DNA of 64,000 nt, taken from Nitrosopumilus sp. GTDB taxonomy: Archaea > Thermoproteota > Nitrososphaeria > Nitrososphaerales > Nitrosopumilaceae. Made by a program: the position numbers and the translations under genes. The stretch lies in contig OZ244732.1 of the NCBI GenBank assembly GCA_965219345.1, positions 224,001 to 288,000 on the forward strand, read 5' to 3'. Below, piece by piece: positions 1-64,000 of this stretch; position 1 is the first letter of the stretch; each line of letters starts with the position of its first letter. The notes under the pieces were generated by a model. It saw only the letters and a program-made list of their open reading frames with translations. It was not told the DNA's origin and made no database searches.

Positions 1-2
1 TT

Positions 3-152
3 TTGACAATCATACAAACCTTGGTAATTTGGATTAATGCAAGAAAACTAGGAGTAGCGTGTAGTGAAGAAATTCCAGAACCTATTCAAACTTATATCAA
101 TATCATGAAAATGCAGTTTGACATAGATTTTGAATATCTTTTAAAGGAATAA
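3..152 (+). CDS. 3' end of a hypothetical protein running in from the window edge
   Basis: Open frame from base 3 (LTIIQTLVIW...FEYLLKE*) ending in TAA at 150-152. Confidence 0.6.
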   Translation: MTIIQTLVIWINARKLGVACSEEIPEPIQTYINIMKMQFDIDFEYLLKE

Positions 153-192
153 TCTGTATAATCCTTTTATTCTGTTTTGAAATAAAAAGAAT

Positions 193-540
193 ATGGAGAC
201 TAGGATTAACATCAATGTTTCTGCAATAGATTATGATAAAACAAGTAAAGCATTAACTCAGCAGTTATCTCTTTTGGAAGAAGTGGCTCACAGTCAGGAA
301 GATTTTGTCATGACTGATTCAGAATTTGCTTTTGGTTGGCACTTTTTTGTATTAAGTGTAAACAAATCACTTGTTGAAAAATTAGTTGAAATGATGGGTA
401 CGGATTTTAATAAATTAAAGGGAAAAGGAATTGAAAAGAAATTTCTTACATGGTTAACAAAGAATGTAGAATCCAAATCTCCTCGGTTCAAGCTTGCTAT
501 CAAAGAAGAAATGGAATCTAGTAAATTCGGCATTTTCTAA
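193..540 (+). CDS. Hypothetical protein (115 aa)
   Basis: ORF with host-like codon usage filling the gap before the tRNA; no recognised domain. Confidence 0.75.
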   Translation: METRININVSAIDYDKTSKALTQQLSLLEEVAHSQEDFVMTDSEFAFGWHFFVLSVNKSLVEKLVEMMGTDFNKLKGKGIEKKFLTWLTKNVESKSPRFKLAIKEEMESSKFGIF

Positions 541-550
541 AAATTATGTA

Positions 551-623
551 GGCCCTCGAGGGGAATCGAACCCCTGTCCGGGGATCCACAATCCCCTATA
601 CTAGCCACTGTACTACGAAGGCC
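551..623 (-). tRNA. tRNA-His(GTG) with genomically encoded G-1
   Basis: Reverse complement GGCCTTCGTAGTACAGTGG...GGGGATTGTGGATCCCC...GGGGTTCGATTCCCCTCGAGGGCC folds as a cloverleaf; anticodon GTG, C discriminator. Confidence 0.95.
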
Positions 624-894
624 ACCAGAAAGAAAAATTATTAATCCCGTAATAATCTTTGATTTCCATCTAAAAATTATACTGTAGACTTATTATTGAC
701 TAGTTTGGATTTGAAATATGCGTTTGTGGTGGATTGCAATGGCAATAGCAATCGGACTTACATGGATAGGAATGAATTATTTACTTCCGTTCAAATAGCC
801 TCAAATTCAAGAATGTTTTTCAGTTTCACAACTAAAGTTTTCACACAAGTAATAGCGATCGCTTTAAATTTGTTGTACTAGGGTATTTTTCGAC

Positions 895-1917
895 TTGAAA
901 AAAGGATTCATTAGAAATAGATTACGTTCGAGTAGGAAATTGGCAGAGATTTCTGTCGATCGTAAAATTGAATCCATTCCAGGTGAAAAATTTGTATGGA
1001 TTAATTTACAAAATCCGGATAGAAAAGATGTTGAAAAATTAGCTGAAAAATACAATTTCAATAAATTAAACATTGAAGACTGTATGACCAAATTTGAACT
1101 TCCAAAGCTGGATAGCTATGATGATCATTTCTTTGTAATTCTACATTTTCCACCATTATCACAAAAAATAGAAATATCAAAAAATAGTCAGTTATCTATA
1201 TTCCTTGGAAAGGATTTCCTAGTCACAATCCATCAGGGAGATCTAAAACCTCTAGTTGAATTAGAAGAAATATGTAAAACAGGTTCAGATCAACAAAGAA
1301 AAGATAGACTATTAGGAAAATCCTCGGGAGCGCTGCTTCATGAAATCATTGATGTGCTGGTAGATGATCTTTTACATACTTCTAGAAAGATAATTGCAAA
1401 TCTAGATGAAATGGAAGATAGAGTATTTGATGAAAAAAAACCAGTAGCAAGAAGTATTGCTCTGCTTAGAAGAGAAATTAACAGATTAAGAAGAATTGTC
1501 AACCCATTAAAGAAATTTGTATTAGAAATTGCAAAAAACATTAAAAGATTTTCTGAGAGAGAGGATACAGAACTCACGTTATTTTTTGATGATATTATTG
1601 ACCACATAGACAAAGTAATTGAAACATTAGAAGAGTCAAGGGAGACCATGGAAATTTACAAAGATACAGACTTTGTGTTAAGCACTGAAAAAACAAACAA
1701 AGTACTTGCTGTACTAACTATTATCTTCACATTAGCAATTCCATCAACCGTAATTGGGACATTTTATGGAATGAATGTCAATTTGCCAGGTGGAAATGGA
1801 GATAATTTAATGATCTTAGGTCCGTTTTCAGCTTTCATAATCATTATTATTGCATCAGCTATTCCTGCGATCTTGATGTTTGCATATTTTAAAAAATTGG
1901 GTTGGATTAGCAGTTAA
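895..1917 (+). CDS. corA: CorA-family Mg2+/Co2+ transporter
   Basis: YGMN signature after first C-terminal TM helix, two C-terminal TMs, WINL..P N-terminal motif; exact start uncertain. Confidence 0.92.
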   Translation: MKKGFIRNRLRSSRKLAEISVDRKIESIPGEKFVWINLQNPDRKDVEKLAEKYNFNKLNIEDCMTKFELPKLDSYDDHFFVILHFPPLSQKIEISKNSQLSIFLGKDFLVTIHQGDLKPLVELEEICKTGSDQQRKDRLLGKSSGALLHEIIDVLVDDLLHTSRKIIANLDEMEDRVFDEKKPVARSIALLRREINRLRRIVNPLKKFVLEIAKNIKRFSEREDTELTLFFDDIIDHIDKVIETLEESRETMEIYKDTDFVLSTEKTNKVLAVLTIIFTLAIPSTVIGTFYGMNVNLPGGNGDNLMILGPFSAFIIIIIASAIPAILMFAYFKKLGWISS

Positions 1918-2012
1918 AACAAAAATGTTTGAATTTTTCACAAATTCCACTAAAATTATGGTAAATTTGAGCTAAGCACCCTAGATAAATATAAGAAGAT
2001 TTTACTTATTTT

Positions 2013-2282
2013 ATGGTCAAAATAAAAATCCGTTCCGGAAGAGGAACTAGAGTTATTGATGTTGACAGTGATGCTACAAAATGGACTGGTGCTGAGTTTA
2101 AGGCAATCCAAGAAGCAAGAAAGAAGGCAGCAGGAAATGTATCCATCTCTGGCAGTAGAGGAACTAGTAGAAGAAAATTAAGTGATATTCCTGAGCCAAA
2201 AAAACGATCCAGTACAGTTGGAATGACCAGAAGTACAGGCAGAGGAACTGGCACAAGGAAAAGTCGAGGCAGCAAGAACTAA
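2013..2282 (+). CDS. Small basic (R/K/G/S-rich) hypothetical protein
   Basis: 89-aa ORF with TATA-like ATAAATA about 25 nt upstream and T-rich tract downstream. Confidence 0.65.
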   Translation: MVKIKIRSGRGTRVIDVDSDATKWTGAEFKAIQEARKKAAGNVSISGSRGTSRRKLSDIPEPKKRSSTVGMTRSTGRGTGTRKSRGSKN

Positions 2283-2343
2283 TTCAAAAACCATTATTTT
2301 TTAATTTAGATTTTTTATTTTTTAATTAGAATTGTTGATTTTG

Positions 2344-3009
2344 CTATATTTTGATGTCAGGATTTTCAGATTTGAGCTTTTCCCAATCCGCAAGAAAGTT
2401 TTCTAAACCAATTTTTGTCAACGGATGTTTCATCATCTTGTCCAAGACTGCAGGAGGCAAGGTTACTACATCTGCCCCAATTTTTGCAGCATCAATTACA
2501 TGTACCGGATGACGAATGCTTGCAACAAGTATCTTAGTTCCAAAATTATAATTGGAAAATATTTCTTTGATTTCTTTAATTATATGCATTCCATCTGCCC
2601 CGATATCATCAAGTCTTCCAATAAATGGACTAACATATTTTGCACCAGATTTTGCAGCAAGCAAAGCTTGGTTTGGAGAAAATATCAGTGTAACGTTAAC
2701 AGGAATTCCCTCTGATGAAAGTGATTTGCATGCCTTCAAACCATCAGGAGTCATAGGGACTTTAACGACAACATTATCGCCATATTCACGAAGACGTTTG
2801 CCTTCTTCCATCATTCCAGAATATTCTGTACTTACAACTTCAAGACTTACATCACCTTTGATAATTTTTGTAATCTCTCTCATTGCATCCTTGGGATTGC
2901 CACTTTCTTTAGACAATAGAGAAGGATTAGTTGTGATTCCATCAAGTAATCCCATATCATTGAATTTTCTAATTGATTCTAGATTAGCAGTATCAAGAAA
3001 TATTTTCAT
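2344..3009 (-). CDS. tal: Transaldolase (Fsa/TalC family)
   Basis: MKIFLDTAN, GITTNPS, VVVKVP, YVSPFIGRLDD, ASIR motifs. Confidence 0.95.
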   Translation of the reverse strand: MKIFLDTANLESIRKFNDMGLLDGITTNPSLLSKESGNPKDAMREITKIIKGDVSLEVVSTEYSGMMEEGKRLREYGDNVVVKVPMTPDGLKACKSLSSEGIPVNVTLIFSPNQALLAAKSGAKYVSPFIGRLDDIGADGMHIIKEIKEIFSNYNFGTKILVASIRHPVHVIDAAKIGADVVTLPPAVLDKMMKHPLTKIGLENFLADWEKLKSENPDIKI

Positions 3010-3980
3010 AACTTTTTATTCCTAATTTCTTTGACTTGTTTTGCCATATTAAAAGCTGTTATTCCATGCTTCTCTAAAAGTAAGGGAACCTCATTATCTC
3101 TAGCAGATTCTCCAAACATATCCTGAGCCCCAATTCTCTTTATGGGTACAGGATATGATTCAGAAACAGATTCTGCAACAGCAGAACCCATTCCGCCAAG
3201 AATATTATGCTCTTCAGTGGTAACTATACAACCTGTTTCCCTTGCTGCTTTTTCTAAAATTTCATTGTCAATTGGCTTTATTGAAAACATGTCCAAAACC
3301 CTACAGGAGATTCCTTCTTGCTGTAATGATTCAGCCGCATCTAACGCCATTCTAACAGTAATCCCACATGCTACAATGGTACAATCAGAACCATCTCTCA
3401 GAGCAATACCTCTTCCAATCTGAAAATCTTGAGATTCTGAATGAACTATAGGAGTTTTTGATCTTGCCATTCTCATGTAAAAAGGGCCATATTCATTTGC
3501 CATTAAATGAGTCAATTTAGAAACCGAAATTGTATCAGCCGGAATAAAAACTCGGAAATTAGGAATAACTCTCATTATCGCAATATCTTCAATTTGTTGA
3601 TGTGAACCTCCATCAGGTCCAACAGATAAGCCTCCATGAGACACAACTAATTTCACATTAAGGCCTTTCTTGCCTTGTGGTGAAGGATAAGCAATATTAT
3701 TTCGAATTTGATCAACCGCTCTTCCTGGCAAAAATATTGCATAAGTACTAGCAAAAGAAATTTTTCCAGATGCTGCTAATCCAGCGGATACTGTAACAAG
3801 ATTTGCCTCAGCAATACCGACATTAAAGAATCTGTCAGGAAACTCTTTTCCAAAACCAGAGGTCTTCAGTGAATCGGTCGTATCAGCACCCAAAACTACA
3901 ACATTTGGATTCTCTTTTCCAACCTGAATCAAAGTTTTGGAATATTCTGAACGCATATCAGCCATTATTGGTTCATTCAA
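3006..3980 (-). CDS. Transketolase C-terminal subunit
   Basis: NVGIAEANL, GPDGGSHQ, TTEEH...GGMGSAV motifs. Confidence 0.95.
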   Translation of the reverse strand: MNEPIMADMRSEYSKTLIQVGKENPNVVVLGADTTDSLKTSGFGKEFPDRFFNVGIAEANLVTVSAGLAASGKISFASTYAIFLPGRAVDQIRNNIAYPSPQGKKGLNVKLVVSHGGLSVGPDGGSHQQIEDIAIMRVIPNFRVFIPADTISVSKLTHLMANEYGPFYMRMARSKTPIVHSESQDFQIGRGIALRDGSDCTIVACGITVRMALDAAESLQQEGISCRVLDMFSIKPIDNEILEKAARETGCIVTTEEHNILGGMGSAVAESVSESYPVPIKRIGAQDMFGESARDNEVPLLLEKHGITAFNMAKQVKEIRNKKL

Positions 3981-5653
3981 ATGTATCCCGACTCCCGTGC
4001 AATTTTTTTAATTTGTTCCTGTTTTTCTCCTACAACATGCAGACCAATCCATTTGTTTACTAAATCAGCCCCACCTAATTCGTTGGCTTTATCAAGCAAA
4101 GCACTTCTTCTGGATTTTAAAGTCTCATTTCTAAATTCCCTGATTGCTGCCCGCACATCTTGCTGTCCAGCAATGGCACCACCTCCAACAAAGACACGGG
4201 CACCATCTGCAAAAATTGAGCCGATATTTTCAAGATTTACTCCCCCATCAGCCTCAATATAGCCTGAAAAATTATGTTCATTTAGAATAGGATTCAATCT
4301 AGCTATCTTTGCATGTGTTTCTTCAATGAATTTCTGACCGGATTTTCCAGGAACTACAGACATTACAATTAGTTGATCAAGTGAAGGTAAGAATTTGTAA
4401 GACCATTCAGGTAATTCAGTGTCAGGGTTTATTGCAAAACCCACACCGACTTGATTTTGTTTTAGTAAATCATGAATTTCTCCAAAACTGGATTCATCAG
4501 TTACTTCAGCATGAATTGTAATAATGTCACTACCTGCATCAATATAATCTCTGACGTGTTTTACAGGTTCATTTATCATCAAGTGTGAATCAAATGGAAT
4601 TGCAGTAAGAGGCCTTAGTTCTTTGACTTTAGTATGATCAAAAGTTTTGTTTGGAACAAATTGACCATCCATTACATCAAGATGAATATAGTCAGCTCTT
4701 CCAGAAACACATCTTTTAATTTCATTTGCCAGATTTGTCATATCGCCGGCAATGATAGATGGAGCAATCATGAATTGTGAGTTCAGTTCATGATTAATTA
4801 TAGGGACTATATCAGAGTCAGGAGCTTTTCCATGCCATTGTGGGTTATCCTCCATATGTTCTACGGATTTGCCTTTAATTGTTCTTGAAATTATTATGGT
4901 AGGTATTCCTTTTGTTGCATTTGCTTTTGCAATGGCAGCATCAATTTGTTCAACTCTATGTCCATCAATTTCAATGACGTTCCATCCAAAGGATCTCCAT
5001 TTATCACCAGTCTTCCAACGGGATGCGTCTTTCCACATTTCAGAAAGATCATCACCTTCTAACTTTTCATCTAGTGGCATTATTTGTTCAGTATAGGAAT
5101 CTTGTTGAATGAAATTTCTATCAAGAAAAGCAGTAAGATTATCAACCTTGTATTTTGCAGCCGTCATTGCAGCCTCCCAAATTTGACCCTCGTTTGATTC
5201 TCCGTCTCCAATGATAGTGTAAACGTGATAATCTTTGGAATTAATTTTTGCAGCAAGTGCAACTCCTACAGAATAAGATAATCCAGTGCCTAAAGATCCA
5301 CCGCAGAATTCCACACCTGGGCATTTTAGGTCAGGATGCCCTTGTAATCTACTACCAAATTTTCGTAGGGTTTCAAGTTCAGATTCTGGGAAATATCCTG
5401 CAACTGCCATGTTTGAAAATAAACCAGGAGCAGCATGGCCTTTGGATAAAACTAAACGATCCCTGTCTTCCCACTGAGGATTATTAGGATCAAATTTCAA
5501 GTATTTGTAGAATAAACAGCCCAAAATTTCTGCCATAGAGAAAGAGCCTCCAGGATGGCCTGAACCAGCAATATTAGTTCCCTTAATCACTAATTTTCGG
5601 GCTCGAAGAATATTCTTCTTAATTTGATAATAATTAAGCCCCATCTTGATCAT
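3977..5653 (-). CDS. Transketolase N-terminal subunit fused to ribulose-phosphate 3-epimerase
   Basis: GHPGGSFS, LSKGH, GDGESNEG (TPP motif), followed in frame by IAPSI, HLDVMDGQFVPN, DSHLMI, MSVVPG, ADGG (Rpe). Confidence 0.93.
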   Translation of the reverse strand: MIKMGLNYYQIKKNILRARKLVIKGTNIAGSGHPGGSFSMAEILGCLFYKYLKFDPNNPQWEDRDRLVLSKGHAAPGLFSNMAVAGYFPESELETLRKFGSRLQGHPDLKCPGVEFCGGSLGTGLSYSVGVALAAKINSKDYHVYTIIGDGESNEGQIWEAAMTAAKYKVDNLTAFLDRNFIQQDSYTEQIMPLDEKLEGDDLSEMWKDASRWKTGDKWRSFGWNVIEIDGHRVEQIDAAIAKANATKGIPTIIISRTIKGKSVEHMEDNPQWHGKAPDSDIVPIINHELNSQFMIAPSIIAGDMTNLANEIKRCVSGRADYIHLDVMDGQFVPNKTFDHTKVKELRPLTAIPFDSHLMINEPVKHVRDYIDAGSDIITIHAEVTDESSFGEIHDLLKQNQVGVGFAINPDTELPEWSYKFLPSLDQLIVMSVVPGKSGQKFIEETHAKIARLNPILNEHNFSGYIEADGGVNLENIGSIFADGARVFVGGGAIAGQQDVRAAIREFRNETLKSRRSALLDKANELGGADLVNKWIGLHVVGEKQEQIKKIARESGYI

Positions 5654-5720
5654 TGTTTTTGTAAATTTAATAAAAATCTATTTCTGTAAAATTTTAATTT
5701 GATCGTCGCTAATAGGTATT

Positions 5721-6098
5721 ATGGAAATAGAAGAAAATGTTCCAATTGTAGTTTTTGATAATCAGTGTTACCTGTGTGTAAAATTTGCGAAATTTGTTGA
5801 TTTTTTTGCAAGAGGTAAAATGACAATGGTAGGACATTATTCAGATTTTGGAACAAAGATAAGAAATGAAATTCTAGGTGAATCTGCCTTAGACATGTTT
5901 TGGTTTATTGATAAAGAAAGGGCATATGGCGGAAGAGCAGCATTATTTCCATTAATGAAATCAATTTTTTCTAAAAAAACAGAAAAATCATCATCTATGA
6001 GAGTTGATGAAAATTGTCAGCAAGACTGCAGAACTGTTAAAGCGGTTTTTTTGAGGTCGTCAAGTCTGTTCACAAATAGCAAAAAAATAGATCTCTAG
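5721..6098 (+). CDS. DCC1/DUF393-like thiol-disulfide oxidoreductase
   Basis: N-terminal VVFDxxCxxC motif. Confidence 0.7.
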   Translation: MEIEENVPIVVFDNQCYLCVKFAKFVDFFARGKMTMVGHYSDFGTKIRNEILGESALDMFWFIDKERAYGGRAALFPLMKSIFSKKTEKSSSMRVDENCQQDCRTVKAVFLRSSSLFTNSKKIDL

Positions 6099-6199
6099 CA
6101 TATCTAAATAAATGACCCAATAGCCCATTTATTTTGAAAATAAAAACAAGTTTATCGACAATTAAGATTGATTTTAGATTATTTGCAAAGCCTGTAAAA

Positions 6200-6337
6200 C
6201 TAATAACCTCTACTATTTCTATCAGGTTTGCCAACATTTGGATTTCTAAAACCATGTTTTTCCATCATATGATTTAAAAATCTAATATCATCTGAAAATG
6301 CTTCACCGCATACAGTGCAATTTTGCATTGAAATCAT
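6200..6337 (-). CDS. Small C2H2 zinc-finger protein (45 aa, below ORF-track cutoff)
   Basis: Manual translation MISMQNCTVCGEAFSDDIRFLNHMMEKHGFRNPNVGKPDRNSRGY*, matching C-x2-C-x3-F-x5-F-x2-H-x4-H. Confidence 0.7.
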   Translation of the reverse strand: MISMQNCTVCGEAFSDDIRFLNHMMEKHGFRNPNVGKPDRNSRGY

Positions 6338-6386
6338 AATCAAACCAATTTATTGAATATTAAAAGATTGATTAAGAAATTAGAAA

Positions 6387-6503
6387 ATGCCAGCACTGCT
6401 GCTTCCCAAGGGCTCTCGCATCTTAGTAGCACAACAGCGACGTCAGGTTTGACTTCCAAGTTCGGAATGGGATTGGGTCGCACCCTAACGCTATGGCCGG
6501 CTT
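6387..6503 (-). rRNA. rrf: 5S rRNA (stand-alone)
   Basis: Reverse complement GCCGGCCATAGC...CCCATTCCGAAC TTGGAAGTCAAACC...GGGAAGCAGCAGTGCTGGCA carries conserved 5S motifs and a terminal stem; ends approximate. Confidence 0.93.
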
Positions 6504-6596
6504 GAAAAATGATGTCAGATTCTCATCTATTAACGTAACGAAAGATCCAAATGTGTTCAAAATAGGTATAAAGCAAAGAAAATACCGAGTTACGAC

Positions 6597-8384
6597 ATGA
6601 CACACAGAGTTGCTGTTTTAGATAAGGAGTTATGCCAGCCAAAAAAATGTGGTTTAGAGTGCATAAAGTACTGTCCAGTCAACAAATCAGGCGCGGATTG
6701 TATTGTTCTAAATGAAGAATCCAAAAAAGCCCAGATCGACGAAGATATCTGTAATGGTTGTGGAATATGCGTCAAAGTATGTCCATTTGATGCAATAACT
6801 ATTGTCAATCTTGCAAGTGAACTAGCTACAGACAAAATTCATCAATATGGTCCAAATTCATTTAGACTATTCAGATTACCTACTCCAAAAACAGGAGAAG
6901 TTGTTGGACTGCTAGGAAGAAATGGAATGGGGAAAAGTACGGTGGTAAACATATTATCAGGAAACTTAAAACCGAATCTTGGAAGATATGAAAACCCACC
7001 TGAATGGGATGAGATCTTAAAATATTATAGTGGAACTGAACTTAAACAGCATTTTGAAAAGATTGAACAAAAACAAATTTGTGCATCAATAAAACCACAA
7101 CAAGTTTATCAGATTACAGAAGCATTTGGCGGAACAGGAAAAGAACTTCTTGACAAATATGATGAAAGGGGTGTATCTAGAGAATTAATCAAAGAGTTAG
7201 GACTAGAAAATTCTATGGAGCAAAGTTTGAAGGAACTTAGTGGAGGCGAACTACAAAGAATAGCAGTAGCAGTAGCTGCAGCGAAAGATACAGAATTTTA
7301 TTTTTTTGATGAGCCATCATCATACAATGATGTTTTTCAAAGAATTGGAGTTGCCAGAGTAATCCAGAGTTTAGCTAAAATTGGAAAAAGTGTCATGGTA
7401 GTTGAACATGACCTGACATTACTAGATTTTCTCAGTGACTTTGTAGAAGTATTATACGGCGAACCTGCCGCATATGGAATTGTTTCAAATGTTCTATCTA
7501 CTAAAGTAGGAATCAATGTTTTCCTTGATGGGTATTTGCCAACCGAAAATGTCAGATTTAGAGATAAGAAATTTTCTTTAGACGTATCTTCTTCGCCAAC
7601 TGACATATTTCAAGAAGGGAGTGACGTTGTAACTTACCCAAAACTTGAGAAAAAATATTCTTCATTTTCAGTAACTATTGAGCCTGGTCGGGTGAGAAAA
7701 GGGGAAGTTTTAGGCATAATGGGAGGAAATGCTCTAGGAAAGACAACTATGATGAAGATGATTGCAGGAGTTGAAAAACCAGACTTTGGCAGTATTGATA
7801 AAAAAATAAAGATAGCATACAAACCACAGTATCTTCAAAATGATATTGATGTAGAAGTTATTGCATTGTTAGAAAAAGCAAATGGAAATCCAATTGAAGG
7901 AAGCCTTGAAGAAGAGCAGATACTTGAGCCATTAAAAATTAAAAAAATCTACAATAAATCTGTCAAGAATCTTTCTGGGGGAGAATTACAAAAAGTTGCG
8001 GTTGCATCCTGTCTGTTACAAAAAGTGGATCTGTATGCATTAGATGAGCCCTCAGCATTTTTAGATGTAGAAGATAGAATTGCAGTTGCAAAATTTTTAC
8101 AAAAGTTTGTTCGTTCTTTTGGAAAATCAGCAATGGTAATTGATCATGATTTGCAGTTGATGGATCTAGTTTCCGATACAATGATAATCTTTGAAGGAGA
8201 ATCAGGAGTAATTGGCCAAGCTACAGCTCCAATGCCAAAAGCTGACGCTATGAATAAATTTCTAAAATCACTGGATATGTCCTTTAGAAGGGATGAAAGA
8301 AGTCTCAGACCCCGTGTAAACAAATTGGAAAGTAGATTAGATAAAGATCAAAAGGCATCAGGAAATTACTATTACAAGAATTGA
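6597..8384 (+). CDS. rli1: ABCE1/RLI1 ribosome-recycling ATPase
   Basis: N-terminal 2x[4Fe-4S] Cys clusters, two ABC domains (GRNGMGKS, LSGGELQ twice), C-terminal RPRVNK. Confidence 0.97.
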   Translation: MTHRVAVLDKELCQPKKCGLECIKYCPVNKSGADCIVLNEESKKAQIDEDICNGCGICVKVCPFDAITIVNLASELATDKIHQYGPNSFRLFRLPTPKTGEVVGLLGRNGMGKSTVVNILSGNLKPNLGRYENPPEWDEILKYYSGTELKQHFEKIEQKQICASIKPQQVYQITEAFGGTGKELLDKYDERGVSRELIKELGLENSMEQSLKELSGGELQRIAVAVAAAKDTEFYFFDEPSSYNDVFQRIGVARVIQSLAKIGKSVMVVEHDLTLLDFLSDFVEVLYGEPAAYGIVSNVLSTKVGINVFLDGYLPTENVRFRDKKFSLDVSSSPTDIFQEGSDVVTYPKLEKKYSSFSVTIEPGRVRKGEVLGIMGGNALGKTTMMKMIAGVEKPDFGSIDKKIKIAYKPQYLQNDIDVEVIALLEKANGNPIEGSLEEEQILEPLKIKKIYNKSVKNLSGGELQKVAVASCLLQKVDLYALDEPSAFLDVEDRIAVAKFLQKFVRSFGKSAMVIDHDLQLMDLVSDTMIIFEGESGVIGQATAPMPKADAMNKFLKSLDMSFRRDERSLRPRVNKLESRLDKDQKASGNYYYKN

Positions 8385-9216
8385 CTCGAATGTTAAAAAA
8401 GGTACTGGAGGATAATCTCACACCAAAAGAAAGTGATGAGTTAATCTCAGCCTTTGATCAGATTGGAGACATAATCGTTGTAAGAATTCCTGATTCACTT
8501 TTATCAAAGAAAAAAATCATTGGCGAGACTTTACTAAACGAAGTAAAAGTTGCTAGAAGTGTTTTTATCAAGCATCAGATGTAGAAGGAGATTTTCGTAC
8601 AAGAAATCTGGAGATTCTTGCGGGGGAAGACAACACTGAAACAGAATACAAGGAATTTGGCTGTAAATTTCTAGTGGATGTTGAAAATGCATTTTTTTCA
8701 CCTAGGCTTTCTACAGAGAGGGAAAGAATTGGAAATTTGATTCAGGATGGAGAGATAATGACCAATATGTTTGCAGGAGTGGGAATGTTTTCTATAATGG
8801 CTGCAAAAAAGAAAAAATGCACTGTTTACAGCCTTGACATAAACCCAGCCGCATCAAAGTTATGTGTAAAAAATATCGAATTAAACAAACTTGCTGGAAA
8901 AGTAATTTCCATAAACGGTAATGCATCAGAAATTATCAAAGAGCAATTAGTTGATAAATCGGATAGAACGTTGATGCTGTTACCTGAAAGATCTGATGAA
9001 TTTTTAGAATCTGCAGTCAGTACAACTAAAAATGGAGGAATGATTCATTATTATTCACATATTCATGCTGACAAAAAATCAGAAGCTGGAAAACTTTCAG
9101 AAGAACATTATCTTCAAGTTACATCTGTACAGTCAGAAATTCTAGGTTCAAAAATTGTCAGAGCAGTGGGTCCCAGATACTATCAGACAGTAGTAGATGT
9201 AAAAATTTCAAAGTAA
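8381..9216 (+). pseudogene. Trm5/TYW2 (Met10+) family tRNA methyltransferase with a -1 frameshift (possible sequencing error)
   Basis: ORFs 8381-8584 and 8674-9216 join if one T is added to the T5 run at 8562-8566 (VFYQASDVEGDFRTR...FFSPRLSTER...MFAGVG). Confidence 0.8.
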
Positions 9217-9217
9217 A

Positions 9218-9436
9218 CTAATCATCTGATGTGATTGATGCAGATGAAGGTTTTGTTGTTGCCATAACATATCCAATCCATGCAATTATTCCAAGAATAC
9301 CTCCTGCAATCATCAATACAGACAATTGCAACATAATGGGACTCCATTCAGAGAGCATTAACAAATATGCATAAAGAAAGAATGCAGCAATACAAAGCAC
9401 AAAAATGGTAATACCCATTCCTTTACGCTTGTTCAT
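9218..9436 (-). CDS. Small two-TM membrane protein
   Basis: 72 aa with two hydrophobic helices. Confidence 0.7.
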   Translation of the reverse strand: MNKRKGMGITIFVLCIAAFFLYAYLLMLSEWSPIMLQLSVLMIAGGILGIIAWIGYVMATTKPSSASITSDD

Positions 9437-9473
9437 GAAAAAGAATTTTTCGTGAGTTATTTATTGGTTTGAA

Positions 9474-9992
9474 CTAATCTAATTCAATTGCCATAAGGTA
9501 TGCATCCTCACCATCTCGATAGTAGGCATTTAGTTGTTGTCTGATTACAAATCCAAGTTTTTCATACATTCTCACGGCCTCATTGTTACTACACCGTACT
9601 TCAAGGTGGAATTCGTCACATTTTTTTGATTTTATGCCCTTGATGGATTCTTCAACAAGTACACTTCCAATTCCTTTCTTTCTATAATCATCAAGAACTG
9701 CAACAGACACCATATGACCTTTTTTGACAAAACCTAATTTCTTAAAATTTGAAAAACCATATTCGGTTTTACACATAATATAACCAACATGTTTTCCTCC
9801 AATTTCTGCAACTATGAATGCCTCAGGAATTTCTGCAAGTAAGCTTTCATAGAAATAATCAGAATAATGCTCAGGAAGTGTCTTCAAATTAATTTCCATT
9901 ACAGGAATCAGATCGCTTATTTCTGCTCGTCTAATACTGCAGTCATCCAATTCTCTGAGAATTACTTGCATGAAATGTGATATATGCATCAA
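9474..9992 (-). CDS. Ard1/RimI-type N-alpha-acetyltransferase (GNAT)
   Basis: LPEHY, SVAV...RKKGIG, LEVRCSN, YYRDGEDAYLM motifs. Confidence 0.92.
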   Translation of the reverse strand: MMHISHFMQVILRELDDCSIRRAEISDLIPVMEINLKTLPEHYSDYFYESLLAEIPEAFIVAEIGGKHVGYIMCKTEYGFSNFKKLGFVKKGHMVSVAVLDDYRKKGIGSVLVEESIKGIKSKKCDEFHLEVRCSNNEAVRMYEKLGFVIRQQLNAYYRDGEDAYLMAIELD

Positions 9993-10046
9993 TATTTAAT
10001 TTTAAACCAGAAAACCATTTAATGGAAAGACTTAGTCTTAAACAAG

Positions 10047-11153
10047 ATGGAAGAACGCACAAGAGAGAGGATTATTTCACTAGTAAGTTCCATATTTGAG
10101 GTCAGTGAATTTACAAAGGCGGAATTTTCATTGGAATTTAGAATTGAAGATTTGGAGTTCAAATCCAAGTTTGTGTATTTGGCAAGAAAGTTAGAAAATA
10201 TGAGTTATGTCTGTAAATTAGAAGAGATAAATGGTGCAAAATTCATCATCATTCAAAAATTTGCTGTAAAAAAACAGAGAAAGTGGATGAATGCTGCATG
10301 GACTCCTCGAGTTTTGTTTGCAATTGTAATTTCATTTGTAATGATTGACGGATACTATAGAACGTCTGGAACAAATTCAGTTGTAGAGATTGGAGATCCT
10401 TTGGAGATGGCAGTAATCTATACACTGTCATTATTAGGGATTTTAGGAATTCATGAGCTTGGCCACATTATTGCTGCCAAAGCACATAATCTAAAAACAA
10501 CTTGGCCTTACTTTATTCCAGGATTACCTATAATTGGCATTCCAACATTTGGCGCATTTATCCAATCAAAAGGGTTGACCATTAATCGAGAAATTTTATT
10601 TGATATTGCAATTGCAGGGCCAATTGCAGGACTAGTAATTGCAGTAATAGTTTCAATTTATGGGGCATATACCGCACCAATTTTAGATCAAGAGATTGCT
10701 ACAGGGTTGTTTGCCGAATCAAGATTGATGGAATGGGGTCAAGGTGAACCATTGTTAATGACTGCCAGTTTAGCATTGTTTGGCAAGGGAGGAGCTGGAC
10801 ACCAAGTCATCATGACTCCTGTTATGTTTGCAGCCTGGATTGGATTTTTAATTACATTTTTGAATTTACTGCCAGCGTGGCAATTAGACGGAGGACATAT
10901 GTCACGGACATTACTTGGTCCAAAGATGCACAGATATGCAACTTATGGAAGCATGGCAATTCTTGTTTTGTTAAATTATTGGTTAATGGCAATCTTAATC
11001 CTTGTAATGAGTTCAAGAAATCCAAGTGCATCTCCACTGGATGATGTTTCACCGCTTTCAAGAAACAGAAAACTTGCATACGTTGGAATCATAGTACTAG
11101 CAGTTTTATGCGCACCGTTACCACCAGATTTGCTACCAGGCATTTTACCTTAA
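10047..11153 (+). CDS. Site-2 protease (peptidase M50)
   Basis: HELGH zinc motif, AGP, NLLPAWQLDGG, multiple TMs. Confidence 0.92.
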   Translation: MEERTRERIISLVSSIFEVSEFTKAEFSLEFRIEDLEFKSKFVYLARKLENMSYVCKLEEINGAKFIIIQKFAVKKQRKWMNAAWTPRVLFAIVISFVMIDGYYRTSGTNSVVEIGDPLEMAVIYTLSLLGILGIHELGHIIAAKAHNLKTTWPYFIPGLPIIGIPTFGAFIQSKGLTINREILFDIAIAGPIAGLVIAVIVSIYGAYTAPILDQEIATGLFAESRLMEWGQGEPLLMTASLALFGKGGAGHQVIMTPVMFAAWIGFLITFLNLLPAWQLDGGHMSRTLLGPKMHRYATYGSMAILVLLNYWLMAILILVMSSRNPSASPLDDVSPLSRNRKLAYVGIIVLAVLCAPLPPDLLPGILP

Positions 11154-12227
11154 CAAAAGTCTAGCACCGTCTGTAACCACTGCGACTTTTTGTTTTGTAC
11201 CTTGTGTTTTTAGAATATAGTCTAGAGAGTATTTTATGCCTTGTAAAGAAACCATGTCAAGTTTCTTTGCATAAAATTCGGGAAGAATCGATACTAAACC
11301 AATTTGAAAATTCTTTTGTACTTGTGAAAGAAACAACAGGTCCTCCATGCCACTAATGTATTTGGTAGGATTTTGAAGTTGTTCTAAAGTTAATCTATCT
11401 TCAATGAATTGTTGAATTGCGTCAGAGCCCAAACCACCTTTACATTCAGCCACTAAAATGGCAAGACCGTCTTTTTTGATGGCATTTGAGCAATTCCAAA
11501 GTGAAGAGAGAGATTTTCCAAGATTGTCATTACTTGAATCTTTTCCGGTACTAATTACCATAGTTTTATGTTGACCTATATCTTTGATTGAGTGTGATTC
11601 CATAATTTTTGTTGCAGAAAGAGTTTCTGAAGGATGACCTATAGAAAAATCAACTATGCCTTCGGAATTTGCAACTATTTCAATTCCTTGAATTTCAAAA
11701 TTATTGGTAAATTTTTTGGCTTCTTCCAGACTTTCAGGATATTGTCCGGGAGTAGGAAGGTTTCCTTGTCTTTTTGCATACGCTGAAAGCATGGATTCTA
11801 GACCAAATTTTTTGATCAGACGGGTTGAAATGGTTTCATAGCCAAATAGTCCATCAAATTCCATTTCAGCCATGAATACAAGGTTTGAATTTGAAATTTC
11901 AACATCATCAAATTCATTAATTGAACTTCCTTCAGGCAATCCTGCTTTGACTAAATTCAGGATTTTTTTATCAGTTAGAATTTTTGGGAATGGTTTTGAT
12001 TTTTGCTCACATAGAGCAAATAGTGATGAAATGATTTTTTGAATGGATTTGGAGTTATGTAAAACTACAAGTTCCGTTGGTTTTGACAAGTCAAGTGTGC
12101 TGAGTTTTTCATTGATCATTGAATCTTCCAAAATTTTTCCTTCAGAATCAATTTTTTGCTCTAAATTCTCGGCTCCTATGTCCAAAACAACGTCTGTAAT
12201 TCCATAATTTAACCAGATTTCAGGCAT
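11145..12227 (-). CDS. LarA/DUF2088-like protein
   Basis: N-terminal EIWLNYG and C-terminal ILVAECKGGLG...VAVVTDG resemble the lactate-racemase-like fold; function unclear. Confidence 0.6.
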   Translation of the reverse strand: MPEIWLNYGITDVVLDIGAENLEQKIDSEGKILEDSMINEKLSTLDLSKPTELVVLHNSKSIQKIISSLFALCEQKSKPFPKILTDKKILNLVKAGLPEGSSINEFDDVEISNSNLVFMAEMEFDGLFGYETISTRLIKKFGLESMLSAYAKRQGNLPTPGQYPESLEEAKKFTNNFEIQGIEIVANSEGIVDFSIGHPSETLSATKIMESHSIKDIGQHKTMVISTGKDSSNDNLGKSLSSLWNCSNAIKKDGLAILVAECKGGLGSDAIQQFIEDRLTLEQLQNPTKYISGMEDLLFLSQVQKNFQIGLVSILPEFYAKKLDMVSLQGIKYSLDYILKTQGTKQKVAVVTDGARLLLR

Positions 12228-12277
12228 AATTCATACACAATACAAACCAAAATAAAACCAGTGTAGTTAATTTTGGT

Positions 12278-12883
12278 ATGGAATTTGTTAAAGAGTTTGC
12301 GACATTTTTGCATCAGAATGGTATTATAAAATTTGGAGACTTTACACTTGCTAGTGGAAAAACGAGTTCATACTATGTAGATCTGAGGCTAGTTCCAAGC
12401 TATCCTCATGAATTTAGAAAAATGGTAAAATATCTTGAAAATGAGATTGCACAAAACATTGGATTAAACAAATTTGATTCTATTGTTTCAGTACCAACAG
12501 GTGGCTTGGTTATTGCATCAGCACTAGCTATAGAAACTGTCAAGCCACTAATCTATGTGAGAAATAAACCAAAAGATTATGGAACTTCAAAATCAGTTGA
12601 AGGGAAAATTCATGAAGGAATGAAAGTAATCATGATTGATGATGTTGCAACTACGGGAGGTTCAGTTGTAAATGCAATAAAATTACTAAAAGAAGTCAAC
12701 ATTTCGATAAAAGATGCATATGTAATTGTTAATAGAATGGAAGGAGCTGATGAGGCTCTGTCTGAATTAGGGGTAAAGATGCATTCAATTCTAAATATCT
12801 TACAAATTACAGAAGCATTATATGAACAAAATCTTGTGGATGAAAGTATTTTAGAAAAAGTAAAAAATCAAATCAGTAAATGA
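12278..12883 (+). CDS. pyrE: Orotate phosphoribosyltransferase
   Basis: FGDFTLASG..S.YYVDLR, PKDYGT, PRPP motif IDDVATTGGS. Confidence 0.95.
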   Translation: MEFVKEFATFLHQNGIIKFGDFTLASGKTSSYYVDLRLVPSYPHEFRKMVKYLENEIAQNIGLNKFDSIVSVPTGGLVIASALAIETVKPLIYVRNKPKDYGTSKSVEGKIHEGMKVIMIDDVATTGGSVVNAIKLLKEVNISIKDAYVIVNRMEGADEALSELGVKMHSILNILQITEALYEQNLVDESILEKVKNQISK

Positions 12884-13028
12884 GTTATGGCAGCTCAGAC
12901 AAATGCCTTCCTATCATCATTCAGATATAACTCTGATTCTTCATCGCGGCCAATGAATTTTGGATTTGCTTATTTTAAAACTAATGGAATAACATGGGCC
13001 CGAAGGGTATCAAAGCATATTATTCAAC

Positions 13029-14507
13029 AGAGATTATGCGTAATCGATCATAACGTCAGCACAATACGTGGTTTTACGACACACACACGTCAGCGGCAGA
13101 ACGGCTTGCAGCCAGATAATCCGCACAACACATGAACAAAAACGCCAGAATCCAAAATGCGGTGCGCAGCCCTGCAGCACCGCCGCGTGCCCCGAGATCA
13201 CATCGTCAATCCGGTGGCACCCGCTGCCACCCGCGGCGCTAACCGAGAAATCTTCTGCGCAGCTTGGGGCTTCCCTGTGAAGCGTCCTCATCAGGTGCAG
13301 GTTTACCAGGCCCGCAACGACATTCATCTCGCAGTTGAGCTCGTCCTCGGTGCCGCCGTACGGCTCTGTCATCCGGGCATACTGCTTTATCCTGCCTATG
13401 CTGTTCTCCACTGTTATCCTGATGCCGCCTGCCTTCTGGTTGCGCTTCTTTTGCCCATCTGTCAGATTTCGGGCCTCCTCCTTCTTCTCTCCCTCTCTTT
13501 TTCCCGGTCTTTTGTGCGGCATGATTACGTTTGCGCCCGGAAGATCCTTTTGCATTCCCTGATACCCAAGATCCATGTATGCGGTAAACCTCTCGCTTTT
13601 TGGATTGGACTCGTCGTGCATTTTTTCAGCCCACCTGCCAAACGGAATCGGATCTTCCCTGAGCAGTGTTATGTCATGGGTCTTTCCAACGACGGTGCTG
13701 CCGATTCCCAGGATGATGTTGTTGTTTGTAGCGGACACTGGTTGTGTTGAACGTATGCCTCTTTTTCTTGCCTGAATACATCTCCTTTCTTCTGTCCTTC
13801 CTGCCGGAACGGCGCACGGGTATGTGGGTGCCGTCGACCAGCAGCGTTCTTGTGCCCCTGCCCGGAATGAACTCCTTTAGCTCCTTTACGGTCTTGCATT
13901 CTGATACCGCCTCTGAGATCCTGCGCGGCGTCGGAAGTATCGTCCCAAGCGTCTTATTGCAGAACTGAAGGTACCTGCATACGTTGGACTGGTCTATCCC
14001 AAAGAATGCCTCAAGGGTTCCCTGCGTCGGATTGTCCTTGAGGCGCAGCAAGCAATGAGGAGCGCGTGCCTTGGATAGAGGCCGCAGCGGTTGCCGGGAT
14101 CGTCTGATCTCATTTCGTTGTTGCGGAACAGCGGCGCGCATCCTCTGACTTTATGATTGCCTCCTCAAAAACCTCTCCAGGATGTATTCGAACTCTTCTT
14201 TGCTGTGCAGCGTTGCCGCATGAAGCAGCGCCCCGTCATTTATTATGCCATCTAACGTCTCAAACCTGTGCAGGAGCGCTGCCCTGCCTGCGTCCACTGG
14301 GATGTCGATGCCATGTCTGGTCTTCCACAGGCCGCGCTCAAGATCCAGCTCCCTGCCTTTCTGCCCCCGAGTCTTCCTTAGTTTTTTGATCTCCTGTTGC
14401 AGCTGGCGTATGGTTTGATCAGATGAATCTGGCATTTGATGTGTGGCGTGATCGTGTCTGATCTAAACTTATCGGCGTGGGGTTTGGAGGGATTACGCAT
14501 AATCTCT
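13029..14507 (-). mobile_element. IS5-superfamily (DDE_Tnp_4-like) insertion sequence with frameshifted transposase
   Basis: Perfect 17-bp TIR AGAGATTATGCGTAATC at 13029-13045 and 14491-14507; transposase pieces 14151-14435, 13674-14141 and 13034-13738 with LVDGT, YSGKKKRH, HD, DLGYQG, RITVENSIGRIK; visibly GC-richer than host. Confidence 0.9.
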
Positions 14508-14749
14508 ACATATTATCTGATCTTGTTGCGTGGGGGAACAATCGAGGGAGTGAACCTGATGGAGTAATTTCAATGGATGCAACAGATGCAATTGAAACAA
14601 AGCCAAGACATGATTTTAAATGATAGAATGGCCGTAACTGCACGGCCCCTGACACCAACACTGTTAGTTCAGGGGATTCAATTACGGCTACTCATAATAA
14701 CGTCATACGAATATAATAAGATTCATGCGTAAATTTTGAGATTTGTATA

Positions 14750-14961
14750 ATGTCAGATAAACCTATGAGATCATATTTTGCTCAAACTATCAAATGCGAG
14801 AAAAGATCGGCGAGAGGCCATATGAAGTCACAAAAAAAGACGGCATGTATGTAATCAAGTTCTATCCAATGATAAAAAACGCCAAAAAACCAGACAAGGT
14901 GCTGTTCTGTCTGACAGTCTCAAAACAAGAGTTTGGCAAGCTAGCTTCCAAGATAAAATGA
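14750..14961 (+). pseudogene. Small hypothetical gene, apparently frameshifted near 14797-14806
   Basis: MSDKPMRSYFAQTIKCE continues in another frame as KIGERPYEVTKKDGMYVIKFYP...LASKIK*. Confidence 0.4.
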
Positions 14962-15019
14962 CTGTAAGGATGACGGCAGATGGCAAATACATTTTTAGCC
15001 ATATTGCGTAATCAACATC

Positions 15020-16420
15020 ATGTCGTACTGGTTAAAAGTTCCACCACGTAGGCAGATCTCAGAGTTCATAGTGTTTGCTCTTGGTCAAAATGGAATGACT
15101 GTGAGCCAGATAGAAAAAGATATCGGCAGACAAATTCCCGGAAGCTCAACACAGCATCAATACAAAGACATGCCGGTATGGCATCGCAGAAAAGACATAA
15201 TAGAATATGTTGCACAAGAGATGAAACTGCATCAAAGCATGTGGGGGGACAAGAGAACCTCAAACGAGTTTTACAGTGCAGCAGATCAAGAGATATCCAA
15301 ACTCAAACAAAAAAACATCATGATAAACTGGCACAAGTCTGGCAATGTGGCGATATTCCGCCTAGATCCAAAATACAAGATGTCCGCAAAGCCGGCCGCC
15401 AGTCTAGAAGCTGCAACATCTCCAACACTCCAGGATTCTCGAACAGACGACATGAAAAGGATATTTCTATCAATAATCACACAGTCTAGAAAGGACAATA
15501 CATACAAGTTTGCGCTTGGAAGGGTGCTCTTGGAACATTGCTATGATAGCAGTGCCGGTGAGAATTCCTATAAAATTCCGTACACGCATCTTGCAAAAAA
15601 ATTTCTGGAATATTATTGGCATCAAGAGTGCAAGTTTAAGATAAAACAGGATTTTAAAACTAAAAGCATCCCCAAGGTCATCCATGCAATACGGTATGTG
15701 TTCGGAGAAAACACACCTGGTGATTTCAGTCTAATTGATGAGGACGATAAGGCCAAGGCAGAAAGCAAAATACTTTGTAATGTCTTTGGCCATGCAAGAT
15801 CAAAGACGTCATTAGTGGTTCCAAGATTTCAGAAAATAATGGCCGGCAAATACGGCGTAGAGAATCAGATATTTTATGATTATGACGACGATGAAAAGAT
15901 GATCTATCTCAAACCGGAAGCATTTGATTTTTTCAAGACCAACTATGGAATATTATCCAAAGCCCTTCTTGCAGAATGGGCCAAATTCCTCGAAAAGATC
16001 AACGGGTCATTGCCAAGACTGGTGGCAAAGATAGAACAAGACGAGTTTGAACGAGGATCCCTGACTCCATTCAGAAAGGCCTATGCCAAACATACGAATC
16101 ATTGTTTTTACTGCTGTGACAAGCTAGAACACAGATATACCCATGTGGATCACTTTCTTCCATGGTCGTACATATTCGAGGATCAGGCATGGAACCTGGT
16201 CTTGGCCTGCCAGGAATGCAACTGTAAAAAGAGCAGCTCTCTTCCGCAACAGGAGTTCCGTGATATGTTGATCAGAAGAAACCACGAATATGAAAATCAG
16301 ATTCCGCTTTTGAGAAAATCCTTGGCATTCATAGACACCAAGATTGGCTGGAGATCTGAGATAAAGGGACACTACAAAAACTGCGAAGAGTATGGATTCA
16401 ACGTCATTAAAATGCCTTGA
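15020..16420 (+). CDS. HNH endonuclease-domain protein (putative restriction/defence nuclease)
   Basis: C-terminal CFYC...HVDHFLPWS...NLVLACQECNCKK; central NTYKFAL motif; helical N-terminal extension. Confidence 0.85.
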   Translation: MSYWLKVPPRRQISEFIVFALGQNGMTVSQIEKDIGRQIPGSSTQHQYKDMPVWHRRKDIIEYVAQEMKLHQSMWGDKRTSNEFYSAADQEISKLKQKNIMINWHKSGNVAIFRLDPKYKMSAKPAASLEAATSPTLQDSRTDDMKRIFLSIITQSRKDNTYKFALGRVLLEHCYDSSAGENSYKIPYTHLAKKFLEYYWHQECKFKIKQDFKTKSIPKVIHAIRYVFGENTPGDFSLIDEDDKAKAESKILCNVFGHARSKTSLVVPRFQKIMAGKYGVENQIFYDYDDDEKMIYLKPEAFDFFKTNYGILSKALLAEWAKFLEKINGSLPRLVAKIEQDEFERGSLTPFRKAYAKHTNHCFYCCDKLEHRYTHVDHFLPWSYIFEDQAWNLVLACQECNCKKSSSLPQQEFRDMLIRRNHEYENQIPLLRKSLAFIDTKIGWRSEIKGHYKNCEEYGFNVIKMP

Positions 16421-16503
16421 TGATCTGGATTCGCTGCCATGCATTGCATGGCTTTAATTTGACTGCTTTTGGTTTTTCTAAACTACGAATAGTTATATTC
16501 ATT

Positions 16504-17246
16504 GTAACTGTTCACGTCATTTGACCCCCCCCCCCCGTCTAGACGTATTTTGCCATCTCTGCGAGGTAGCGGTCCAGCCCCGCGCTCTTCCACGTCGCAA
16601 AGCATGTGAAGATGTTGCCCATCTGGTCTGCAGTCTTCTCTGACCGCAGCGCGCCGCGAATCTTCCTGTGGACCACCACCTCGCGCAGCCCGCGCTCTGC
16701 GGCGTTGTTCGTAGGCGGGACGCGCGGGTCCAGCACGAATGTGAACAGGTCCGGCAGCGCGCGCCCGAGCTTGGCCATGAATTGTTTTAGCAGCGGGTCG
16801 CTGCCGTACCTTGACATGATCCTCCTGATGCGCAACACGAGCAGATCTCGCGCGGCACGCCGCTCCCCGACGGGCCTCCTGCCCTTGGCGTCATCGAATA
16901 TGCGGCGCAGCCGCACCAGCACGTCCCCTGCGGCCTCGGAATCCGGGTTTGCCTCGGACAGGTGGCGCGCCTCCCTGATGACGTGGGCCCAGCAGCGCTG
17001 CACTTCTTGTGCAGGTCCTCGCTGGTCTTGTGCAGGTCCTCGCTGGTTCTGCGCATCTCCCTGCTGGTCTTGTTGCTTATTTCCATGACTTGTTTGAGCT
17101 TGATGATTTCAAGCCTTGATTGTTTGTACAGCTTCTTGTAGTTGGCCTCTGCCAATATGGTGACTTGGCTGTGGCATATTTAGATCACATGATCCATGCA
17201 TGCTTACACTTTGAAGGATAAATTTAGGCACGACGTGAACAAGTAC
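16504..17246 (-). mobile_element. Internally deleted IS66-family element
   Basis: Imperfect TIRs GTAACTGTTCACGTC and GTACTTGTTCACGTC; transposase C-terminus QRCWAH...PTNNAAERGLREVVVHRKI joined out of frame to a coiled-coil N-terminus with 21-bp tandem repeats; GC-rich. Confidence 0.85.
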
Positions 17247-17701
17247 GAATTTTCTATTACAGAGAATGGTGGGGGGAAATCACAATTATTAAAAAAATAA
17301 TAACGATATTTCTTCTGACCATTCTTCATATGTAACACGCTGTCAGTCATTTACTGACAATTCTGAGAATCAGGCAATTAAATTCTTAAAAAGAATGCTA
17401 CCAGTTACAATATACTCACAATGCAGGTTTGGGAAATGACCTCTTCTGTTCCATGACATTCACGCACCAAAAAGCATTGGTAACGGTCTAACCACTGCAG
17501 ATGCCAGCTAGTCTCACTTGGAGGTGAAAAATCACAAATTGGCAAATCAAATTTCCCCATTAAATACAAAATCTTCTCAACAAGACATGTATTCACCATA
17601 TCATTATTTTGAATCAAAAAAACAGACCTGTGACAAACATTTGTCAGGGGTTACAAAACCTTGTGAAGATTAATATTTTCAATAATACCAATAAATCAAC
17701 G

Positions 17702-19054
17702 TTGGAGAAACAGAAATTTCTCATTGTCGGAAGTGGAGGGCGTGAAAGTGCTTTTGCACTACAGCTTGCGCAAGACACACAAGTTTATGCAGTTATCTCT
17801 CACAAAAATCCGCTCATTATTCATTGTGTGATACAGTCAGGTGGCAAATATTTGGTCGGTGATGCCGATGATCCGCAAACAGTTCTGAACTTTGCAAAAG
17901 AGAACAACATAGATTACGCTTTTGTCAACGCAGACCAGCCATTGGCTAATGGTGTTGTTGATGTTCTGCTTGATAATAATTTTAAGGCAATTGGTGGAAC
18001 AAAGGATGCAACACGCATAGAGTGGGATAAAATTTACTCCATTCAAATGATGCAAAAAATGTGTTCGGAGTTTACGCCATTTTACAAAGTTGTTTCAAAA
18101 ACAGAAGAACTACCAGATGCAATAGAATCATTTGAATCAAAAAGACTAGAGATAGTGGTAAAACCGCAAGGACTAACAGGAGGCAAAGGTGTCAAAGTAA
18201 TGCCTGAACATCTACCAACATATCAAGACTGCACCGACTATGCGTCTCTTCTTCTTGAGAAAAACCCTGACCAAAAGGTTCTGTTGGTAGAAAAGCTGCA
18301 AGGCATAGAGTTTACAATCATGGGAATTACTGATGGTACAAACTTGGTTGTATCTCCTGCAAGTTATGACTATCCGTTCAGACATGAGGATGACAAGGGT
18401 GCAGGAACCGGAGGAATGGGTTGCTTTACAAATTCAGAGAAAAAACTTCCGTTTATGAGTGACAAGGACTTGGATGATTGTAGATACATAATGCAAAAAA
18501 TAATTGATGAGATAAAACAAGACAATCTGTTTTTTAACGGTGTTATCAATGGTGGCTTTTTTAAAACAAAAAAAGGCATAAAATTCATGGAGTTTAACGG
18601 TCGCTTTGGAGATCCTGAAGGATTAAACATTCTAAGCATTCTTAAAGGATCATTTTCAGAATTGTTGATTCATCTTTGGAACAAGACGTTGTCTGATGAT
18701 GTGGTTTCGTTTGTCAAAAAAGCAAGTGTTGTAAAATATCTGGTTGCAAAGGAATATCCAGAGCGAAGCGACAAGGCAATCTCTTTTAGCATTAATGAAA
18801 AGGCAATTGCAGATCTTGGCGTAAAAACATTCTTTGCATCCTGCATCAAGACAGGAGCACAGCAATATGAAACCCTGAAAAAATCACGAGTTGTCGCATT
18901 CAGTGCACTTTCAGACAACATAGATGAAGCTTCGTCTTTGATAAATAAAATAATTGAAATGCATGTCAATGGTGATTTGGAGTACAGACATGATATTGGC
19001 TCTCAAAAGAGTCTGGAAAAATTAAAAAAAATCAATGCTGAATTAACTCATTGA
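17702..19054 (+). CDS. PurD-like ATP-grasp ligase (phosphoribosylamine-glycine ligase homolog, divergent)
   Basis: GSGGRE, VVKPQGLTGGKGV, TGGMG, EFNGRFGDPE motifs; start placed at TTG 17702 (ORF track begins at 17609). Confidence 0.85.
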   Translation: MEKQKFLIVGSGGRESAFALQLAQDTQVYAVISHKNPLIIHCVIQSGGKYLVGDADDPQTVLNFAKENNIDYAFVNADQPLANGVVDVLLDNNFKAIGGTKDATRIEWDKIYSIQMMQKMCSEFTPFYKVVSKTEELPDAIESFESKRLEIVVKPQGLTGGKGVKVMPEHLPTYQDCTDYASLLLEKNPDQKVLLVEKLQGIEFTIMGITDGTNLVVSPASYDYPFRHEDDKGAGTGGMGCFTNSEKKLPFMSDKDLDDCRYIMQKIIDEIKQDNLFFNGVINGGFFKTKKGIKFMEFNGRFGDPEGLNILSILKGSFSELLIHLWNKTLSDDVVSFVKKASVVKYLVAKEYPERSDKAISFSINEKAIADLGVKTFFASCIKTGAQQYETLKKSRVVAFSALSDNIDEASSLINKIIEMHVNGDLEYRHDIGSQKSLEKLKKINAELTH

Positions 19055-19201
19055 GAAACCATACCATTTTAGAGATTCAAAAATACAGATAATCTTCATC
19101 TTTAAATTCAATTTTTTCTGTGTTTTACAATGCCAAAACTACAAGTATTCTCAAAAACAAAAAAAGAAAATTACGGAATACAAAGACATGATTCCTACAA
19201 T

Positions 19202-19724
19202 AGAGATTTGCGTAATCGATCATAATGTCAGCACAATACGTGGTTTTACGACACACACGTCAACGGCAGGACGGCTTGCAGCCAGACAATCCGCACAACA
19301 CATGAACAAAAACGCTAGAATCCAAAATGTGGTGCGCAGCCAGCAGACCCAAAGTAGTTTCTCGATCCTCGTGATAAAACAAAAACGCTAGAATCCAAAA
19401 TGTGGTGCGCAGCCCTGCAGCACCGCCGCGTGCCCCGAGATCACATCGTCAATCCGGTGGCACTCACTGCCACCCGGCGCTAACCAAGAAATCTTCTGCG
19501 TAGCTTGGGGCTTCCTCTGTGAAGCGTCTTCATCAGGTGCAAGTTTACCAGGCCCGCAACGACATTCATCTCGTAGTTGAGCTCGTCCTCGGTGCCGCCG
19601 TACGGCTCTGTCATCCGGGCATACTGCTTTATCCTGCCTATGCTGTTCTCCACTGTCACCCTGATGCCGCCTACCTTCTGGTTGTGCTTCTTTTGCTCAT
19701 CTGTCAGATTTCGGGCCTCCTCCT
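19202..19724 (-). mobile_element. Partial second copy of the IS5-family element (TIR plus transposase 3' end)
   Basis: Near-identical to 13029-~13480; TIR AGAGATT-TGCGTAATC with a 1-nt deletion; internal ~37-bp duplication. Confidence 0.88.
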
Positions 19725-20099
19725 ACGGGTACCGCATGCCAATCAAGATGATATCTGAGAACAGCGGGAGGAACGCCGGCATACACATATCGACAGGAGG
19801 CGTCTGCAACATACTTTACAGGCTCGGGGCGTGCCTGCACATACCTGCACGCCGAATCCTTGCGTCCCTGCAGAAGGCAAGCGTACTGCACATGGACGAG
19901 ACGTCGTTTAGCATAAACGGGAAACTGTCTGGGTGTGGATACTGCTAAACCCGCACACCGGGGAGTCGTTTTACGCAGTACGGAAGAGCAGGGGGCAGGC
20001 GTCTTGCGGGAGCTGCTGCCCGGCTAGGACGGAACAGTGATGTGCGACGGATGGAGGCCGTACGGCATGTTCGGCGGGCCAAATGACGTGAGCAAGTAC
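19725..20099 (+). mobile_element. IS66 transposase central fragment plus terminal repeat
   Basis: HMDETSF...WVW...SRG...CDGWRPY (DDE core, disrupted), then CAAATGACGTGAGCAAGTAC, the reverse complement of the 16504 end. Confidence 0.82.
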
Positions 20100-20284
20100 T
20101 TCAAGATTACTGTATGTCAGGATGTATTATAGTAGGCTACAGCGATATATAATGATAGGTAATTAATTACATAATAATAGGTATATAATTATATAATAGA
20201 TATACTAAGCATATCCATGATATCTGGAAATACAATTACTTTTAGAAGTAATTTTGTAAAAGTAGTATCACCAATCTATGAATT

Positions 20285-20782
20285 GTGGGGGTCGTGTGTC
20301 CAGTGAGTGCAACTTTAGAATCCAAAAAACATTCTGGAATAATTGATATATCTTCTAAAAATACTCTAGAAATTAAAGACAAGTTAGTATCATTGCCTAC
20401 AATGTCTATAGTAACCAAATCTGGATTAGGTAATGTTTCCAGAAATGAGGATATGGTTTCTAAAAATACTGAGAAAGTTCTAGAATGTGGACCTTTAGAG
20501 AGTGTATTTCCATGTTCTGAATCAAAGATTCTGGATTTCCTAGTCACATTTCAAGAATATGATTATTCCATATCAGATATTTCTAAAAACTCAGGAGTGG
20601 GATTCAAGACAACTTTAGGTGTAATCAAAGATCTGGAAACACGACAATTGATTTTTAAAAATAGAAATGTAGGAAGGGCAAAAATGTTCAAGTTAAATCT
20701 GGATTCAGCAGAGACTGTTATTATAAATAAACTAGCCCTAGAGATCGCCACAAAAAGAGCGATGAATCAAGCAATCACATAA
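20285..20782 (+). CDS. Winged-helix/HTH DNA-binding protein
   Basis: C-terminal ESKILDFL...YSISDISKNSGVGFKT...L...RNVGRAKMFKLN wHTH pattern; start uncertain. Confidence 0.65.
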   Translation: MGVVCPVSATLESKKHSGIIDISSKNTLEIKDKLVSLPTMSIVTKSGLGNVSRNEDMVSKNTEKVLECGPLESVFPCSESKILDFLVTFQEYDYSISDISKNSGVGFKTTLGVIKDLETRQLIFKNRNVGRAKMFKLNLDSAETVIINKLALEIATKRAMNQAIT

Positions 20783-20832
20783 GACAAGAATGTATACACA
20801 GAGTATATCAAAGCCATTTTATAATATCCGTA

Positions 20833-21458
20833 ATGACTGTTGTTCCTCCTCAGTCAGATACAAAACGATTCAATTGTCCTTTTGCAATGCATTTGCAGAT
20901 CAGTACTGAAGGCAATCATATTTTACTACAGAAACTGGTAGTGTGAATACTGGTTTTAAAATTTCGAAATGTAAGAGTTGCAATAGGATAGCTGCATGGT
21001 TTCAAGGGAAGTTAGTTTTTCCGGATGTAATCACTGCTCCTTTACCTAATTCAGACATGCCTGAAACAATTAAAAATGATTTTGAAGAAGCAAGAACAAT
21101 TTCAACAAGATCACCTCGCGGTGCATGTGCATTATTGAGATTATGTGTTGAAAAATTATGTATTCATTTAGGAGAAGAATCTGGAGACTTGAGTGCAAAA
21201 ATTGGAAACCTTGTTACTAGAGGCTTAAGACCAGAAATTCAACAATCATTGGATGCTGTAAGAGTGATAGGCAATGAAGCTGTACATCCAGGAGAATTAG
21301 ATGTTGGAGATAATCCTGAAATAGCAAATGCATTGTTTTCACTGGTAAATTTGATTGTTCAAACAATGATTACAGATCCTAAAAAAGCACAAGTAATTTT
21401 TGATAAAATTCCTCAGAATAAGAAAGACGGAATCGAACAAAGAGATAACCCTACATGA
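20833..21458 (+). pseudogene. DUF4145 (HEPN-like) protein with Zn-ribbon N-terminus, 5' part disrupted
   Basis: EEA...SPRGACALLRLCVEKL...RVIGNEAVH; upstream FNCP(F)CNAFA frame broken by a frameshift at ~20880 and a TGA at ~20907; intact part is 20943-21458. Confidence 0.75.
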
Positions 21459-21654
21459 TTTCAAAAAGTACGGGACAAGAAATGATATTAGTTTGATATG
21501 GGACTTGGAGGCTTCGATCCATTTTTGAATTATTTGAAGAATAAATTAAAAAATTAAACTTTGTTACAACATCAAGACTCATTTTAGGAACGATTTGTAG
21601 TTGCAAAATAATCATTTGGGAAATCATGGGACAAGAAACAACTACACAGTGTAA

Positions 21655-21728
21655 TGGGCCCGAAGGGCTTCGATCCCTTGGCTCACCGGTTATGAGCCGG
21701 TTACTCTACCAAGCTGAGTTACGGGCCC
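21655..21728 (-). tRNA. tRNA with CAT anticodon (likely tRNA-Ile2)
   Basis: GGGCCCGTAACTCAGCTTGGTAGAGT...CCGGCTCATAACCGG...CCCTTCGGGCCCA cloverleaf; the GGGCCC acceptor is typical of archaeal Ile2. Confidence 0.9.
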
Positions 21729-21769
21729 TAAGCAGATGAATTTTTTCTTAGGTATAAAATGTTGTGAGA

Positions 21770-22402
21770 TTAACAGTATTCCTCATAACAACTATCAAGC
21801 AACAAGTTTTGTGCAGAAATAGATCTGTCTGCAATTTCAAGCAAGTCATTTGAGTCAGTTGAAGATATTTCCAGAATATTTCTCCATGATGCAGTGTGTC
21901 TAATGTCGGCTTCGGTGTGGAGTTTGAAGTATTCTGTCGCTTCATTACTGGTCATTCCATAGAATTCTGCCAATCCATCAAGTTTTGTTTGACTGATTTT
22001 GGGGATTTCTTTTTCAAAAGCATACATTGCGCATGCACCACCTTCAAAGGTACTCATTAATTCATTCAAATCAGACACAGCTTTACGAGTTTTGGTTAAT
22101 CCAGCGTATGAGGTTAGTTCATCCTCAGATACGCCAAGTTCTTCTGCAAAGTAAATCCATGGCTTTACATGATCAGATTCTTCTTGTTGGTTTGCAACTA
22201 ATTCGCTGATTACTGAACCAGGTGCTTTTTCAATAATTGGAGTCATAAAAGATGGAACTGCTTTAACAAGTTGAAAATATTCTTTAGAATAACCTGCCAG
22301 AGATTCCTGTGTTAACTTTCCATCAGACCACATCCGGTAGAATGGATGTTTTAGTAAACTTCTTTCCCCAATCATCGTATCAATTTTTTTTATTATATTC
22401 AT
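21770..22402 (-). CDS. PqqC/TenA/CADD-like heme-oxygenase-fold protein
   Basis: LLKHPFY..W..G, EE..H, YAFE, YFKLH.EAD..H diiron-type motifs. Confidence 0.85.
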   Translation of the reverse strand: MNIIKKIDTMIGERSLLKHPFYRMWSDGKLTQESLAGYSKEYFQLVKAVPSFMTPIIEKAPGSVISELVANQQEESDHVKPWIYFAEELGVSEDELTSYAGLTKTRKAVSDLNELMSTFEGGACAMYAFEKEIPKISQTKLDGLAEFYGMTSNEATEYFKLHTEADIRHTASWRNILEISSTDSNDLLEIADRSISAQNLLLDSCYEEYC

Positions 22403-22482
22403 GTTTCATCTCCAAATCTGCTAATAAAAAAATCTTTGTGGTTTACAAAAGATTTTATGGTCAGAATACTGAATTTTCTTGG

Positions 22483-22576
22483 GTTCCAGTGGTGTAGACC
22501 GGTCAAGCATTTTGCCCTTTCAAGGCAAAGATCCCGGGTTCAAAATCTAACGATGAAAATCCCGGCTGGAGCACCA
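22483..22576 (+). tRNA. tRNA-Glu(TTC) with 15-nt T-loop intron (22545-22559) and encoded CCA
   Basis: Cloverleaf with anticodon TTC; T-loop interrupted by a bulge-helix-bulge (TTCA/TGAA helix, AAA and AAT bulges). Confidence 0.92.
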
Positions 22577-22617
22577 AGATTTAATTACTAATAACAAAGT
22601 TTTTTGATCAGGCCATT

Positions 22618-23469
22618 TTGGATCGAAAAAATATTGAGATTAATCCTTTGCTTGGGACATATGGTAAATATATTAAAAAAATAGATCAGGCATTAGATAA
22701 TGAACTAGATCTTTATTCTGAATCAGAATTCATTGAACCGATAAAGTATTCCTTAGACGGTGGAAAACGAATCAGACCTATTATTTTGACCTTGGCTGCG
22801 GAATGCGTGGGTAAAATTGATGAAAATACTTTTGCAGCATCTTGTGCAGTTGAGTTTTTACATATGGAATCAATCATCCATGATGACATTATTGATAATG
22901 AGACTATGAGAAGGCAGAAGGATCCATTCCATATCAAATATGGATACAATACCAGTGTCCTTACAGGAGACTTTGTTTTGGGATTAATTCTTGCAATATC
23001 TTCCAGATTGGACAATGTTAGAATTACAAAAGATTTGGCTACCACTGCCATGTTGATGAGTGAAGGGGAAATGATTGAAAGCAGGCTAGAAACCAGTGAA
23101 GATGTTACGTTTGCTGACTACCTTAAAGTAATTGAATACAAGACAGCAACGGCATTTGAAGTTGCAGCTAGAACAGGTGCAATTATTGCAAATGGAACAG
23201 AGGACCAAATTGAAGCATTAACCGGATATGGAAAAAACATTGGAATTGCATATCAAATTAGGGATGATTTGTTAGATTGGAAAAATGAAGACAAGTTGTT
23301 TAATATGTTAATCAAGAAAAGTTTAGACCCAAGGGATATTTTTGACAAAATGGAAGACATGTTAAAAGAATATTCTGAAAAAGCAAGATCTTATTTGAGA
23401 AAGCTTCCAGATAATGATGCGAAGATTAGTCTAGATAATTTAATCAAGTTTACTTCATTCAAGGCATAA
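22618..23469 (+). CDS. Polyprenyl (geranylgeranyl) diphosphate synthase
   Basis: GGKRIRP, HDDIID..RR, KTA, YQIRDDLLD motifs. Confidence 0.93.
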   Translation: MDRKNIEINPLLGTYGKYIKKIDQALDNELDLYSESEFIEPIKYSLDGGKRIRPIILTLAAECVGKIDENTFAASCAVEFLHMESIIHDDIIDNETMRRQKDPFHIKYGYNTSVLTGDFVLGLILAISSRLDNVRITKDLATTAMLMSEGEMIESRLETSEDVTFADYLKVIEYKTATAFEVAARTGAIIANGTEDQIEALTGYGKNIGIAYQIRDDLLDWKNEDKLFNMLIKKSLDPRDIFDKMEDMLKEYSEKARSYLRKLPDNDAKISLDNLIKFTSFKA

Positions 23470-24943
23470 AGTCTAAACTGAAAACCGGAGTTGCAAATTC
23501 TACAAACTGTATGAGTGGTTCCGGATATACGCCAAATCCTATCAGGAAGATCATTGAGAAGATCATTACAGCAACAATTGATTTTGGTTCTTTAACTCGC
23601 TTCTCTGCTTCTCCTTCAAAGTACATCTTTCTTGTAATCCAGCCATAGTAAGCAAGAGACAAAGCACTGTTAAGTACACCGGCGATTGCAAGCCACGGAG
23701 CCCACCATAATGCAGAGCCAGCATCCAATGCACCGCCAAACAACATCAATTTGCTCCAGAATCCTGAAAGTGGGGGAACGCCAGCCAGTGCGAACAGTGA
23801 GATAACTAAAGCCAGAGCAGTAATTGGCATTCTTCTTCCCAGTCCCTGAAGTTTATCGAGATGAGTCACCGCAAGGGTCGTTACAATTCCCGCAATTGCA
23901 ATAAAGGCCATGCCTTTCATTACTGCATGATTCAGAATATGATACAAGGAACCTTGTAAACCGAGAGAACTATGTGGTGCAACCGCAAGCCCAATCAAAA
24001 TGTATCCAGCGTGTGCAATACTAGAATATGCCAGCATTCTAGTAAGATTCTTTTGCATGATTGCGGCAATATTACCAATTGTCATTGTCATGACTGCAAG
24101 AACACCAAGAGCTAATGTCCAGTCAAGATTTAGAACAACCATTCCAAGAACAATTATTCTTATTGCTGCGGCAAACCCTACTTTCTTTGTTCCTGCTGCA
24201 AGGAGAGCAGCGATTGGCGGTGGTGCGCCCTCATATGTATCGGGAAGCCATTGATGGAAAGGCACAAGTCCCATCTTGAATCCAAATCCTGCAATGAACA
24301 TTCCAACTGAAAGTAAAGCAAGTGGCAATAGGGACGGATCAAGTGTTGAATAGCCTTGAATAACTTCTCCAATGTTTGTAGAACCAGTCAATCCATATGC
24401 AACTGAAATTCCGTAAACAATGATTGCAGATGATAATGCACCAAACAAGAAATACTTTAGAGCTGCCTCATTTGAGCTTGGATTCTTTTTCATAAAGCCA
24501 ACCAAAATGTATGTTGGAAGACTCATGAGCTCCCAGGCAACAAACAACATTACCAGGTCAGTAGAATATGCCACTAACACCATACCAATTGTTGCAAGCA
24601 GAATTAGGGAATAGTATACGGCGGGAGAGTTATGTTTTCTCATGTAATTGAAAGAACCAACAGTAGTGAACAAAGCAACAATTAGCATTGCTATTGCAAA
24701 TAATCCGCCAAACGCATCATCAACAAGTACATCCTCCGAGAATAGAGCGGATGTCGTTACATTGTCATTTAGGAATTGATATCCAACATAGCCCATGGAT
24801 ACAGCTAATGCTGCAAAGGCAATTACGGCATAAAATGAGTTAGAACCTTGTTCTTTTCTTGCAATGCTAATGATTGGAATTATTATTCCAACGGTTCCCA
24901 AAATTGCCATTATAACCAACGGGGTGGAAGTAATCTCTAACAT
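23459..24943 (-). CDS. nuoN: Complex I subunit N
   Basis: EAALKYF, FKMGLVPFHQWLPDTYEGAP, RMLAYSSIAHAGY. Confidence 0.95.
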   Translation of the reverse strand: MLEITSTPLVIMAILGTVGIIIPIISIARKEQGSNSFYAVIAFAALAVSMGYVGYQFLNDNVTTSALFSEDVLVDDAFGGLFAIAMLIVALFTTVGSFNYMRKHNSPAVYYSLILLATIGMVLVAYSTDLVMLFVAWELMSLPTYILVGFMKKNPSSNEAALKYFLFGALSSAIIVYGISVAYGLTGSTNIGEVIQGYSTLDPSLLPLALLSVGMFIAGFGFKMGLVPFHQWLPDTYEGAPPPIAALLAAGTKKVGFAAAIRIIVLGMVVLNLDWTLALGVLAVMTMTIGNIAAIMQKNLTRMLAYSSIAHAGYILIGLAVAPHSSLGLQGSLYHILNHAVMKGMAFIAIAGIVTTLAVTHLDKLQGLGRRMPITALALVISLFALAGVPPLSGFWSKLMLFGGALDAGSALWWAPWLAIAGVLNSALSLAYYGWITRKMYFEGEAEKRVKEPKSIVAVMIFSMIFLIGFGVYPEPLIQFVEFATPVFSLDFMP

Positions 24944-24953
24944 TTCATATCAC

Positions 24954-27050
24954 CTATATCAACAATATCAGAACTACGAATAGTAATCCTGCTCCAAATA
25001 CGAATAGATAGGATTGCGAGACACCAGTCTGCGTTCCCTGGACAACTTTTGCGCTCCATCCAACTGCTTTCTGGAATCCATCGTTCATACCATAATCTAT
25101 TGCTGTTCTTTCAAAGTATCTGAACACACCTCTTGCCAGCCATAATGGTGCTGCAACAAAGCACCAGTATATGACGGCATTAAGATACCATCTGTTTAAG
25201 AGAAGTTTGTGAATACCATAAAAGAACAGGTTAGAGTTAACAAATTTTACGGGATCAACCCATCTACCAATATAGAAGATGTAACCTAGTCCAGCTCCTA
25301 TTGCAAACGCTGCTAATGATGAACCAACTGCAGCAGGATTAAGCCCTTGCGGGAATGCTGGTAGAATTGACGCCTCTATTGCATAATGTTCGGTGTGTAT
25401 ACCAAAGGAATTTTCAAGATAGTCTGTAAACGTATGGTGAAGTCCTTCTTCCATTGATAATCCAATAAGACCGATTCCAATAGTAAGAACTGCAAGAATT
25501 CCATATGGGACCCACATTGATAATGGTGCTTCATGGATATGATGCCCATCTTCTTCCATCTTTTCAATGTGTCTGCTCTTCTTTCCAAAGAAGACCAATC
25601 CCATCATTCTTGTAGTATAGAAAGCGGTAATGACTGCAGTTACTACAGCAATTGTAAACAGTGGAAGTGCCCATTCATTTCCGGATTCATAGACAGCAGC
25701 AAAGATTGCATCCTTACTCCAGAAACCTGTTGTGATAAATGGAGCACCCATCAAACCAAGACCAGCTGCCCACATGAATGCATAGGTTTTCTTCATCTGT
25801 TTTCTTAGACCTCCCATATCTGTCATAAATCTAGAGCCGACAACATGCAACAGAGAACCTGCTGCCATGAATAACGAAGCTTTGAACATCGCGTGGGAAA
25901 TTAAATGGAAGAATCCTGCAGTGTAACCATCAACATATTGATAAGATAATCCTGCGACACCCAATGCCATCATCATATAACCAATTTGGGAACCAGTGGA
26001 ATAAGCAAGAACTTTCTTAATTTCAGGATTGACCATTGCTTGTGTTGCAAGCAATAGTGCCGTAATTGCGCCAACCCAAGCAACAATCTCGAAGAATTGA
26101 TCAGCAAGAATTCCTGCCGCTCCCAATGCAAATACAAGGGGGCCTATTCTTGCAACCAAGAACACGCCTGCCTTAACCATAGTCGCTGCGTGAATCAATG
26201 CAGACACGGCAGTAGGACCAGTCATTGCTTCTAACAGCCATTCATTCAGCGGGAATTGTGCTGACTTTCCAACAGCTCCTCCAAAGATTAAAACAAACGC
26301 AGGAACCAAAAGCCCTTGAGAGGCCATTGTAACTGCCCATTCAGTATCTCCGATTAATTCTTTGAATCCAAAAGTACCCGCATACAAGAATATCAGGAGC
26401 ATACCTGCAATCATCATTACATCACCAACCTTGGTCATGATGAATGCCTTCATGCCAGAATGGGTTGGAGAATAGTAATCCAACATACCAAGAACAGTAC
26501 GTCCCTCAGTACCAACATGATCTTTCTTCTTGTCACGATACCAAAAGCTGATCAATGCATACGATGCAAGACCTACACCTTCCCATCCAAAGAATACTTG
26601 AAGCAGGTTATCAGACATGACAATCAACTGCATTGAACCAATGAAGAACATCATCCAGAACCAGAATCTTGTAATGTCTTTATCGCCTTTCATGTATCCC
26701 GTACTGTAAATCAAAATGAGAAATGAAATCCAGCCAACAACGTTTGACATTATAATGGAGAGCGGATCCGCCAAGATGCCAGCCTTAAGGCCAAGTGACT
26801 CGATCCATGGAATTTGATTATGTATTTCGCCGGCCTCCAAGGCAATTGGGATCATTGATGCCGCAGATAATGTACTCATCAAAGCAAATCCAACTGCAAC
26901 ATACCCGGTTGCATGTTTTGAAAGGTTGTTAGTTGCGTGTTTGGATAATTTCCCAATTCCAGGTATGACAAGAGCTGCAACAAATGGGAGAATCCAAACT
27001 AACCAAGCACTTGTTGCCCCAATTTCAAACCCCATTAACTCAGCTGCCAT
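24954..27050 (-). CDS. nuoL: Complex I subunit L
   Basis: GKSAQFPL..WL.EAM.GPT.VSALIHAATMV, HAMFKA, GFWSKD. Confidence 0.95.
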   Translation of the reverse strand: MAAELMGFEIGATSAWLVWILPFVAALVIPGIGKLSKHATNNLSKHATGYVAVGFALMSTLSAASMIPIALEAGEIHNQIPWIESLGLKAGILADPLSIIMSNVVGWISFLILIYSTGYMKGDKDITRFWFWMMFFIGSMQLIVMSDNLLQVFFGWEGVGLASYALISFWYRDKKKDHVGTEGRTVLGMLDYYSPTHSGMKAFIMTKVGDVMMIAGMLLIFLYAGTFGFKELIGDTEWAVTMASQGLLVPAFVLIFGGAVGKSAQFPLNEWLLEAMTGPTAVSALIHAATMVKAGVFLVARIGPLVFALGAAGILADQFFEIVAWVGAITALLLATQAMVNPEIKKVLAYSTGSQIGYMMMALGVAGLSYQYVDGYTAGFFHLISHAMFKASLFMAAGSLLHVVGSRFMTDMGGLRKQMKKTYAFMWAAGLGLMGAPFITTGFWSKDAIFAAVYESGNEWALPLFTIAVVTAVITAFYTTRMMGLVFFGKKSRHIEKMEEDGHHIHEAPLSMWVPYGILAVLTIGIGLIGLSMEEGLHHTFTDYLENSFGIHTEHYAIEASILPAFPQGLNPAAVGSSLAAFAIGAGLGYIFYIGRWVDPVKFVNSNLFFYGIHKLLLNRWYLNAVIYWCFVAAPLWLARGVFRYFERTAIDYGMNDGFQKAVGWSAKVVQGTQTGVSQSYLFVFGAGLLFVVLILLI

Positions 27051-27053
27051 ATT

Positions 27054-28607
27054 CTAAACCCCCAAAACCCCACTCATGTACGGAATTATTGTTTTGTAGA
27101 AGATGTCTGGATAAATTCCCAGAACAATTGAAAATCCTGCCAACACCATCATTGGTGCAGTCATGTACCAACTTCCTTCTTTTACATTTTCAAGGTGTTC
27201 AGGAGTTTTGCCGAAGAACACACGTTTCAGCATCCAGAGAAGATAAGACATTGTAAGGACAGTTGCAACAAGGCCCAAACCGAATCCTACTGCTCTAAGT
27301 GCAGAACCTTCCTCAAGTGCAGTCTCTAGTGCGCCGGCAAAGAGAATCCATTCTCCCATAAAACCACTGGTTGGCGGTATACCCATTATTGTCAAGGCAC
27401 CTATTACTGCACATACTGCTGTAATTGGCATCTTTCCAGCTAATCCTCCAAGTTTAGAGATACTTCTAGTTCCGACTTTAACGATAATAATTCCGGCCAT
27501 CATGAAGAGAATGCCCTTTCCAATAGCGTGTGTTACATACATCATCTCTGCACCTGTAAGGCCAAGTACGGAAATTGTACCAATGCCAAACAAGAGGTAA
27601 CCCATTTGGCTTATGCTAGAGTAAGCAAGAAGACGTTTCAGATCGTCTTGCATCAGTGCCATTGCACCGCCATAAATCATTGTAACAAGTCCCCAAATGT
27701 AGAACCATATTGAAAGGTCGGCAAATGTGGCAGGTAAGAATTCAACAATTAATCTGAAAATACCATAAGCACCAATTCCTATCATGGCTGGAGACAGCAG
27801 TGCACTAATTGGTGTTGGTGCAGCGCCGTGGACATATGGAAGCCAAATGTGGAACATAAAGACCGCTAGCTTAACACCAAGACCCAATGCAATCGCAACT
27901 GCGGAAAGCATTGCAATGTCCTGAGGGATTTCGGATTCATTGATATCCGCAAAGTCAAAACTTCCAACGGTAAGACCAATCATCAAAAAGCCCAACAGTA
28001 AAACAACTGCACCTGCGTGGGTCCAAAACAAGAACATCAAACCAATCTTTCTCCTATTACCTGCACCCCAAAGAGCAACTAGGAAGAAACCGGGAATCAG
28101 CATGATCTCAAAGAATACAAAGAATTCAATCAGGTTTGTTGCAAGAACGGTTCCAAGCATTCCCATTGCAAAGAGAAGATAAAGTGCAAAGTAGAGTCCT
28201 GACTTGGCATTTACATAATTTGAAAGAGCAGATGATTCAACCACCGAGGTTTGTCCACTTGTAGACGGGTTGATGCTATGTTCTTCCTCAAATTGATGGT
28301 GGAATATGTGAAGCATGTATGGTTTTGAGTAAAGTACCAGGATTGTAGATAGAACGTAAATCATTATCGCAAATGGTGATGCCAAACCATCCATCAAGAA
28401 ACCAAACTCACCAAACTGGCTTGTCCATGGATAATGTTCCTCGACAGTTCCAGAAAGTGCGGCATTAATTATTAGAATTGTGGTGTAAAGCAGGATTGCA
28501 AATGTAAACCACATTGCGGCTGTAGGACCAACCTTTCTTCCGATAATGTAAGCAACCGGAGCCAATAGGAGTGGCAGTACAACTGCCTGTAATAATGCAT
28601 ATTCCAC
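27054..28607 (-). CDS. nuoM: Complex I subunit M
   Basis: FFE.MLIP, KLAVFMFHIWLP..H..AP, DLKRLLAYSSISQMG. Confidence 0.95.
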   Translation of the reverse strand: MEYALLQAVVLPLLLAPVAYIIGRKVGPTAAMWFTFAILLYTTILIINAALSGTVEEHYPWTSQFGEFGFLMDGLASPFAIMIYVLSTILVLYSKPYMLHIFHHQFEEEHSINPSTSGQTSVVESSALSNYVNAKSGLYFALYLLFAMGMLGTVLATNLIEFFVFFEIMLIPGFFLVALWGAGNRRKIGLMFLFWTHAGAVVLLLGFLMIGLTVGSFDFADINESEIPQDIAMLSAVAIALGLGVKLAVFMFHIWLPYVHGAAPTPISALLSPAMIGIGAYGIFRLIVEFLPATFADLSIWFYIWGLVTMIYGGAMALMQDDLKRLLAYSSISQMGYLLFGIGTISVLGLTGAEMMYVTHAIGKGILFMMAGIIIVKVGTRSISKLGGLAGKMPITAVCAVIGALTIMGIPPTSGFMGEWILFAGALETALEEGSALRAVGFGLGLVATVLTMSYLLWMLKRVFFGKTPEHLENVKEGSWYMTAPMMVLAGFSIVLGIYPDIFYKTIIPYMSGVLGV

Positions 28608-28912
28608 TATCCTTTCAAACTCCTAAAGTCTGCAATATCGACATTTTGATACATGCGGTAAGCCACAATAATTAATGAAAGTCCAACTGCAACCTCTGCA
28701 GCTGCAATTGCAATTGAGAATAAGGCCAAAGTTTGACCACCGCTGTGGGGAATAAATCGGCCAAATGCGACAAGGTTGAGGTTTGCAGCGTTGATAATTA
28801 TTTCAATTGCAAAGAGCATTCGAATAAAATTACGTTTTACTGCAAGACCGTAAATTCCTATGCCCAGTAGAGCAACAGATACGAGTGTAAAGTCAATTAG
28901 TTCGTTGGTCAT
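28607..28912 (-). CDS. nuoK: Complex I subunit K
   Basis: RN.IRML.AIEIIINA, AAAEVAVGL. Confidence 0.93.
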   Translation of the reverse strand: MTNELIDFTLVSVALLGIGIYGLAVKRNFIRMLFAIEIIINAANLNLVAFGRFIPHSGGQTLALFSIAIAAAEVAVGLSLIIVAYRMYQNVDIADFRSLKG

Positions 28913-29405
28913 CTTCCACATCCACTCGTCTAGCTAAAACTAAAGCGCCAGTTACAGTACTTGCCAAAATTAAGCCCATCAAAATCAATGCAGGCCAGTA
29001 ATATGTTACAAAGTCTATACCAATATCTCTAAAATCAACTGGAGGTTCATCGGTAGTTATTGTTTTGATTCCAGAATCTATGAATACAGCACCCAATGAT
29101 ACCATTACTGAAAGCATCAATCCTATTCCTGCAAACTTTCTTCTCTTGTCTTCGATTTTTTTGAAGATGAGTTCTCTTTTTACCAACATTACAGTGAATA
29201 AAATTAGAACGGCAATAGAACCAACATAGACTGCAAGTTGGAACAATGCAACAAACGGTGCATCCAACAACAAGAAGAATCCAGCAATTCCGCCAAGAGA
29301 TCCCATCAAGGCAATTGAACCATAAATCAATGATCTCATTTCAAGTGCGGCAATTGCAGAACCAATTGTAATTACAGCTAAAGCAAGAAATGCAACATCA
29401 GCCAT
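28893..29405 (-). CDS. nuoJ: Complex I subunit J
   Basis: APFVALFQLAVYVGSIAVLILFTVML; position in operon. Confidence 0.93.
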   Translation of the reverse strand: MADVAFLALAVITIGSAIAALEMRSLIYGSIALMGSLGGIAGFFLLLDAPFVALFQLAVYVGSIAVLILFTVMLVKRELIFKKIEDKRRKFAGIGLMLSVMVSLGAVFIDSGIKTITTDEPPVDFRDIGIDFVTYYWPALILMGLILASTVTGALVLARRVDVEDDQRTN

Positions 29406-29895
29406 GTGATGCGCCTCTATCACTAATTACGATTTCACTATCTTGTGCAACGTATGGTTTTACCTGAAGTTGAGCAGGAGTGTAGATTAGACCTTCTTTA
29501 GAAAATGAAGATAGTTCATAGTCATTAGTCATATAAAGTGCATAAAACGGACATGCGTCAACACAAAGGCCACAGAAAACACATTTACCATAATCAATCT
29601 GAGGCATGATTGCTTTCTTGTTTTGTTTGTGTTCTTCCGGAACCTTTACCATTGCAATTGCTTCAGCAACTCCCTCACATGCAATGGAACATAATTGGCA
29701 ACCAGTACAGTTATCATGGAATAACATATGACGTCCCTTTAGTCCAGCAATTCCAACGCCAGTTGAGGGATCATATTGATATCCATCACCTACAAACTTT
29801 AGTTTCTCTTCAGGATAACGAAGTGTAAATCGCTTTATTGCAAGATGTTTAATTCCTGAGTTAAGTGCAAGGATAATACCCGTAGCAGTTCCCAT
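29398..29895 (-). CDS. nuoI: Complex I subunit I
   Basis: T..YPEE and two CxxCxxCxxxC ferredoxin motifs. Confidence 0.95.
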   Translation of the reverse strand: MGTATGIILALNSGIKHLAIKRFTLRYPEEKLKFVGDGYQYDPSTGVGIAGLKGRHMLFHDNCTGCQLCSIACEGVAEAIAMVKVPEEHKQNKKAIMPQIDYGKCVFCGLCVDACPFYALYMTNDYELSSFSKEGLIYTPAQLQVKPYVAQDSEIVISDRGASHG

Positions 29896-31193
29896 TATTG
29901 CAAACCTCCTGGTCCCAACACTCCAGCGTAAAGCAGACCCAGTGCAATAAAGATGTTAATGAAACAGAGTCCAATGAGCTTTGTCCAACCAAGATTCAAC
30001 AGCAGATCAACTCTAACTCTTGGGAACACGCCTCTTGGCAGTATTATAAAGAAGATTACTCCGACTGTTTTGAGAACAAACCAAAGTGCCCCATTAAGCA
30101 TTTCTTGTGAAAATATTGGCAATCCAGAAACTTTGAGAGTGATAGGGCCCATTTCGATTCCATCAGTAATTATTTCAGCTGGGAATGGAGGTACAACCAT
30201 TGGGCCATTCCAACCGCCAAGAAACAAGACAACAAACAAAGCTGCAAATGCATAAAGTTTCAGATAGGAGCCTAATTGAACAAGGCCATACATCATTCCA
30301 GATAGCTCTGTCAACCAGCCGGCTACAATTTCACTTTCCGCTTCTGGCAAGTCAAATGGAATTCTTTCTAATTCTGCAAGCATTGTGATAAAGAAGACAA
30401 TGGCGCCAATTGGCAAAAATATAATCCATGGAAAACTGGATTGACTTTCTGTAATTTCAGACAGGTTTAGGGTTCCAGTCAGCATGACAACCCCCAGCAA
30501 AGACAAGATTAATGGAATTTCGAATGAAACCATTTGGAACAAGGCCCGGATTCCTCCAATGAATGGGAACTTGCTGTTTGCAGACCATGCAGAAAGAATA
30601 GTAATGATTGGGAAGAATCCGATTACTGCAAATACTCCAAGTAGTCCCAAATCTATATCTGCAACTACCCAGCCGGGGGCAACGGGAATTAATGCAACAA
30701 ATGCAGCTGCAGTTGCAACAAAGAGTACTGGCGCTGCCCAGAAGATTGGCTTGTCAGCTTTGGCAGGAATGATAATTTCTTTAGAAATTAATTTTAGTCC
30801 GTCACCCATTAATTGTAAAATACCCTCAAGTTTTCCGCAGTAGAAAGGACCAACTCTTAGCTGTAGTTTTGCCATCATCTTTCTTTCAACGAAAATTGTT
30901 CCAGCAGCCAGTAATGCTGCAAAACCAAGTCCGGGAAATGCCATTACTCTAAATATGTCAGTTGTCATGAACGCTTGGATTATTGGAAGGGTACGTGAAG
31001 GATCTGCTATCCATGAATATGCAAGGAATGGGGTAAGTAGTTCTCCGTTAATTACAGGCATTTCAATTACGAACAGGATTACCATAGCTGCTGGAAGGCC
31101 AACTAAAACAAATATCATCAGGATCCAGAAGACATTATCAAATAATGATTTGATAAAATCACTCAGTTTGAATTTTGGTGCAATTAGTGACAT
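29895..31193 (-). CDS. nuoH: Complex I subunit H
   Basis: ERK..A..Q.R.GP, DGLKLISKE, RIPFDLPEAESE. Confidence 0.95.
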   Translation of the reverse strand: MSLIAPKFKLSDFIKSLFDNVFWILMIFVLVGLPAAMVILFVIEMPVINGELLTPFLAYSWIADPSRTLPIIQAFMTTDIFRVMAFPGLGFAALLAAGTIFVERKMMAKLQLRVGPFYCGKLEGILQLMGDGLKLISKEIIIPAKADKPIFWAAPVLFVATAAAFVALIPVAPGWVVADIDLGLLGVFAVIGFFPIITILSAWSANSKFPFIGGIRALFQMVSFEIPLILSLLGVVMLTGTLNLSEITESQSSFPWIIFLPIGAIVFFITMLAELERIPFDLPEAESEIVAGWLTELSGMMYGLVQLGSYLKLYAFAALFVVLFLGGWNGPMVVPPFPAEIITDGIEMGPITLKVSGLPIFSQEMLNGALWFVLKTVGVIFFIILPRGVFPRVRVDLLLNLGWTKLIGLCFINIFIALGLLYAGVLGPGGLQ

Positions 31194-32330
31194 TTACCTA
31201 TCTGCCTCCACTGGCCAATAATTAAGGCTCCAATAAACTGCTGGCATGTTACCAAGTTTTTCGCCCTTGAGAAGATATGGCAGTGCAATCAGGTTTCTAA
31301 ACGAACCAACACTCAACTTTAATCTGTATGGTTCCGGTTTGGCATCAGAGACAATATAGCAGCCTAAAGAGCCTCTGCCAGATTCCACGCGTTTGTATAC
31401 TGTATCAAACACTTTCCCCTTTGGATTTGGTTTCAGTTTAACCCTAACAGAACCGGACTTTGGCATTCTTTCTAATGCATGTCTAATTATTCTACAACTT
31501 TCCATCATATCAAGCCATGGTACTTTAGATCTTGCATAAGAGTCTCCTTCTTTCATCACAATAGTTTCGAAATCCAGCTCATCATAGACATCATAAGGCT
31601 CCTTCTTTCTTACATCATAATCAATACCACTTGCACGAAGCACAGAACCAGTCGTTCCAAGTTTAATTGCATCTTGTCGTGACAGTACGCCGGTATCTTT
31701 GGTTCTCGAAATTAGAATTGGGTTATCATAAAAGACTGCGGCATATTCTTTGATACGTTTTTCAAAATAGTTGACTTGACGTAGACAAACATCTTCAAAG
31801 TTTGCAGGTAAGTCATTCCTAATTCCGCCAGGAACAAAATGTGAGTGTGTGACTCTGGCACCAGTCATTTTTTCCATCAGATCAATTAGGAGTTCACGAT
31901 CACCTGCAGGCCACATGAACATTGTGGAATGTCCTAAGAAGATTCCATAAATTGCAAGCCAATACATTATGTAAATACATCTGTTTATCTCAGCTCCGAT
32001 AACTCTAAGATACTTTGCACGTTCAGGAACTTCAATGCCAAGAAGTTCTTCAACTCCCAAGACATACGGATACAGTATGTTACATGAGTCATGAATTACT
32101 GGTCTTTCTAAGTGGGGAATGTTTGTGATATAGTTTCTGTATTCTGCCATTTTTTCCTCTCCGCGGTGAACATATCCGGGATCAGGATCACATGCAACAA
32201 TATAGTCACCATCAATTTGTACAATTAGTCTCATATGCCCAGAACCCGGGTGTTGTGGTCCAACATTGAGAGTCATGATTCTCTCGTCGACTTTTTGGAG
32301 TGCTAATCCTGGCGGTAATTCTGCAGTCAT
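31194..32330 (-). CDS. nuoD: Complex I subunit D
   Basis: NVGPQHPGSGH, GYVHRGEEK, C-terminal EADR. Confidence 0.95.
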   Translation of the reverse strand: MTAELPPGLALQKVDERIMTLNVGPQHPGSGHMRLIVQIDGDYIVACDPDPGYVHRGEEKMAEYRNYITNIPHLERPVIHDSCNILYPYVLGVEELLGIEVPERAKYLRVIGAEINRCIYIMYWLAIYGIFLGHSTMFMWPAGDRELLIDLMEKMTGARVTHSHFVPGGIRNDLPANFEDVCLRQVNYFEKRIKEYAAVFYDNPILISRTKDTGVLSRQDAIKLGTTGSVLRASGIDYDVRKKEPYDVYDELDFETIVMKEGDSYARSKVPWLDMMESCRIIRHALERMPKSGSVRVKLKPNPKGKVFDTVYKRVESGRGSLGCYIVSDAKPEPYRLKLSVGSFRNLIALPYLLKGEKLGNMPAVYWSLNYWPVEADR

Positions 32331-32332
32331 CC

Positions 32333-32911
32333 CTATCTTCCTTTTATTGCAAAGTCCTTTCTAAGTGGAGGCAAGTCTGCCCAATCTTCTGGCAAAAGCA
32401 ATCTTCTATTATCAGGATGACCTTCAAAGTAAACGCCAAACATTTCAAAAACTTCCCTTTCATGAAATTCCACGCTATAGAATACATCTCTAAGAGTGGG
32501 AAGTTTGGTTGCATCATTTCCAGGAATTGGATTTTCTTCCCGTTGGGCTCTGGTAGATAAAGCAAGAATTTGTCTTGCTAATGAAGGGTCTGAGTAAGAA
32601 CCTATATGATAAACAACTTCAATTTCTTTGTCTTGTGGATAATCTACGCCTGAAACAGACTCTACATGATCATAGTTTAATGCATCACGAATGAATTCTG
32701 CAACATCATGCACATTTTCACGACTAACATTAATTCCAATTCTGTCTTTTTTTACAAATGCAATTTCAGCTTTATCACCAAATTTTTCAATGATTTTATC
32801 GGAAATGCCCTTCTCAAACTCCGGTAATTCAGCTGATTTTTCTTCTGGTTTTTTTACTACGGGTTTAGCTTCAGGTGTTTCCTCTGTAGGCTTTTCAGAA
32901 TCCGAACTCAT
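32333..32911 (-). CDS. nuoC: Complex I subunit C
   Basis: EREVFEMFGVYFEGHPDNRRLL...PLRKDF. Confidence 0.95.
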   Translation of the reverse strand: MSSDSEKPTEETPEAKPVVKKPEEKSAELPEFEKGISDKIIEKFGDKAEIAFVKKDRIGINVSRENVHDVAEFIRDALNYDHVESVSGVDYPQDKEIEVVYHIGSYSDPSLARQILALSTRAQREENPIPGNDATKLPTLRDVFYSVEFHEREVFEMFGVYFEGHPDNRRLLLPEDWADLPPLRKDFAIKGR

Positions 32912-33145
32912 TATACAAAGTCCTAGTCGTCATACATTTTAGCGTTTATTTGGGATTTTACATATACAAAAGATCGATATTTGGTAAAATCTGTCATTTT
33001 ATCATATATTATAACATAATAGTACCAGATTTCACTATTAAAATTTACTCTAATTAGGAATTATCTAATCTGGAGGGTCAGATTCATTCTAGGTGAGAAT
33101 GGATTCTCAAATGTTACATCTGATCCAAAGATAATTTCAGAATCA

Positions 33146-34036
33146 TTGAATTTAGTAATGAGTGGAATGTCTTACAGAAATATTGCACGACACGTTGAGA
33201 CAGTTCACCAAATCAGGATTATCCATGTATCTGTGAATAACTGGATAAAGAAATACACCGAATTAATCAAAAACTATGTAGGTTCTTTGAATCCTGAATT
33301 AAGTGATGTTTGGTCTTTAGATGAGATGTATCTTAATGTCAAGAACATCAAAAAGACAGGCAAGGGATTTCACGATTGGCTTTGGAGTATCATTGACCCT
33401 AAAACCAGATTCTTGATTGCCACAGAAGTCTCAAAGAAGAGGGAAATTTCAGATGCAAGAAAGATTATTGCTAGTGGCAAGAAGATAGTAACACAGAATC
33501 CAAACTATGTATTGACTGACTGTCTTAATTCCTATCAAGAAGCAATCAGAAAAGAGTTTGAAAACAAGACTGCACACATCAAGACAAAATCACTAAAGGA
33601 TGGATTCGTGAACAGACCTATTGAAAGATACCATAATGAGATAAGAGAAAGACTCAAAGCTAGACGTGGATTGGGAAATGATGAATCAGCACAGACATTC
33701 TCAGAGTTATTAAAAATCAATCACAACTTTGTCAAACCTCATGAAGGATTAGATGGTAAAACACCAGCTCAATCAGCAGGAATTAATCTTGATCTTGGTG
33801 AAAACAAGTATCTTGATTTGATAAAATTGTCTGGATCTAAAGTGAACTTTGTAAACAATCTAGGGAAGCGAATCAAGAAGGTTATAATAATCAATGAAGG
33901 TGATTCAATCAGAATTTCACCTAGAGATTGGATTGACAAGCAGATTTGGAGAGAGATTAACGACATTTTGAAACTGCATCAATTCAGCTGGCTCTCAAAT
34001 GGAAAAGATAGTTGTTGGCTTAAGATGAACTCTTAA
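33146..34036 (+). CDS. IS6-like DDE transposase/integrase (probably 5'-truncated)
   Basis: HTH (GMSYRNIA...WIKKY), WSLDE, WLW.IID.KTRFL, LTD, N.PIERYH.EIRER, HN..KPH.GL.GKTPA. Confidence 0.85.
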   Translation: MNLVMSGMSYRNIARHVETVHQIRIIHVSVNNWIKKYTELIKNYVGSLNPELSDVWSLDEMYLNVKNIKKTGKGFHDWLWSIIDPKTRFLIATEVSKKREISDARKIIASGKKIVTQNPNYVLTDCLNSYQEAIRKEFENKTAHIKTKSLKDGFVNRPIERYHNEIRERLKARRGLGNDESAQTFSELLKINHNFVKPHEGLDGKTPAQSAGINLDLGENKYLDLIKLSGSKVNFVNNLGKRIKKVIIINEGDSIRISPRDWIDKQIWREINDILKLHQFSWLSNGKDSCWLKMNS

Positions 34037-34235
34037 TTCTGTTGTTAAAATACAGCGCCCAGCTAATAATCTGTGCAATTGTGCCAATTACAATTAATCC
34101 GAGACCAAACCGTACTCCAACATCACTAGAAACAGATGCTAAAACATCCAGGTATGATGATCCAAGATAGAGAATAACCCCAAGAAAAATAACTGCCAAA
34201 GTCTTACTCTCTGGAATTTCAGGAATCTTCACCAT
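34020..34235 (-). CDS. Small two-TM membrane protein
   Basis: 71 aa with two hydrophobic segments. Confidence 0.55.
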   Translation of the reverse strand: MVKIPEIPESKTLAVIFLGVILYLGSSYLDVLASVSSDVGVRFGLGLIVIGTIAQIISWALYFNNRIKSSS

Positions 34236-34268
34236 GGTTTATTTGCTATCATACCATGCTTAATATCC

Positions 34269-34378
34269 ATGTCCCTAAATGAACACTTTACCTAAATGTC
34301 CCGAGTTTGGAACAGTGTACAAAACAAGACACCGTTCAATATACGGAACATTTGAGAACAGTGTTCAATTAGGGACAT
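34269..34378. repeat. 110-bp imperfect palindrome built from TGTYCC...GAACA units
   Basis: ATGTCCCTAAATGAACACT (34269-34287) matches the reverse complement of 34360-34378 at 18/19; inner arms are also related. Confidence 0.75.
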
Positions 34379-34530
34379 AAAATGTTAAATTTATTACTTT
34401 GGTCAAAACTAGGCGGATTTTCAACTGATGGTAAGTTCGGATGATTGGTGTTAAGTTAGGGTGGTCACTAGACGTGTGTGGCTAGTGTGAATTCTACAGA
34501 GTGGTAGTTATCGAGTGTTAAATTGTTAAG

Positions 34531-34824
34531 TTAGTGTACTGTAGGTTTGCACTTGCTACATGGCTTAGCATTTGGATACTTGATCATTATTTCTTTGATG
34601 GTATCATAATGCCAATATTGTTGTTTGTTTTTGTTACCAAGATTCATTTCACCAACAGTGCCATATCTTTCTTGATGTAGACGTTGTAAATTCTTACATG
34701 AAGTAAAATGAATTTTGGTTTTCTTTTCTATAGATTTTTTGGGCATGTGTATGACAATAAACCCTTTCATCTTCTTGTATGCGGTTTTAAGATCGCCACC
34801 TGTTAATAATTCCTCTTTTGGCAT
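34531..34824 (-). CDS. Small basic protein with putative Zn-binding H..C / CxxC motif
   Basis: KIHFTSC...PCSKCKP. Confidence 0.6.
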   Translation of the reverse strand: MPKEELLTGGDLKTAYKKMKGFIVIHMPKKSIEKKTKIHFTSCKNLQRLHQERYGTVGEMNLGNKNKQQYWHYDTIKEIMIKYPNAKPCSKCKPTVH

Positions 34825-35048
34825 GTTATGGGTTAAACCAAGCTATAAAAAAATCAGGCGATCAGCTTAAACCAGCAACTATCTTTCCCATTGGATAACC
34901 AGCCAAACTATAAGGTCTTTGAATATCGGTTCTGTAAAGTCTAGGGTTGCTTTTTTTCTGTAAAGATCGGTTGTTATTCAACTTATAATATGAAGTTTAA
35001 ATTAACATATGAATTCAATCAAAACACTCAAAGATATTTTATATTATG

Positions 35049-36034
35049 CTATGATCTTGACGAACACATTTTATCATAATCAGCACGTTCAAAAACAAGA
35101 TCATGTGAAAGAACTCATTTATATGCAGTTCCATTGAGAAGGTATGGTTTATCATGGCCTTCTTTGACTTGAACAACAACTATTATTCCATCATCAGTTG
35201 AAACATGCTAAAAATTAAAATCAATAAGAGGTTTACAATGATGTTCAATTAGGTGTTGGATTCTTGTATCTAATGATTTTAGTTCCTCATTTTTTATTCC
35301 AATTGTGGTTTGATTATCATAAACACCTAATAAGATTGAACGCCCTTTGTGTTTGCAAAAGATACAATACTTTCTAAAAAATCATTAGGCTTTTTGCCAA
35401 TTTCTACTTTAAATTCAACTTGTTCATTTTCTCCCTTTGCAATCATTTCAACAACATTTTCTTTGGATGTTCTTATTTGTACGCCATCATATCTATCACT
35501 ATGCCATCTGCCAAAAGATTTTAGATCAAGTATGTCGTTAGACGATTTTTCAATAAGATAACAATCAATTGTATCTGGAACAACAGAAACTTCTATCTCA
35601 CACATATTTTCTCTATTTAACTCTAAATTCTTGGAATTAAAGAATTGTTTTTTATTATTTGTGAAAAAAGTTTTCACGACTAACTCATCCGAAGAAATTT
35701 CTCGAGTTTCTATCTACATGATAATCTTATTTTTAGAAGTTATCATAGTTTTGATTTTTACCCTATAATCTGGTAGAAAAATTGCTAATTGTAATGGTGT
35801 ATTTTGAGGTGTAATGATTTCTGTTTCCATGAATGCAGAGATTGCATTATTTACACTAGGAAAAGCTAGCAGATTGCTATTTTTGACACATTCTACATCA
35901 TTTTCTTCAATGTTTGGGAAAAATAAATGTCCAATGCTGCTATTTGCACAATTGTTAAGCAACATAATGAGAATATCTGTATCAGATGAGAAAACCCTAA
36001 GTGTAGATTTTTCGGGAGCATATTTGAATCTCAA
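35049..36034 (-). pseudogene. Decayed gene with a C-terminal Schlafen/AlbA_2 domain
   Basis: GENEQVEFK...IVSFANTKG, then after a frameshift ILLGVYD...CKP...VQVKEGHDKPYLLNG with in-frame stops; 35714-36034 is a probable upstream piece. Confidence 0.75.
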
Positions 36035-36231
36035 CTTTAAGGATAAAGTTGCCAGTCAATGGCATGATAAAATAACAGAAATTTTAAAATAAGATTTTCA
36101 GACACGTCTTAAATTAAATTTAGGTTTCAGATTGAAACCACTTCGAAAATTAAGATTCTTTTCTGAAACAAGTCTTTCATAAATTATGTTCTTTAGAAAT
36201 TATAAAACAATAGTATGTTGTAATAATTACA

Positions 36232-36945
36232 ATGATAAACAAAACAATTATCATTCCCGATATCCACAATGATTATCTCACAGCAGAAAAAATAATCAAA
36301 AAGGAAAATCCATACAAAATAATATTTCTAGGAGATTATTTTGATGACTTTGATGATACAGTACAAGATGCAATAAACACTGCAAAATGGCTTAAAGAAT
36401 CACTAAAACAAGAAAATAGAGTGCATCTGATTGGAAATCATGACCTGAGTTACATGACGGATAACCCTAATCTCAAATGTATGGGATATAGAACTGACAA
36501 ACACAAAGCAATCAAAAAGCATTCTATTGACTGGACCAAACTCAAAATGCATTATTTCATTGATGAGAAATGGTTGTGTACACATGCAGGATTTTCAAAT
36601 GATTTTCTCAAGCAACAACATACAAAAAAATCAGATTCAGTACAAAAAGTGTTAGATTACTCAAAAAAAGATTTAGAGAAAATTGATGATGAAAATTATA
36701 CTCATTCATTCTTTCAAGTAGGATTTATTCGTGGAGGCTCAAATGTAGTGGGCGGTCCTTTATGGTGCGATTATGGTGAATTTGTGGATGTTCCAAGAAT
36801 AAATCAAATTTTTGGACATACTCCAAATCATGTTGTTCGTCATCGTAAAACTAAGAATTCTGAGCATTATTGCATAGATACAAAATTGAGACATTATGTA
36901 GTATATCAAAACGGGATGATGCTCATGAAAGAACAATCAGGATGA
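36232..36945 (+). CDS. Calcineurin-like metallophosphoesterase
   Basis: All five motifs present: DIH, GDYFD, GNHD, HAG, GHT. Confidence 0.9.
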   Translation: MINKTIIIPDIHNDYLTAEKIIKKENPYKIIFLGDYFDDFDDTVQDAINTAKWLKESLKQENRVHLIGNHDLSYMTDNPNLKCMGYRTDKHKAIKKHSIDWTKLKMHYFIDEKWLCTHAGFSNDFLKQQHTKKSDSVQKVLDYSKKDLEKIDDENYTHSFFQVGFIRGGSNVVGGPLWCDYGEFVDVPRINQIFGHTPNHVVRHRKTKNSEHYCIDTKLRHYVVYQNGMMLMKEQSG

Positions 36946-37287
36946 GTTAATGAGAAAACTGTAATTGTCACCATGTTGTCAATAACAAAGAAATACAAAT
37001 CTGCCAAGATTTGATCACAGAAGAGTGTTGAAGCAATCACATGAATCTCTATGAGAGTTTCAAATTAATAATGTGGGACTCTGAGGGCATACAATTATTT
37101 GCTGTAAAATAATTTCAAACAAATCTCTCAAGAGAGATCATAGGAGTGTTCAAATCTCAAATGTACCAAAACAAATCTGTGAGAAAGATTTAGTCGTTAT
37201 AGCACTGCAATCGGGATCAAATTTTAAAAAAACAATGGAAATAATGTCATCACATTTACTTATAAAATTGAGAATCAAATCTAGAGT

Positions 37288-38784
37288 ATGAGTAATAGTA
37301 AGAAAGGAGGGGTTGTAATTAACAACGAACTAACTGATCCTTTAGGGGATTTTGTGATAGACTATCTCCTGGCACAAACAAAGGAGACAACTTATCATGA
37401 TTTTAAAGCGACACTTGACACGAGTAAAAATTCCAATGACATTTCCAAAATCATGAAAGACGTGTATGGGTTTTCAAACGCTGGTGGGGGTTTTCTTGTT
37501 TTAGGAGTACATGAAAACGATCATCTTACTGAAGACATCAAAGGCACATTTGCAAAACTTGGCCTTCCAGACGATTTTAAAATAGATCAAGCAACACTGC
37601 AAGAAAAAATCAATTCACATCTTGGAGACACTCCACTAAGTATAGGTTTTACAGAGTTTACAAGAAAGTTTTATGGCAAGGAGAGAAGATTTGCATTGGT
37701 GTATATTCCACCGTCTCCAAAAATACTAATTACTTCAAAAGATAGAATATACAAAGAGGGAGAGAAGGAGAAAACGGCCTATCACAAAGATACGATTTAC
37801 ACTAGAAGAGGCACTCAAAGCATTCCTGCACGGGAATATGAAATTGAGCAAATCAAAGAACGGATAAAAAATGAAAAATACAGACTGTCCATAATTAGCG
37901 GAGAGCCTGACGATGTAAAAGAAACTCTTTACAGCAATATATTCAAAGTCAAAAGTTTACCATCTACAGTTTATGTCGGAATTGCAAAATATTCTTCATT
38001 TAGTGAAACAATTAATGCATTAAGGGAAAAACATCCTGATGATAGACACTTTGATTTGCGATATATGTCATATGAAGATAAGATAGTATCTTTCCAAAAT
38101 CTGGAAAATCAAAGTAATATCAATCATGAATTAGTTGAAGAAGGTAGTGTTCATAAGGAATCTCTTGACAAATGGCTAGATGATGAAAACAGAGGGAAAA
38201 TTATCATTGCTCTTCTAAACAAGGAAGTAAATGCACATGCATTACGACAGAGAATGCATCAAGATGATAAAAGAAGGTTGTTTTATCCGGCATCAGCAGA
38301 CTATCGTTCTGAATCATGGCCAACTAGATACAAAGGGATTCAGAAAAAACAAGTGGCTAAATTAATATGGGCAGAACAACTAAAACACAAAGTCTATGCA
38401 CATGCAGCAATAAGACTCACAATTACAAAACTTCATGAACAATTTTACTTGAGAATAAACCTAACAATGGTAATTACAGATGATGGAAGACATGTTTCAA
38501 AAGATTCTAGATCAGGAACAATAATTACAAGAAGTTCTTATAACAAGTACAACAACAGTTATCTTAACAACATTCTATTTTGGATAAGCAAACTTGGCGA
38601 TGGTAAAGATCTTTTCATAGTACGAGATTTTGTTATCTCAAATGAACCAGTTCAAATCAACATAAACACAGGAATCAATTGGGACATTCCAACATCAGAT
38701 CTGAAAAGATTCATCGAAGAGTATGATGCAGAAGGAGAGGAAGAAGATGAAGAACCAGAAGAGGGGGACCAATATGACCTCTAA
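37288..38784 (+). CDS. Schlafen/AlbA_2-APAZ fusion protein (short-pAgo partner/effector)
   Basis: N-terminal KETTYHDFK...KDVYGFSNAGGGFLVLGV...YTRRGTQS (AlbA_2); C-terminal KETLYSNIFKVKSLP...HAAI...ITDDG...YNNSYLNNILFWISKL (APAZ pattern); overlaps the pAgo start. Confidence 0.82.
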   Translation: MSNSKKGGVVINNELTDPLGDFVIDYLLAQTKETTYHDFKATLDTSKNSNDISKIMKDVYGFSNAGGGFLVLGVHENDHLTEDIKGTFAKLGLPDDFKIDQATLQEKINSHLGDTPLSIGFTEFTRKFYGKERRFALVYIPPSPKILITSKDRIYKEGEKEKTAYHKDTIYTRRGTQSIPAREYEIEQIKERIKNEKYRLSIISGEPDDVKETLYSNIFKVKSLPSTVYVGIAKYSSFSETINALREKHPDDRHFDLRYMSYEDKIVSFQNLENQSNINHELVEEGSVHKESLDKWLDDENRGKIIIALLNKEVNAHALRQRMHQDDKRRLFYPASADYRSESWPTRYKGIQKKQVAKLIWAEQLKHKVYAHAAIRLTITKLHEQFYLRINLTMVITDDGRHVSKDSRSGTIITRSSYNKYNNSYLNNILFWISKLGDGKDLFIVRDFVISNEPVQININTGINWDIPTSDLKRFIEEYDAEGEEEDEEPEEGDQYDL

Positions 38785-40321
38785 TTTTGAGACAACGTAC
38801 ATAGCAGAGCCTGATTTGGTGTTTGGAAATAAAGGAGAAGACAAGGATCCTAGATTAGGTCTAAAATATCACGGCCCATACTTTTACTCTACTGAAGATT
38901 CGCCTTTGGAAAGTGTGCGCATAGGAATAATTGGCAATAGTGAATGTACAGAAATGGCAGAAAAAATCATCAAATTAATTCAAGATCCTGTAAAAAGTCC
39001 AAAACCAAACCATTGGTTGTTTCCAGATTATCCTGGAATGAATAAGGATAGTCCATTTAGATGTAATCTAATTGCAGATCCTAACTGGAATGCCTCTCTA
39101 TCCGATGACTATGATCTAAGCAAAATAGAAAAAACCATGACAAACATGAATGAAAGAATTGCATACGGTGTAAATCTGTATGCAGACAAAGTTGAACAAA
39201 TCAAAAGTGGAGACAACATACCAAATGTAATTATTTGTACACTTCCAAAAATCGTGGAAAAATATTGTGGAATATCCGAATTTACTCGAGGTGCAAAGAA
39301 AATTATGTTGACAAAATTAGAAAAAGACATCATGGTAATGAAAGAAAAAGGACAGTCCTTTCTTACTGAATGGGGAGTGGAAGTAGCAGAAGATAAAAAA
39401 ATTAAGGAGAAAAGTTATGACTTTAGAAACTCACTAAAAGGTAAAGTGATGAAGCATGGAATCCCAATACAAATTATTAAAGAAAGTACAATGCATCAGA
39501 TTTTAAATTATGCATCATTGAGAAAAATTCAAAAAGAAAATCCAGCTGCATTTAGTTGGAATTTTAGTACTGCACTATACTACAAGGCAAATGGAAAGCC
39601 TTGGAGATTAGCAAAACTACGACAAGACACTTGTTATGTTGGAATATCATTTTTTGTAGATAAACTTCATCCCAAAAAAGAAATTCAAATTTCTATGGCA
39701 CAAGTGTTCACACATAATGGTGAAGGCCTTGTACTTCGAGGCTCGGAAGTGGAAATAAATGAACATATAAGGCAACCATGTTTGAAAAAGGAGCAAGCAA
39801 ATTCTTTGATGAAGCGTGCATTAGCAAAATACATTAAAAAAACAAAGAGCAATCCATCCAAAGTTGTAATTCACAAGTCATCTACATTTTCTCAAGATGA
39901 ACAAGATGGATTCAACGATGCAATCTATGAGTTAGGTAATGTGCAAAAGGATTTTGTTGCAGTTAGATCTACGTATTCTTGGGTTAACTTTTTGCGTCTA
40001 GGAAGTTTCCCGGTTCTCAGAGGAACCATGATTGACATTGACAAGAATGAATTCTTACTGTATACATCTGGATATTCACCTAGAATTCGTTCCTACGCAG
40101 GACATCGAGTTCCAAATCCACTTAGAATAATCCACATAGGGGATTCTAGTAAAGTAGAAGTTGCAACAGAGATTCTAGGTTTGACCAAACTTAACTGGAA
40201 CACCACTTCATTTTCCACACACTCGCCCATTACCATTAGATTTGCAGAAGGAGTTGGAAGAATCTTATCCGAGTTAAAAGATGATAAAGATTTACAGGAT
40301 CATTATAGGTTTTTCATGTGA
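38774..40321 (+). CDS. Short prokaryotic Argonaute (MID-PIWI, catalytically inactive)
   Basis: EPDLVFG...DPRLGL..HGP; MID R-x3-K...Q...YYKA.GKPW; PIWI CYVGISF and VVIHKS lack the catalytic Asp residues; EILGLTKLNWN...PITIRFA; start ATG 38774 after GAGGGGGA. Confidence 0.93.
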   Translation: MTSNFETTYIAEPDLVFGNKGEDKDPRLGLKYHGPYFYSTEDSPLESVRIGIIGNSECTEMAEKIIKLIQDPVKSPKPNHWLFPDYPGMNKDSPFRCNLIADPNWNASLSDDYDLSKIEKTMTNMNERIAYGVNLYADKVEQIKSGDNIPNVIICTLPKIVEKYCGISEFTRGAKKIMLTKLEKDIMVMKEKGQSFLTEWGVEVAEDKKIKEKSYDFRNSLKGKVMKHGIPIQIIKESTMHQILNYASLRKIQKENPAAFSWNFSTALYYKANGKPWRLAKLRQDTCYVGISFFVDKLHPKKEIQISMAQVFTHNGEGLVLRGSEVEINEHIRQPCLKKEQANSLMKRALAKYIKKTKSNPSKVVIHKSSTFSQDEQDGFNDAIYELGNVQKDFVAVRSTYSWVNFLRLGSFPVLRGTMIDIDKNEFLLYTSGYSPRIRSYAGHRVPNPLRIIHIGDSSKVEVATEILGLTKLNWNTTSFSTHSPITIRFAEGVGRILSELKDDKDLQDHYRFFM

Positions 40322-41271
40322 GGTGTTATGAATTGACAATACGTTCACATTTTGTTCCACAGTTTTACCTGAAAAATTTTGGTGATAAAATCTACTTCTA
40401 TGACAAAACAACAGGGGACATAAAAGAAAGTAATGCATCAAACATTGCACTAAAGAAAGACTTCTATGGTCCTACTGATGAAAATAAATCCAATCCTGTT
40501 GAAACATCCATGAGTCAACTTGAAGGAAATGCAAATGCTGTAATCAGCAAAATTATTGATACTCTTGACTATGTCAAACTTTCTAAGAAAGAAAAGATTG
40601 ATTTTTGTTCTTTTGTTGCATTACAGTATCTTAGAACACAAGAAACAAGAATGCGCATTATACAGTCTGCTAACAAACTTTTTGATGAGATTGCAAAACG
40701 TAAAGAAGTAACTGACGCTGAAATAAGACATACAAAAGAAGGTGAGACAGGAGCACATCGTAACATAATGAAAGAATTCGACCCAATTTCAGCAGCACTT
40801 GGCCAGATGGGAGTTCTGGTTTGTTCAAACAGTACAAAAATTCCACTATGGACTTCGGACAATCCAGTCAATCTACATAATGAGTTTGATCAATTCCCCT
40901 TTGGGAATCTGGGCATTGTGTCAAAGGGAATAGAAATACACATTCCACTTTCTCCTACAGTAAAAATTGCATTCTTTGATCCAATTACATTCAAGAAAGA
41001 AATGCTGCCTGAATTATTTACAATGGAAGAAGCACAAGTTATTCATTCTAATCATCTTCAGACTTCGTGGTCTACTAGATTCATGTTTTCAAATACTGAC
41101 AAATTTTTTATGGCTGATAAGTATCTAAAAGCAAACCCTGAATCAAAGAATGTGGACCGAGAAAGACTAAGAACAGGAATTCGTGAATTAAAACCTGCAG
41201 ATTTTGAAGGTAAAGAATTCCACAAAAGACCGGAGTTTTGGATGGATCCTGAAATATTTGACAAGTTATGA
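40318..41271 (+). CDS. DUF4238-domain protein
   Basis: HFVPQFYLKNF N-terminal motif, E..MSQLE, F.ALQYLRT, WTSDNPV, PLSP; abuts pAgo stop (likely start TTG 40333 after GAGGTG). Confidence 0.85.
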   Translation: MRCYELTIRSHFVPQFYLKNFGDKIYFYDKTTGDIKESNASNIALKKDFYGPTDENKSNPVETSMSQLEGNANAVISKIIDTLDYVKLSKKEKIDFCSFVALQYLRTQETRMRIIQSANKLFDEIAKRKEVTDAEIRHTKEGETGAHRNIMKEFDPISAALGQMGVLVCSNSTKIPLWTSDNPVNLHNEFDQFPFGNLGIVSKGIEIHIPLSPTVKIAFFDPITFKKEMLPELFTMEEAQVIHSNHLQTSWSTRFMFSNTDKFFMADKYLKANPESKNVDRERLRTGIRELKPADFEGKEFHKRPEFWMDPEIFDKL

Positions 41272-41304
41272 GACAAAGAAGATTAGAATTTTTACATATT
41301 ATAG

Positions 41305-42042
41305 TCACATAAGACTCATAAAATCTTCCAAGTTTTCTTTTTCATAATCCATATCCCCTTCAAGTTCAGTTAGATCATTCATTACAAATTCCACCATCTC
41401 TTTGAATGTGGATAAAGAATTGAAATATTTCAAAAAATCATTTTTGTCTTGGAGCGATGGTGTATCTTTTGTAGTGTAGGGGTATCTGAATCCGTCTGAA
41501 TTTTTATCTAGGTTTTGGAATTCTTCAATTATTAAACAAGTTTCATCGCTCAATCTTTCTGACTCAACTAGATTCTTCAAATTGCTTAACAGTTTGTCGA
41601 TGTCATGAGTTAATCCAAAATGACCTCCCTTGTGTAAAATAAGCCCTTTCAATTTTATTTCAATGTAATGTCTAAACAAAAATGATAATGGCGCAATTCC
41701 ATAATCATGTTCAGAAAGTAAAAGAACATCAGGACATACATCACGGATTATTTCTTTTTGTATTTCTTCATCAGTTTTTTCAAAATTTATCATGAGAGAT
41801 TTTAATGCTGATTTGTATACTTCCCCATAAGCAAGATAGTTTAGAGCTTTGTCAGGACTCAAATAAATGCCTGTAGCAAAATGACGTTCTTGCATAGTAG
41901 TACATATTGTCATCATCCTAAAAAGGTTAAAAATTATCTGAGATTGTATATTTTTTGTTCTATATTTACCGTACAAAGTAATCGTATCCTTCCTTGAGAT
42001 GTATTTGATTGGTTTTTTGACTTGCTTTATTTGATAATCCAA
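41305..42042 (-). CDS. HEPN-like helical protein
   Basis: PLSFLFRHYIEIKLK...THDIDKL...DKNSDGFRYP pattern; start uncertain. Confidence 0.6.
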   Translation of the reverse strand: MDYQIKQVKKPIKYISRKDTITLYGKYRTKNIQSQIIFNLFRMMTICTTMQERHFATGIYLSPDKALNYLAYGEVYKSALKSLMINFEKTDEEIQKEIIRDVCPDVLLLSEHDYGIAPLSFLFRHYIEIKLKGLILHKGGHFGLTHDIDKLLSNLKNLVESERLSDETCLIIEEFQNLDKNSDGFRYPYTTKDTPSLQDKNDFLKYFNSLSTFKEMVEFVMNDLTELEGDMDYEKENLEDFMSLM

Positions 42043-42169
42043 TTAAAAATTTAATGAATTTTAGTGGTTTAACTGTGTAAAAAACATTATCTCTTCCTTC
42101 ACGTGTGTTAAAAATATTTTTTAATTCAACTTTTGCCTCATTATTGAATGTGAAATCAATTATTGATGG

Positions 42170-43020
42170 TACTTTGACTTTACCACCTTGTGTCTTTTCT
42201 GACCTGGCTTTAGTGAGGGCCTAAGACCGCAAGATTTGCCAAGTTTTCTCATTCCTGCATATACTCCACCTTTACCCATCCTTACAGGTTTTATTGTTCT
42301 AACAGATACAATCAGAGGATCCGTACCTTTTGGTTATGACATGAATCTGTCTTTCCATTCTTCTTTGTACAATAACAGGTAAGAGCCAGCTTCTGATGTA
42401 AAATTGGTCCAGTATTCTTCATCATCTCCTCTGTATATACAAGGTGCGCCCCCTTGAGTACCATCTTTATTGTAGAAAAATACCACGTCACCCCGGATAA
42501 AACAATCCCAAGCCTCCACTCTAAAACCTACAGAAGAGCACAAGGTTATGATTATTTTATCAGCTGTATCTGTTGCCTTTTTCATGATAGCTGCAGCCGT
42601 GGTCCGGTGCAGGCCCTGTCTTGTGATTTGCCGTCCTTTGGAATGGAGCGATCTAGCTTCTTCCGGGAAAAGTCAATATCATTTGCAGCAAACAATGCCT
42701 TGATTGGCTTTATGAGATTTCTTACCCTTGCAGGTGAAATTATCTTGTTTTCAATTTTCTTTTTTAGCTCCCTGACATATGCATTGATAATTGCCTTTCC
42801 GACAGATACATTTTGGCCTGCTAACTTGCAAGATCATCTGGCCTGATTTTGGGGGGTCTTTGCCAGTTACTAGGATCTGATTATCCACGCATATCTGCCA
42901 AGGTATCAGTTCTAGAAACTTTACAGGATCTCCTTGGTAGTTTCTTGGGGTTTTTTCATTTCCGATATGGTCAATAAAATTTTGATATGCTGGTGCTCTG
43001 TCTCTCTTCTAGCTGCAATC
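42170..43020 (-). pseudogene. Tyrosine integrase pseudogene at island 2 right junction
   Basis: Pieces across frames: AYVRELKKKI...SPARVRNLIKPIKALFAANDIDFS...SQDRACT, then DKIIITLCSSVGFRVEAWD...YRGDDEEYW.NFTSEA; truncated before HxxR; ends approximate. Confidence 0.75.
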
Positions 43021-43060
43021 CATACTGTACGTTAGAAAAAACATCTATTTTGGCGATTGA

Positions 43061-43588
43061 CTAGTATGAAAGCTTCCTAGCCTTCATTCTCTTAATTTTC
43101 TCTTGCAGCAAGATACATCCTTGTATGAGAGTTTCGGGTCTGGGTGGGCATCCTGGAACATAGACATCAACTGGAATTACTCCGTCAATTCCTGGAAGTA
43201 CATTGTATGAGTCAAAATACAGTCCTCCAGTAATTGCACAAGCTCCCATAGCAATTACATACTTTGGTTCTGGCATTTGATCATAAACTAATCTGAGACG
43301 TGGTGCCATTTTTCTTGTAATAGTTCCTTGAACAACAACTAGATCACATTGTCTAAGTGATCCAAATGCTTCAATGATGCCAAATCTTTCAACATCATAT
43401 CTGGGACTTGATGCTGCACCAAATTCTACACTGCAGCAAGCTGTTTCAATGTGGACAGGCCAGAGTGACCAAATTCTACCCCAGTTGATGGCGTAGCCCA
43501 ACGGTTTACCGATTGCTCTTTCTAAGATGTCTCCTAACTTTCCTACAAAGACATTTGCGTTTTCTGGCGTTACCAAGTCTTTAAGCAA
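43061..43588 (-). CDS. nuoB: Complex I subunit B
   Basis: TACCSVE, RQCD, MGACA..GG, DVYVPGCPPRPE. Confidence 0.96.
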   Translation of the reverse strand: MLKDLVTPENANVFVGKLGDILERAIGKPLGYAINWGRIWSLWPVHIETACCSVEFGAASSPRYDVERFGIIEAFGSLRQCDLVVVQGTITRKMAPRLRLVYDQMPEPKYVIAMGACAITGGLYFDSYNVLPGIDGVIPVDVYVPGCPPRPETLIQGCILLQEKIKRMKARKLSY

Positions 43589-43628
43589 TCTTATCCCTTA
43601 TCCTAGTAATTATAATTGATATAAAAAA

Positions 43629-44003
43629 CTACCATATTCTTCGTCTCCCTGACTGATACAATGCGAATGCCATTGCTCCAAACATTATAGCTAAGAATCC
43701 CATCATAGGCAAAGTAGCACTCTTTGGAAGTTCCAAAAGAGAACTTCCCCATGCATACAAGAAAATTGCCATGACATCAAAGACTACAAACATCAGAATG
43801 TAGGGATAATACTGCATCATAAAGTGAGTTCGTCCTTCTCCTGATGGAACCTGGCCACATTCCATTGGCAAAAACTTGACAGGATTACTTCTTTTTCTTG
43901 GTGAAATCATTCTTGAAATTACTAATGCAGGTGCCATCGCTGCTATGCCAAAGGCAAACATCAGTACTACGGTACTATAATTGCCCGCTAATTCCCCGAC
44001 CAA
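43629..44003 (-). CDS. nuoA: Complex I subunit A
   Basis: PMECG, QYYPYILMFVVFDV; start placed at TTG 44003, 25 nt downstream of a TATA box. Confidence 0.92.
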   Translation of the reverse strand: MVGELAGNYSTVVLMFAFGIAAMAPALVISRMISPRKRSNPVKFLPMECGQVPSGEGRTHFMMQYYPYILMFVVFDVMAIFLYAWGSSLLELPKSATLPMMGFLAIMFGAMAFALYQSGRRRIW

Positions 44004-44027
44004 TTTAGCTATTGACCCTAATTTTTG

Positions 44028-44035
44028 TATATAAT
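44028..44035 (-). promoter_or_regulatory. Putative TATA box of the nuoAB promoter
   Basis: ATTATATA on the minus strand about 25 nt upstream of the TTG start, consistent with a leaderless archaeal promoter. Confidence 0.55.
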
Positions 44036-44084
44036 TCAATCGTTTCAGGCACATTTATAGCACATTATAGTAGATATTAGAGAA

Positions 44085-45016
44085 ATGTCTACCTTTCTAC
44101 GAAAAACCAGAGATCGCAGGAGTTTTGAGGAGACAATACAGACAAAGGCAGTAAATACACAAAATTCCTCAAAGTCAGCAATAAGGAATTTTGAGATGTT
44201 TTGTAAGGAGAAGTATGGTAAGACAGGTAATGAGATCATTGCAGAATATCAAGAAGTGGATATTGAGACAGTCTATGAATCTCTGCAAGAATAGATCAAC
44301 TGGAATAGTAAAAGAATTTATCCAAATAGCATCCCTACAGTATTTTCATATCTGAAAAAATACCTAAGATATCACAAGATAAAGATCACAAAGGAAGATG
44401 TGGCAGACCAGCTGAATTTCCCACACAAGATCAAGGAGGAAAAATATCCTTTGGTAAAAGATGAGATTAGGAAAATATTGGAGGTAAGCAATAATAGAAA
44501 CAAGCTCAAAATTCTGGCACAGTCATCAAGTGGATTGAGAAGGGGGAATTATTACAATTATGAAAAATAGATCTAGATACTACACAAAAGAGGATCATAG
44601 TCAATGTTCCTGCCAGCATTACCAAGACAAAGAAATCAAGGGTGGCTTTTTTTAGCAAAGAGGTTACGCCTTTATTGAAACCAATTCTAAAGAGACTAGA
44701 TGGTGAGGACAGAATATTTTTCCGTGGCAAGGCAAATCCTGCAAACATTAGCAGTCACTATCAGTTGGTTCTGATCAAATATCTAGAACGCATAGGTTTG
44801 GCTCAAAAGTATGAATCAGGTCATCACAAGATAACAACGCATAGTTTCAGGGCATTCTTTATAACCAAAGTATCTAGACATGATCCAAACTTGGCAAAGT
44901 ATTTTGCAGGACAAGAATAGTCAAGGGATTTGCTGACGTATGATAGACTTACATTAGATGAGAAGTTACAAAAATATATCGAATTTGATCCGGATTTATT
45001 GATTGGCATTCTATAA
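44085..45016 (+). pseudogene. Tyrosine integrase pseudogene
   Basis: SSGLRRG, HSFRAFF, FAGQE*...TYDRL pieces split by stops (44292, 44918) and frameshifts. Confidence 0.8.
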
Positions 45017-45141
45017 TAAACAAATAATTGAATATTTAAAAAAATATAAGATATACTTTTATCAAAACTAATGTCAGGGCAGATTATAGTTCCAGTAAAT
45101 AATAAAAAAGATAATTAAGAAAGAATGTACAATTATCACAC

Positions 45142-45816
45142 ATGACTAAAAAACGATATCCCATACTGTTTAACATTCCTTTACGAACCAAGAAAATTTT
45201 AGAAGAAGCAGAAGAATTAGAAAAAAATAAATTTTTTTCTTCTGCAATTCTAAGATATACTAATTATTTAGAACAATTTCTTGTTATTGCTAGCCTAAGT
45301 TATTGTGAAAAACATGATCATGGACCAGTATCGGAGGTACGAAAATGTGTCATGAATACAAAAATTAACAAGAAGTTCACTTTTCATAATATCATTGGTT
45401 TAATGCCTGATAAAATTAAGACTGATGGGATTAAACAATTGTGCAAAGAAATTAAAAATATTAGAAACCAAATTGGTGCTCATGATTATTTTGTAATTGC
45501 GTTAGATAAAACACGTTATAAACAAAGAAGATTTGATGACGTGAATAGTTATAGAAAATTTATTCGTAATTTGTACAAATTAATTAAAAAGACAAAAACA
45601 ATCAATCAAGCAGAAAATTTTTTATTGTTAGGACATCCATTGACTATTTATTCCACACTTGAAGAAAAAGCATATGACGTTGAAATGATAATAATGGAGT
45701 CTATATGCATGCATACAAGAAAAACAGTACAAAATGTCTGTCAAAAAATTGAACACGAGTTATACAGGACCAGTCCCGATCCAAATTTAAACAAATATTT
45801 TTCACGAGATTGTTAA
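45142..45816 (+). CDS. Hypothetical protein with HEPN-like motif
   Basis: SAILRYTNYLE...IRNQIGAH resembles the HEPN E...RxxxxxH signature. Confidence 0.55.
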   Translation: MTKKRYPILFNIPLRTKKILEEAEELEKNKFFSSAILRYTNYLEQFLVIASLSYCEKHDHGPVSEVRKCVMNTKINKKFTFHNIIGLMPDKIKTDGIKQLCKEIKNIRNQIGAHDYFVIALDKTRYKQRRFDDVNSYRKFIRNLYKLIKKTKTINQAENFLLLGHPLTIYSTLEEKAYDVEMIIMESICMHTRKTVQNVCQKIEHELYRTSPDPNLNKYFSRDC

Positions 45817-45921
45817 TAGGCGATTCATTGGTTGTGATAGGTGAAAACTCATCTAATTTCCTTGGAATTCCAAGATTATGTAGATTCAGATTAAATATAT
45901 GATTCACTTACGAATTAATTT

Positions 45922-48666
45922 ATGAGACCTGAAGACAGTGCACGCCAAGAAATTGACAAAATGTTGATTGATTCAGGCTGGATTATCCAAGATTATGAGG
46001 ATAGAAATCTTAGTGCTGGATTGGGCATAGCAGTAAGAGAATACCCTCTAAATAAGGACAATGCAGATTATGCACTATTCATTGATTCGCAACCTGTAGG
46101 AGTAATTGAGGCAAAAAAGTATGGCCATACACTTAGTGGAGTAGTTGAACAATCTGAAAAATATCTTGATGGACTATATGAAAAATTTACAAATGCCCCC
46201 ATAAGACCTCCATTCTCATATGAGACAACAGGAATTGAAACTAAATTTGCAGACAGACGTGATCCAAATCATCGCTCACGCTATGTGTTCTCATTTCATC
46301 GTCCAGAATTATTACAGGCATGGCTTAAAGAAGAAGAAACATTACGTGCGAGATTAAAGGATATTCCAAAACTAGACTATGAAAAACTTTGGAATTGTCA
46401 AACAGAGGCAATCACAAATCTAGAAGATTCTTTTGCGCAGAATAATCCACGTGCGTTAATCCAGATGGCAACGGGTTCAGGTAAAACATTTACCGCAGTA
46501 ACTTCAATTTATAGACTGATAAAATTTGCAAAAGCAAAAAAAGTTTTGTTTCTAGTTGACAGATCTAATTTGGGCAGACAGGCATTACGTGAATTTCAAC
46601 AGTATCAAACCCCTGATGATGGACGGAAATTTACTGATTTGTATAATGTACAACTGTTACAATCACATACAATTGATCCCATATCTAAAGTTGTAATATC
46701 TACAATTCAAAGAATGTTTTCAGTTCTAAAAGATGACAAAGACTATGTGGAAGAAAATGACGAGTTTTCTGTATATGAGGAAAATTCTGATGAAACTCCT
46801 GTAGATGTAAAATATAATGAAAATATTCCAATTGGTGAATTTGATTTTATTGTAATTGACGAGTGCCATCGTTCCATCTACAACAAATGGAAACAGGTAT
46901 TGGATTACTTTGATTCATTTCTAATTGGATTAACTGCAACTCCTTCAAATGATACCATAGGATTTTTCAAGAATAATCAAGTGATGAGATATACTCATGA
47001 GCGAGCGATAGTTGATGAGGTAAACGTGGGATATCATGTATACAGGATTAAAACCAAAATTAGTGAGCAGGGTGGCGGTGTCGATGCAGGTCAATTTGTT
47101 GAAAAGCGTGATAGACTTACACGTGAACAAACAGCAGAAAAATTAAATGAAGACCTAATTTTTACCAGAGAAGAATTAGATAGATCTATAGTAACAAGGG
47201 ATCAGATCAGACTAGTTGTTAGAACATTTAAAGAGAAATTACCTGAGATCTTTCCAAACAGAACAGAGGTTCCTAAGACCCTGATTTTTACAAAAAATGA
47301 TTCTCATGCCGAAGATGTTACAGAAATTGTTCGAGAAGAGTTTGGATTGGGAAACAATTTTTGCAAAAAAATCACATATCGTAGTACAGAAAAACCCGAA
47401 GAATTGATCTCTAGTTTTAGAAATTCCCCAATGCCACGAGTTGCAGTGACAGTAGATATGATTGCAACTGGAACTGACATCAAACCGCTAGAATGCATTA
47501 TATTTATGCGAGATGTAAAGTCTAAAAACTACTTTGATCAGATGAAAGGCCGTGGCACTAGAACCATTAAACCTGATGATCTAATTGCAGTTACACCTGA
47601 TGCAAAAGCTAAAACTCATTTTGTAATAGTTGATGCAGTAGGTGTATGCGAACATTCCATGAGTGATACTCATTCATTATTTAGAAAACTAAATGGGTCA
47701 TTTAAGATACTTTTAGACAAGGCAGTTGACAAAAATGCAGATACTGAAGACATTGAAAGCTTGGTGTATCGCTTATCTAGATTAAATAGAAAATTAAGCC
47801 AAGAAGATAAAGATGAAATTACTAATGCAAATAATGGGAAATCACTTACAAATATAGAAAAAACATTACTTGATGGAATTGATTCTGATAAAATACTAGA
47901 AAAGGCAAAAGGACAATTTCATACTTTAGAGCCAACTACTGAGCAAATTAAAAAAATATCAAAACAGATGATTGATGAGGCATGCAAAGTATTCGATTCT
48001 GCAAAACTGCGTAAAACAATTCTTGATATCAAAAGCAAAAATGAGCAAATCATCGATGATGTATCAATTGATGAATTACTCGAAGCAGGATTTTTAGATA
48101 AAGTACAAAATATTGACAAAAAGACTATTGAAAACTGGACTCTATTCATTGAGAAGAACAGAGATCAGATTACAGCACTTGATATTATTTACTCAAAACC
48201 ATACAGGATGAGGGAGATTACATTTTCAGATATCAAGAATTTGGCACATGCCATTGAAAAACCTCCATACAATCTAACTTCTAGGATTCTTTGGAATGCT
48301 TACCAAAGACTAGATAAATCCAGAGTAAAGAGCAATCCAGTTAAGATGCTGACTGATTTGATTTCACTTGTACGTTATTCATCTGGAAAAGAGGAGTCAT
48401 TGTTGCCATTTTCAGAAATTATACATGAAAAATTTGAGAAATGGCTTACTCAACAAGAGTCTTCTGGACGCCAGTTCACATCAGAACAAAAGGAGTGGCT
48501 TGTAATGATCAAAAATGCCGTTGCAAGTTCTGTTTCAATTGAGATAGATGCACTCGATGATGTTCCATTTAATCAAAAAGGTGGCAGAGTAAAGTTTTAT
48601 GAGATATTTGGAGATGAATATGAGAAGATTTTAGATGAATTACATGAGGTGTTGATTAATCAATGA
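45922..48666 (+). CDS. hsdR: Type I restriction enzyme R subunit
   Basis: ADYALF...IEAKK nuclease motif, MATGSGKT, DECHRS, GLTATP, TGTD, QMKGRGTR. Confidence 0.95.
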   Translation: MRPEDSARQEIDKMLIDSGWIIQDYEDRNLSAGLGIAVREYPLNKDNADYALFIDSQPVGVIEAKKYGHTLSGVVEQSEKYLDGLYEKFTNAPIRPPFSYETTGIETKFADRRDPNHRSRYVFSFHRPELLQAWLKEEETLRARLKDIPKLDYEKLWNCQTEAITNLEDSFAQNNPRALIQMATGSGKTFTAVTSIYRLIKFAKAKKVLFLVDRSNLGRQALREFQQYQTPDDGRKFTDLYNVQLLQSHTIDPISKVVISTIQRMFSVLKDDKDYVEENDEFSVYEENSDETPVDVKYNENIPIGEFDFIVIDECHRSIYNKWKQVLDYFDSFLIGLTATPSNDTIGFFKNNQVMRYTHERAIVDEVNVGYHVYRIKTKISEQGGGVDAGQFVEKRDRLTREQTAEKLNEDLIFTREELDRSIVTRDQIRLVVRTFKEKLPEIFPNRTEVPKTLIFTKNDSHAEDVTEIVREEFGLGNNFCKKITYRSTEKPEELISSFRNSPMPRVAVTVDMIATGTDIKPLECIIFMRDVKSKNYFDQMKGRGTRTIKPDDLIAVTPDAKAKTHFVIVDAVGVCEHSMSDTHSLFRKLNGSFKILLDKAVDKNADTEDIESLVYRLSRLNRKLSQEDKDEITNANNGKSLTNIEKTLLDGIDSDKILEKAKGQFHTLEPTTEQIKKISKQMIDEACKVFDSAKLRKTILDIKSKNEQIIDDVSIDELLEAGFLDKVQNIDKKTIENWTLFIEKNRDQITALDIIYSKPYRMREITFSDIKNLAHAIEKPPYNLTSRILWNAYQRLDKSRVKSNPVKMLTDLISLVRYSSGKEESLLPFSEIIHEKFEKWLTQQESSGRQFTSEQKEWLVMIKNAVASSVSIEIDALDDVPFNQKGGRVKFYEIFGDEYEKILDELHEVLINQ

Positions 48667-49889
48667 GTGAGTTAGTTTTTGAAAAAAATATTCAATTATC
48701 AAAAGGATGGACTGTTTGTAAATTAGAAGATATTGCAATGGAAATTAACTCTGGTTTTGCTTCTGGCAAACACAATAAATCTGGAAATGGGATTGCACAC
48801 ATACGACCCATGAATATTGACAGTTCTGGTAAAATTAATTTAACTGTTGTAAAGTATATTGAAGATAATTTTAAAGATAAATTGAAAAAAGATGATGTGT
48901 TATTCAATAATACCAATAGTCCAAAACTACTTGGAAAAACTGCATTGATAAAAGAGAATACTAATTGGGGTTATTCTAATCACATGACTAGAATACGATT
49001 TAATTCTTCAAAAGTTGAATCTTCTTGGTTTGCACTTTTTTTACACAAATTATTTTTAGATGGATATTATAAACAAATTGCAAAGAATCATGTAAATCAA
49101 TCTAGTATAAATTCTAGTGATCTAGCAACAAAAATTCCAATAATCATTGCTCCTAAGAATGAACAAAAACGCATCGTATCCAAAATTGAATCAATCTTCG
49201 CACAGATTGACGCAGGAAAAGAAAAACTGGTGGATGTAAGAAAATTGTTGAAGCAGACTAGACAGTCTATATTAAAGAAAAATTTTGATGCATCAAGTAA
49301 ACAATATGAGTCCCAAAAATTAGATAATTTATCTATTAAAATCACTGATGGTACACATTTTACACCAAAATACGAAGAAAGTGGAATTCCATTCATATCT
49401 GTAAAAAACATACAAAATGAAAGAATCTATTTTGATAATTGTAAATATGTGTCACAAGAAACTCATGAAAAATTAATCAAACGATGTCATCCTGAATTTG
49501 GAGATCTGCTTATTACTAAAAGTGGTACAATTGGACGAATTGCAATTGTTGACACAAAAGTTCCTTTTAGTTTGTTTGTGAGTGTTGCACTAATAAAATT
49601 GAGGAATAATATTAATAAAAACTATCTAAAGCTTTTCTTCCAAGATTTCTTTAATCATATAGACATCTCTCAACAAATCAAGGGTGTTGTAATCAAAAAT
49701 TTCCATCTTGAAGATATTCGACAAGTTCTAATCCCCCTTCCTCCACTAAATGAACAAAAACGCATCGTATCCAAAATTGAATCAATCCTTGGCAGGATTG
49801 ACGCAATTGAAAATCTCATAATTTTAACATTTTGTATGATTTTAATGATGAAAATTATGTTGCCATCAAGTATTATACTTGAAAATTAA
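48663..49889 (+). CDS. hsdS: Type I R-M specificity subunit (copy 1, lacking the normal C-terminal helix)
   Basis: Two TRDs each followed by P..EQKRIVSKIESI; homology ends abruptly after RIDAIE. Confidence 0.9.
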   Translation: MSELVFEKNIQLSKGWTVCKLEDIAMEINSGFASGKHNKSGNGIAHIRPMNIDSSGKINLTVVKYIEDNFKDKLKKDDVLFNNTNSPKLLGKTALIKENTNWGYSNHMTRIRFNSSKVESSWFALFLHKLFLDGYYKQIAKNHVNQSSINSSDLATKIPIIIAPKNEQKRIVSKIESIFAQIDAGKEKLVDVRKLLKQTRQSILKKNFDASSKQYESQKLDNLSIKITDGTHFTPKYEESGIPFISVKNIQNERIYFDNCKYVSQETHEKLIKRCHPEFGDLLITKSGTIGRIAIVDTKVPFSLFVSVALIKLRNNINKNYLKLFFQDFFNHIDISQQIKGVVIKNFHLEDIRQVLIPLPPLNEQKRIVSKIESILGRIDAIENLIILTFCMILMMKIMLPSSIILEN

Positions 49890-49918
49890 TAAAAAAAGGA
49901 AAACTGATTTTTGATCAA

Positions 49919-50023
49919 TTATCTATTACTACGGCCACCGCCAGAAGGCTTGCCAGTACCACTAGGCCATCCGCCGCCATTCCCTTGGCCTCGACCGGCT
50001 TGAACTTGTGTATGATTACTCAT
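49919..50023 (-). CDS. Gly-rich micro-peptide (34 aa)
   Basis: MSNHTQVQAGRGQGNGGGWPSGTGKPSGGGRSNR*; GC-rich patch in an AT-rich spacer with TATA-like sequence upstream. Confidence 0.55.
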   Translation of the reverse strand: MSNHTQVQAGRGQGNGGGWPSGTGKPSGGGRSNR

Positions 50024-50219
50024 AACCAATAAAATATTTATTATTATTTAAGTTTTACATATGATTTATCAATTCTATCTTTGTTTAAAACAAACATTCG
50101 AAATTAAGTATTTTCTAATTCACTACCCAATATCAAAGAATCCATTTTATAAGACATATGTACAAAAATACAAATTCTAAAAAAATTTGATATTTCTAAT
50201 AAATCAATAATTTTTTTCT

Positions 50220-51704
50220 TTATTTTTTTCCAAGATTTAGAACTAGCTCATCTATAGAATCAAGTGCAAATTCCAGATTGTTTTTAATCTCATCAGCAAT
50301 TTCTTCAGGAGATGGTAAATTTTCAATATCCTCTAAAGAATCATCTTTTAGCCAGAAAATATCTAACGATACTTTGTCTCTTTTTATCAAATCATCATAA
50401 GAATAGGCATGAAATCTGTCTGTTTCCTTTCTTTTTAGAATATTTTTTGCATTGTAACACTTTACAAAATCATTCAAATGTTCTCGATCTAGTTGATTTT
50501 CTTTTAATGTAAAATGTTGATTTGTTCTAAAGTCATAAATCCATAGTTTCTCAGTCCAGGCTTTTCCATCTGTTCTTGCAGGCTTTTTATCAAAGAATAA
50601 CACATTTGCCTTTACACCACCTGCATAAAATATTCCTGTAGGTAATCGAAGTAAAGTATGACAGTTCATTTGTTCTAACATTCCTCTTCTTACAGTTTCT
50701 CCGGCACCTCCTTCAAACAATACATTGTCTGGAACTACGATTGCACACCGTCCATTATTTTTAAGAATTGTTTTCACATGCTGTAAAAAATTTAACTGCT
50801 TGTTTGATGTACTAGCCCAAAAATCATCTCTTTCATACGATAATGTTTCACGTTCAGCTTTTCCTGTTTCAGAAAAAATTACTGTACTTGATTTTTTTCC
50901 AAATGGAGGATTAGTCATTATTACATCAAATCGATCGTTTGGAACAGAAATTAATGAATCTCCTGCAACAATCTGGCTTTCAGTTGAGCCAATACCATGC
51001 AGATACATGCTCATTGCACATAATCTAACCACTTCTGTTACAATATCCCAACCCTTGAATGTTTTATTCTTGAGAAATTTCTTTTCATCGGGATCTAATT
51101 GAAATTTCTTTATCAAGTATTTGTGTGATGATAAGAAAAATCCACCAGTACCACATGCAGGATCTCCTATCGTCTCTTTTGGTTTTGGTTGTATGACATC
51201 AACTATTGCATCAATTAATGCACGCGGTGTAAAGTACTGACCTGCACCACTCTTAACATCCTCTGCATTTTTTTCTAATAATCCTTCATAGATCTCACCT
51301 TTGACATCAATATCCATTCCACTCCAGAGAATCTTGTCTTTGTCTTTTGAATCCCCATCAATTAGTTTGATCAGTCGCTCTAATTTTGCTGGATCTTGGA
51401 TTTTATTTTGGGATTTTCTGAAAATTACTCCTAATAATCCTCTTTCTTGAGCTAAATTCTCCAAAGCATGTCTATAGTGAGTCTCCAAGTCTCCACCTGT
51501 TTTTCCAGTTAATGTAGTCCAATCATATTTTACAGGAATAATTGATTTTTTCTTAAATGGTGGCTTTGTTTGTTCATCTGCCATCTTTAAGAATAGCAGA
51601 TTAGTTAATTGTTGGACATAATCCCCATAGGACACTCCATCATCTCTTAGCACATTACAGAAATTCCAGAGTTTTTGTACTATTATTGGTGCTTCATTTG
51701 ACAA
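50220..51704 (-). CDS. hsdM: Type I R-M N6-adenine methyltransferase subunit
   Basis: GQYFTPR, DPACGTGGF, NPPF, LRLPTGIFY motifs. Confidence 0.96.
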   Translation of the reverse strand: MSNEAPIIVQKLWNFCNVLRDDGVSYGDYVQQLTNLLFLKMADEQTKPPFKKKSIIPVKYDWTTLTGKTGGDLETHYRHALENLAQERGLLGVIFRKSQNKIQDPAKLERLIKLIDGDSKDKDKILWSGMDIDVKGEIYEGLLEKNAEDVKSGAGQYFTPRALIDAIVDVIQPKPKETIGDPACGTGGFFLSSHKYLIKKFQLDPDEKKFLKNKTFKGWDIVTEVVRLCAMSMYLHGIGSTESQIVAGDSLISVPNDRFDVIMTNPPFGKKSSTVIFSETGKAERETLSYERDDFWASTSNKQLNFLQHVKTILKNNGRCAIVVPDNVLFEGGAGETVRRGMLEQMNCHTLLRLPTGIFYAGGVKANVLFFDKKPARTDGKAWTEKLWIYDFRTNQHFTLKENQLDREHLNDFVKCYNAKNILKRKETDRFHAYSYDDLIKRDKVSLDIFWLKDDSLEDIENLPSPEEIADEIKNNLEFALDSIDELVLNLGKK

Positions 51705-53145
51705 TTTTTTTCCTCTTTGATGGTTTTTGGTTTTGTATTAACTGTTCTTTTTGTTGTTTTATCTTTTGTAATAAAATTTCCGCTGGTTCATCACTTGGAT
51801 CTTGTGGAACTAGCTTGCCTTCAAATGCTTTTTTGAGAGTGCTCTTTTTTAATTGATCAAGCTTGGTCAATGAATCATCGACTTGCTTTTCAATTGCGTC
51901 AATCCTGCCAAAGATTGATTCAATCTTTGAGACGATGCGGTGCTGTTCTAGGAGTGGTGGCAAAGATACTTTGATGGATTTGAGCTGTTTTCCCGTTATG
52001 GCTTTGAATGTAGTGCCAGTCCCTTTTTGGGAGATGTGGTTTTCCAAATATCTCAAATGGTAAAAAACATACGACATGTCTGCGACTTCCAGTGTTTTGA
52101 TTGCAGATAATCCACGCCCGATACAGCATGTCTCTGGGCTGATGTTTGTCGAACCCACCGGAGCTCTAACTGAAATCAAGATATCGTTTTTCTCGGCTGT
52201 CTTTTTTGGTGAATCACACCAAACTCTGGTTGTGGGATAAAATTCTCCAAAATCTGCTTTGCCTTGGAAAAATGGAAGTCCACTTCCTTCCTTGTTGTAT
52301 GTAGACGATGGTGGAGATTGTCCTAGTATGACAGTGGAGATGTTTTCTAGATCTGTCCTAATCCATCCTTTTGGCAGATCATCTTTTTCAAAAAATAATT
52401 CTTTGACAGAATCTTTATGAATTCTCTTCAAAAGAATTTCAGCTGGCTCATCATTAGGATCTTGCGGGAGAATCCTACCCTCAAAAGCCTGTTTGAGCAC
52501 GCTACTCTTCAACTGCACCAAGCTGCCAGAAGCTGATGTAACCTGTGATGCCAATCTCTCCAGGTTTTCCCGTATTGCATCAATCTGTGCGAAGATTGAT
52601 TCAATTTTGGATACGATGCGTTTTTGTTCGTTGAGTGGTGGGATTGGTATTGGAATTGATTCTACATCTGTTTTACGTATAGAAGGCACTGTTGTAGATC
52701 TAGATAAATTTCCAAGTTTTATAGTGATGAAAAAATAATACAAATATAAAATTTCAATAACGCTTTCATTAGAAATTAATCCCATTACATTATTATCAAA
52801 AAGGGAATCTGTTGAAGAAATTGCACGTCGGTTTAATTTTAAGGCTTCACCAATTTTTGCAAATACAATTGTTCCTTTAGGAAATAACTTTCCTTTCAAG
52901 AGATCACAGATTTCTTGAGATACATAATTGTCCGATTCATTTAACCATAAACAATTATTCCGAACGGTTTTTGAAATATCTCCTACTTTGTAGAAAGAAT
53001 ATTTTTCCTTTTTTCCCCCTTGGTAAATTTTTGGAAATCCTATTCCAGAATTTACAGTACATACCGCATCTAATTTAGTTTCTATCCATCCTTTAGGAAG
53101 ATCATCTGAATTATTACCAGTGGAAGCAATATTCTTTTCTGACAA
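51694..53145 (-). CDS. hsdS: Type I R-M specificity subunit (copy 2, complete)
   Basis: LPKGW starts of two TRDs, PPL.EQ.RIV, LK.AFEG...QDP.DEPA twice; overlaps the hsdM start. Confidence 0.93.
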   Translation of the reverse strand: MSEKNIASTGNNSDDLPKGWIETKLDAVCTVNSGIGFPKIYQGGKKEKYSFYKVGDISKTVRNNCLWLNESDNYVSQEICDLLKGKLFPKGTIVFAKIGEALKLNRRAISSTDSLFDNNVMGLISNESVIEILYLYYFFITIKLGNLSRSTTVPSIRKTDVESIPIPIPPLNEQKRIVSKIESIFAQIDAIRENLERLASQVTSASGSLVQLKSSVLKQAFEGRILPQDPNDEPAEILLKRIHKDSVKELFFEKDDLPKGWIRTDLENISTVILGQSPPSSTYNKEGSGLPFFQGKADFGEFYPTTRVWCDSPKKTAEKNDILISVRAPVGSTNISPETCCIGRGLSAIKTLEVADMSYVFYHLRYLENHISQKGTGTTFKAITGKQLKSIKVSLPPLLEQHRIVSKIESIFGRIDAIEKQVDDSLTKLDQLKKSTLKKAFEGKLVPQDPSDEPAEILLQKIKQQKEQLIQNQKPSKRKKIVK

Positions 53146-53291
53146 TTCATTGAATTAATTTTATCTTTATTTTAAGATTATTACAATAATTTCTTTCATA
53201 ATTTTTAATCATATTCCAATTGAAAATAAAAAATAGGTTAAATTATATTTTCAAACATTTGTACAAAAATAGATATTATAAGACCATAAGT

Positions 53292-54215
53292 ATGTTCACA
53301 TACAACACAAAACCAAGAAGTACGATACTCTTTGATGAATCTATAAAATCAGAATATACAAAAAAGAATTACAATAGTCATCTTAATTCATTCAAAAAGT
53401 TTGCCAAAATAAGCATCATAGACGAATTACTATTCATGCCGCAAGACAAACTACAAAACATACTAGAAGATTATCTAATAGAACTAAAACATACCACAAA
53501 TCCAAACACTATACCATCAAAGTTTCAAGGAATAAAGCATTTTTGTGTTATGAATGAAATCAATCTAAACTGGAATATAATACACAAACTGTTTCCACAA
53601 AAGCAGAAAACCCAAAGCTTGAGATCCTATACTGCAAAAGAGGTCAAGGAATTATTGTCAAACACAAAAAGCATTAGAAACAAGGCATTGATTCATTTTT
53701 TGGCCTCAACTGGTGCAAGAATTGGAGTATTTGACCATGAGTTACTAATCAAACATACTAGAAAAATGCCATTTGGTTGTATTGCAATCAAACTCTATGC
53801 AGATCATATTGAGGAATACTGGGCCTTTCTTACCACGCAGGCATCAAAAATATTGAATGCATACCATGAACAGCGTAAATTATATGGAGAGATATTTTAT
53901 GAAAATACTCCAGTTTTTACAATAAGAGATACATCAAAACAGCTTGGATGGAGTGGTGCAAGATCGGTAATATATAGAACAATATCAAAAAGCAACATAG
54001 ACAGATGCAAACAGGATAACCGTTACGATGTACAAGCAGACCATGGATTCAGAAAGAGATTCAACACCATACTCAAGATTAACAATTCTGTAAACTATAA
54101 CATTGCAGAAAAACTGATGGGACATAAAAACGGATTGGATGGCGTCTATTTTACGCCAACAGTAGAAGAATTGTTTGCAGAATTCAAAAAAATAATGCAT
54201 AAAATTGAGATCTAG
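53292..54215 (+). CDS. Tyrosine recombinase/integrase (intact)
   Basis: Catalytic set present: ASTGARIG (R), HGFRKRF (HxxR), LMGH, GVY (Y); ORF track start at 53220. Confidence 0.9.
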   Translation: MFTYNTKPRSTILFDESIKSEYTKKNYNSHLNSFKKFAKISIIDELLFMPQDKLQNILEDYLIELKHTTNPNTIPSKFQGIKHFCVMNEINLNWNIIHKLFPQKQKTQSLRSYTAKEVKELLSNTKSIRNKALIHFLASTGARIGVFDHELLIKHTRKMPFGCIAIKLYADHIEEYWAFLTTQASKILNAYHEQRKLYGEIFYENTPVFTIRDTSKQLGWSGARSVIYRTISKSNIDRCKQDNRYDVQADHGFRKRFNTILKINNSVNYNIAEKLMGHKNGLDGVYFTPTVEELFAEFKKIMHKIEI

Positions 54216-54329
54216 TCAAAATTAAATTCGTATTGTCCATTATACACGCAAAAATTTTGTGAATCATATGTGTGGGTATTTTTATAGGATTTTGACTATC
54301 AACCAAAAGATTACATTTAGATTGTTTTA

Positions 54330-55016
54330 TTATTCATCTGTCTTCTCTTTCTCAATTTTCTCTACATGGTAATCTAATTTCTTTATCATGTTAACGGTAA
54401 GATCCAAACTACTAATTAGTGGCCTGTCTTTTTCTGGATGAAGATTCTTTTTTATTTCCTTGATTCCAGACTCTGCTAGCATGCCTGCTAAATCTCGATA
54501 GTATTTTTTATGAGAATCACGATACTGATCCTCATTAATTTCATTCGTATTTCGGTATGTGGCATATTTTCCAGTAGATTGTGAAGATATTCCCTGTGGA
54601 TGAAATACAAATATTGCATCCAAGAGTTTTTGCATATTGTCCAAGCTAAAAACATCTTGGGCAAGATTTCTTTGTATATTCTTAAAGTGCTGTAGAACAT
54701 ATTCCTCCCCTACCAGATCAAAGCTTAGTGTGGATTTTATGATGCTGGCAGGCAGATTCGAATAATTCTGTCTAATGTATTCCCTATCTGAATTTTCAGA
54801 TGTCCTATCTGACGTTATGTTGGATATTCTAATTATCTCAGATAGCATCATAAAGGCATTTACGGAATTTGTTATCTTGGAGATAATGTCGTTTTTTGCC
54901 TTTGAGAGTCTTTTGGTCTCTGTCTTTGTTTGATTCCCAGTAGCAAACTGTTGGTTATGGTGACCTTTGAGAAAATCTAGTATCTTCTTTTCAAACGCGG
55001 TCAGCTCTTGTTCCAT
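54330..55016 (-). CDS. Hypothetical protein
   Basis: 228-aa ORF with no recognised motif. Confidence 0.65.
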   Translation of the reverse strand: MEQELTAFEKKILDFLKGHHNQQFATGNQTKTETKRLSKAKNDIISKITNSVNAFMMLSEIIRISNITSDRTSENSDREYIRQNYSNLPASIIKSTLSFDLVGEEYVLQHFKNIQRNLAQDVFSLDNMQKLLDAIFVFHPQGISSQSTGKYATYRNTNEINEDQYRDSHKKYYRDLAGMLAESGIKEIKKNLHPEKDRPLISSLDLTVNMIKKLDYHVEKIEKEKTDE

Positions 55017-55397
55017 TACTTCATAAATAGTGGATGTATATTAAAAGTCTACCAATATTTGAGAAAGTAATTTACTTGTGAAGCCTAGATTTTTTAATAA
55101 TATATTTAATAATTTCAATAACACAATACTACAGATAATAATCATAACATTAAGAGAAAGTGGAACCACTGGGTGAAAAACAATGGAAACAACTAACTGA
55201 CGCACTCAACAAAAGTCCAACTCCAGAAAAGACAATTTGTAAAAGAATCAGTAGAGTGTTTTAAACATCTAAAAGAACAAAAAGAATAGATCCCACATTG
55301 TCATCTGATGGCTTTTTGTTTATGGCAAAAAAATTATTGTATTTGCTACACTTGCAATGACGCATGTGAAAATAAAATGAATATCCTGAAAGAATAT

Positions 55398-55988
55398 TTA
55401 CAAAAGGATTCGATTTAAAAATTTTCCATCAAGTTTTATTGTTTCATCAACTGCGTCAAGTAAAGAGTTGTTTATAGCAAATCTTGAAAAATATGCCAAT
55501 ACAGTTTTAATTCCTACCTCTTTAGCTTTTTCAATAGCATACACAAAATCACTATCACTTGCAATTAGAATAACTTTATCTGTTTTCTTTTGCATGCTTA
55601 ATTGTACTATGTCAACTCCAATTTGTATATCTACACCTTTTTGATTAAATTGAAATTTTTGACAATCAGGATCCCATACTTTTTGTAATCTACCTAACTT
55701 GACTTCATATTGGCATGATTTTCCAACATTATATGAAATCGTTGTACATTTCTATACATCTCTGTTTCATGTTGTAGGAGGATTACTTACAGTTGGCATA
55801 CAGTTATGGCAAAAGGCATCAACTATAGTAGTAGAGTTACTTAGCTCAGAAATTAATTTGGCATAATCGATTTTGATATGTTTTGTTTTGCAACATTTTC
55901 CAACATATCCCGCATCAATGAAAATAGTAGAATTAACTGAACCGGCGTTGTCCAAGTTACCCTGACCAACACTGGCGGTCATATACAT
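55398..55988 (-). pseudogene. NYN/LabA (DUF88) PIN-fold protein pseudogene
   Basis: IFIDAGY...IDY.KL, QKGVDIQIGVDIV, ILIASDSDFV.A motifs split across frames. Confidence 0.82.
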
Positions 55989-56276
55989 ATAGTGGTATTA
56001 AAAAAATCTATTTAGTCTTTTCGGATACAAAATTCAATTATGCTTTATAAAAGGACAGATACCAAATTGCATGCAAAAAAGAGCACAGATAAAATGCAAG
56101 TTAACAGAGATGAGCAATAAATGGTAAATGAATCCCTGAAACATCTAGACAAGTTTGGATTTTTTGTGACTAGGAAAAATTTTTGTGTGTAAAAAGGTAT
56201 GGTTACTTTTTTCGATCAAATTTTGGAAAAAACAATTTTTGTAAACAACTTAATAGGATAATGACAGAAAGCGAGC

Positions 56277-56741
56277 ATGTCATTGAATATTGGAGATGTT
56301 GCTCCTGACTTTGAACTTCCAGATACAGAATTGAAGATGCGGACTTTGGATGAATTTAAAGGGGAAAAAATCGTACTATCATTCATAGTTGCTGCAAGTT
56401 CTCCAGTTTGTGAAGCTGAGCTATGTACACTTAGAGATTCCTGGCAAGAGATTTCAGATCTTGGCGCGCAAATAGTATCAATCAGTAATGATGGACCATT
56501 TGCAAACAAGGCATTTGCAGAAAAACACAACTTCAATTTTCCATTATTAGGAGATTATAACAGTAAAACAATTCGTGATTACGACATACTGATGAAAGAT
56601 TTGCTTCACATTAAAGACTACAATGCTGCAAAACGTTCTGTTTTCATAATAATGGAAGATGGAAAGATTGGTTACAGATGGGTTTCAGAAGATCCATTAA
56701 AAGAACCAAACTATGAAGAAATTAAAAATTTTCTAAAATAG
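56277..56741 (+). CDS. Peroxiredoxin (AhpC/TSA, BCP-like)
   Basis: GDVAPDFEL, PVCEAELC, FPLLGD, KRSVFII. Confidence 0.9.
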   Translation: MSLNIGDVAPDFELPDTELKMRTLDEFKGEKIVLSFIVAASSPVCEAELCTLRDSWQEISDLGAQIVSISNDGPFANKAFAEKHNFNFPLLGDYNSKTIRDYDILMKDLLHIKDYNAAKRSVFIIMEDGKIGYRWVSEDPLKEPNYEEIKNFLK

Positions 56742-56751
56742 AAAAAAATTT

Positions 56752-57264
56752 TTATTCTATTTCTGCAATAACGTAGCCTTTGGCAACGGTTTCAGTTTCC
56801 TTAACTTTAATTGATTTTATAACACCATCTTTGTGTGCTTTAATGGCTACCTGCATTTTCATGGACTCCAAAGTACAAACAACATCGCCTTTCTTTACAG
56901 AGTCTCCATCGGCAACTGCGATCGATACAACCTTTCCTGGAATTTGGCTTTTCAAAGCTAATTGTGCATTGCCAGTGCCACCTCCACCAGTGTTTTTGTA
57001 AACAATTTCATCAAAGTGGGCATGAACGTTTAGAGTAATTGGAACATTGTCAATTACAAGATTCATTTCACTTGTAGATTGTTCAAGATATTTTGCTCTG
57101 TGGTATTTTTGGTCCAAAATGAATTCAATTCCCTTTGAAGTCATATTAAGAATTTTTAGTTGGTGTTCGTTATCATTGATTTTAATTACATATTCATTGT
57201 TACCAAGGTTTTCTGTTATCTTTCCTTCAAATGACTTTTCAATATCTGGTATTTTATAATCCAT
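56752..57264 (-). CDS. accB: Acetyl/propionyl-CoA carboxylase biotin carboxyl carrier protein
   Basis: ESMKMQ biotinylation motif; operon context. Confidence 0.92.
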   Translation of the reverse strand: MDYKIPDIEKSFEGKITENLGNNEYVIKINDNEHQLKILNMTSKGIEFILDQKYHRAKYLEQSTSEMNLVIDNVPITLNVHAHFDEIVYKNTGGGGTGNAQLALKSQIPGKVVSIAVADGDSVKKGDVVCTLESMKMQVAIKAHKDGVIKSIKVKETETVAKGYVIAEIE

Positions 57265-57270
57265 GATTCA

Positions 57271-58758
57271 TCAATCCAATTTATTTTTCCAGTTGGAATT
57301 GTTGGCAGATTGGTTTTGTATGCGGCTCTTAAAGTATTCAGAATGAATTATTGCCGCAGCTAAAGCTGCTTCGCTTTTCTCCTCTCTTTCCTTCTTGAGA
57401 TCTTCAGTCAATCTATCAATCATGCCATGACGCTTGAGAAAATCAGTGGAAAGATCCCCGTTTTTGTATTCATCGGAGTTTAGAATTGTTTTGTATAGAG
57501 GAATTGATGTTTCTACTCCTTGAATGTAAAAGTCATTTAATGCTGCAAGCATTCTAGTTCTAGATTCTTCAAATGTTTGACCCCATGTGACAAGTTTTGC
57601 CATAAGTGAGTCATAAAATGGGGAAACTGTACAGCCAGGATACAGGTAGGTATCACATCGAACACTCGGCCCAGCTGGGATTATTACATCTGGAACAGGC
57701 CCGGTAGAGGGGGCAAAGTCCAAGAAAGTATCTTCTGCATTGATTCTACACTCTATTGCATAACCATTCATTTTGAGATCACCTTGTTTGAATGGAATTG
57801 GCTCTCCATTTGCAATATCTAATTGCAATTTAACCAAATCCAGTCCTGATACAAATTCTGTAATTGGGTGTTCTACCTGTAACCTAGCATTGATTTCAAT
57901 AAAGTAGAATTCGCCATTATCGGCTCTAAGAAATTCAGCGGTTCCCAAGTTAGTATAGCCAACCGCATCTGCTGCTTTACAGACCAACTCGCCTATACGT
58001 GCCCTTGTTTCTTCATCAACCACAGGTGAAGGAGTTTGTTCAATTAATTTTTGGTTACGCCTTTGAATTGAGCATTCTCTTTCAAAGATGTGAACTGTAT
58101 TACCATGAGTATCTCCAGCCATCTGGTATTCAATGTGTCGAGTTTTTTCAAGGAATTTTTCTACAAGAATGGCAGATTTCCCCACTGCCGCAATTGATTC
58201 TCCTGTAACAGATTCATAGCCTTCACGTAATTCTTTATCACTAGTTACAATCCTAATTCCACGACCACCCCCGCCATAAACTGATTTTAACATAACAGGA
58301 TATCCAATTTTATTTGCAATTTTTTCTGCGTCATCAGCATCTTTTACCAGGCCAGGACTGCCAGGAACAGTTGGAACTTTGGCTTTTAACATTGCAGCCT
58401 TACATTTCATTTTGTCACCACAAAGATCCATTGAATCTGCAGATGGGCCAATGAAGTTAATTTTATTTTTTTCACACAGTCTTGCAAAGTCATCGTTTTC
58501 AGAAAGAAAACCATAACCTGGATGAACAGCATCAGTACCAGATGATAGCATTACTTCAAGAATTTTTTCTTGGTTGAGGTATGATTTCGCAGGAGCTGCT
58601 TCCCCGATGCAATATGCTTCGGTAGCCTGTTTTACGTGTAAAGAATTGTAATCTTCATCAGAGTAAACTGCAACGGTTTTGATTCCAAGTCTCCTACATG
58701 TTCTAATTACACGTAAAGCAATTTCTCCTCTGTTTGCGATTAGTACTTTTTCAATCAT
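57271..58758 (-). CDS. accC: Acetyl/propionyl-CoA carboxylase biotin carboxylase subunit
   Basis: ANRGEIA, HPGYGFLSEN, GGGGRG, RECSIQRRNQK, RLQVEH. Confidence 0.96.
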   Translation of the reverse strand: MIEKVLIANRGEIALRVIRTCRRLGIKTVAVYSDEDYNSLHVKQATEAYCIGEAAPAKSYLNQEKILEVMLSSGTDAVHPGYGFLSENDDFARLCEKNKINFIGPSADSMDLCGDKMKCKAAMLKAKVPTVPGSPGLVKDADDAEKIANKIGYPVMLKSVYGGGGRGIRIVTSDKELREGYESVTGESIAAVGKSAILVEKFLEKTRHIEYQMAGDTHGNTVHIFERECSIQRRNQKLIEQTPSPVVDEETRARIGELVCKAADAVGYTNLGTAEFLRADNGEFYFIEINARLQVEHPITEFVSGLDLVKLQLDIANGEPIPFKQGDLKMNGYAIECRINAEDTFLDFAPSTGPVPDVIIPAGPSVRCDTYLYPGCTVSPFYDSLMAKLVTWGQTFEESRTRMLAALNDFYIQGVETSIPLYKTILNSDEYKNGDLSTDFLKRHGMIDRLTEDLKKEREEKSEAALAAAIIHSEYFKSRIQNQSANNSNWKNKLD

Positions 58759-60302
58759 AGATTGATGTTTCCGTGTTTTCTAGGTAGTTGTCTTTCTCTT
58801 TTGTTTTCAAGCATCCCAAGTGCTTTTATTAGCATAGGTCTTGTTTCAGCTGGATCAATTACATTGTCAACAGTTCCATGAGATGCGGCAACGTAAGGAT
58901 TTTCAAATTTTTCCGCAAATTCATCAATTAGTTCTTTTTTGAGAGGTTCAGGGTCTTTAGCTTTTGCAAGTTCCTTTCTATACATGATTTTTACGGCTGC
59001 TTCTCCGCCTAGAACTGCACATCTTGCAGTGGGCCACGCATAGTTAATGTCAGTTCCAAGATTTTTGCTTCCCATTGCAATGTAAGCCCCACCATATGCT
59101 TTGCCAATAACTAGTGTGATTCTTGGAACAGTAGCTTCACAAAATGCATAGAGTAATTTGCTTCCATGTCTAATGATGCCATTGTGTTCTTGATTAGAAC
59201 CAGGCATATAGCCGGGAGTATCCACCAAAGTGACAAGGGGTATGTTGAAGGAATCACAGAATCTGATAAAACGTGCAGCCTTGCTTGATGAGTCGATATC
59301 AAGTGCGCCTGCAAGATGCATGGGATTATTCGCGATAAATCCGACAACTCTACCATTCATTCGTCCATAGCCAACTACAATATTTGGTGCAAATAGCTTA
59401 TGTACCTCAAAGAATTCATGATTGTCAACAATTGAGTTAATGATGTCTTTCATGTCATATGGTTGCAAAGGATTTTCTGGAATTATGTTAATTAGATTAT
59501 GATCCAATCTATTTGGATCATCATCAGTCGTAGTTTTGGGCGGCTCCTCAGTATTATTTTGTGGAAGATATGAAAGTAATTTTTTGACATAATCCATGCA
59601 CTCGTATTCATTTTGCGCAACAAAATGTGCAACTCCACTTTTTGTACCATGTGTCATTGCGCCACCAAGATCATCAAATGAAATTTCTTCACCTAATACA
59701 GTCTTGACTACGTCAGGTCCTGTAACAAACATAGTTCCTATTTTGTCAACCATAATTACAAAGTCTGTCATTGCGGGAGAGTATACGGCACCGCCTGCTG
59801 AAGGACCAATGCTTGCAGTAATTTGTGGAATCACTCCAGAAGCTAATTGGTTGTAATAAAAGATATCTGCAAATCCATCAAGACTCATAATTCCTTCTTG
59901 GATTCTAGCACCGCCGGAATCCATTACACCTATGATCGGGCATCCTGTTTTAAGTGCATGTTCCGTAAGCTTAGTAATTTTTTTAGCTCCCATTCTACTC
60001 AATGTTCCACCAAGTAAAGTAAAGTCATATGCAAAGACAAAGATTTGTCTGCCATTTACTGTTCCATAACCACAAACCACACCATCTGTAAAGAATTTCT
60101 TTTTCTGCATATCATATTCATGATAATGGTGCGTTACCAATGGATCAATTTCGGTAAAAGTACCTTCATCAAGTAAAAGATTGATTCTTTCACGGGCAGT
60201 TAATTTACCCTTATCATGCTGAGCCTTGATTCTATCTTGGCCCCCTCCTTGTAATGCTGTGTTATTCTTTTTGGTGTATTCATCAATCTTTTCAGAATGC
60301 AT
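58755..60302 (-). CDS. pccB: Acetyl/propionyl-CoA carboxylase carboxyltransferase subunit (3-HP/4-HB cycle)
   Basis: GKLTARERI, DSGGARIQEG, GGAVYSPA, KAYGGAY, KHGNINL. Confidence 0.95.
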   Translation of the reverse strand: MHSEKIDEYTKKNNTALQGGGQDRIKAQHDKGKLTARERINLLLDEGTFTEIDPLVTHHYHEYDMQKKKFFTDGVVCGYGTVNGRQIFVFAYDFTLLGGTLSRMGAKKITKLTEHALKTGCPIIGVMDSGGARIQEGIMSLDGFADIFYYNQLASGVIPQITASIGPSAGGAVYSPAMTDFVIMVDKIGTMFVTGPDVVKTVLGEEISFDDLGGAMTHGTKSGVAHFVAQNEYECMDYVKKLLSYLPQNNTEEPPKTTTDDDPNRLDHNLINIIPENPLQPYDMKDIINSIVDNHEFFEVHKLFAPNIVVGYGRMNGRVVGFIANNPMHLAGALDIDSSSKAARFIRFCDSFNIPLVTLVDTPGYMPGSNQEHNGIIRHGSKLLYAFCEATVPRITLVIGKAYGGAYIAMGSKNLGTDINYAWPTARCAVLGGEAAVKIMYRKELAKAKDPEPLKKELIDEFAEKFENPYVAASHGTVDNVIDPAETRPMLIKALGMLENKRERQLPRKHGNINL

Positions 60303-60403
60303 AACAGTGATCTAAAGCATGAGAGTTTCCTATATTAATTTAGTTTGGTGATGGAAACATTGTCAGGTTTTTGCTAAAATTCAAGTATATTCGTTTTAGA
60401 AAT

Positions 60404-60715
60404 TTAGGAGTTGATAATTAAGAATTTCTTTTTTACTGATTTTTGGTAAGAACTAAAAGCATCCTTTTCCTCACTGCATTTCTTACAGATACATAATTGA
60501 GATACGTTTGGGATATCACAAGTTTCCTGAAATTCACATTGAGGGCAACCAGCAGGAGCACCACATACTGCACAGCGTAATTCATTAATTTCAGCACATT
60601 TTTCATGTTTTACACCCAATCCTTTGGCCCACAATCCAATTTCATTGACTTGAATTTTTTCATTACATACTAAACAAGTCCCTGGGAACTTCATAGGAAT
60701 TTTCCTCCAGCTCAT
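60404..60715 (-). CDS. Cys-rich putative zinc-binding protein
   Basis: Multiple CxxC/HxxC motifs. Confidence 0.75.
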   Translation of the reverse strand: MSWRKIPMKFPGTCLVCNEKIQVNEIGLWAKGLGVKHEKCAEINELRCAVCGAPAGCPQCEFQETCDIPNVSQLCICKKCSEEKDAFSSYQKSVKKKFLIINS

Positions 60716-61881
60716 TAGATTAGTTCAATCTCCTTTTTGACAATATCACCAAAACTTTCTTCTATTTCTAATTCAAGGGATTTATTTTTAATGCAGAATA
60801 AAACATAAGGCAAACAAAGTGTCACAAAAGCACTAGAAGACAAATGTAATTTTTTTGCCATAACGGATGATAATGACTTTATTTTATTGCCATCCCAACG
60901 AATTCTATTAAGTAAAGGCCAAGAAAGATTGTATTGCGTATACCTAATTCTGTCATCATTTTGATATAATTCTATCAAAACATCATTTAGATAACGTAAA
61001 AGTCTCCAATTCTGAGTTTTCATAATTTTGCCATAAAGCATGTCAGCATTTGAGATAATCTCTAGATATTTGGCAAATGCCGTATTATCTAAATTACTTG
61101 TAATTATACTGGAATAGAATGCATCAATCTTTTTTCTTGGATCAATTTGCATGTAATACAAAACACCTCTAGCTTCTTCAGTTGAGTTTGCTTTAAAGAA
61201 TGCATTTACTCCGTCTTCAACATTAATACTCTCAAAAGATGTTTCAGTTTGAGGATTAAACCCAGTAACCAAAGACTGAGTCAGATTAATCATAGAGCGG
61301 ATATCGCCACGAGATTTGCCAATAACTTTGATTAAAGAACCAGGACTTAGTTTTGCACTTTCTTTTTTTAGAATGTTTTCAAGATAGACTCTCAAGAGAC
61401 GAGGCGGAATTCTTTTGAAGTAGATTGTTTTAACAACTTTTCTGATACTTTTCATCTTGTCTAAGGTATCATCGTTTGCAGCGAGAACAATAGGTACTGT
61501 GGGTTCTTTTAGAATGTCGACAAGAGCTGAAGCACCGCCATAATCACCACGACCATGAATGCCATCTACCTCATCGACAAATATCATTGGAGTTCCCAAA
61601 ACACTCACATTACCTAAAACAGGCATAAGAATTTCATTAATTCTAGATTTACTTCTAACGTCACTGGCGTTAAGTCCAATCATATCATATCCAAATTGTT
61701 TTGCCAGGAGATAGGCCATAGTGGTTTTTCCAATTCCAGGAGGTCCGACCAGAAGTAGGGGTTTTGTCCCTTTCTTCCATTTTGCAAACCATTCCATTAT
61801 AGCCGCACGAGATTCTTCGTTTCCCACCATGTCAGAAATAATCTGAGGTCGATGTTTTTCAGACCACATCAATTTAATCAC
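60715..61881 (-). CDS. rfcL: Replication factor C large subunit
   Basis: WSEKHRP, GPPGIGKTT, LNASDVR, DEVDG, GDIRS. Confidence 0.9.
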   Translation of the reverse strand: MIKLMWSEKHRPQIISDMVGNEESRAAIMEWFAKWKKGTKPLLLVGPPGIGKTTMAYLLAKQFGYDMIGLNASDVRSKSRINEILMPVLGNVSVLGTPMIFVDEVDGIHGRGDYGGASALVDILKEPTVPIVLAANDDTLDKMKSIRKVVKTIYFKRIPPRLLRVYLENILKKESAKLSPGSLIKVIGKSRGDIRSMINLTQSLVTGFNPQTETSFESINVEDGVNAFFKANSTEEARGVLYYMQIDPRKKIDAFYSSIITSNLDNTAFAKYLEIISNADMLYGKIMKTQNWRLLRYLNDVLIELYQNDDRIRYTQYNLSWPLLNRIRWDGNKIKSLSSVMAKKLHLSSSAFVTLCLPYVLFCIKNKSLELEIEESFGDIVKKEIELI

Positions 61882-62993
61882 TTTGGCAGTTTGGATTCAA
61901 ACTCTGACCATTTGTTTGCCTTTTGCAATACATTATACCAATATTGGTTATAATGTTCTACAGTCAAAAACAGAAATTCTAAAAATTCTTTGTGGGAGAA
62001 TCCCTCAGGCAATAATTCAAGAGTAAGACGACCGTCTTGCAAATATAGATTACTTTTTTCCAGAGTAATTTCGAATCCTTTCTTCACATCATTTGCCAAT
62101 AATGAATAGTAGAGTGGCCAAGAAGGAATTTTTACAAATCCATTTTTAATAGAGTCTTCAATTTCGTTTCCACATCCAACACCTTCTGCAGCTCTTGCCA
62201 TACCCAGATAGAAAATTTCGCCCAATGGTCGTTCTGCCAAAGCCATGTTTCTACCAGCAGTTCCCATCACTGCTCGATATTTTTTGTAAGACAATGCCAT
62301 TTCTTCTTCAGTAATTTCAGTTGGTTTTGATTTTAATTTCTCATCAAGATACTGTCCTACTCTGGCATCTTTGAATCCTTCTTCAAATTCTTTTAGTACT
62401 TGTTCACCACCCTTTGAAATTTTGTTTCTAGCTAATTTCAAGATATATGGATTCATTAGTTTGTAATCATCAAGATAATCCAGGTCTTCGTCTTTGTCTA
62501 CAATTCTATCCATTGGTTCGCTAAGATCAATCGCCAAGATATGTCCCTCAACCATATCCTGTTTTAGTTGGGGATCATCTCGTCCTGTGTATTTTGCTGC
62601 AGCGTCAAACAATCCATTAAAAACAGGAAAGGTCATTTTTACAAAATTAGAGTTTAAAATTCTAGCAACTCTATCCTTTAGAACATCAATACTTTCTAAT
62701 TTTGATTTTATAGGCTCAATTTCAGATGCGTTCAGTATTATTTCAGTAGAGCCTACCTCATCACCAAATGCTTGCTGAGTAGAGTTTGGGTCAGTATCAG
62801 ACTTTATTTCATTAAGAAGACCTTGTGCAAATCTTTCTGCAAAATTTGGGAACCCATTTTCTGTTTCTTCTTTATATTTTTTAAATAATTTGTAACCTTT
62901 TGACTTGAACAGTCCCTGTTTCAATATTTGCTTTCCAGGTTTTGTGCTCATCAAAGCTTCTTTACTTGCAACAGATTGATCCTTGCCACTCAC
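61878..62993 (-). CDS. Conserved hypothetical protein
   Basis: 371-aa ORF translationally coupled to rfcL; host-like composition. Confidence 0.8.
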   Translation of the reverse strand: MSGKDQSVASKEALMSTKPGKQILKQGLFKSKGYKLFKKYKEETENGFPNFAERFAQGLLNEIKSDTDPNSTQQAFGDEVGSTEIILNASEIEPIKSKLESIDVLKDRVARILNSNFVKMTFPVFNGLFDAAAKYTGRDDPQLKQDMVEGHILAIDLSEPMDRIVDKDEDLDYLDDYKLMNPYILKLARNKISKGGEQVLKEFEEGFKDARVGQYLDEKLKSKPTEITEEEMALSYKKYRAVMGTAGRNMALAERPLGEIFYLGMARAAEGVGCGNEIEDSIKNGFVKIPSWPLYYSLLANDVKKGFEITLEKSNLYLQDGRLTLELLPEGFSHKEFLEFLFLTVEHYNQYWYNVLQKANKWSEFESKLPK

Positions 62994-63075
62994 AAACGTT
63001 GACTTGTTTATTGTTATTTATGCTTTCAAAACAAATGTTTACTTGACTTAAATTACGAAATCTTGAATATTCATT

Positions 63076-63876
63076 ATGGAAGTAATAGAAATTCTTCGTG
63101 AAGCTTCAAATAGAATTTATGAAAATGTAAAAGATCTTGCAGGTACTGAACATGCTGCAGGAGATTTTGGCAGAGGTGCGGGAGGAGACATTTCACGAAA
63201 CATAGACATTGTTGCTGAAAAAACAGTTTTAGATTATCTTAAAGAAATTAATTTTGAATGTGTTGTTTTGGGTGAAGAATGTGGGAGAGTAGAACTGTCA
63301 GATAATCCTAAGGGATACATAATCATGGATGCAATAGACGGTTCTGCTAATGCGGTACGTGGTGTTCCTTTTTTCTGCAGTTCATTAGCATTTGCAACTG
63401 AGAACAGACTTAGCTCGATTACAGACGGAGTCGTTACAGACCTATCAAATGGTGGGATGTACTGGGCTTCAAAAAACAAGGGTTCATTTTTCAACGAAGA
63501 GCAGATCAAAGTCCATAGTAGCGATCCAATCTACAAAATAGTCGGCATCAACATATCTGGAGCAACGCCAGACTTGATCAAACGATTACATCCAGTGTTT
63601 GAAAACCATAATCACGCAAGACATTTTGGTGCAAACGCACTAGAAATGGCATTATGTGCTAGAGGGTTATTAGATATTTTTGTTGATTTGAGGGACAAAA
63701 TCAGAATACAAGACATTGCTGCAGGATATCTAATTGTAAAAGAGGCGGGAGGACTACTGTTGGATGCAGATTTGAATCCACTTGATGCTGATCTAAGTTA
63801 TGACACAAGAGTTTCTTTTATTGCAGCTGCAAATCAGAAAATTCTTGATGAAATAATGTCACAGATCAATCCATGA
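63076..63876 (+). CDS. Inositol monophosphatase / FBPase family protein
   Basis: GEE.G, DAIDGSAN, DIAAG.LIV.EAGG. Confidence 0.92.
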   Translation: MEVIEILREASNRIYENVKDLAGTEHAAGDFGRGAGGDISRNIDIVAEKTVLDYLKEINFECVVLGEECGRVELSDNPKGYIIMDAIDGSANAVRGVPFFCSSLAFATENRLSSITDGVVTDLSNGGMYWASKNKGSFFNEEQIKVHSSDPIYKIVGINISGATPDLIKRLHPVFENHNHARHFGANALEMALCARGLLDIFVDLRDKIRIQDIAAGYLIVKEAGGLLLDADLNPLDADLSYDTRVSFIAAANQKILDEIMSQINP

Positions 63877-64000
63877 ATAGATTGCAATAGAAGATTAAAT
63901 TATTACAAGTGATTTCATAGTTTTTTATACTTAGAACAATAATCAAATTTTTGAATGAAATTATAAAAGAAATATTTTTATCTAAAGTAGAAGAAAAACT

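What the first reader, a model, noticed from the sequence alone, without database searches (positions are those of the whole stretch)
37288..41271. Short prokaryotic Argonaute operon with a Schlafen/AlbA_2-APAZ effector in an ammonia-oxidising archaeon
Seen: three tightly coupled, uninterrupted ORFs. (i) A 498-aa protein whose N-terminus has the AlbA_2/Schlafen signature (E-x4-DFK...FSNAGGGFLVLGV...YTRRG) and whose C-terminus matches APAZ patterns. (ii) A ~515-aa MID-PIWI Argonaute lacking N/PAZ, with an R-K-Q-K 5'-phosphate pocket and a dead catalytic tetrad (GISF, IHKS). (iii) A DUF4238 gene. Established: short pAgos heterodimerise with APAZ partners and activate the fused effector on guide-directed target recognition (TIR in SPARTA, SIR2 in SPARSA, DNases in SPARDA), and Schlafen core domains are tRNA/rRNA endoribonucleases. 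Inference: a guide-programmed sensor that unleashes an RNase (probably a tRNase) to arrest translation on virus or plasmid invasion. Schlafen-like domains have been noted near pAgos in comparative surveys, but I know of no experimentally characterised Schlafen-APAZ/short-pAgo system, least of all in Thaumarchaeota. The operon is intact while neighbouring genes are decayed, which suggests selection.
Basis: partly seen in the sequence, partly recalled or inferred. Interest (0 to 1): 0.93.

Follow-up and report, generated by a model that had tools for sequence, protein, structure and literature searches.

The report
Schlafen-armed short Argonaute defence operon
An ammonia-oxidising archaeon carries an intact two-gene Argonaute immune module whose predicted weapon is a Schlafen-type RNA-cutting domain, a combination listed in surveys but apparently not yet tested at the bench.

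Summary
37288-38784 encodes a 498-aa protein with an N-terminal Schlafen/AlbA_2 domain (Pfam 6e-12; invariant E-x4-D-x-K) and a C-terminal APAZ region (PADLOC 1.5e-25; Foldseek to SPARHA/SPARDA APAZ). 38774-40321 encodes a 515-aa MID-PIWI short pAgo with an (R/H)-K-Q-K pocket and no catalytic aspartates. 40318-41271 encodes a DUF4238 protein.

The core system is the first two genes. A pAgo follows the SLFN-APAZ gene in 24 of 24 assessable related loci. In 3 Thorarchaeota loci the two are one ORF. DUF4238 is near none of 22 loci, and the homology to a same-genus copy stops at the pAgo stop codon.

Best reading (about 0.6): a guide-directed abortive-infection system whose Schlafen RNase, probably a tRNase, is switched on by target-induced oligomerisation. 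A conserved acidic C-tail probably acts as a plug, as in SPARTA.

Novelty is overstated. Schlafen/Alba-APAZ partners are listed in surveys. A fused SLFN-pAgo and two other prokaryotic Schlafen systems were shown in 2026 papers and a preprint to cleave tRNA. I found no characterised SLFN-APAZ/short-pAgo system.

The family is almost wholly archaeal and rare (7 of 401 genomes of the class). It is a new variant of a known kind; interest 0.5.

The parts
37288..38784 (+). SLFN-APAZ gene (498 aa): effector plus adaptor subunit
   Evidence: ORF. Pfam PF04326 and PADLOC PNTD1-PNTD2. AlphaFold2 model has mean pLDDT 81.3. 85 relatives found. dN/dS 0.16-0.22 against L001-L003 (dS is saturated, so the values are rough).
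37384..37830 (+). Schlafen/AlbA_2 nuclease domain (residues 33-181)
   Evidence: PF04326 E 6e-12. The domain model has pLDDT 86.8 and pTM 0.81. VIA-align gives Z 10.8 (3lmm, AlbA_2 protein), 10.2 (SAMD9 tRNase domain) and 7.0-8.2 (SLFN5/11/12/13/14). The first unrelated row scores 4.4. In Foldseek the first 35 ranks are all SLFN/AlbA_2/SAMD9 entries.
37384..37407 (+). Predicted active-site motif E33-x4-D38-x-K40
   Evidence: Invariant in 35 of 35 and 23 of 23 sequences. The profile alignment puts E33/D38 on CbCash RETRKVDLK (E17/D22), on SLFN14 ESTHVEFK and on SLFN13 ESASIEFK. The motif is defined as catalytic in PMC13056530 (passage).
37897..38679 (+). APAZ (N-L1-L2-like) region, residues 204-464
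   Evidence: PADLOC Aga_REase-PNTD1-PNTD2 E 1.5e-25. The family profile against PDB sequences hits the SPARHA HNH-APAZ chain 9om4_A at E 4.6e-27 and SPARDA DREN-APAZ chains at 2e-8 to 1.5e-5. Foldseek: 9om4_A E 1.4e-15, TM (target) 0.74; 9vx1_E TM 0.84.
38716..38781 (+). Acidic C-terminal tail (residues 477-498); predicted autoinhibitory plug
   Evidence: The last 30 residues hold 15 D/E against 2 K/R here. Net charge is -5 or lower in 33 of 35 family members. pLDDT is below 50. The function is inferred from the SPARTA acidic C-tail (10.1101/2023.07.12.548734, passages).
38774..40321 (+). Short pAgo (MID-PIWI, 515 aa): guide-loaded sensor
   Evidence: PADLOC pAgo_I E 1.9e-141. phmmer against PDB: SPARDA 9jsb_A 3.7e-67, SPARDA 9qbp_B 4.9e-63, SPARHA 9om4_B 3.2e-56, SPARTA chains 1e-53 to 4e-49. 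Start codon. dN/dS 0.09-0.15.
39425..39586 (+). MID 5'-end pocket residues R218, K222, Q233, K271 (numbering of the 515-aa form)
   Evidence: K222, Q233 and K271 are invariant and position 218 is R or H in 22 of 22 aligned pAgos. The C-terminal HY(R/K/M)F(F/Y)M end is conserved.
39638..39883 (+). PIWI positions where active Argonautes carry catalytic aspartates: YVGIS292F and VIH367-K368-S369
   Evidence: Position 292 is S or A, and H367-K368 are invariant with no acidic residue, in 22 of 22 sequences. These stretches align with SPARDA pAgo CYVGISF and VFILKTS. That these are the tetrad positions is recalled knowledge plus the SPARTA substitution list in 10.1101/2023.09.17.558117 (passage).
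40318..41271 (+). DUF4238 gene. Probably co-transcribed, but an accessory or independent defence gene and not part of the conserved system
   Evidence: PF14022 E 6.5e-41. It is the only copy in the genome. No homologue lies within 7 kb of 22 related cassettes. The family HMM is found in 2 of 22 cassette-bearing genomes, and away from the cassette. DNA homology to G036 ends at 40319.

Best explanation
This is a two-gene short-pAgo abortive-infection system with a Schlafen RNase as its effector.

Shown by sequence or structure prediction:
- The short pAgo keeps a guide 5'-end pocket and has lost the slicer residues.
- Its partner has an APAZ body of the SPARDA/SPARHA/SPARTA type.
- The partner's N-terminus is a single-lobe Schlafen/AlbA_2 domain with an intact E-x4-D-x-K active-site motif.
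- The partner ends in a conserved acidic tail.
- The two genes are always adjacent and are sometimes fused.

Inferred by homology with solved short-pAgo systems:
1. The two proteins form a 1:1 heterodimer, and the APAZ region completes the nucleic-acid channel.
2. The pAgo loads small 5'-phosphorylated guides, probably RNA derived from abundant invader transcripts.
3. The acidic tail sits in the channel until a guide-target duplex, probably with ssDNA as target, displaces it.
4. Duplex binding drives Ago-Ago oligomerisation into tetramers or filaments.

Inferred from RzAgo and CbCash:
5. Oligomerisation pairs the single-lobe SLFN domains into composite two-lobed nucleases.
6. These cut tRNA with a divalent metal, stop translation, and arrest or kill the infected cell.

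DUF4238 is a separately acquired defence gene stacked on the same transcript.
For: Domains and motifs:
- Domain calls.
- APAZ fold. SLFN fold.
- Active-site motif invariant in 35 of 35 sequences and aligned to experimentally validated catalytic residues: with passages.
- pAgo pocket kept and catalytic aspartates absent in 22 of 22 sequences.

Gene linkage:
- A pAgo lies directly downstream in 24 of 24 assessable loci. It is complete in 21, cut by the contig end in 2 and broken in 1.
- Among the window and 21 loci, the two genes are one ORF in 3 and overlap or lie within about 25 nt in 19.
- Fused proteins P0111 (981 aa), P0101 and P0089 each carry both halves.

Other support:
- Acidic tail in 33 of 35 members, and its demonstrated role in SPARTA.
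- Purifying selection, dN/dS 0.09-0.22.
- The nearest solved pAgos are SPARDA and SPARHA, which activate by filament formation.
- Argonaute-licensed SLFN tRNA cleavage has been demonstrated for RzAgo.
- Defence-island setting: IS element, HEPN gene and type I R-M system.
- Patchy distribution: 7 of 401 genomes of the class.
Against: - Nothing here is biochemical. Guide type, target type, oligomeric state and RNase substrate are all borrowed from relatives that share only 15-21% identity in APAZ and 12-18% with the mammalian Schlafen nuclease domains.
- The third acidic residue of the mammalian SLFN site corresponds to E76 here. That position varies within the family.
- Ryazansky et al. 2018 annotated this domain as DNA-binding.
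- The same cassette is a pseudogene in the one other close same-genus carrier, G036. Its SLFN-APAZ has 2 stops and its pAgo is split into two frames. Loss is therefore tolerated.
- No RNA run was available to show expression.
Confidence: 0.6

Rival explanations
1. Same sensor, different output. The SLFN domain is a collateral nuclease acting mainly on rRNA, mRNA or single-stranded DNA, as SPARDA's DREN domain acts on many substrates, rather than a tRNase.
For: - CbCash also cut 16S rRNA in vitro (passage).
- Mammalian SLFNs cleave rRNA as well as tRNA, and some bind DNA (7cux and 7ksp titles).
- The closest pAgos belong to DNase-linked systems.
- The structural matches to AlbA_2/SAMD9 (Z about 10) are stronger than those to the SLFN11-14 tRNases (Z 7-8).
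Against: All three prokaryotic SLFN systems read here (RzAgo, CbCash, RorSlfn5) cleave tRNA in cells or in vitro through the same motif. The best-matching SAMD9 domain is itself titled a tRNase domain.
Confidence: 0.2
2. Three-component system. DUF4238 is a functional partner, either a second effector or a regulator, of the pAgo complex in this lineage.
For: The pAgo stop codon overlaps DUF4238's first possible start by 4 nt, or lies 11 nt before the next one, so co-transcription and translational coupling are likely. It is the only DUF4238 gene in the genome.
Against: - No DUF4238 lies within 7 kb of 22 of 22 other cassettes.
- The family HMM hits only 2 of 22 host genomes, and elsewhere in them.
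- The G036 cassette homology ends exactly at the pAgo stop.
- DUF4238 works alone against T7 in E. coli.
Confidence: 0.1
3. The AlbA_2 domain is a non-catalytic nucleic-acid-binding module. It would help capture guides or targets, and the system would act by sequestration or through an unlinked effector.
For: It is annotated as a DNA-binding domain in Ryazansky et al. 2018. Some mammalian SLFNs lack catalytic residues (passage). The fold also matches Alba-type DNA/RNA binders weakly, at Z 3-4.4.
Against: E33, D38 and K40, together with K57, N64, the G66-G68 loop and R173-R174, are invariant across 35 sequences down to 33% identity. That pattern is what is expected of an active site.
Confidence: 0.05
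4. The locus is an inert, recently acquired passenger on its way to decay, with no present function in this strain.
For: The G036 copy is broken in both genes, and G021 keeps only a 53-aa remnant. The surrounding island holds an IS element and a decayed SLFN gene.
Against: All three frames are intact over 3.98 kb. Key residues are unchanged. dN/dS is well below 1 along the lineage.
Confidence: 0.05

Closest known systems
SPARDA and SPARHA (short pAgo with DREN/DUF4365-APAZ or HNH-APAZ)
   Same: - Two-gene layout with the effector at the N-terminus of APAZ and a dead MID-PIWI pAgo.
- These are the nearest solved pAgos (9jsb 3.7e-67, 9om4_B 3.2e-56).
- They also hold the nearest APAZ (9om4_A profile E 4.6e-27; TM 0.74-0.84).
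- The likely logic is the same: guide plus target leads to oligomerisation and effector activation.
   Different: The effector here is a Schlafen/AlbA_2 RNase domain, not a PD-(D/E)xK or HNH DNase. No DREN or HNH domain was detected. The predicted damage is to RNA, and so to translation, rather than to DNA.
SPARTA (short pAgo with TIR-APAZ)
   Same: - The pAgo/APAZ chassis is shared.
- A conserved acidic C-terminal tail follows APAZ.
- Other ammonia oxidisers of the same class carry TIR-APAZ plus a pAgo of the same PADLOC model.
   Different: The effector is SLFN, not a TIR NADase. The window pAgo is only 36% identical to those TIR-linked archaeal pAgos, against 44-76% to SLFN-linked ones.
SLFN-pAgo (RzAgo, Kuzmenko et al. 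2026 preprint, 10.64898/2026.05.29.728809)
   Same: An Argonaute sensor is coupled to a single-lobe SLFN nuclease. In RzAgo, target DNA recognition licenses tRNA cleavage and abortive infection. The preprint says its clade II SLFN domains are distantly related to those of APAZ proteins of short pAgos.
   Different: RzAgo is one extra-long polypeptide with a GHKL ATPase that drives ATP-dependent tetramerisation. Here there is no GHKL domain, the pAgo is short, APAZ is the adaptor, and the system has two subunits (one chain in Thorarchaeota).
Cash (Csx15-Schlafen, type III CRISPR; PMC13462974) and bacterial pSlfn (PMC13056530)
   Same: The SLFN domain shares E-x4-(E/D)-x-K, the FxN-GGG-LxxGV loop and the RRG motif. 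These systems are demonstrated tRNases activated by oligomerisation or a trigger protein.
   Different: The sensor there is a cA4-binding Csx15 domain or an Ig-like or other sensor domain, not a guide-loaded Argonaute.
DUF4238 single-gene defence (Rousset et al. 2022, PMC9122126)
   Same: The third gene matches PF14022 over the whole model.
   Different: The match to the PADLOC DUF4238-Pers model is only weak (E 0.0013). Its position behind a pAgo is unique to this window among the loci examined.

Membership tests
Short pAgo / APAZ-effector systems (class I; SPARTA, SPARSA, SPARDA, SPARHA kind) | The Argonaute has only MID and PIWI domains, with no N or PAZ | tested here: met
   The protein is 515 aa and covers the whole 455-position pAgo_I model. 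It aligns end to end with 471-541-aa solved short pAgos.
Short pAgo / APAZ-effector systems (class I; SPARTA, SPARSA, SPARDA, SPARHA kind) | The PIWI domain lacks the catalytic DEDX tetrad | tested here: met
   S/A292 and H367-K368-S/T/K/L369 stand where aspartates are expected, in 22 of 22 sequences. The assignment of positions rests on alignment to SPARDA pAgo and on recalled knowledge. The second and fourth tetrad positions were not mapped.
Short pAgo / APAZ-effector systems (class I; SPARTA, SPARSA, SPARDA, SPARHA kind) | The MID pocket for the guide 5' end is intact | tested here: met
   (R/H)218, K222, Q233 and K271 are conserved in 22 of 22 sequences, and the C-terminal end is conserved. 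That these four residues form the pocket is recalled, not computed.
Short pAgo / APAZ-effector systems (class I; SPARTA, SPARSA, SPARDA, SPARHA kind) | An APAZ-containing partner is encoded beside the pAgo, with the effector domain at its N-terminus | tested here: met
   for APAZ. for the N-terminal SLFN domain. Adjacency in 24 of 24 assessable loci. Fusions in 3 loci.
Short pAgo / APAZ-effector systems (class I; SPARTA, SPARSA, SPARDA, SPARHA kind) | Heterodimer formation and guide/target-dependent activation | not testable with these tools
   The heterodimer was not modelled. The natural single-chain fusions argue for association. Activation needs biochemistry.
Schlafen/AlbA_2 nucleases (PF04326) | Pfam match above the gathering score | tested here: met
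   46.6 bits against 25.3, covering 117 of 118 model positions.
Schlafen/AlbA_2 nucleases (PF04326) | C-lobe-type fold | tested here: met
   VIA-align Z 10.8 (rmsd 3.6, 145 aligned) to 3lmm and Z 10.2 to the SAMD9 tRNase domain. Z 7.0-8.2 (113-131 aligned) to residues about 165-350 of SLFN5/11/12/13/14. The next unrelated row scores 4.4.
Schlafen/AlbA_2 nucleases (PF04326) | Catalytic E-x4-(E/D)-x-K motif | tested here: met
   E33, D38 and K40 are invariant in 35 of 35 sequences. They align to the motif in CbCash, SLFN13 and SLFN14. The motif is defined in PMC13056530.
Schlafen/AlbA_2 nucleases (PF04326) | Third acidic pocket residue (D252 of SLFN11) | tested here: inconclusive
   The aligned position is E76 in the window but varies (E/Q/P/K and others) in the family. 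The preprint reports that mutating D252 of SLFN11 enhances rather than abolishes activity.
Schlafen/AlbA_2 nucleases (PF04326) | Metal-dependent tRNA/rRNA endonuclease activity | not testable with these tools
   Needs an assay.
SLFN-pAgo (extra-long pAgo with a 'Schlatpase' module) | SLFN plus GHKL ATPase fused to the Ago core in one polypeptide | tested here: not met
   No GHKL/HATPase match in the 498-aa protein at E up to 0.1. The genes are separate, and the pAgo is of the short class I type.
SPARDA / SPARHA | DREN (DUF4365) or HNH nuclease domain on APAZ | tested here: not met
   Only PF04326 is found N-terminal of APAZ. The matches to the REase, SIR2 and TIR PADLOC models are confined to residues 170-484, the APAZ part.
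DUF4238 defence gene as part of this system | Conserved linkage to the SLFN-APAZ/pAgo pair | tested here: not met
   0 of 22 loci by BLAST within 7 kb. The HMM hits 2 of 22 genomes, away from the cassette. Absent from the G036 copy.

The most novel reading that the evidence does not exclude
This is an archaea-centred branch of short pAgo systems whose output is RNA damage rather than NAD+ loss or DNA damage. Target recognition expels an acidic C-tail and assembles pAgo/APAZ units, so that single-lobe Schlafen domains pair into composite tRNases and shut down translation. It would be the first RNA-directed effector shown for a short pAgo and the first mechanistically defined Argonaute defence in ammonia-oxidising archaea. 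Single-chain SLFN-APAZ-pAgo versions occur in Asgard (Thor) archaea, which joins two immune modules that eukaryotes also kept.
Probability: 0.45. Interest if true: 0.7.

Novelty: new variant of a known kind. Interest (0 to 1): 0.5.

Why it matters
Short pAgo systems characterised so far kill by NAD+ depletion (TIR, SIR2), DNA degradation (DREN, HNH) or membrane damage (SiAgo). A Schlafen-APAZ version would add translation arrest by RNA cleavage to that list. It would also show that the same Schlafen effector has been wired to Argonaute twice, once by APAZ and once by direct fusion with a GHKL ATPase.

The family is almost entirely archaeal. It therefore gives a handle on antiviral defence in ammonia oxidisers and DPANN/Asgard lineages, where experimental knowledge is thin.

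Practically, a guide-programmable RNase switch could serve nucleic-acid detection in the way SPARTA and SPARDA have.

The value is tempered. The architecture is already catalogued, and the closely analogous SLFN-pAgo mechanism is already in a preprint.

Tried and rejected
- Complex prediction on two copies of the SLFN domain (alignment A2): 'no answer', score 0.00 against a mark of 0.42, and the controls were not run. This is neither support nor evidence against.
- phmmer of the N-terminal 200 aa alone against PDB sequences gave only chance-level rows (best E 0.32, unrelated proteins). The family profile was needed to see CbCash and the SLFNs.
- The look-up of sequencing runs listed no RNA holder. 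The 5 runs that hold the stretch are kept as contigs of unstated kind, so read laying was not used and expression is untested.
- A search for any conserved third gene found none. All-against-all BLAST used 219 neighbouring ORFs from the window and 22 loci. The largest cross-locus cluster covered 4 loci, 3 of them near-identical Methanoperedens-type contigs.
- Considered and rejected: the upstream Metallophos gene and the convergent HEPN gene as system parts. Neither has a homologue near other cassettes, and neither has a meaningful PADLOC match (best E 0.01 for Metallophos, none for HEPN).
- A TATA-like TTATAAAA at 37260-37267, 20 nt before the ATG, was read by eye. In a 32-34% G+C region this is weak, and it was not tested against chance.
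- Placing the pAgo in the published S1A/S1B/S2A/S2B tree was not possible, because reference sequences could not be fetched. The only placement is by PDB scores and a 25-row tree with three non-SLFN archaeal pAgos. That tree cannot by itself prove monophyly.
- Supplementary tables of Ryazansky 2018, Koopal 2022, Taboada 2026 and Kuzmenko 2026 were closed. They may already list this clade.

Full report
**1. What is there**

Three uninterrupted, same-strand ORFs lie at 37288-38784, 38723/38774-40321 and 40318-41271.

- The first two overlap. The ATG at 38774 sits 11 nt before the upstream TAA, just after a G-rich stretch. Homology to other pAgos starts only at residue 22 of the longer form, so the 515-aa form is the likely product.
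- The pAgo TGA overlaps a GTG at 40318. The next in-frame start is a TTG at 40333.
- The host genome (1.91 Mb, 2 contigs, 99.5% complete) encodes archaeal AmoA, so it is an ammonia oxidiser.

**2. The SLFN-APAZ protein**

- Pfam gives a single hit, PF04326 SLFN_AlbA_2: E 6e-12, residues 33-181, 117 of 118 model positions.
- PADLOC models of APAZ-bearing Argonaute partners match residues 170-484 only. These carry REase, SIR2 or TIR fused to PNTD1-PNTD2; the best E is 1.5e-25.
- A profile of 35 family members hits the APAZ parts of SPARHA (9om4_A, E 4.6e-27) and SPARDA chains. In its N-terminal part it hits CbCash (E 1.5e-4) and, weakly, mammalian Schlafens.
- The full-length AlphaFold2 model has pLDDT 81.3. 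In Foldseek it returns only APAZ-bearing chains of SPARHA, SPARDA and SPARTA at the top: E 1.4e-15, with target TM up to 0.84; 93 matches have E <= 0.001.
- The N-terminal 200 residues were folded alone (pLDDT 86.8, pTM 0.81). They match AlbA_2/Schlafen/SAMD9 structures exclusively in the first 35 Foldseek ranks.
- VIA-align on that domain gives Z 10.8, 10.2, 9.9 and 9.5, then 7.0-8.2 for the C-lobes of SLFN5/11/12/13/14. The next, unrelated row scores 4.4.
- Residue-level profile alignments put E33-x4-D38-x-K40 on RETRKVDLK of CbCash and on the E-x4-E-F-K of SLFN13 and SLFN14. E17/D22 of CbCash and the equivalent pair in RorSlfn5 are required for tRNA cleavage (passages). Taboada et al. define Ex4(E/D)xK as the catalytic motif.
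- E33, D38, K40, K57, N64, G66, G68, G73, R173 and R174 are invariant in 35 of 35 sequences, down to 33% identity.
- The position equivalent to the third acidic residue (E76) is not conserved.
- No GHKL ATPase is present.

**3. The pAgo**

- It covers the whole class I short-pAgo model (E 1.9e-141).
- By sequence it is nearest to SPARDA pAgos (3.7e-67, 4.9e-63, 1.2e-57). SPARHA follows (3.2e-56), then SPARTA (about 1e-53 to 4e-49), and 8in8 lies far behind (1.4e-25).
- In an alignment of 22 SLFN-linked pAgos, (R/H)218, K222, Q233 and K271 are conserved, and so is the C-terminal HY(R/K/M)F(F/Y)M.
- No aspartate stands at the YVGI(S/A)F or VIHK(S/T/K/L) positions.

**4. What belongs to the system**

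A scan of one genome per species returned 38 loci.

- 25 loci carry a match of 295 aa or more that includes APAZ, or runs off the contig end.
- 1 locus (L025) holds a 121-aa remnant.
- 12 bacterial loci share only the SLFN domain.
- Of the 25, 24 have DNA downstream, and all 24 have a pAgo next: 21 complete, 2 cut by the contig end, and 1 (L014) in two frames. L021 ends inside the first gene.
- In the window and 18 loci, the first gene's stop lies between 16 nt after and 22 nt before the start of pAgo homology.
- In the three Thorarchaeota loci the two genes are one ORF of about 960-980 codons.
- Three database proteins (P0111 of 981 aa; P0101 and P0089, both truncated) likewise carry both halves.
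- No other gene recurs. Among 219 neighbouring ORFs, the largest cross-locus cluster spans 4 loci. None contains the window's DUF4238, Metallophos or HEPN genes.
- The DUF4238 HMM finds the family in only 2 of the 22 host genomes, at places that are not the cassette.
- In the one close same-genus copy (G036), DNA homology of 76-82% identity runs from 37300 to 40319 and stops. The mobile unit is exactly the two genes.
- A DUF4238 protein is by itself an anti-T7 defence gene in E. coli (PMC9122126, passage). I therefore read the third gene as a stacked, probably co-transcribed, independent defence gene.

**5. Distribution and selection**

- The word-indexed search found 85 clusters at 90% identity, 80 of them annotated with PF04326. 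All 9 organism names given are archaeal.
- The exhaustive profile search gave 2656, 872 and 109 representatives at E 1e-3, 1e-10 and 1e-30. Of the best 150, 38 span both domains. The rest are fragments or APAZ proteins with other N-termini.
- Named loci come from Nitrososphaerota, Methanoperedens/ANME-1, Thermoplasmatota, Bathyarchaeia, DPANN groups, Archaeoglobus and Thorarchaeota. One contig, 68% identical to the window protein, is binned as a gammaproteobacterium. It groups with the window in the pAgo tree and may be mis-binned.
- Within the class, 13 of 401 sampled genomes (G000 included) match. Seven have SLFN plus APAZ: 6 intact and G036 broken. Six have APAZ only.
- Of three APAZ-only genomes inspected, two are TIR-APAZ plus pAgo and one has an unannotated N-terminus.
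- The window pAgo is 44-76% identical to SLFN-linked pAgos and about 36% identical to these three.
- In a first draw of the genus, 1 of 36 other genomes had a near-complete copy and 1 had a 53-aa remnant.
- dN/dS against three relatives is 0.16-0.22 for SLFN-APAZ and 0.09-0.15 for the pAgo. dS is saturated, so the values are rough.
- Overall the system is rare and patchy, under purifying selection where it is kept, and lost by decay elsewhere.

**6. Mechanism**

Steps shown here are the domain identities, the intact active-site and pocket motifs, the dead slicer site, the obligate gene linkage and fusions, and the acidic tail.

- The last 30 residues are strongly acidic in 33 of 35 members (net charge -5 to -14). 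They often end in Y/F-D/E-F/L.
- In CrtSPARTA such a tail occupies the guide-target channel and represses the effector until it is displaced (passages). I infer the same plug here.
- From SPARDA/SPARHA (filaments) and SPARTA (tetramers) I infer target-induced oligomerisation.
- RzAgo and CbCash have single-lobe SLFN domains that become active only when paired in higher-order assemblies. From them I infer that oligomerisation builds the active nuclease, and that tRNA is the substrate.
- Guide and target chemistry (RNA guide, DNA target) is inferred only from the nearest solved relatives.

**7. What is known**

- Schlafen/Alba is listed among APAZ-appended domains (10.1101/2023.07.12.548734, passage).
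- Ryazansky et al. 2018 record an APAZ orthogroup (og_40) with SIR2_1 fused to a Schlafen domain. They treat the Schlafen/AlbA_2 domain as a DNA-binding domain in other pAgo-linked proteins (passages).
- Kuzmenko et al. [quoted passage not shown] They say these are distantly related to their clade II (passages).
- Searches for SLFN-APAZ and its variants found that preprint only (1 paper).
- Searches combining Schlafen with APAZ or short pAgo (48 papers, 25 listed) and Schlafen with Argonaute from 2024 (43 papers, 30 listed) turned up no characterisation of this pair.
- An August 2026 review names only SPARDA, SPARTA and SPARSA for short pAgos (passages).
- I read passages, not whole texts, and supplements were closed.

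**8. Verdict**

DUF4238 should be dropped from the system, and the novelty claim lowered. This is an uncharacterised effector variant of a well-understood class. Its logic has a close precedent in the fused SLFN-pAgo.

- the almost wholly archaeal distribution;
- the Asgard single-chain fusions;
- the conserved acidic tail;
- the evidence of effector swapping (TIR against SLFN) on related chassis among ammonia oxidisers.

Noticed in passing
window 32333-44054: The complex I (nuo) operon is split. nuoC (32333-32911, -) and nuoB (43061-43588, -) are 10.1 kb apart, and the whole defence island sits between them. The island holds an IS240-type transposase, a decayed SLFN gene, a Metallophos gene, SLFN-APAZ/pAgo/DUF4238 and a HEPN gene. 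In five same-genus genomes the nuoB-nuoC gap is 5 nt (G010, G021), 0.66 kb (G002), 2.1 kb (G018) and 3.65 kb (G036). The junction therefore looks like a recurrent insertion spot inside an essential operon.
   Followed up: partly
window 35121-35677 (-): A second Schlafen/AlbA_2 gene, with its own E-x4-E-F-K motif, is broken by a frameshift and a TAG stop. It is not a paralogue of the APAZ protein: tblastn of SLFN-APAZ against the window finds no second hit.
   Followed up: partly
window 45922-54215: A second island lies just past nuoA. It is a type I restriction-modification system (hsdR 45922-48666, hsdS 48663-49889, hsdM 50220-51704 on the minus strand, a second hsdS 51694-53145 on the minus strand) followed by a phage-integrase-family gene at 53220-54215. 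This is an arrangement typical of invertible specificity-subunit (shufflon-like) loci.
   Followed up: no
window 41305-42042 (-) and 36232-36945 (+): A HEPN-domain protein (E 1.3e-6) lies convergent to the operon, and a calcineurin-like phosphoesterase (E 2.4e-10) lies upstream. Neither is linked to the cassette elsewhere. Both are plausible separate defence or toxin genes.
   Followed up: partly
L022, L023, L024 (Thorarchaeota contigs): SLFN-APAZ and the short pAgo are fused into one ORF of about 960-980 codons. These three form a well-supported clade (100/100) in the pAgo tree.
   Followed up: yes
L001 (contig titled uncultured Gammaproteobacteria): This is the closest genome-collection relative of the cassette (68% and 76% protein identity). 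It sits in a bin labelled bacterial, yet it groups inside the Nitrososphaerota clade of the pAgo tree. That suggests either a mis-binned contig or a recent transfer.
   Followed up: no
L049, L050 (G366, G156) and L051 (G083): Other archaea of the same class carry TIR-APAZ plus a short pAgo (SPARTA-like). One carries an APAZ protein with an unannotated N-terminal domain of about 125 aa that has no Pfam match.
   Followed up: partly
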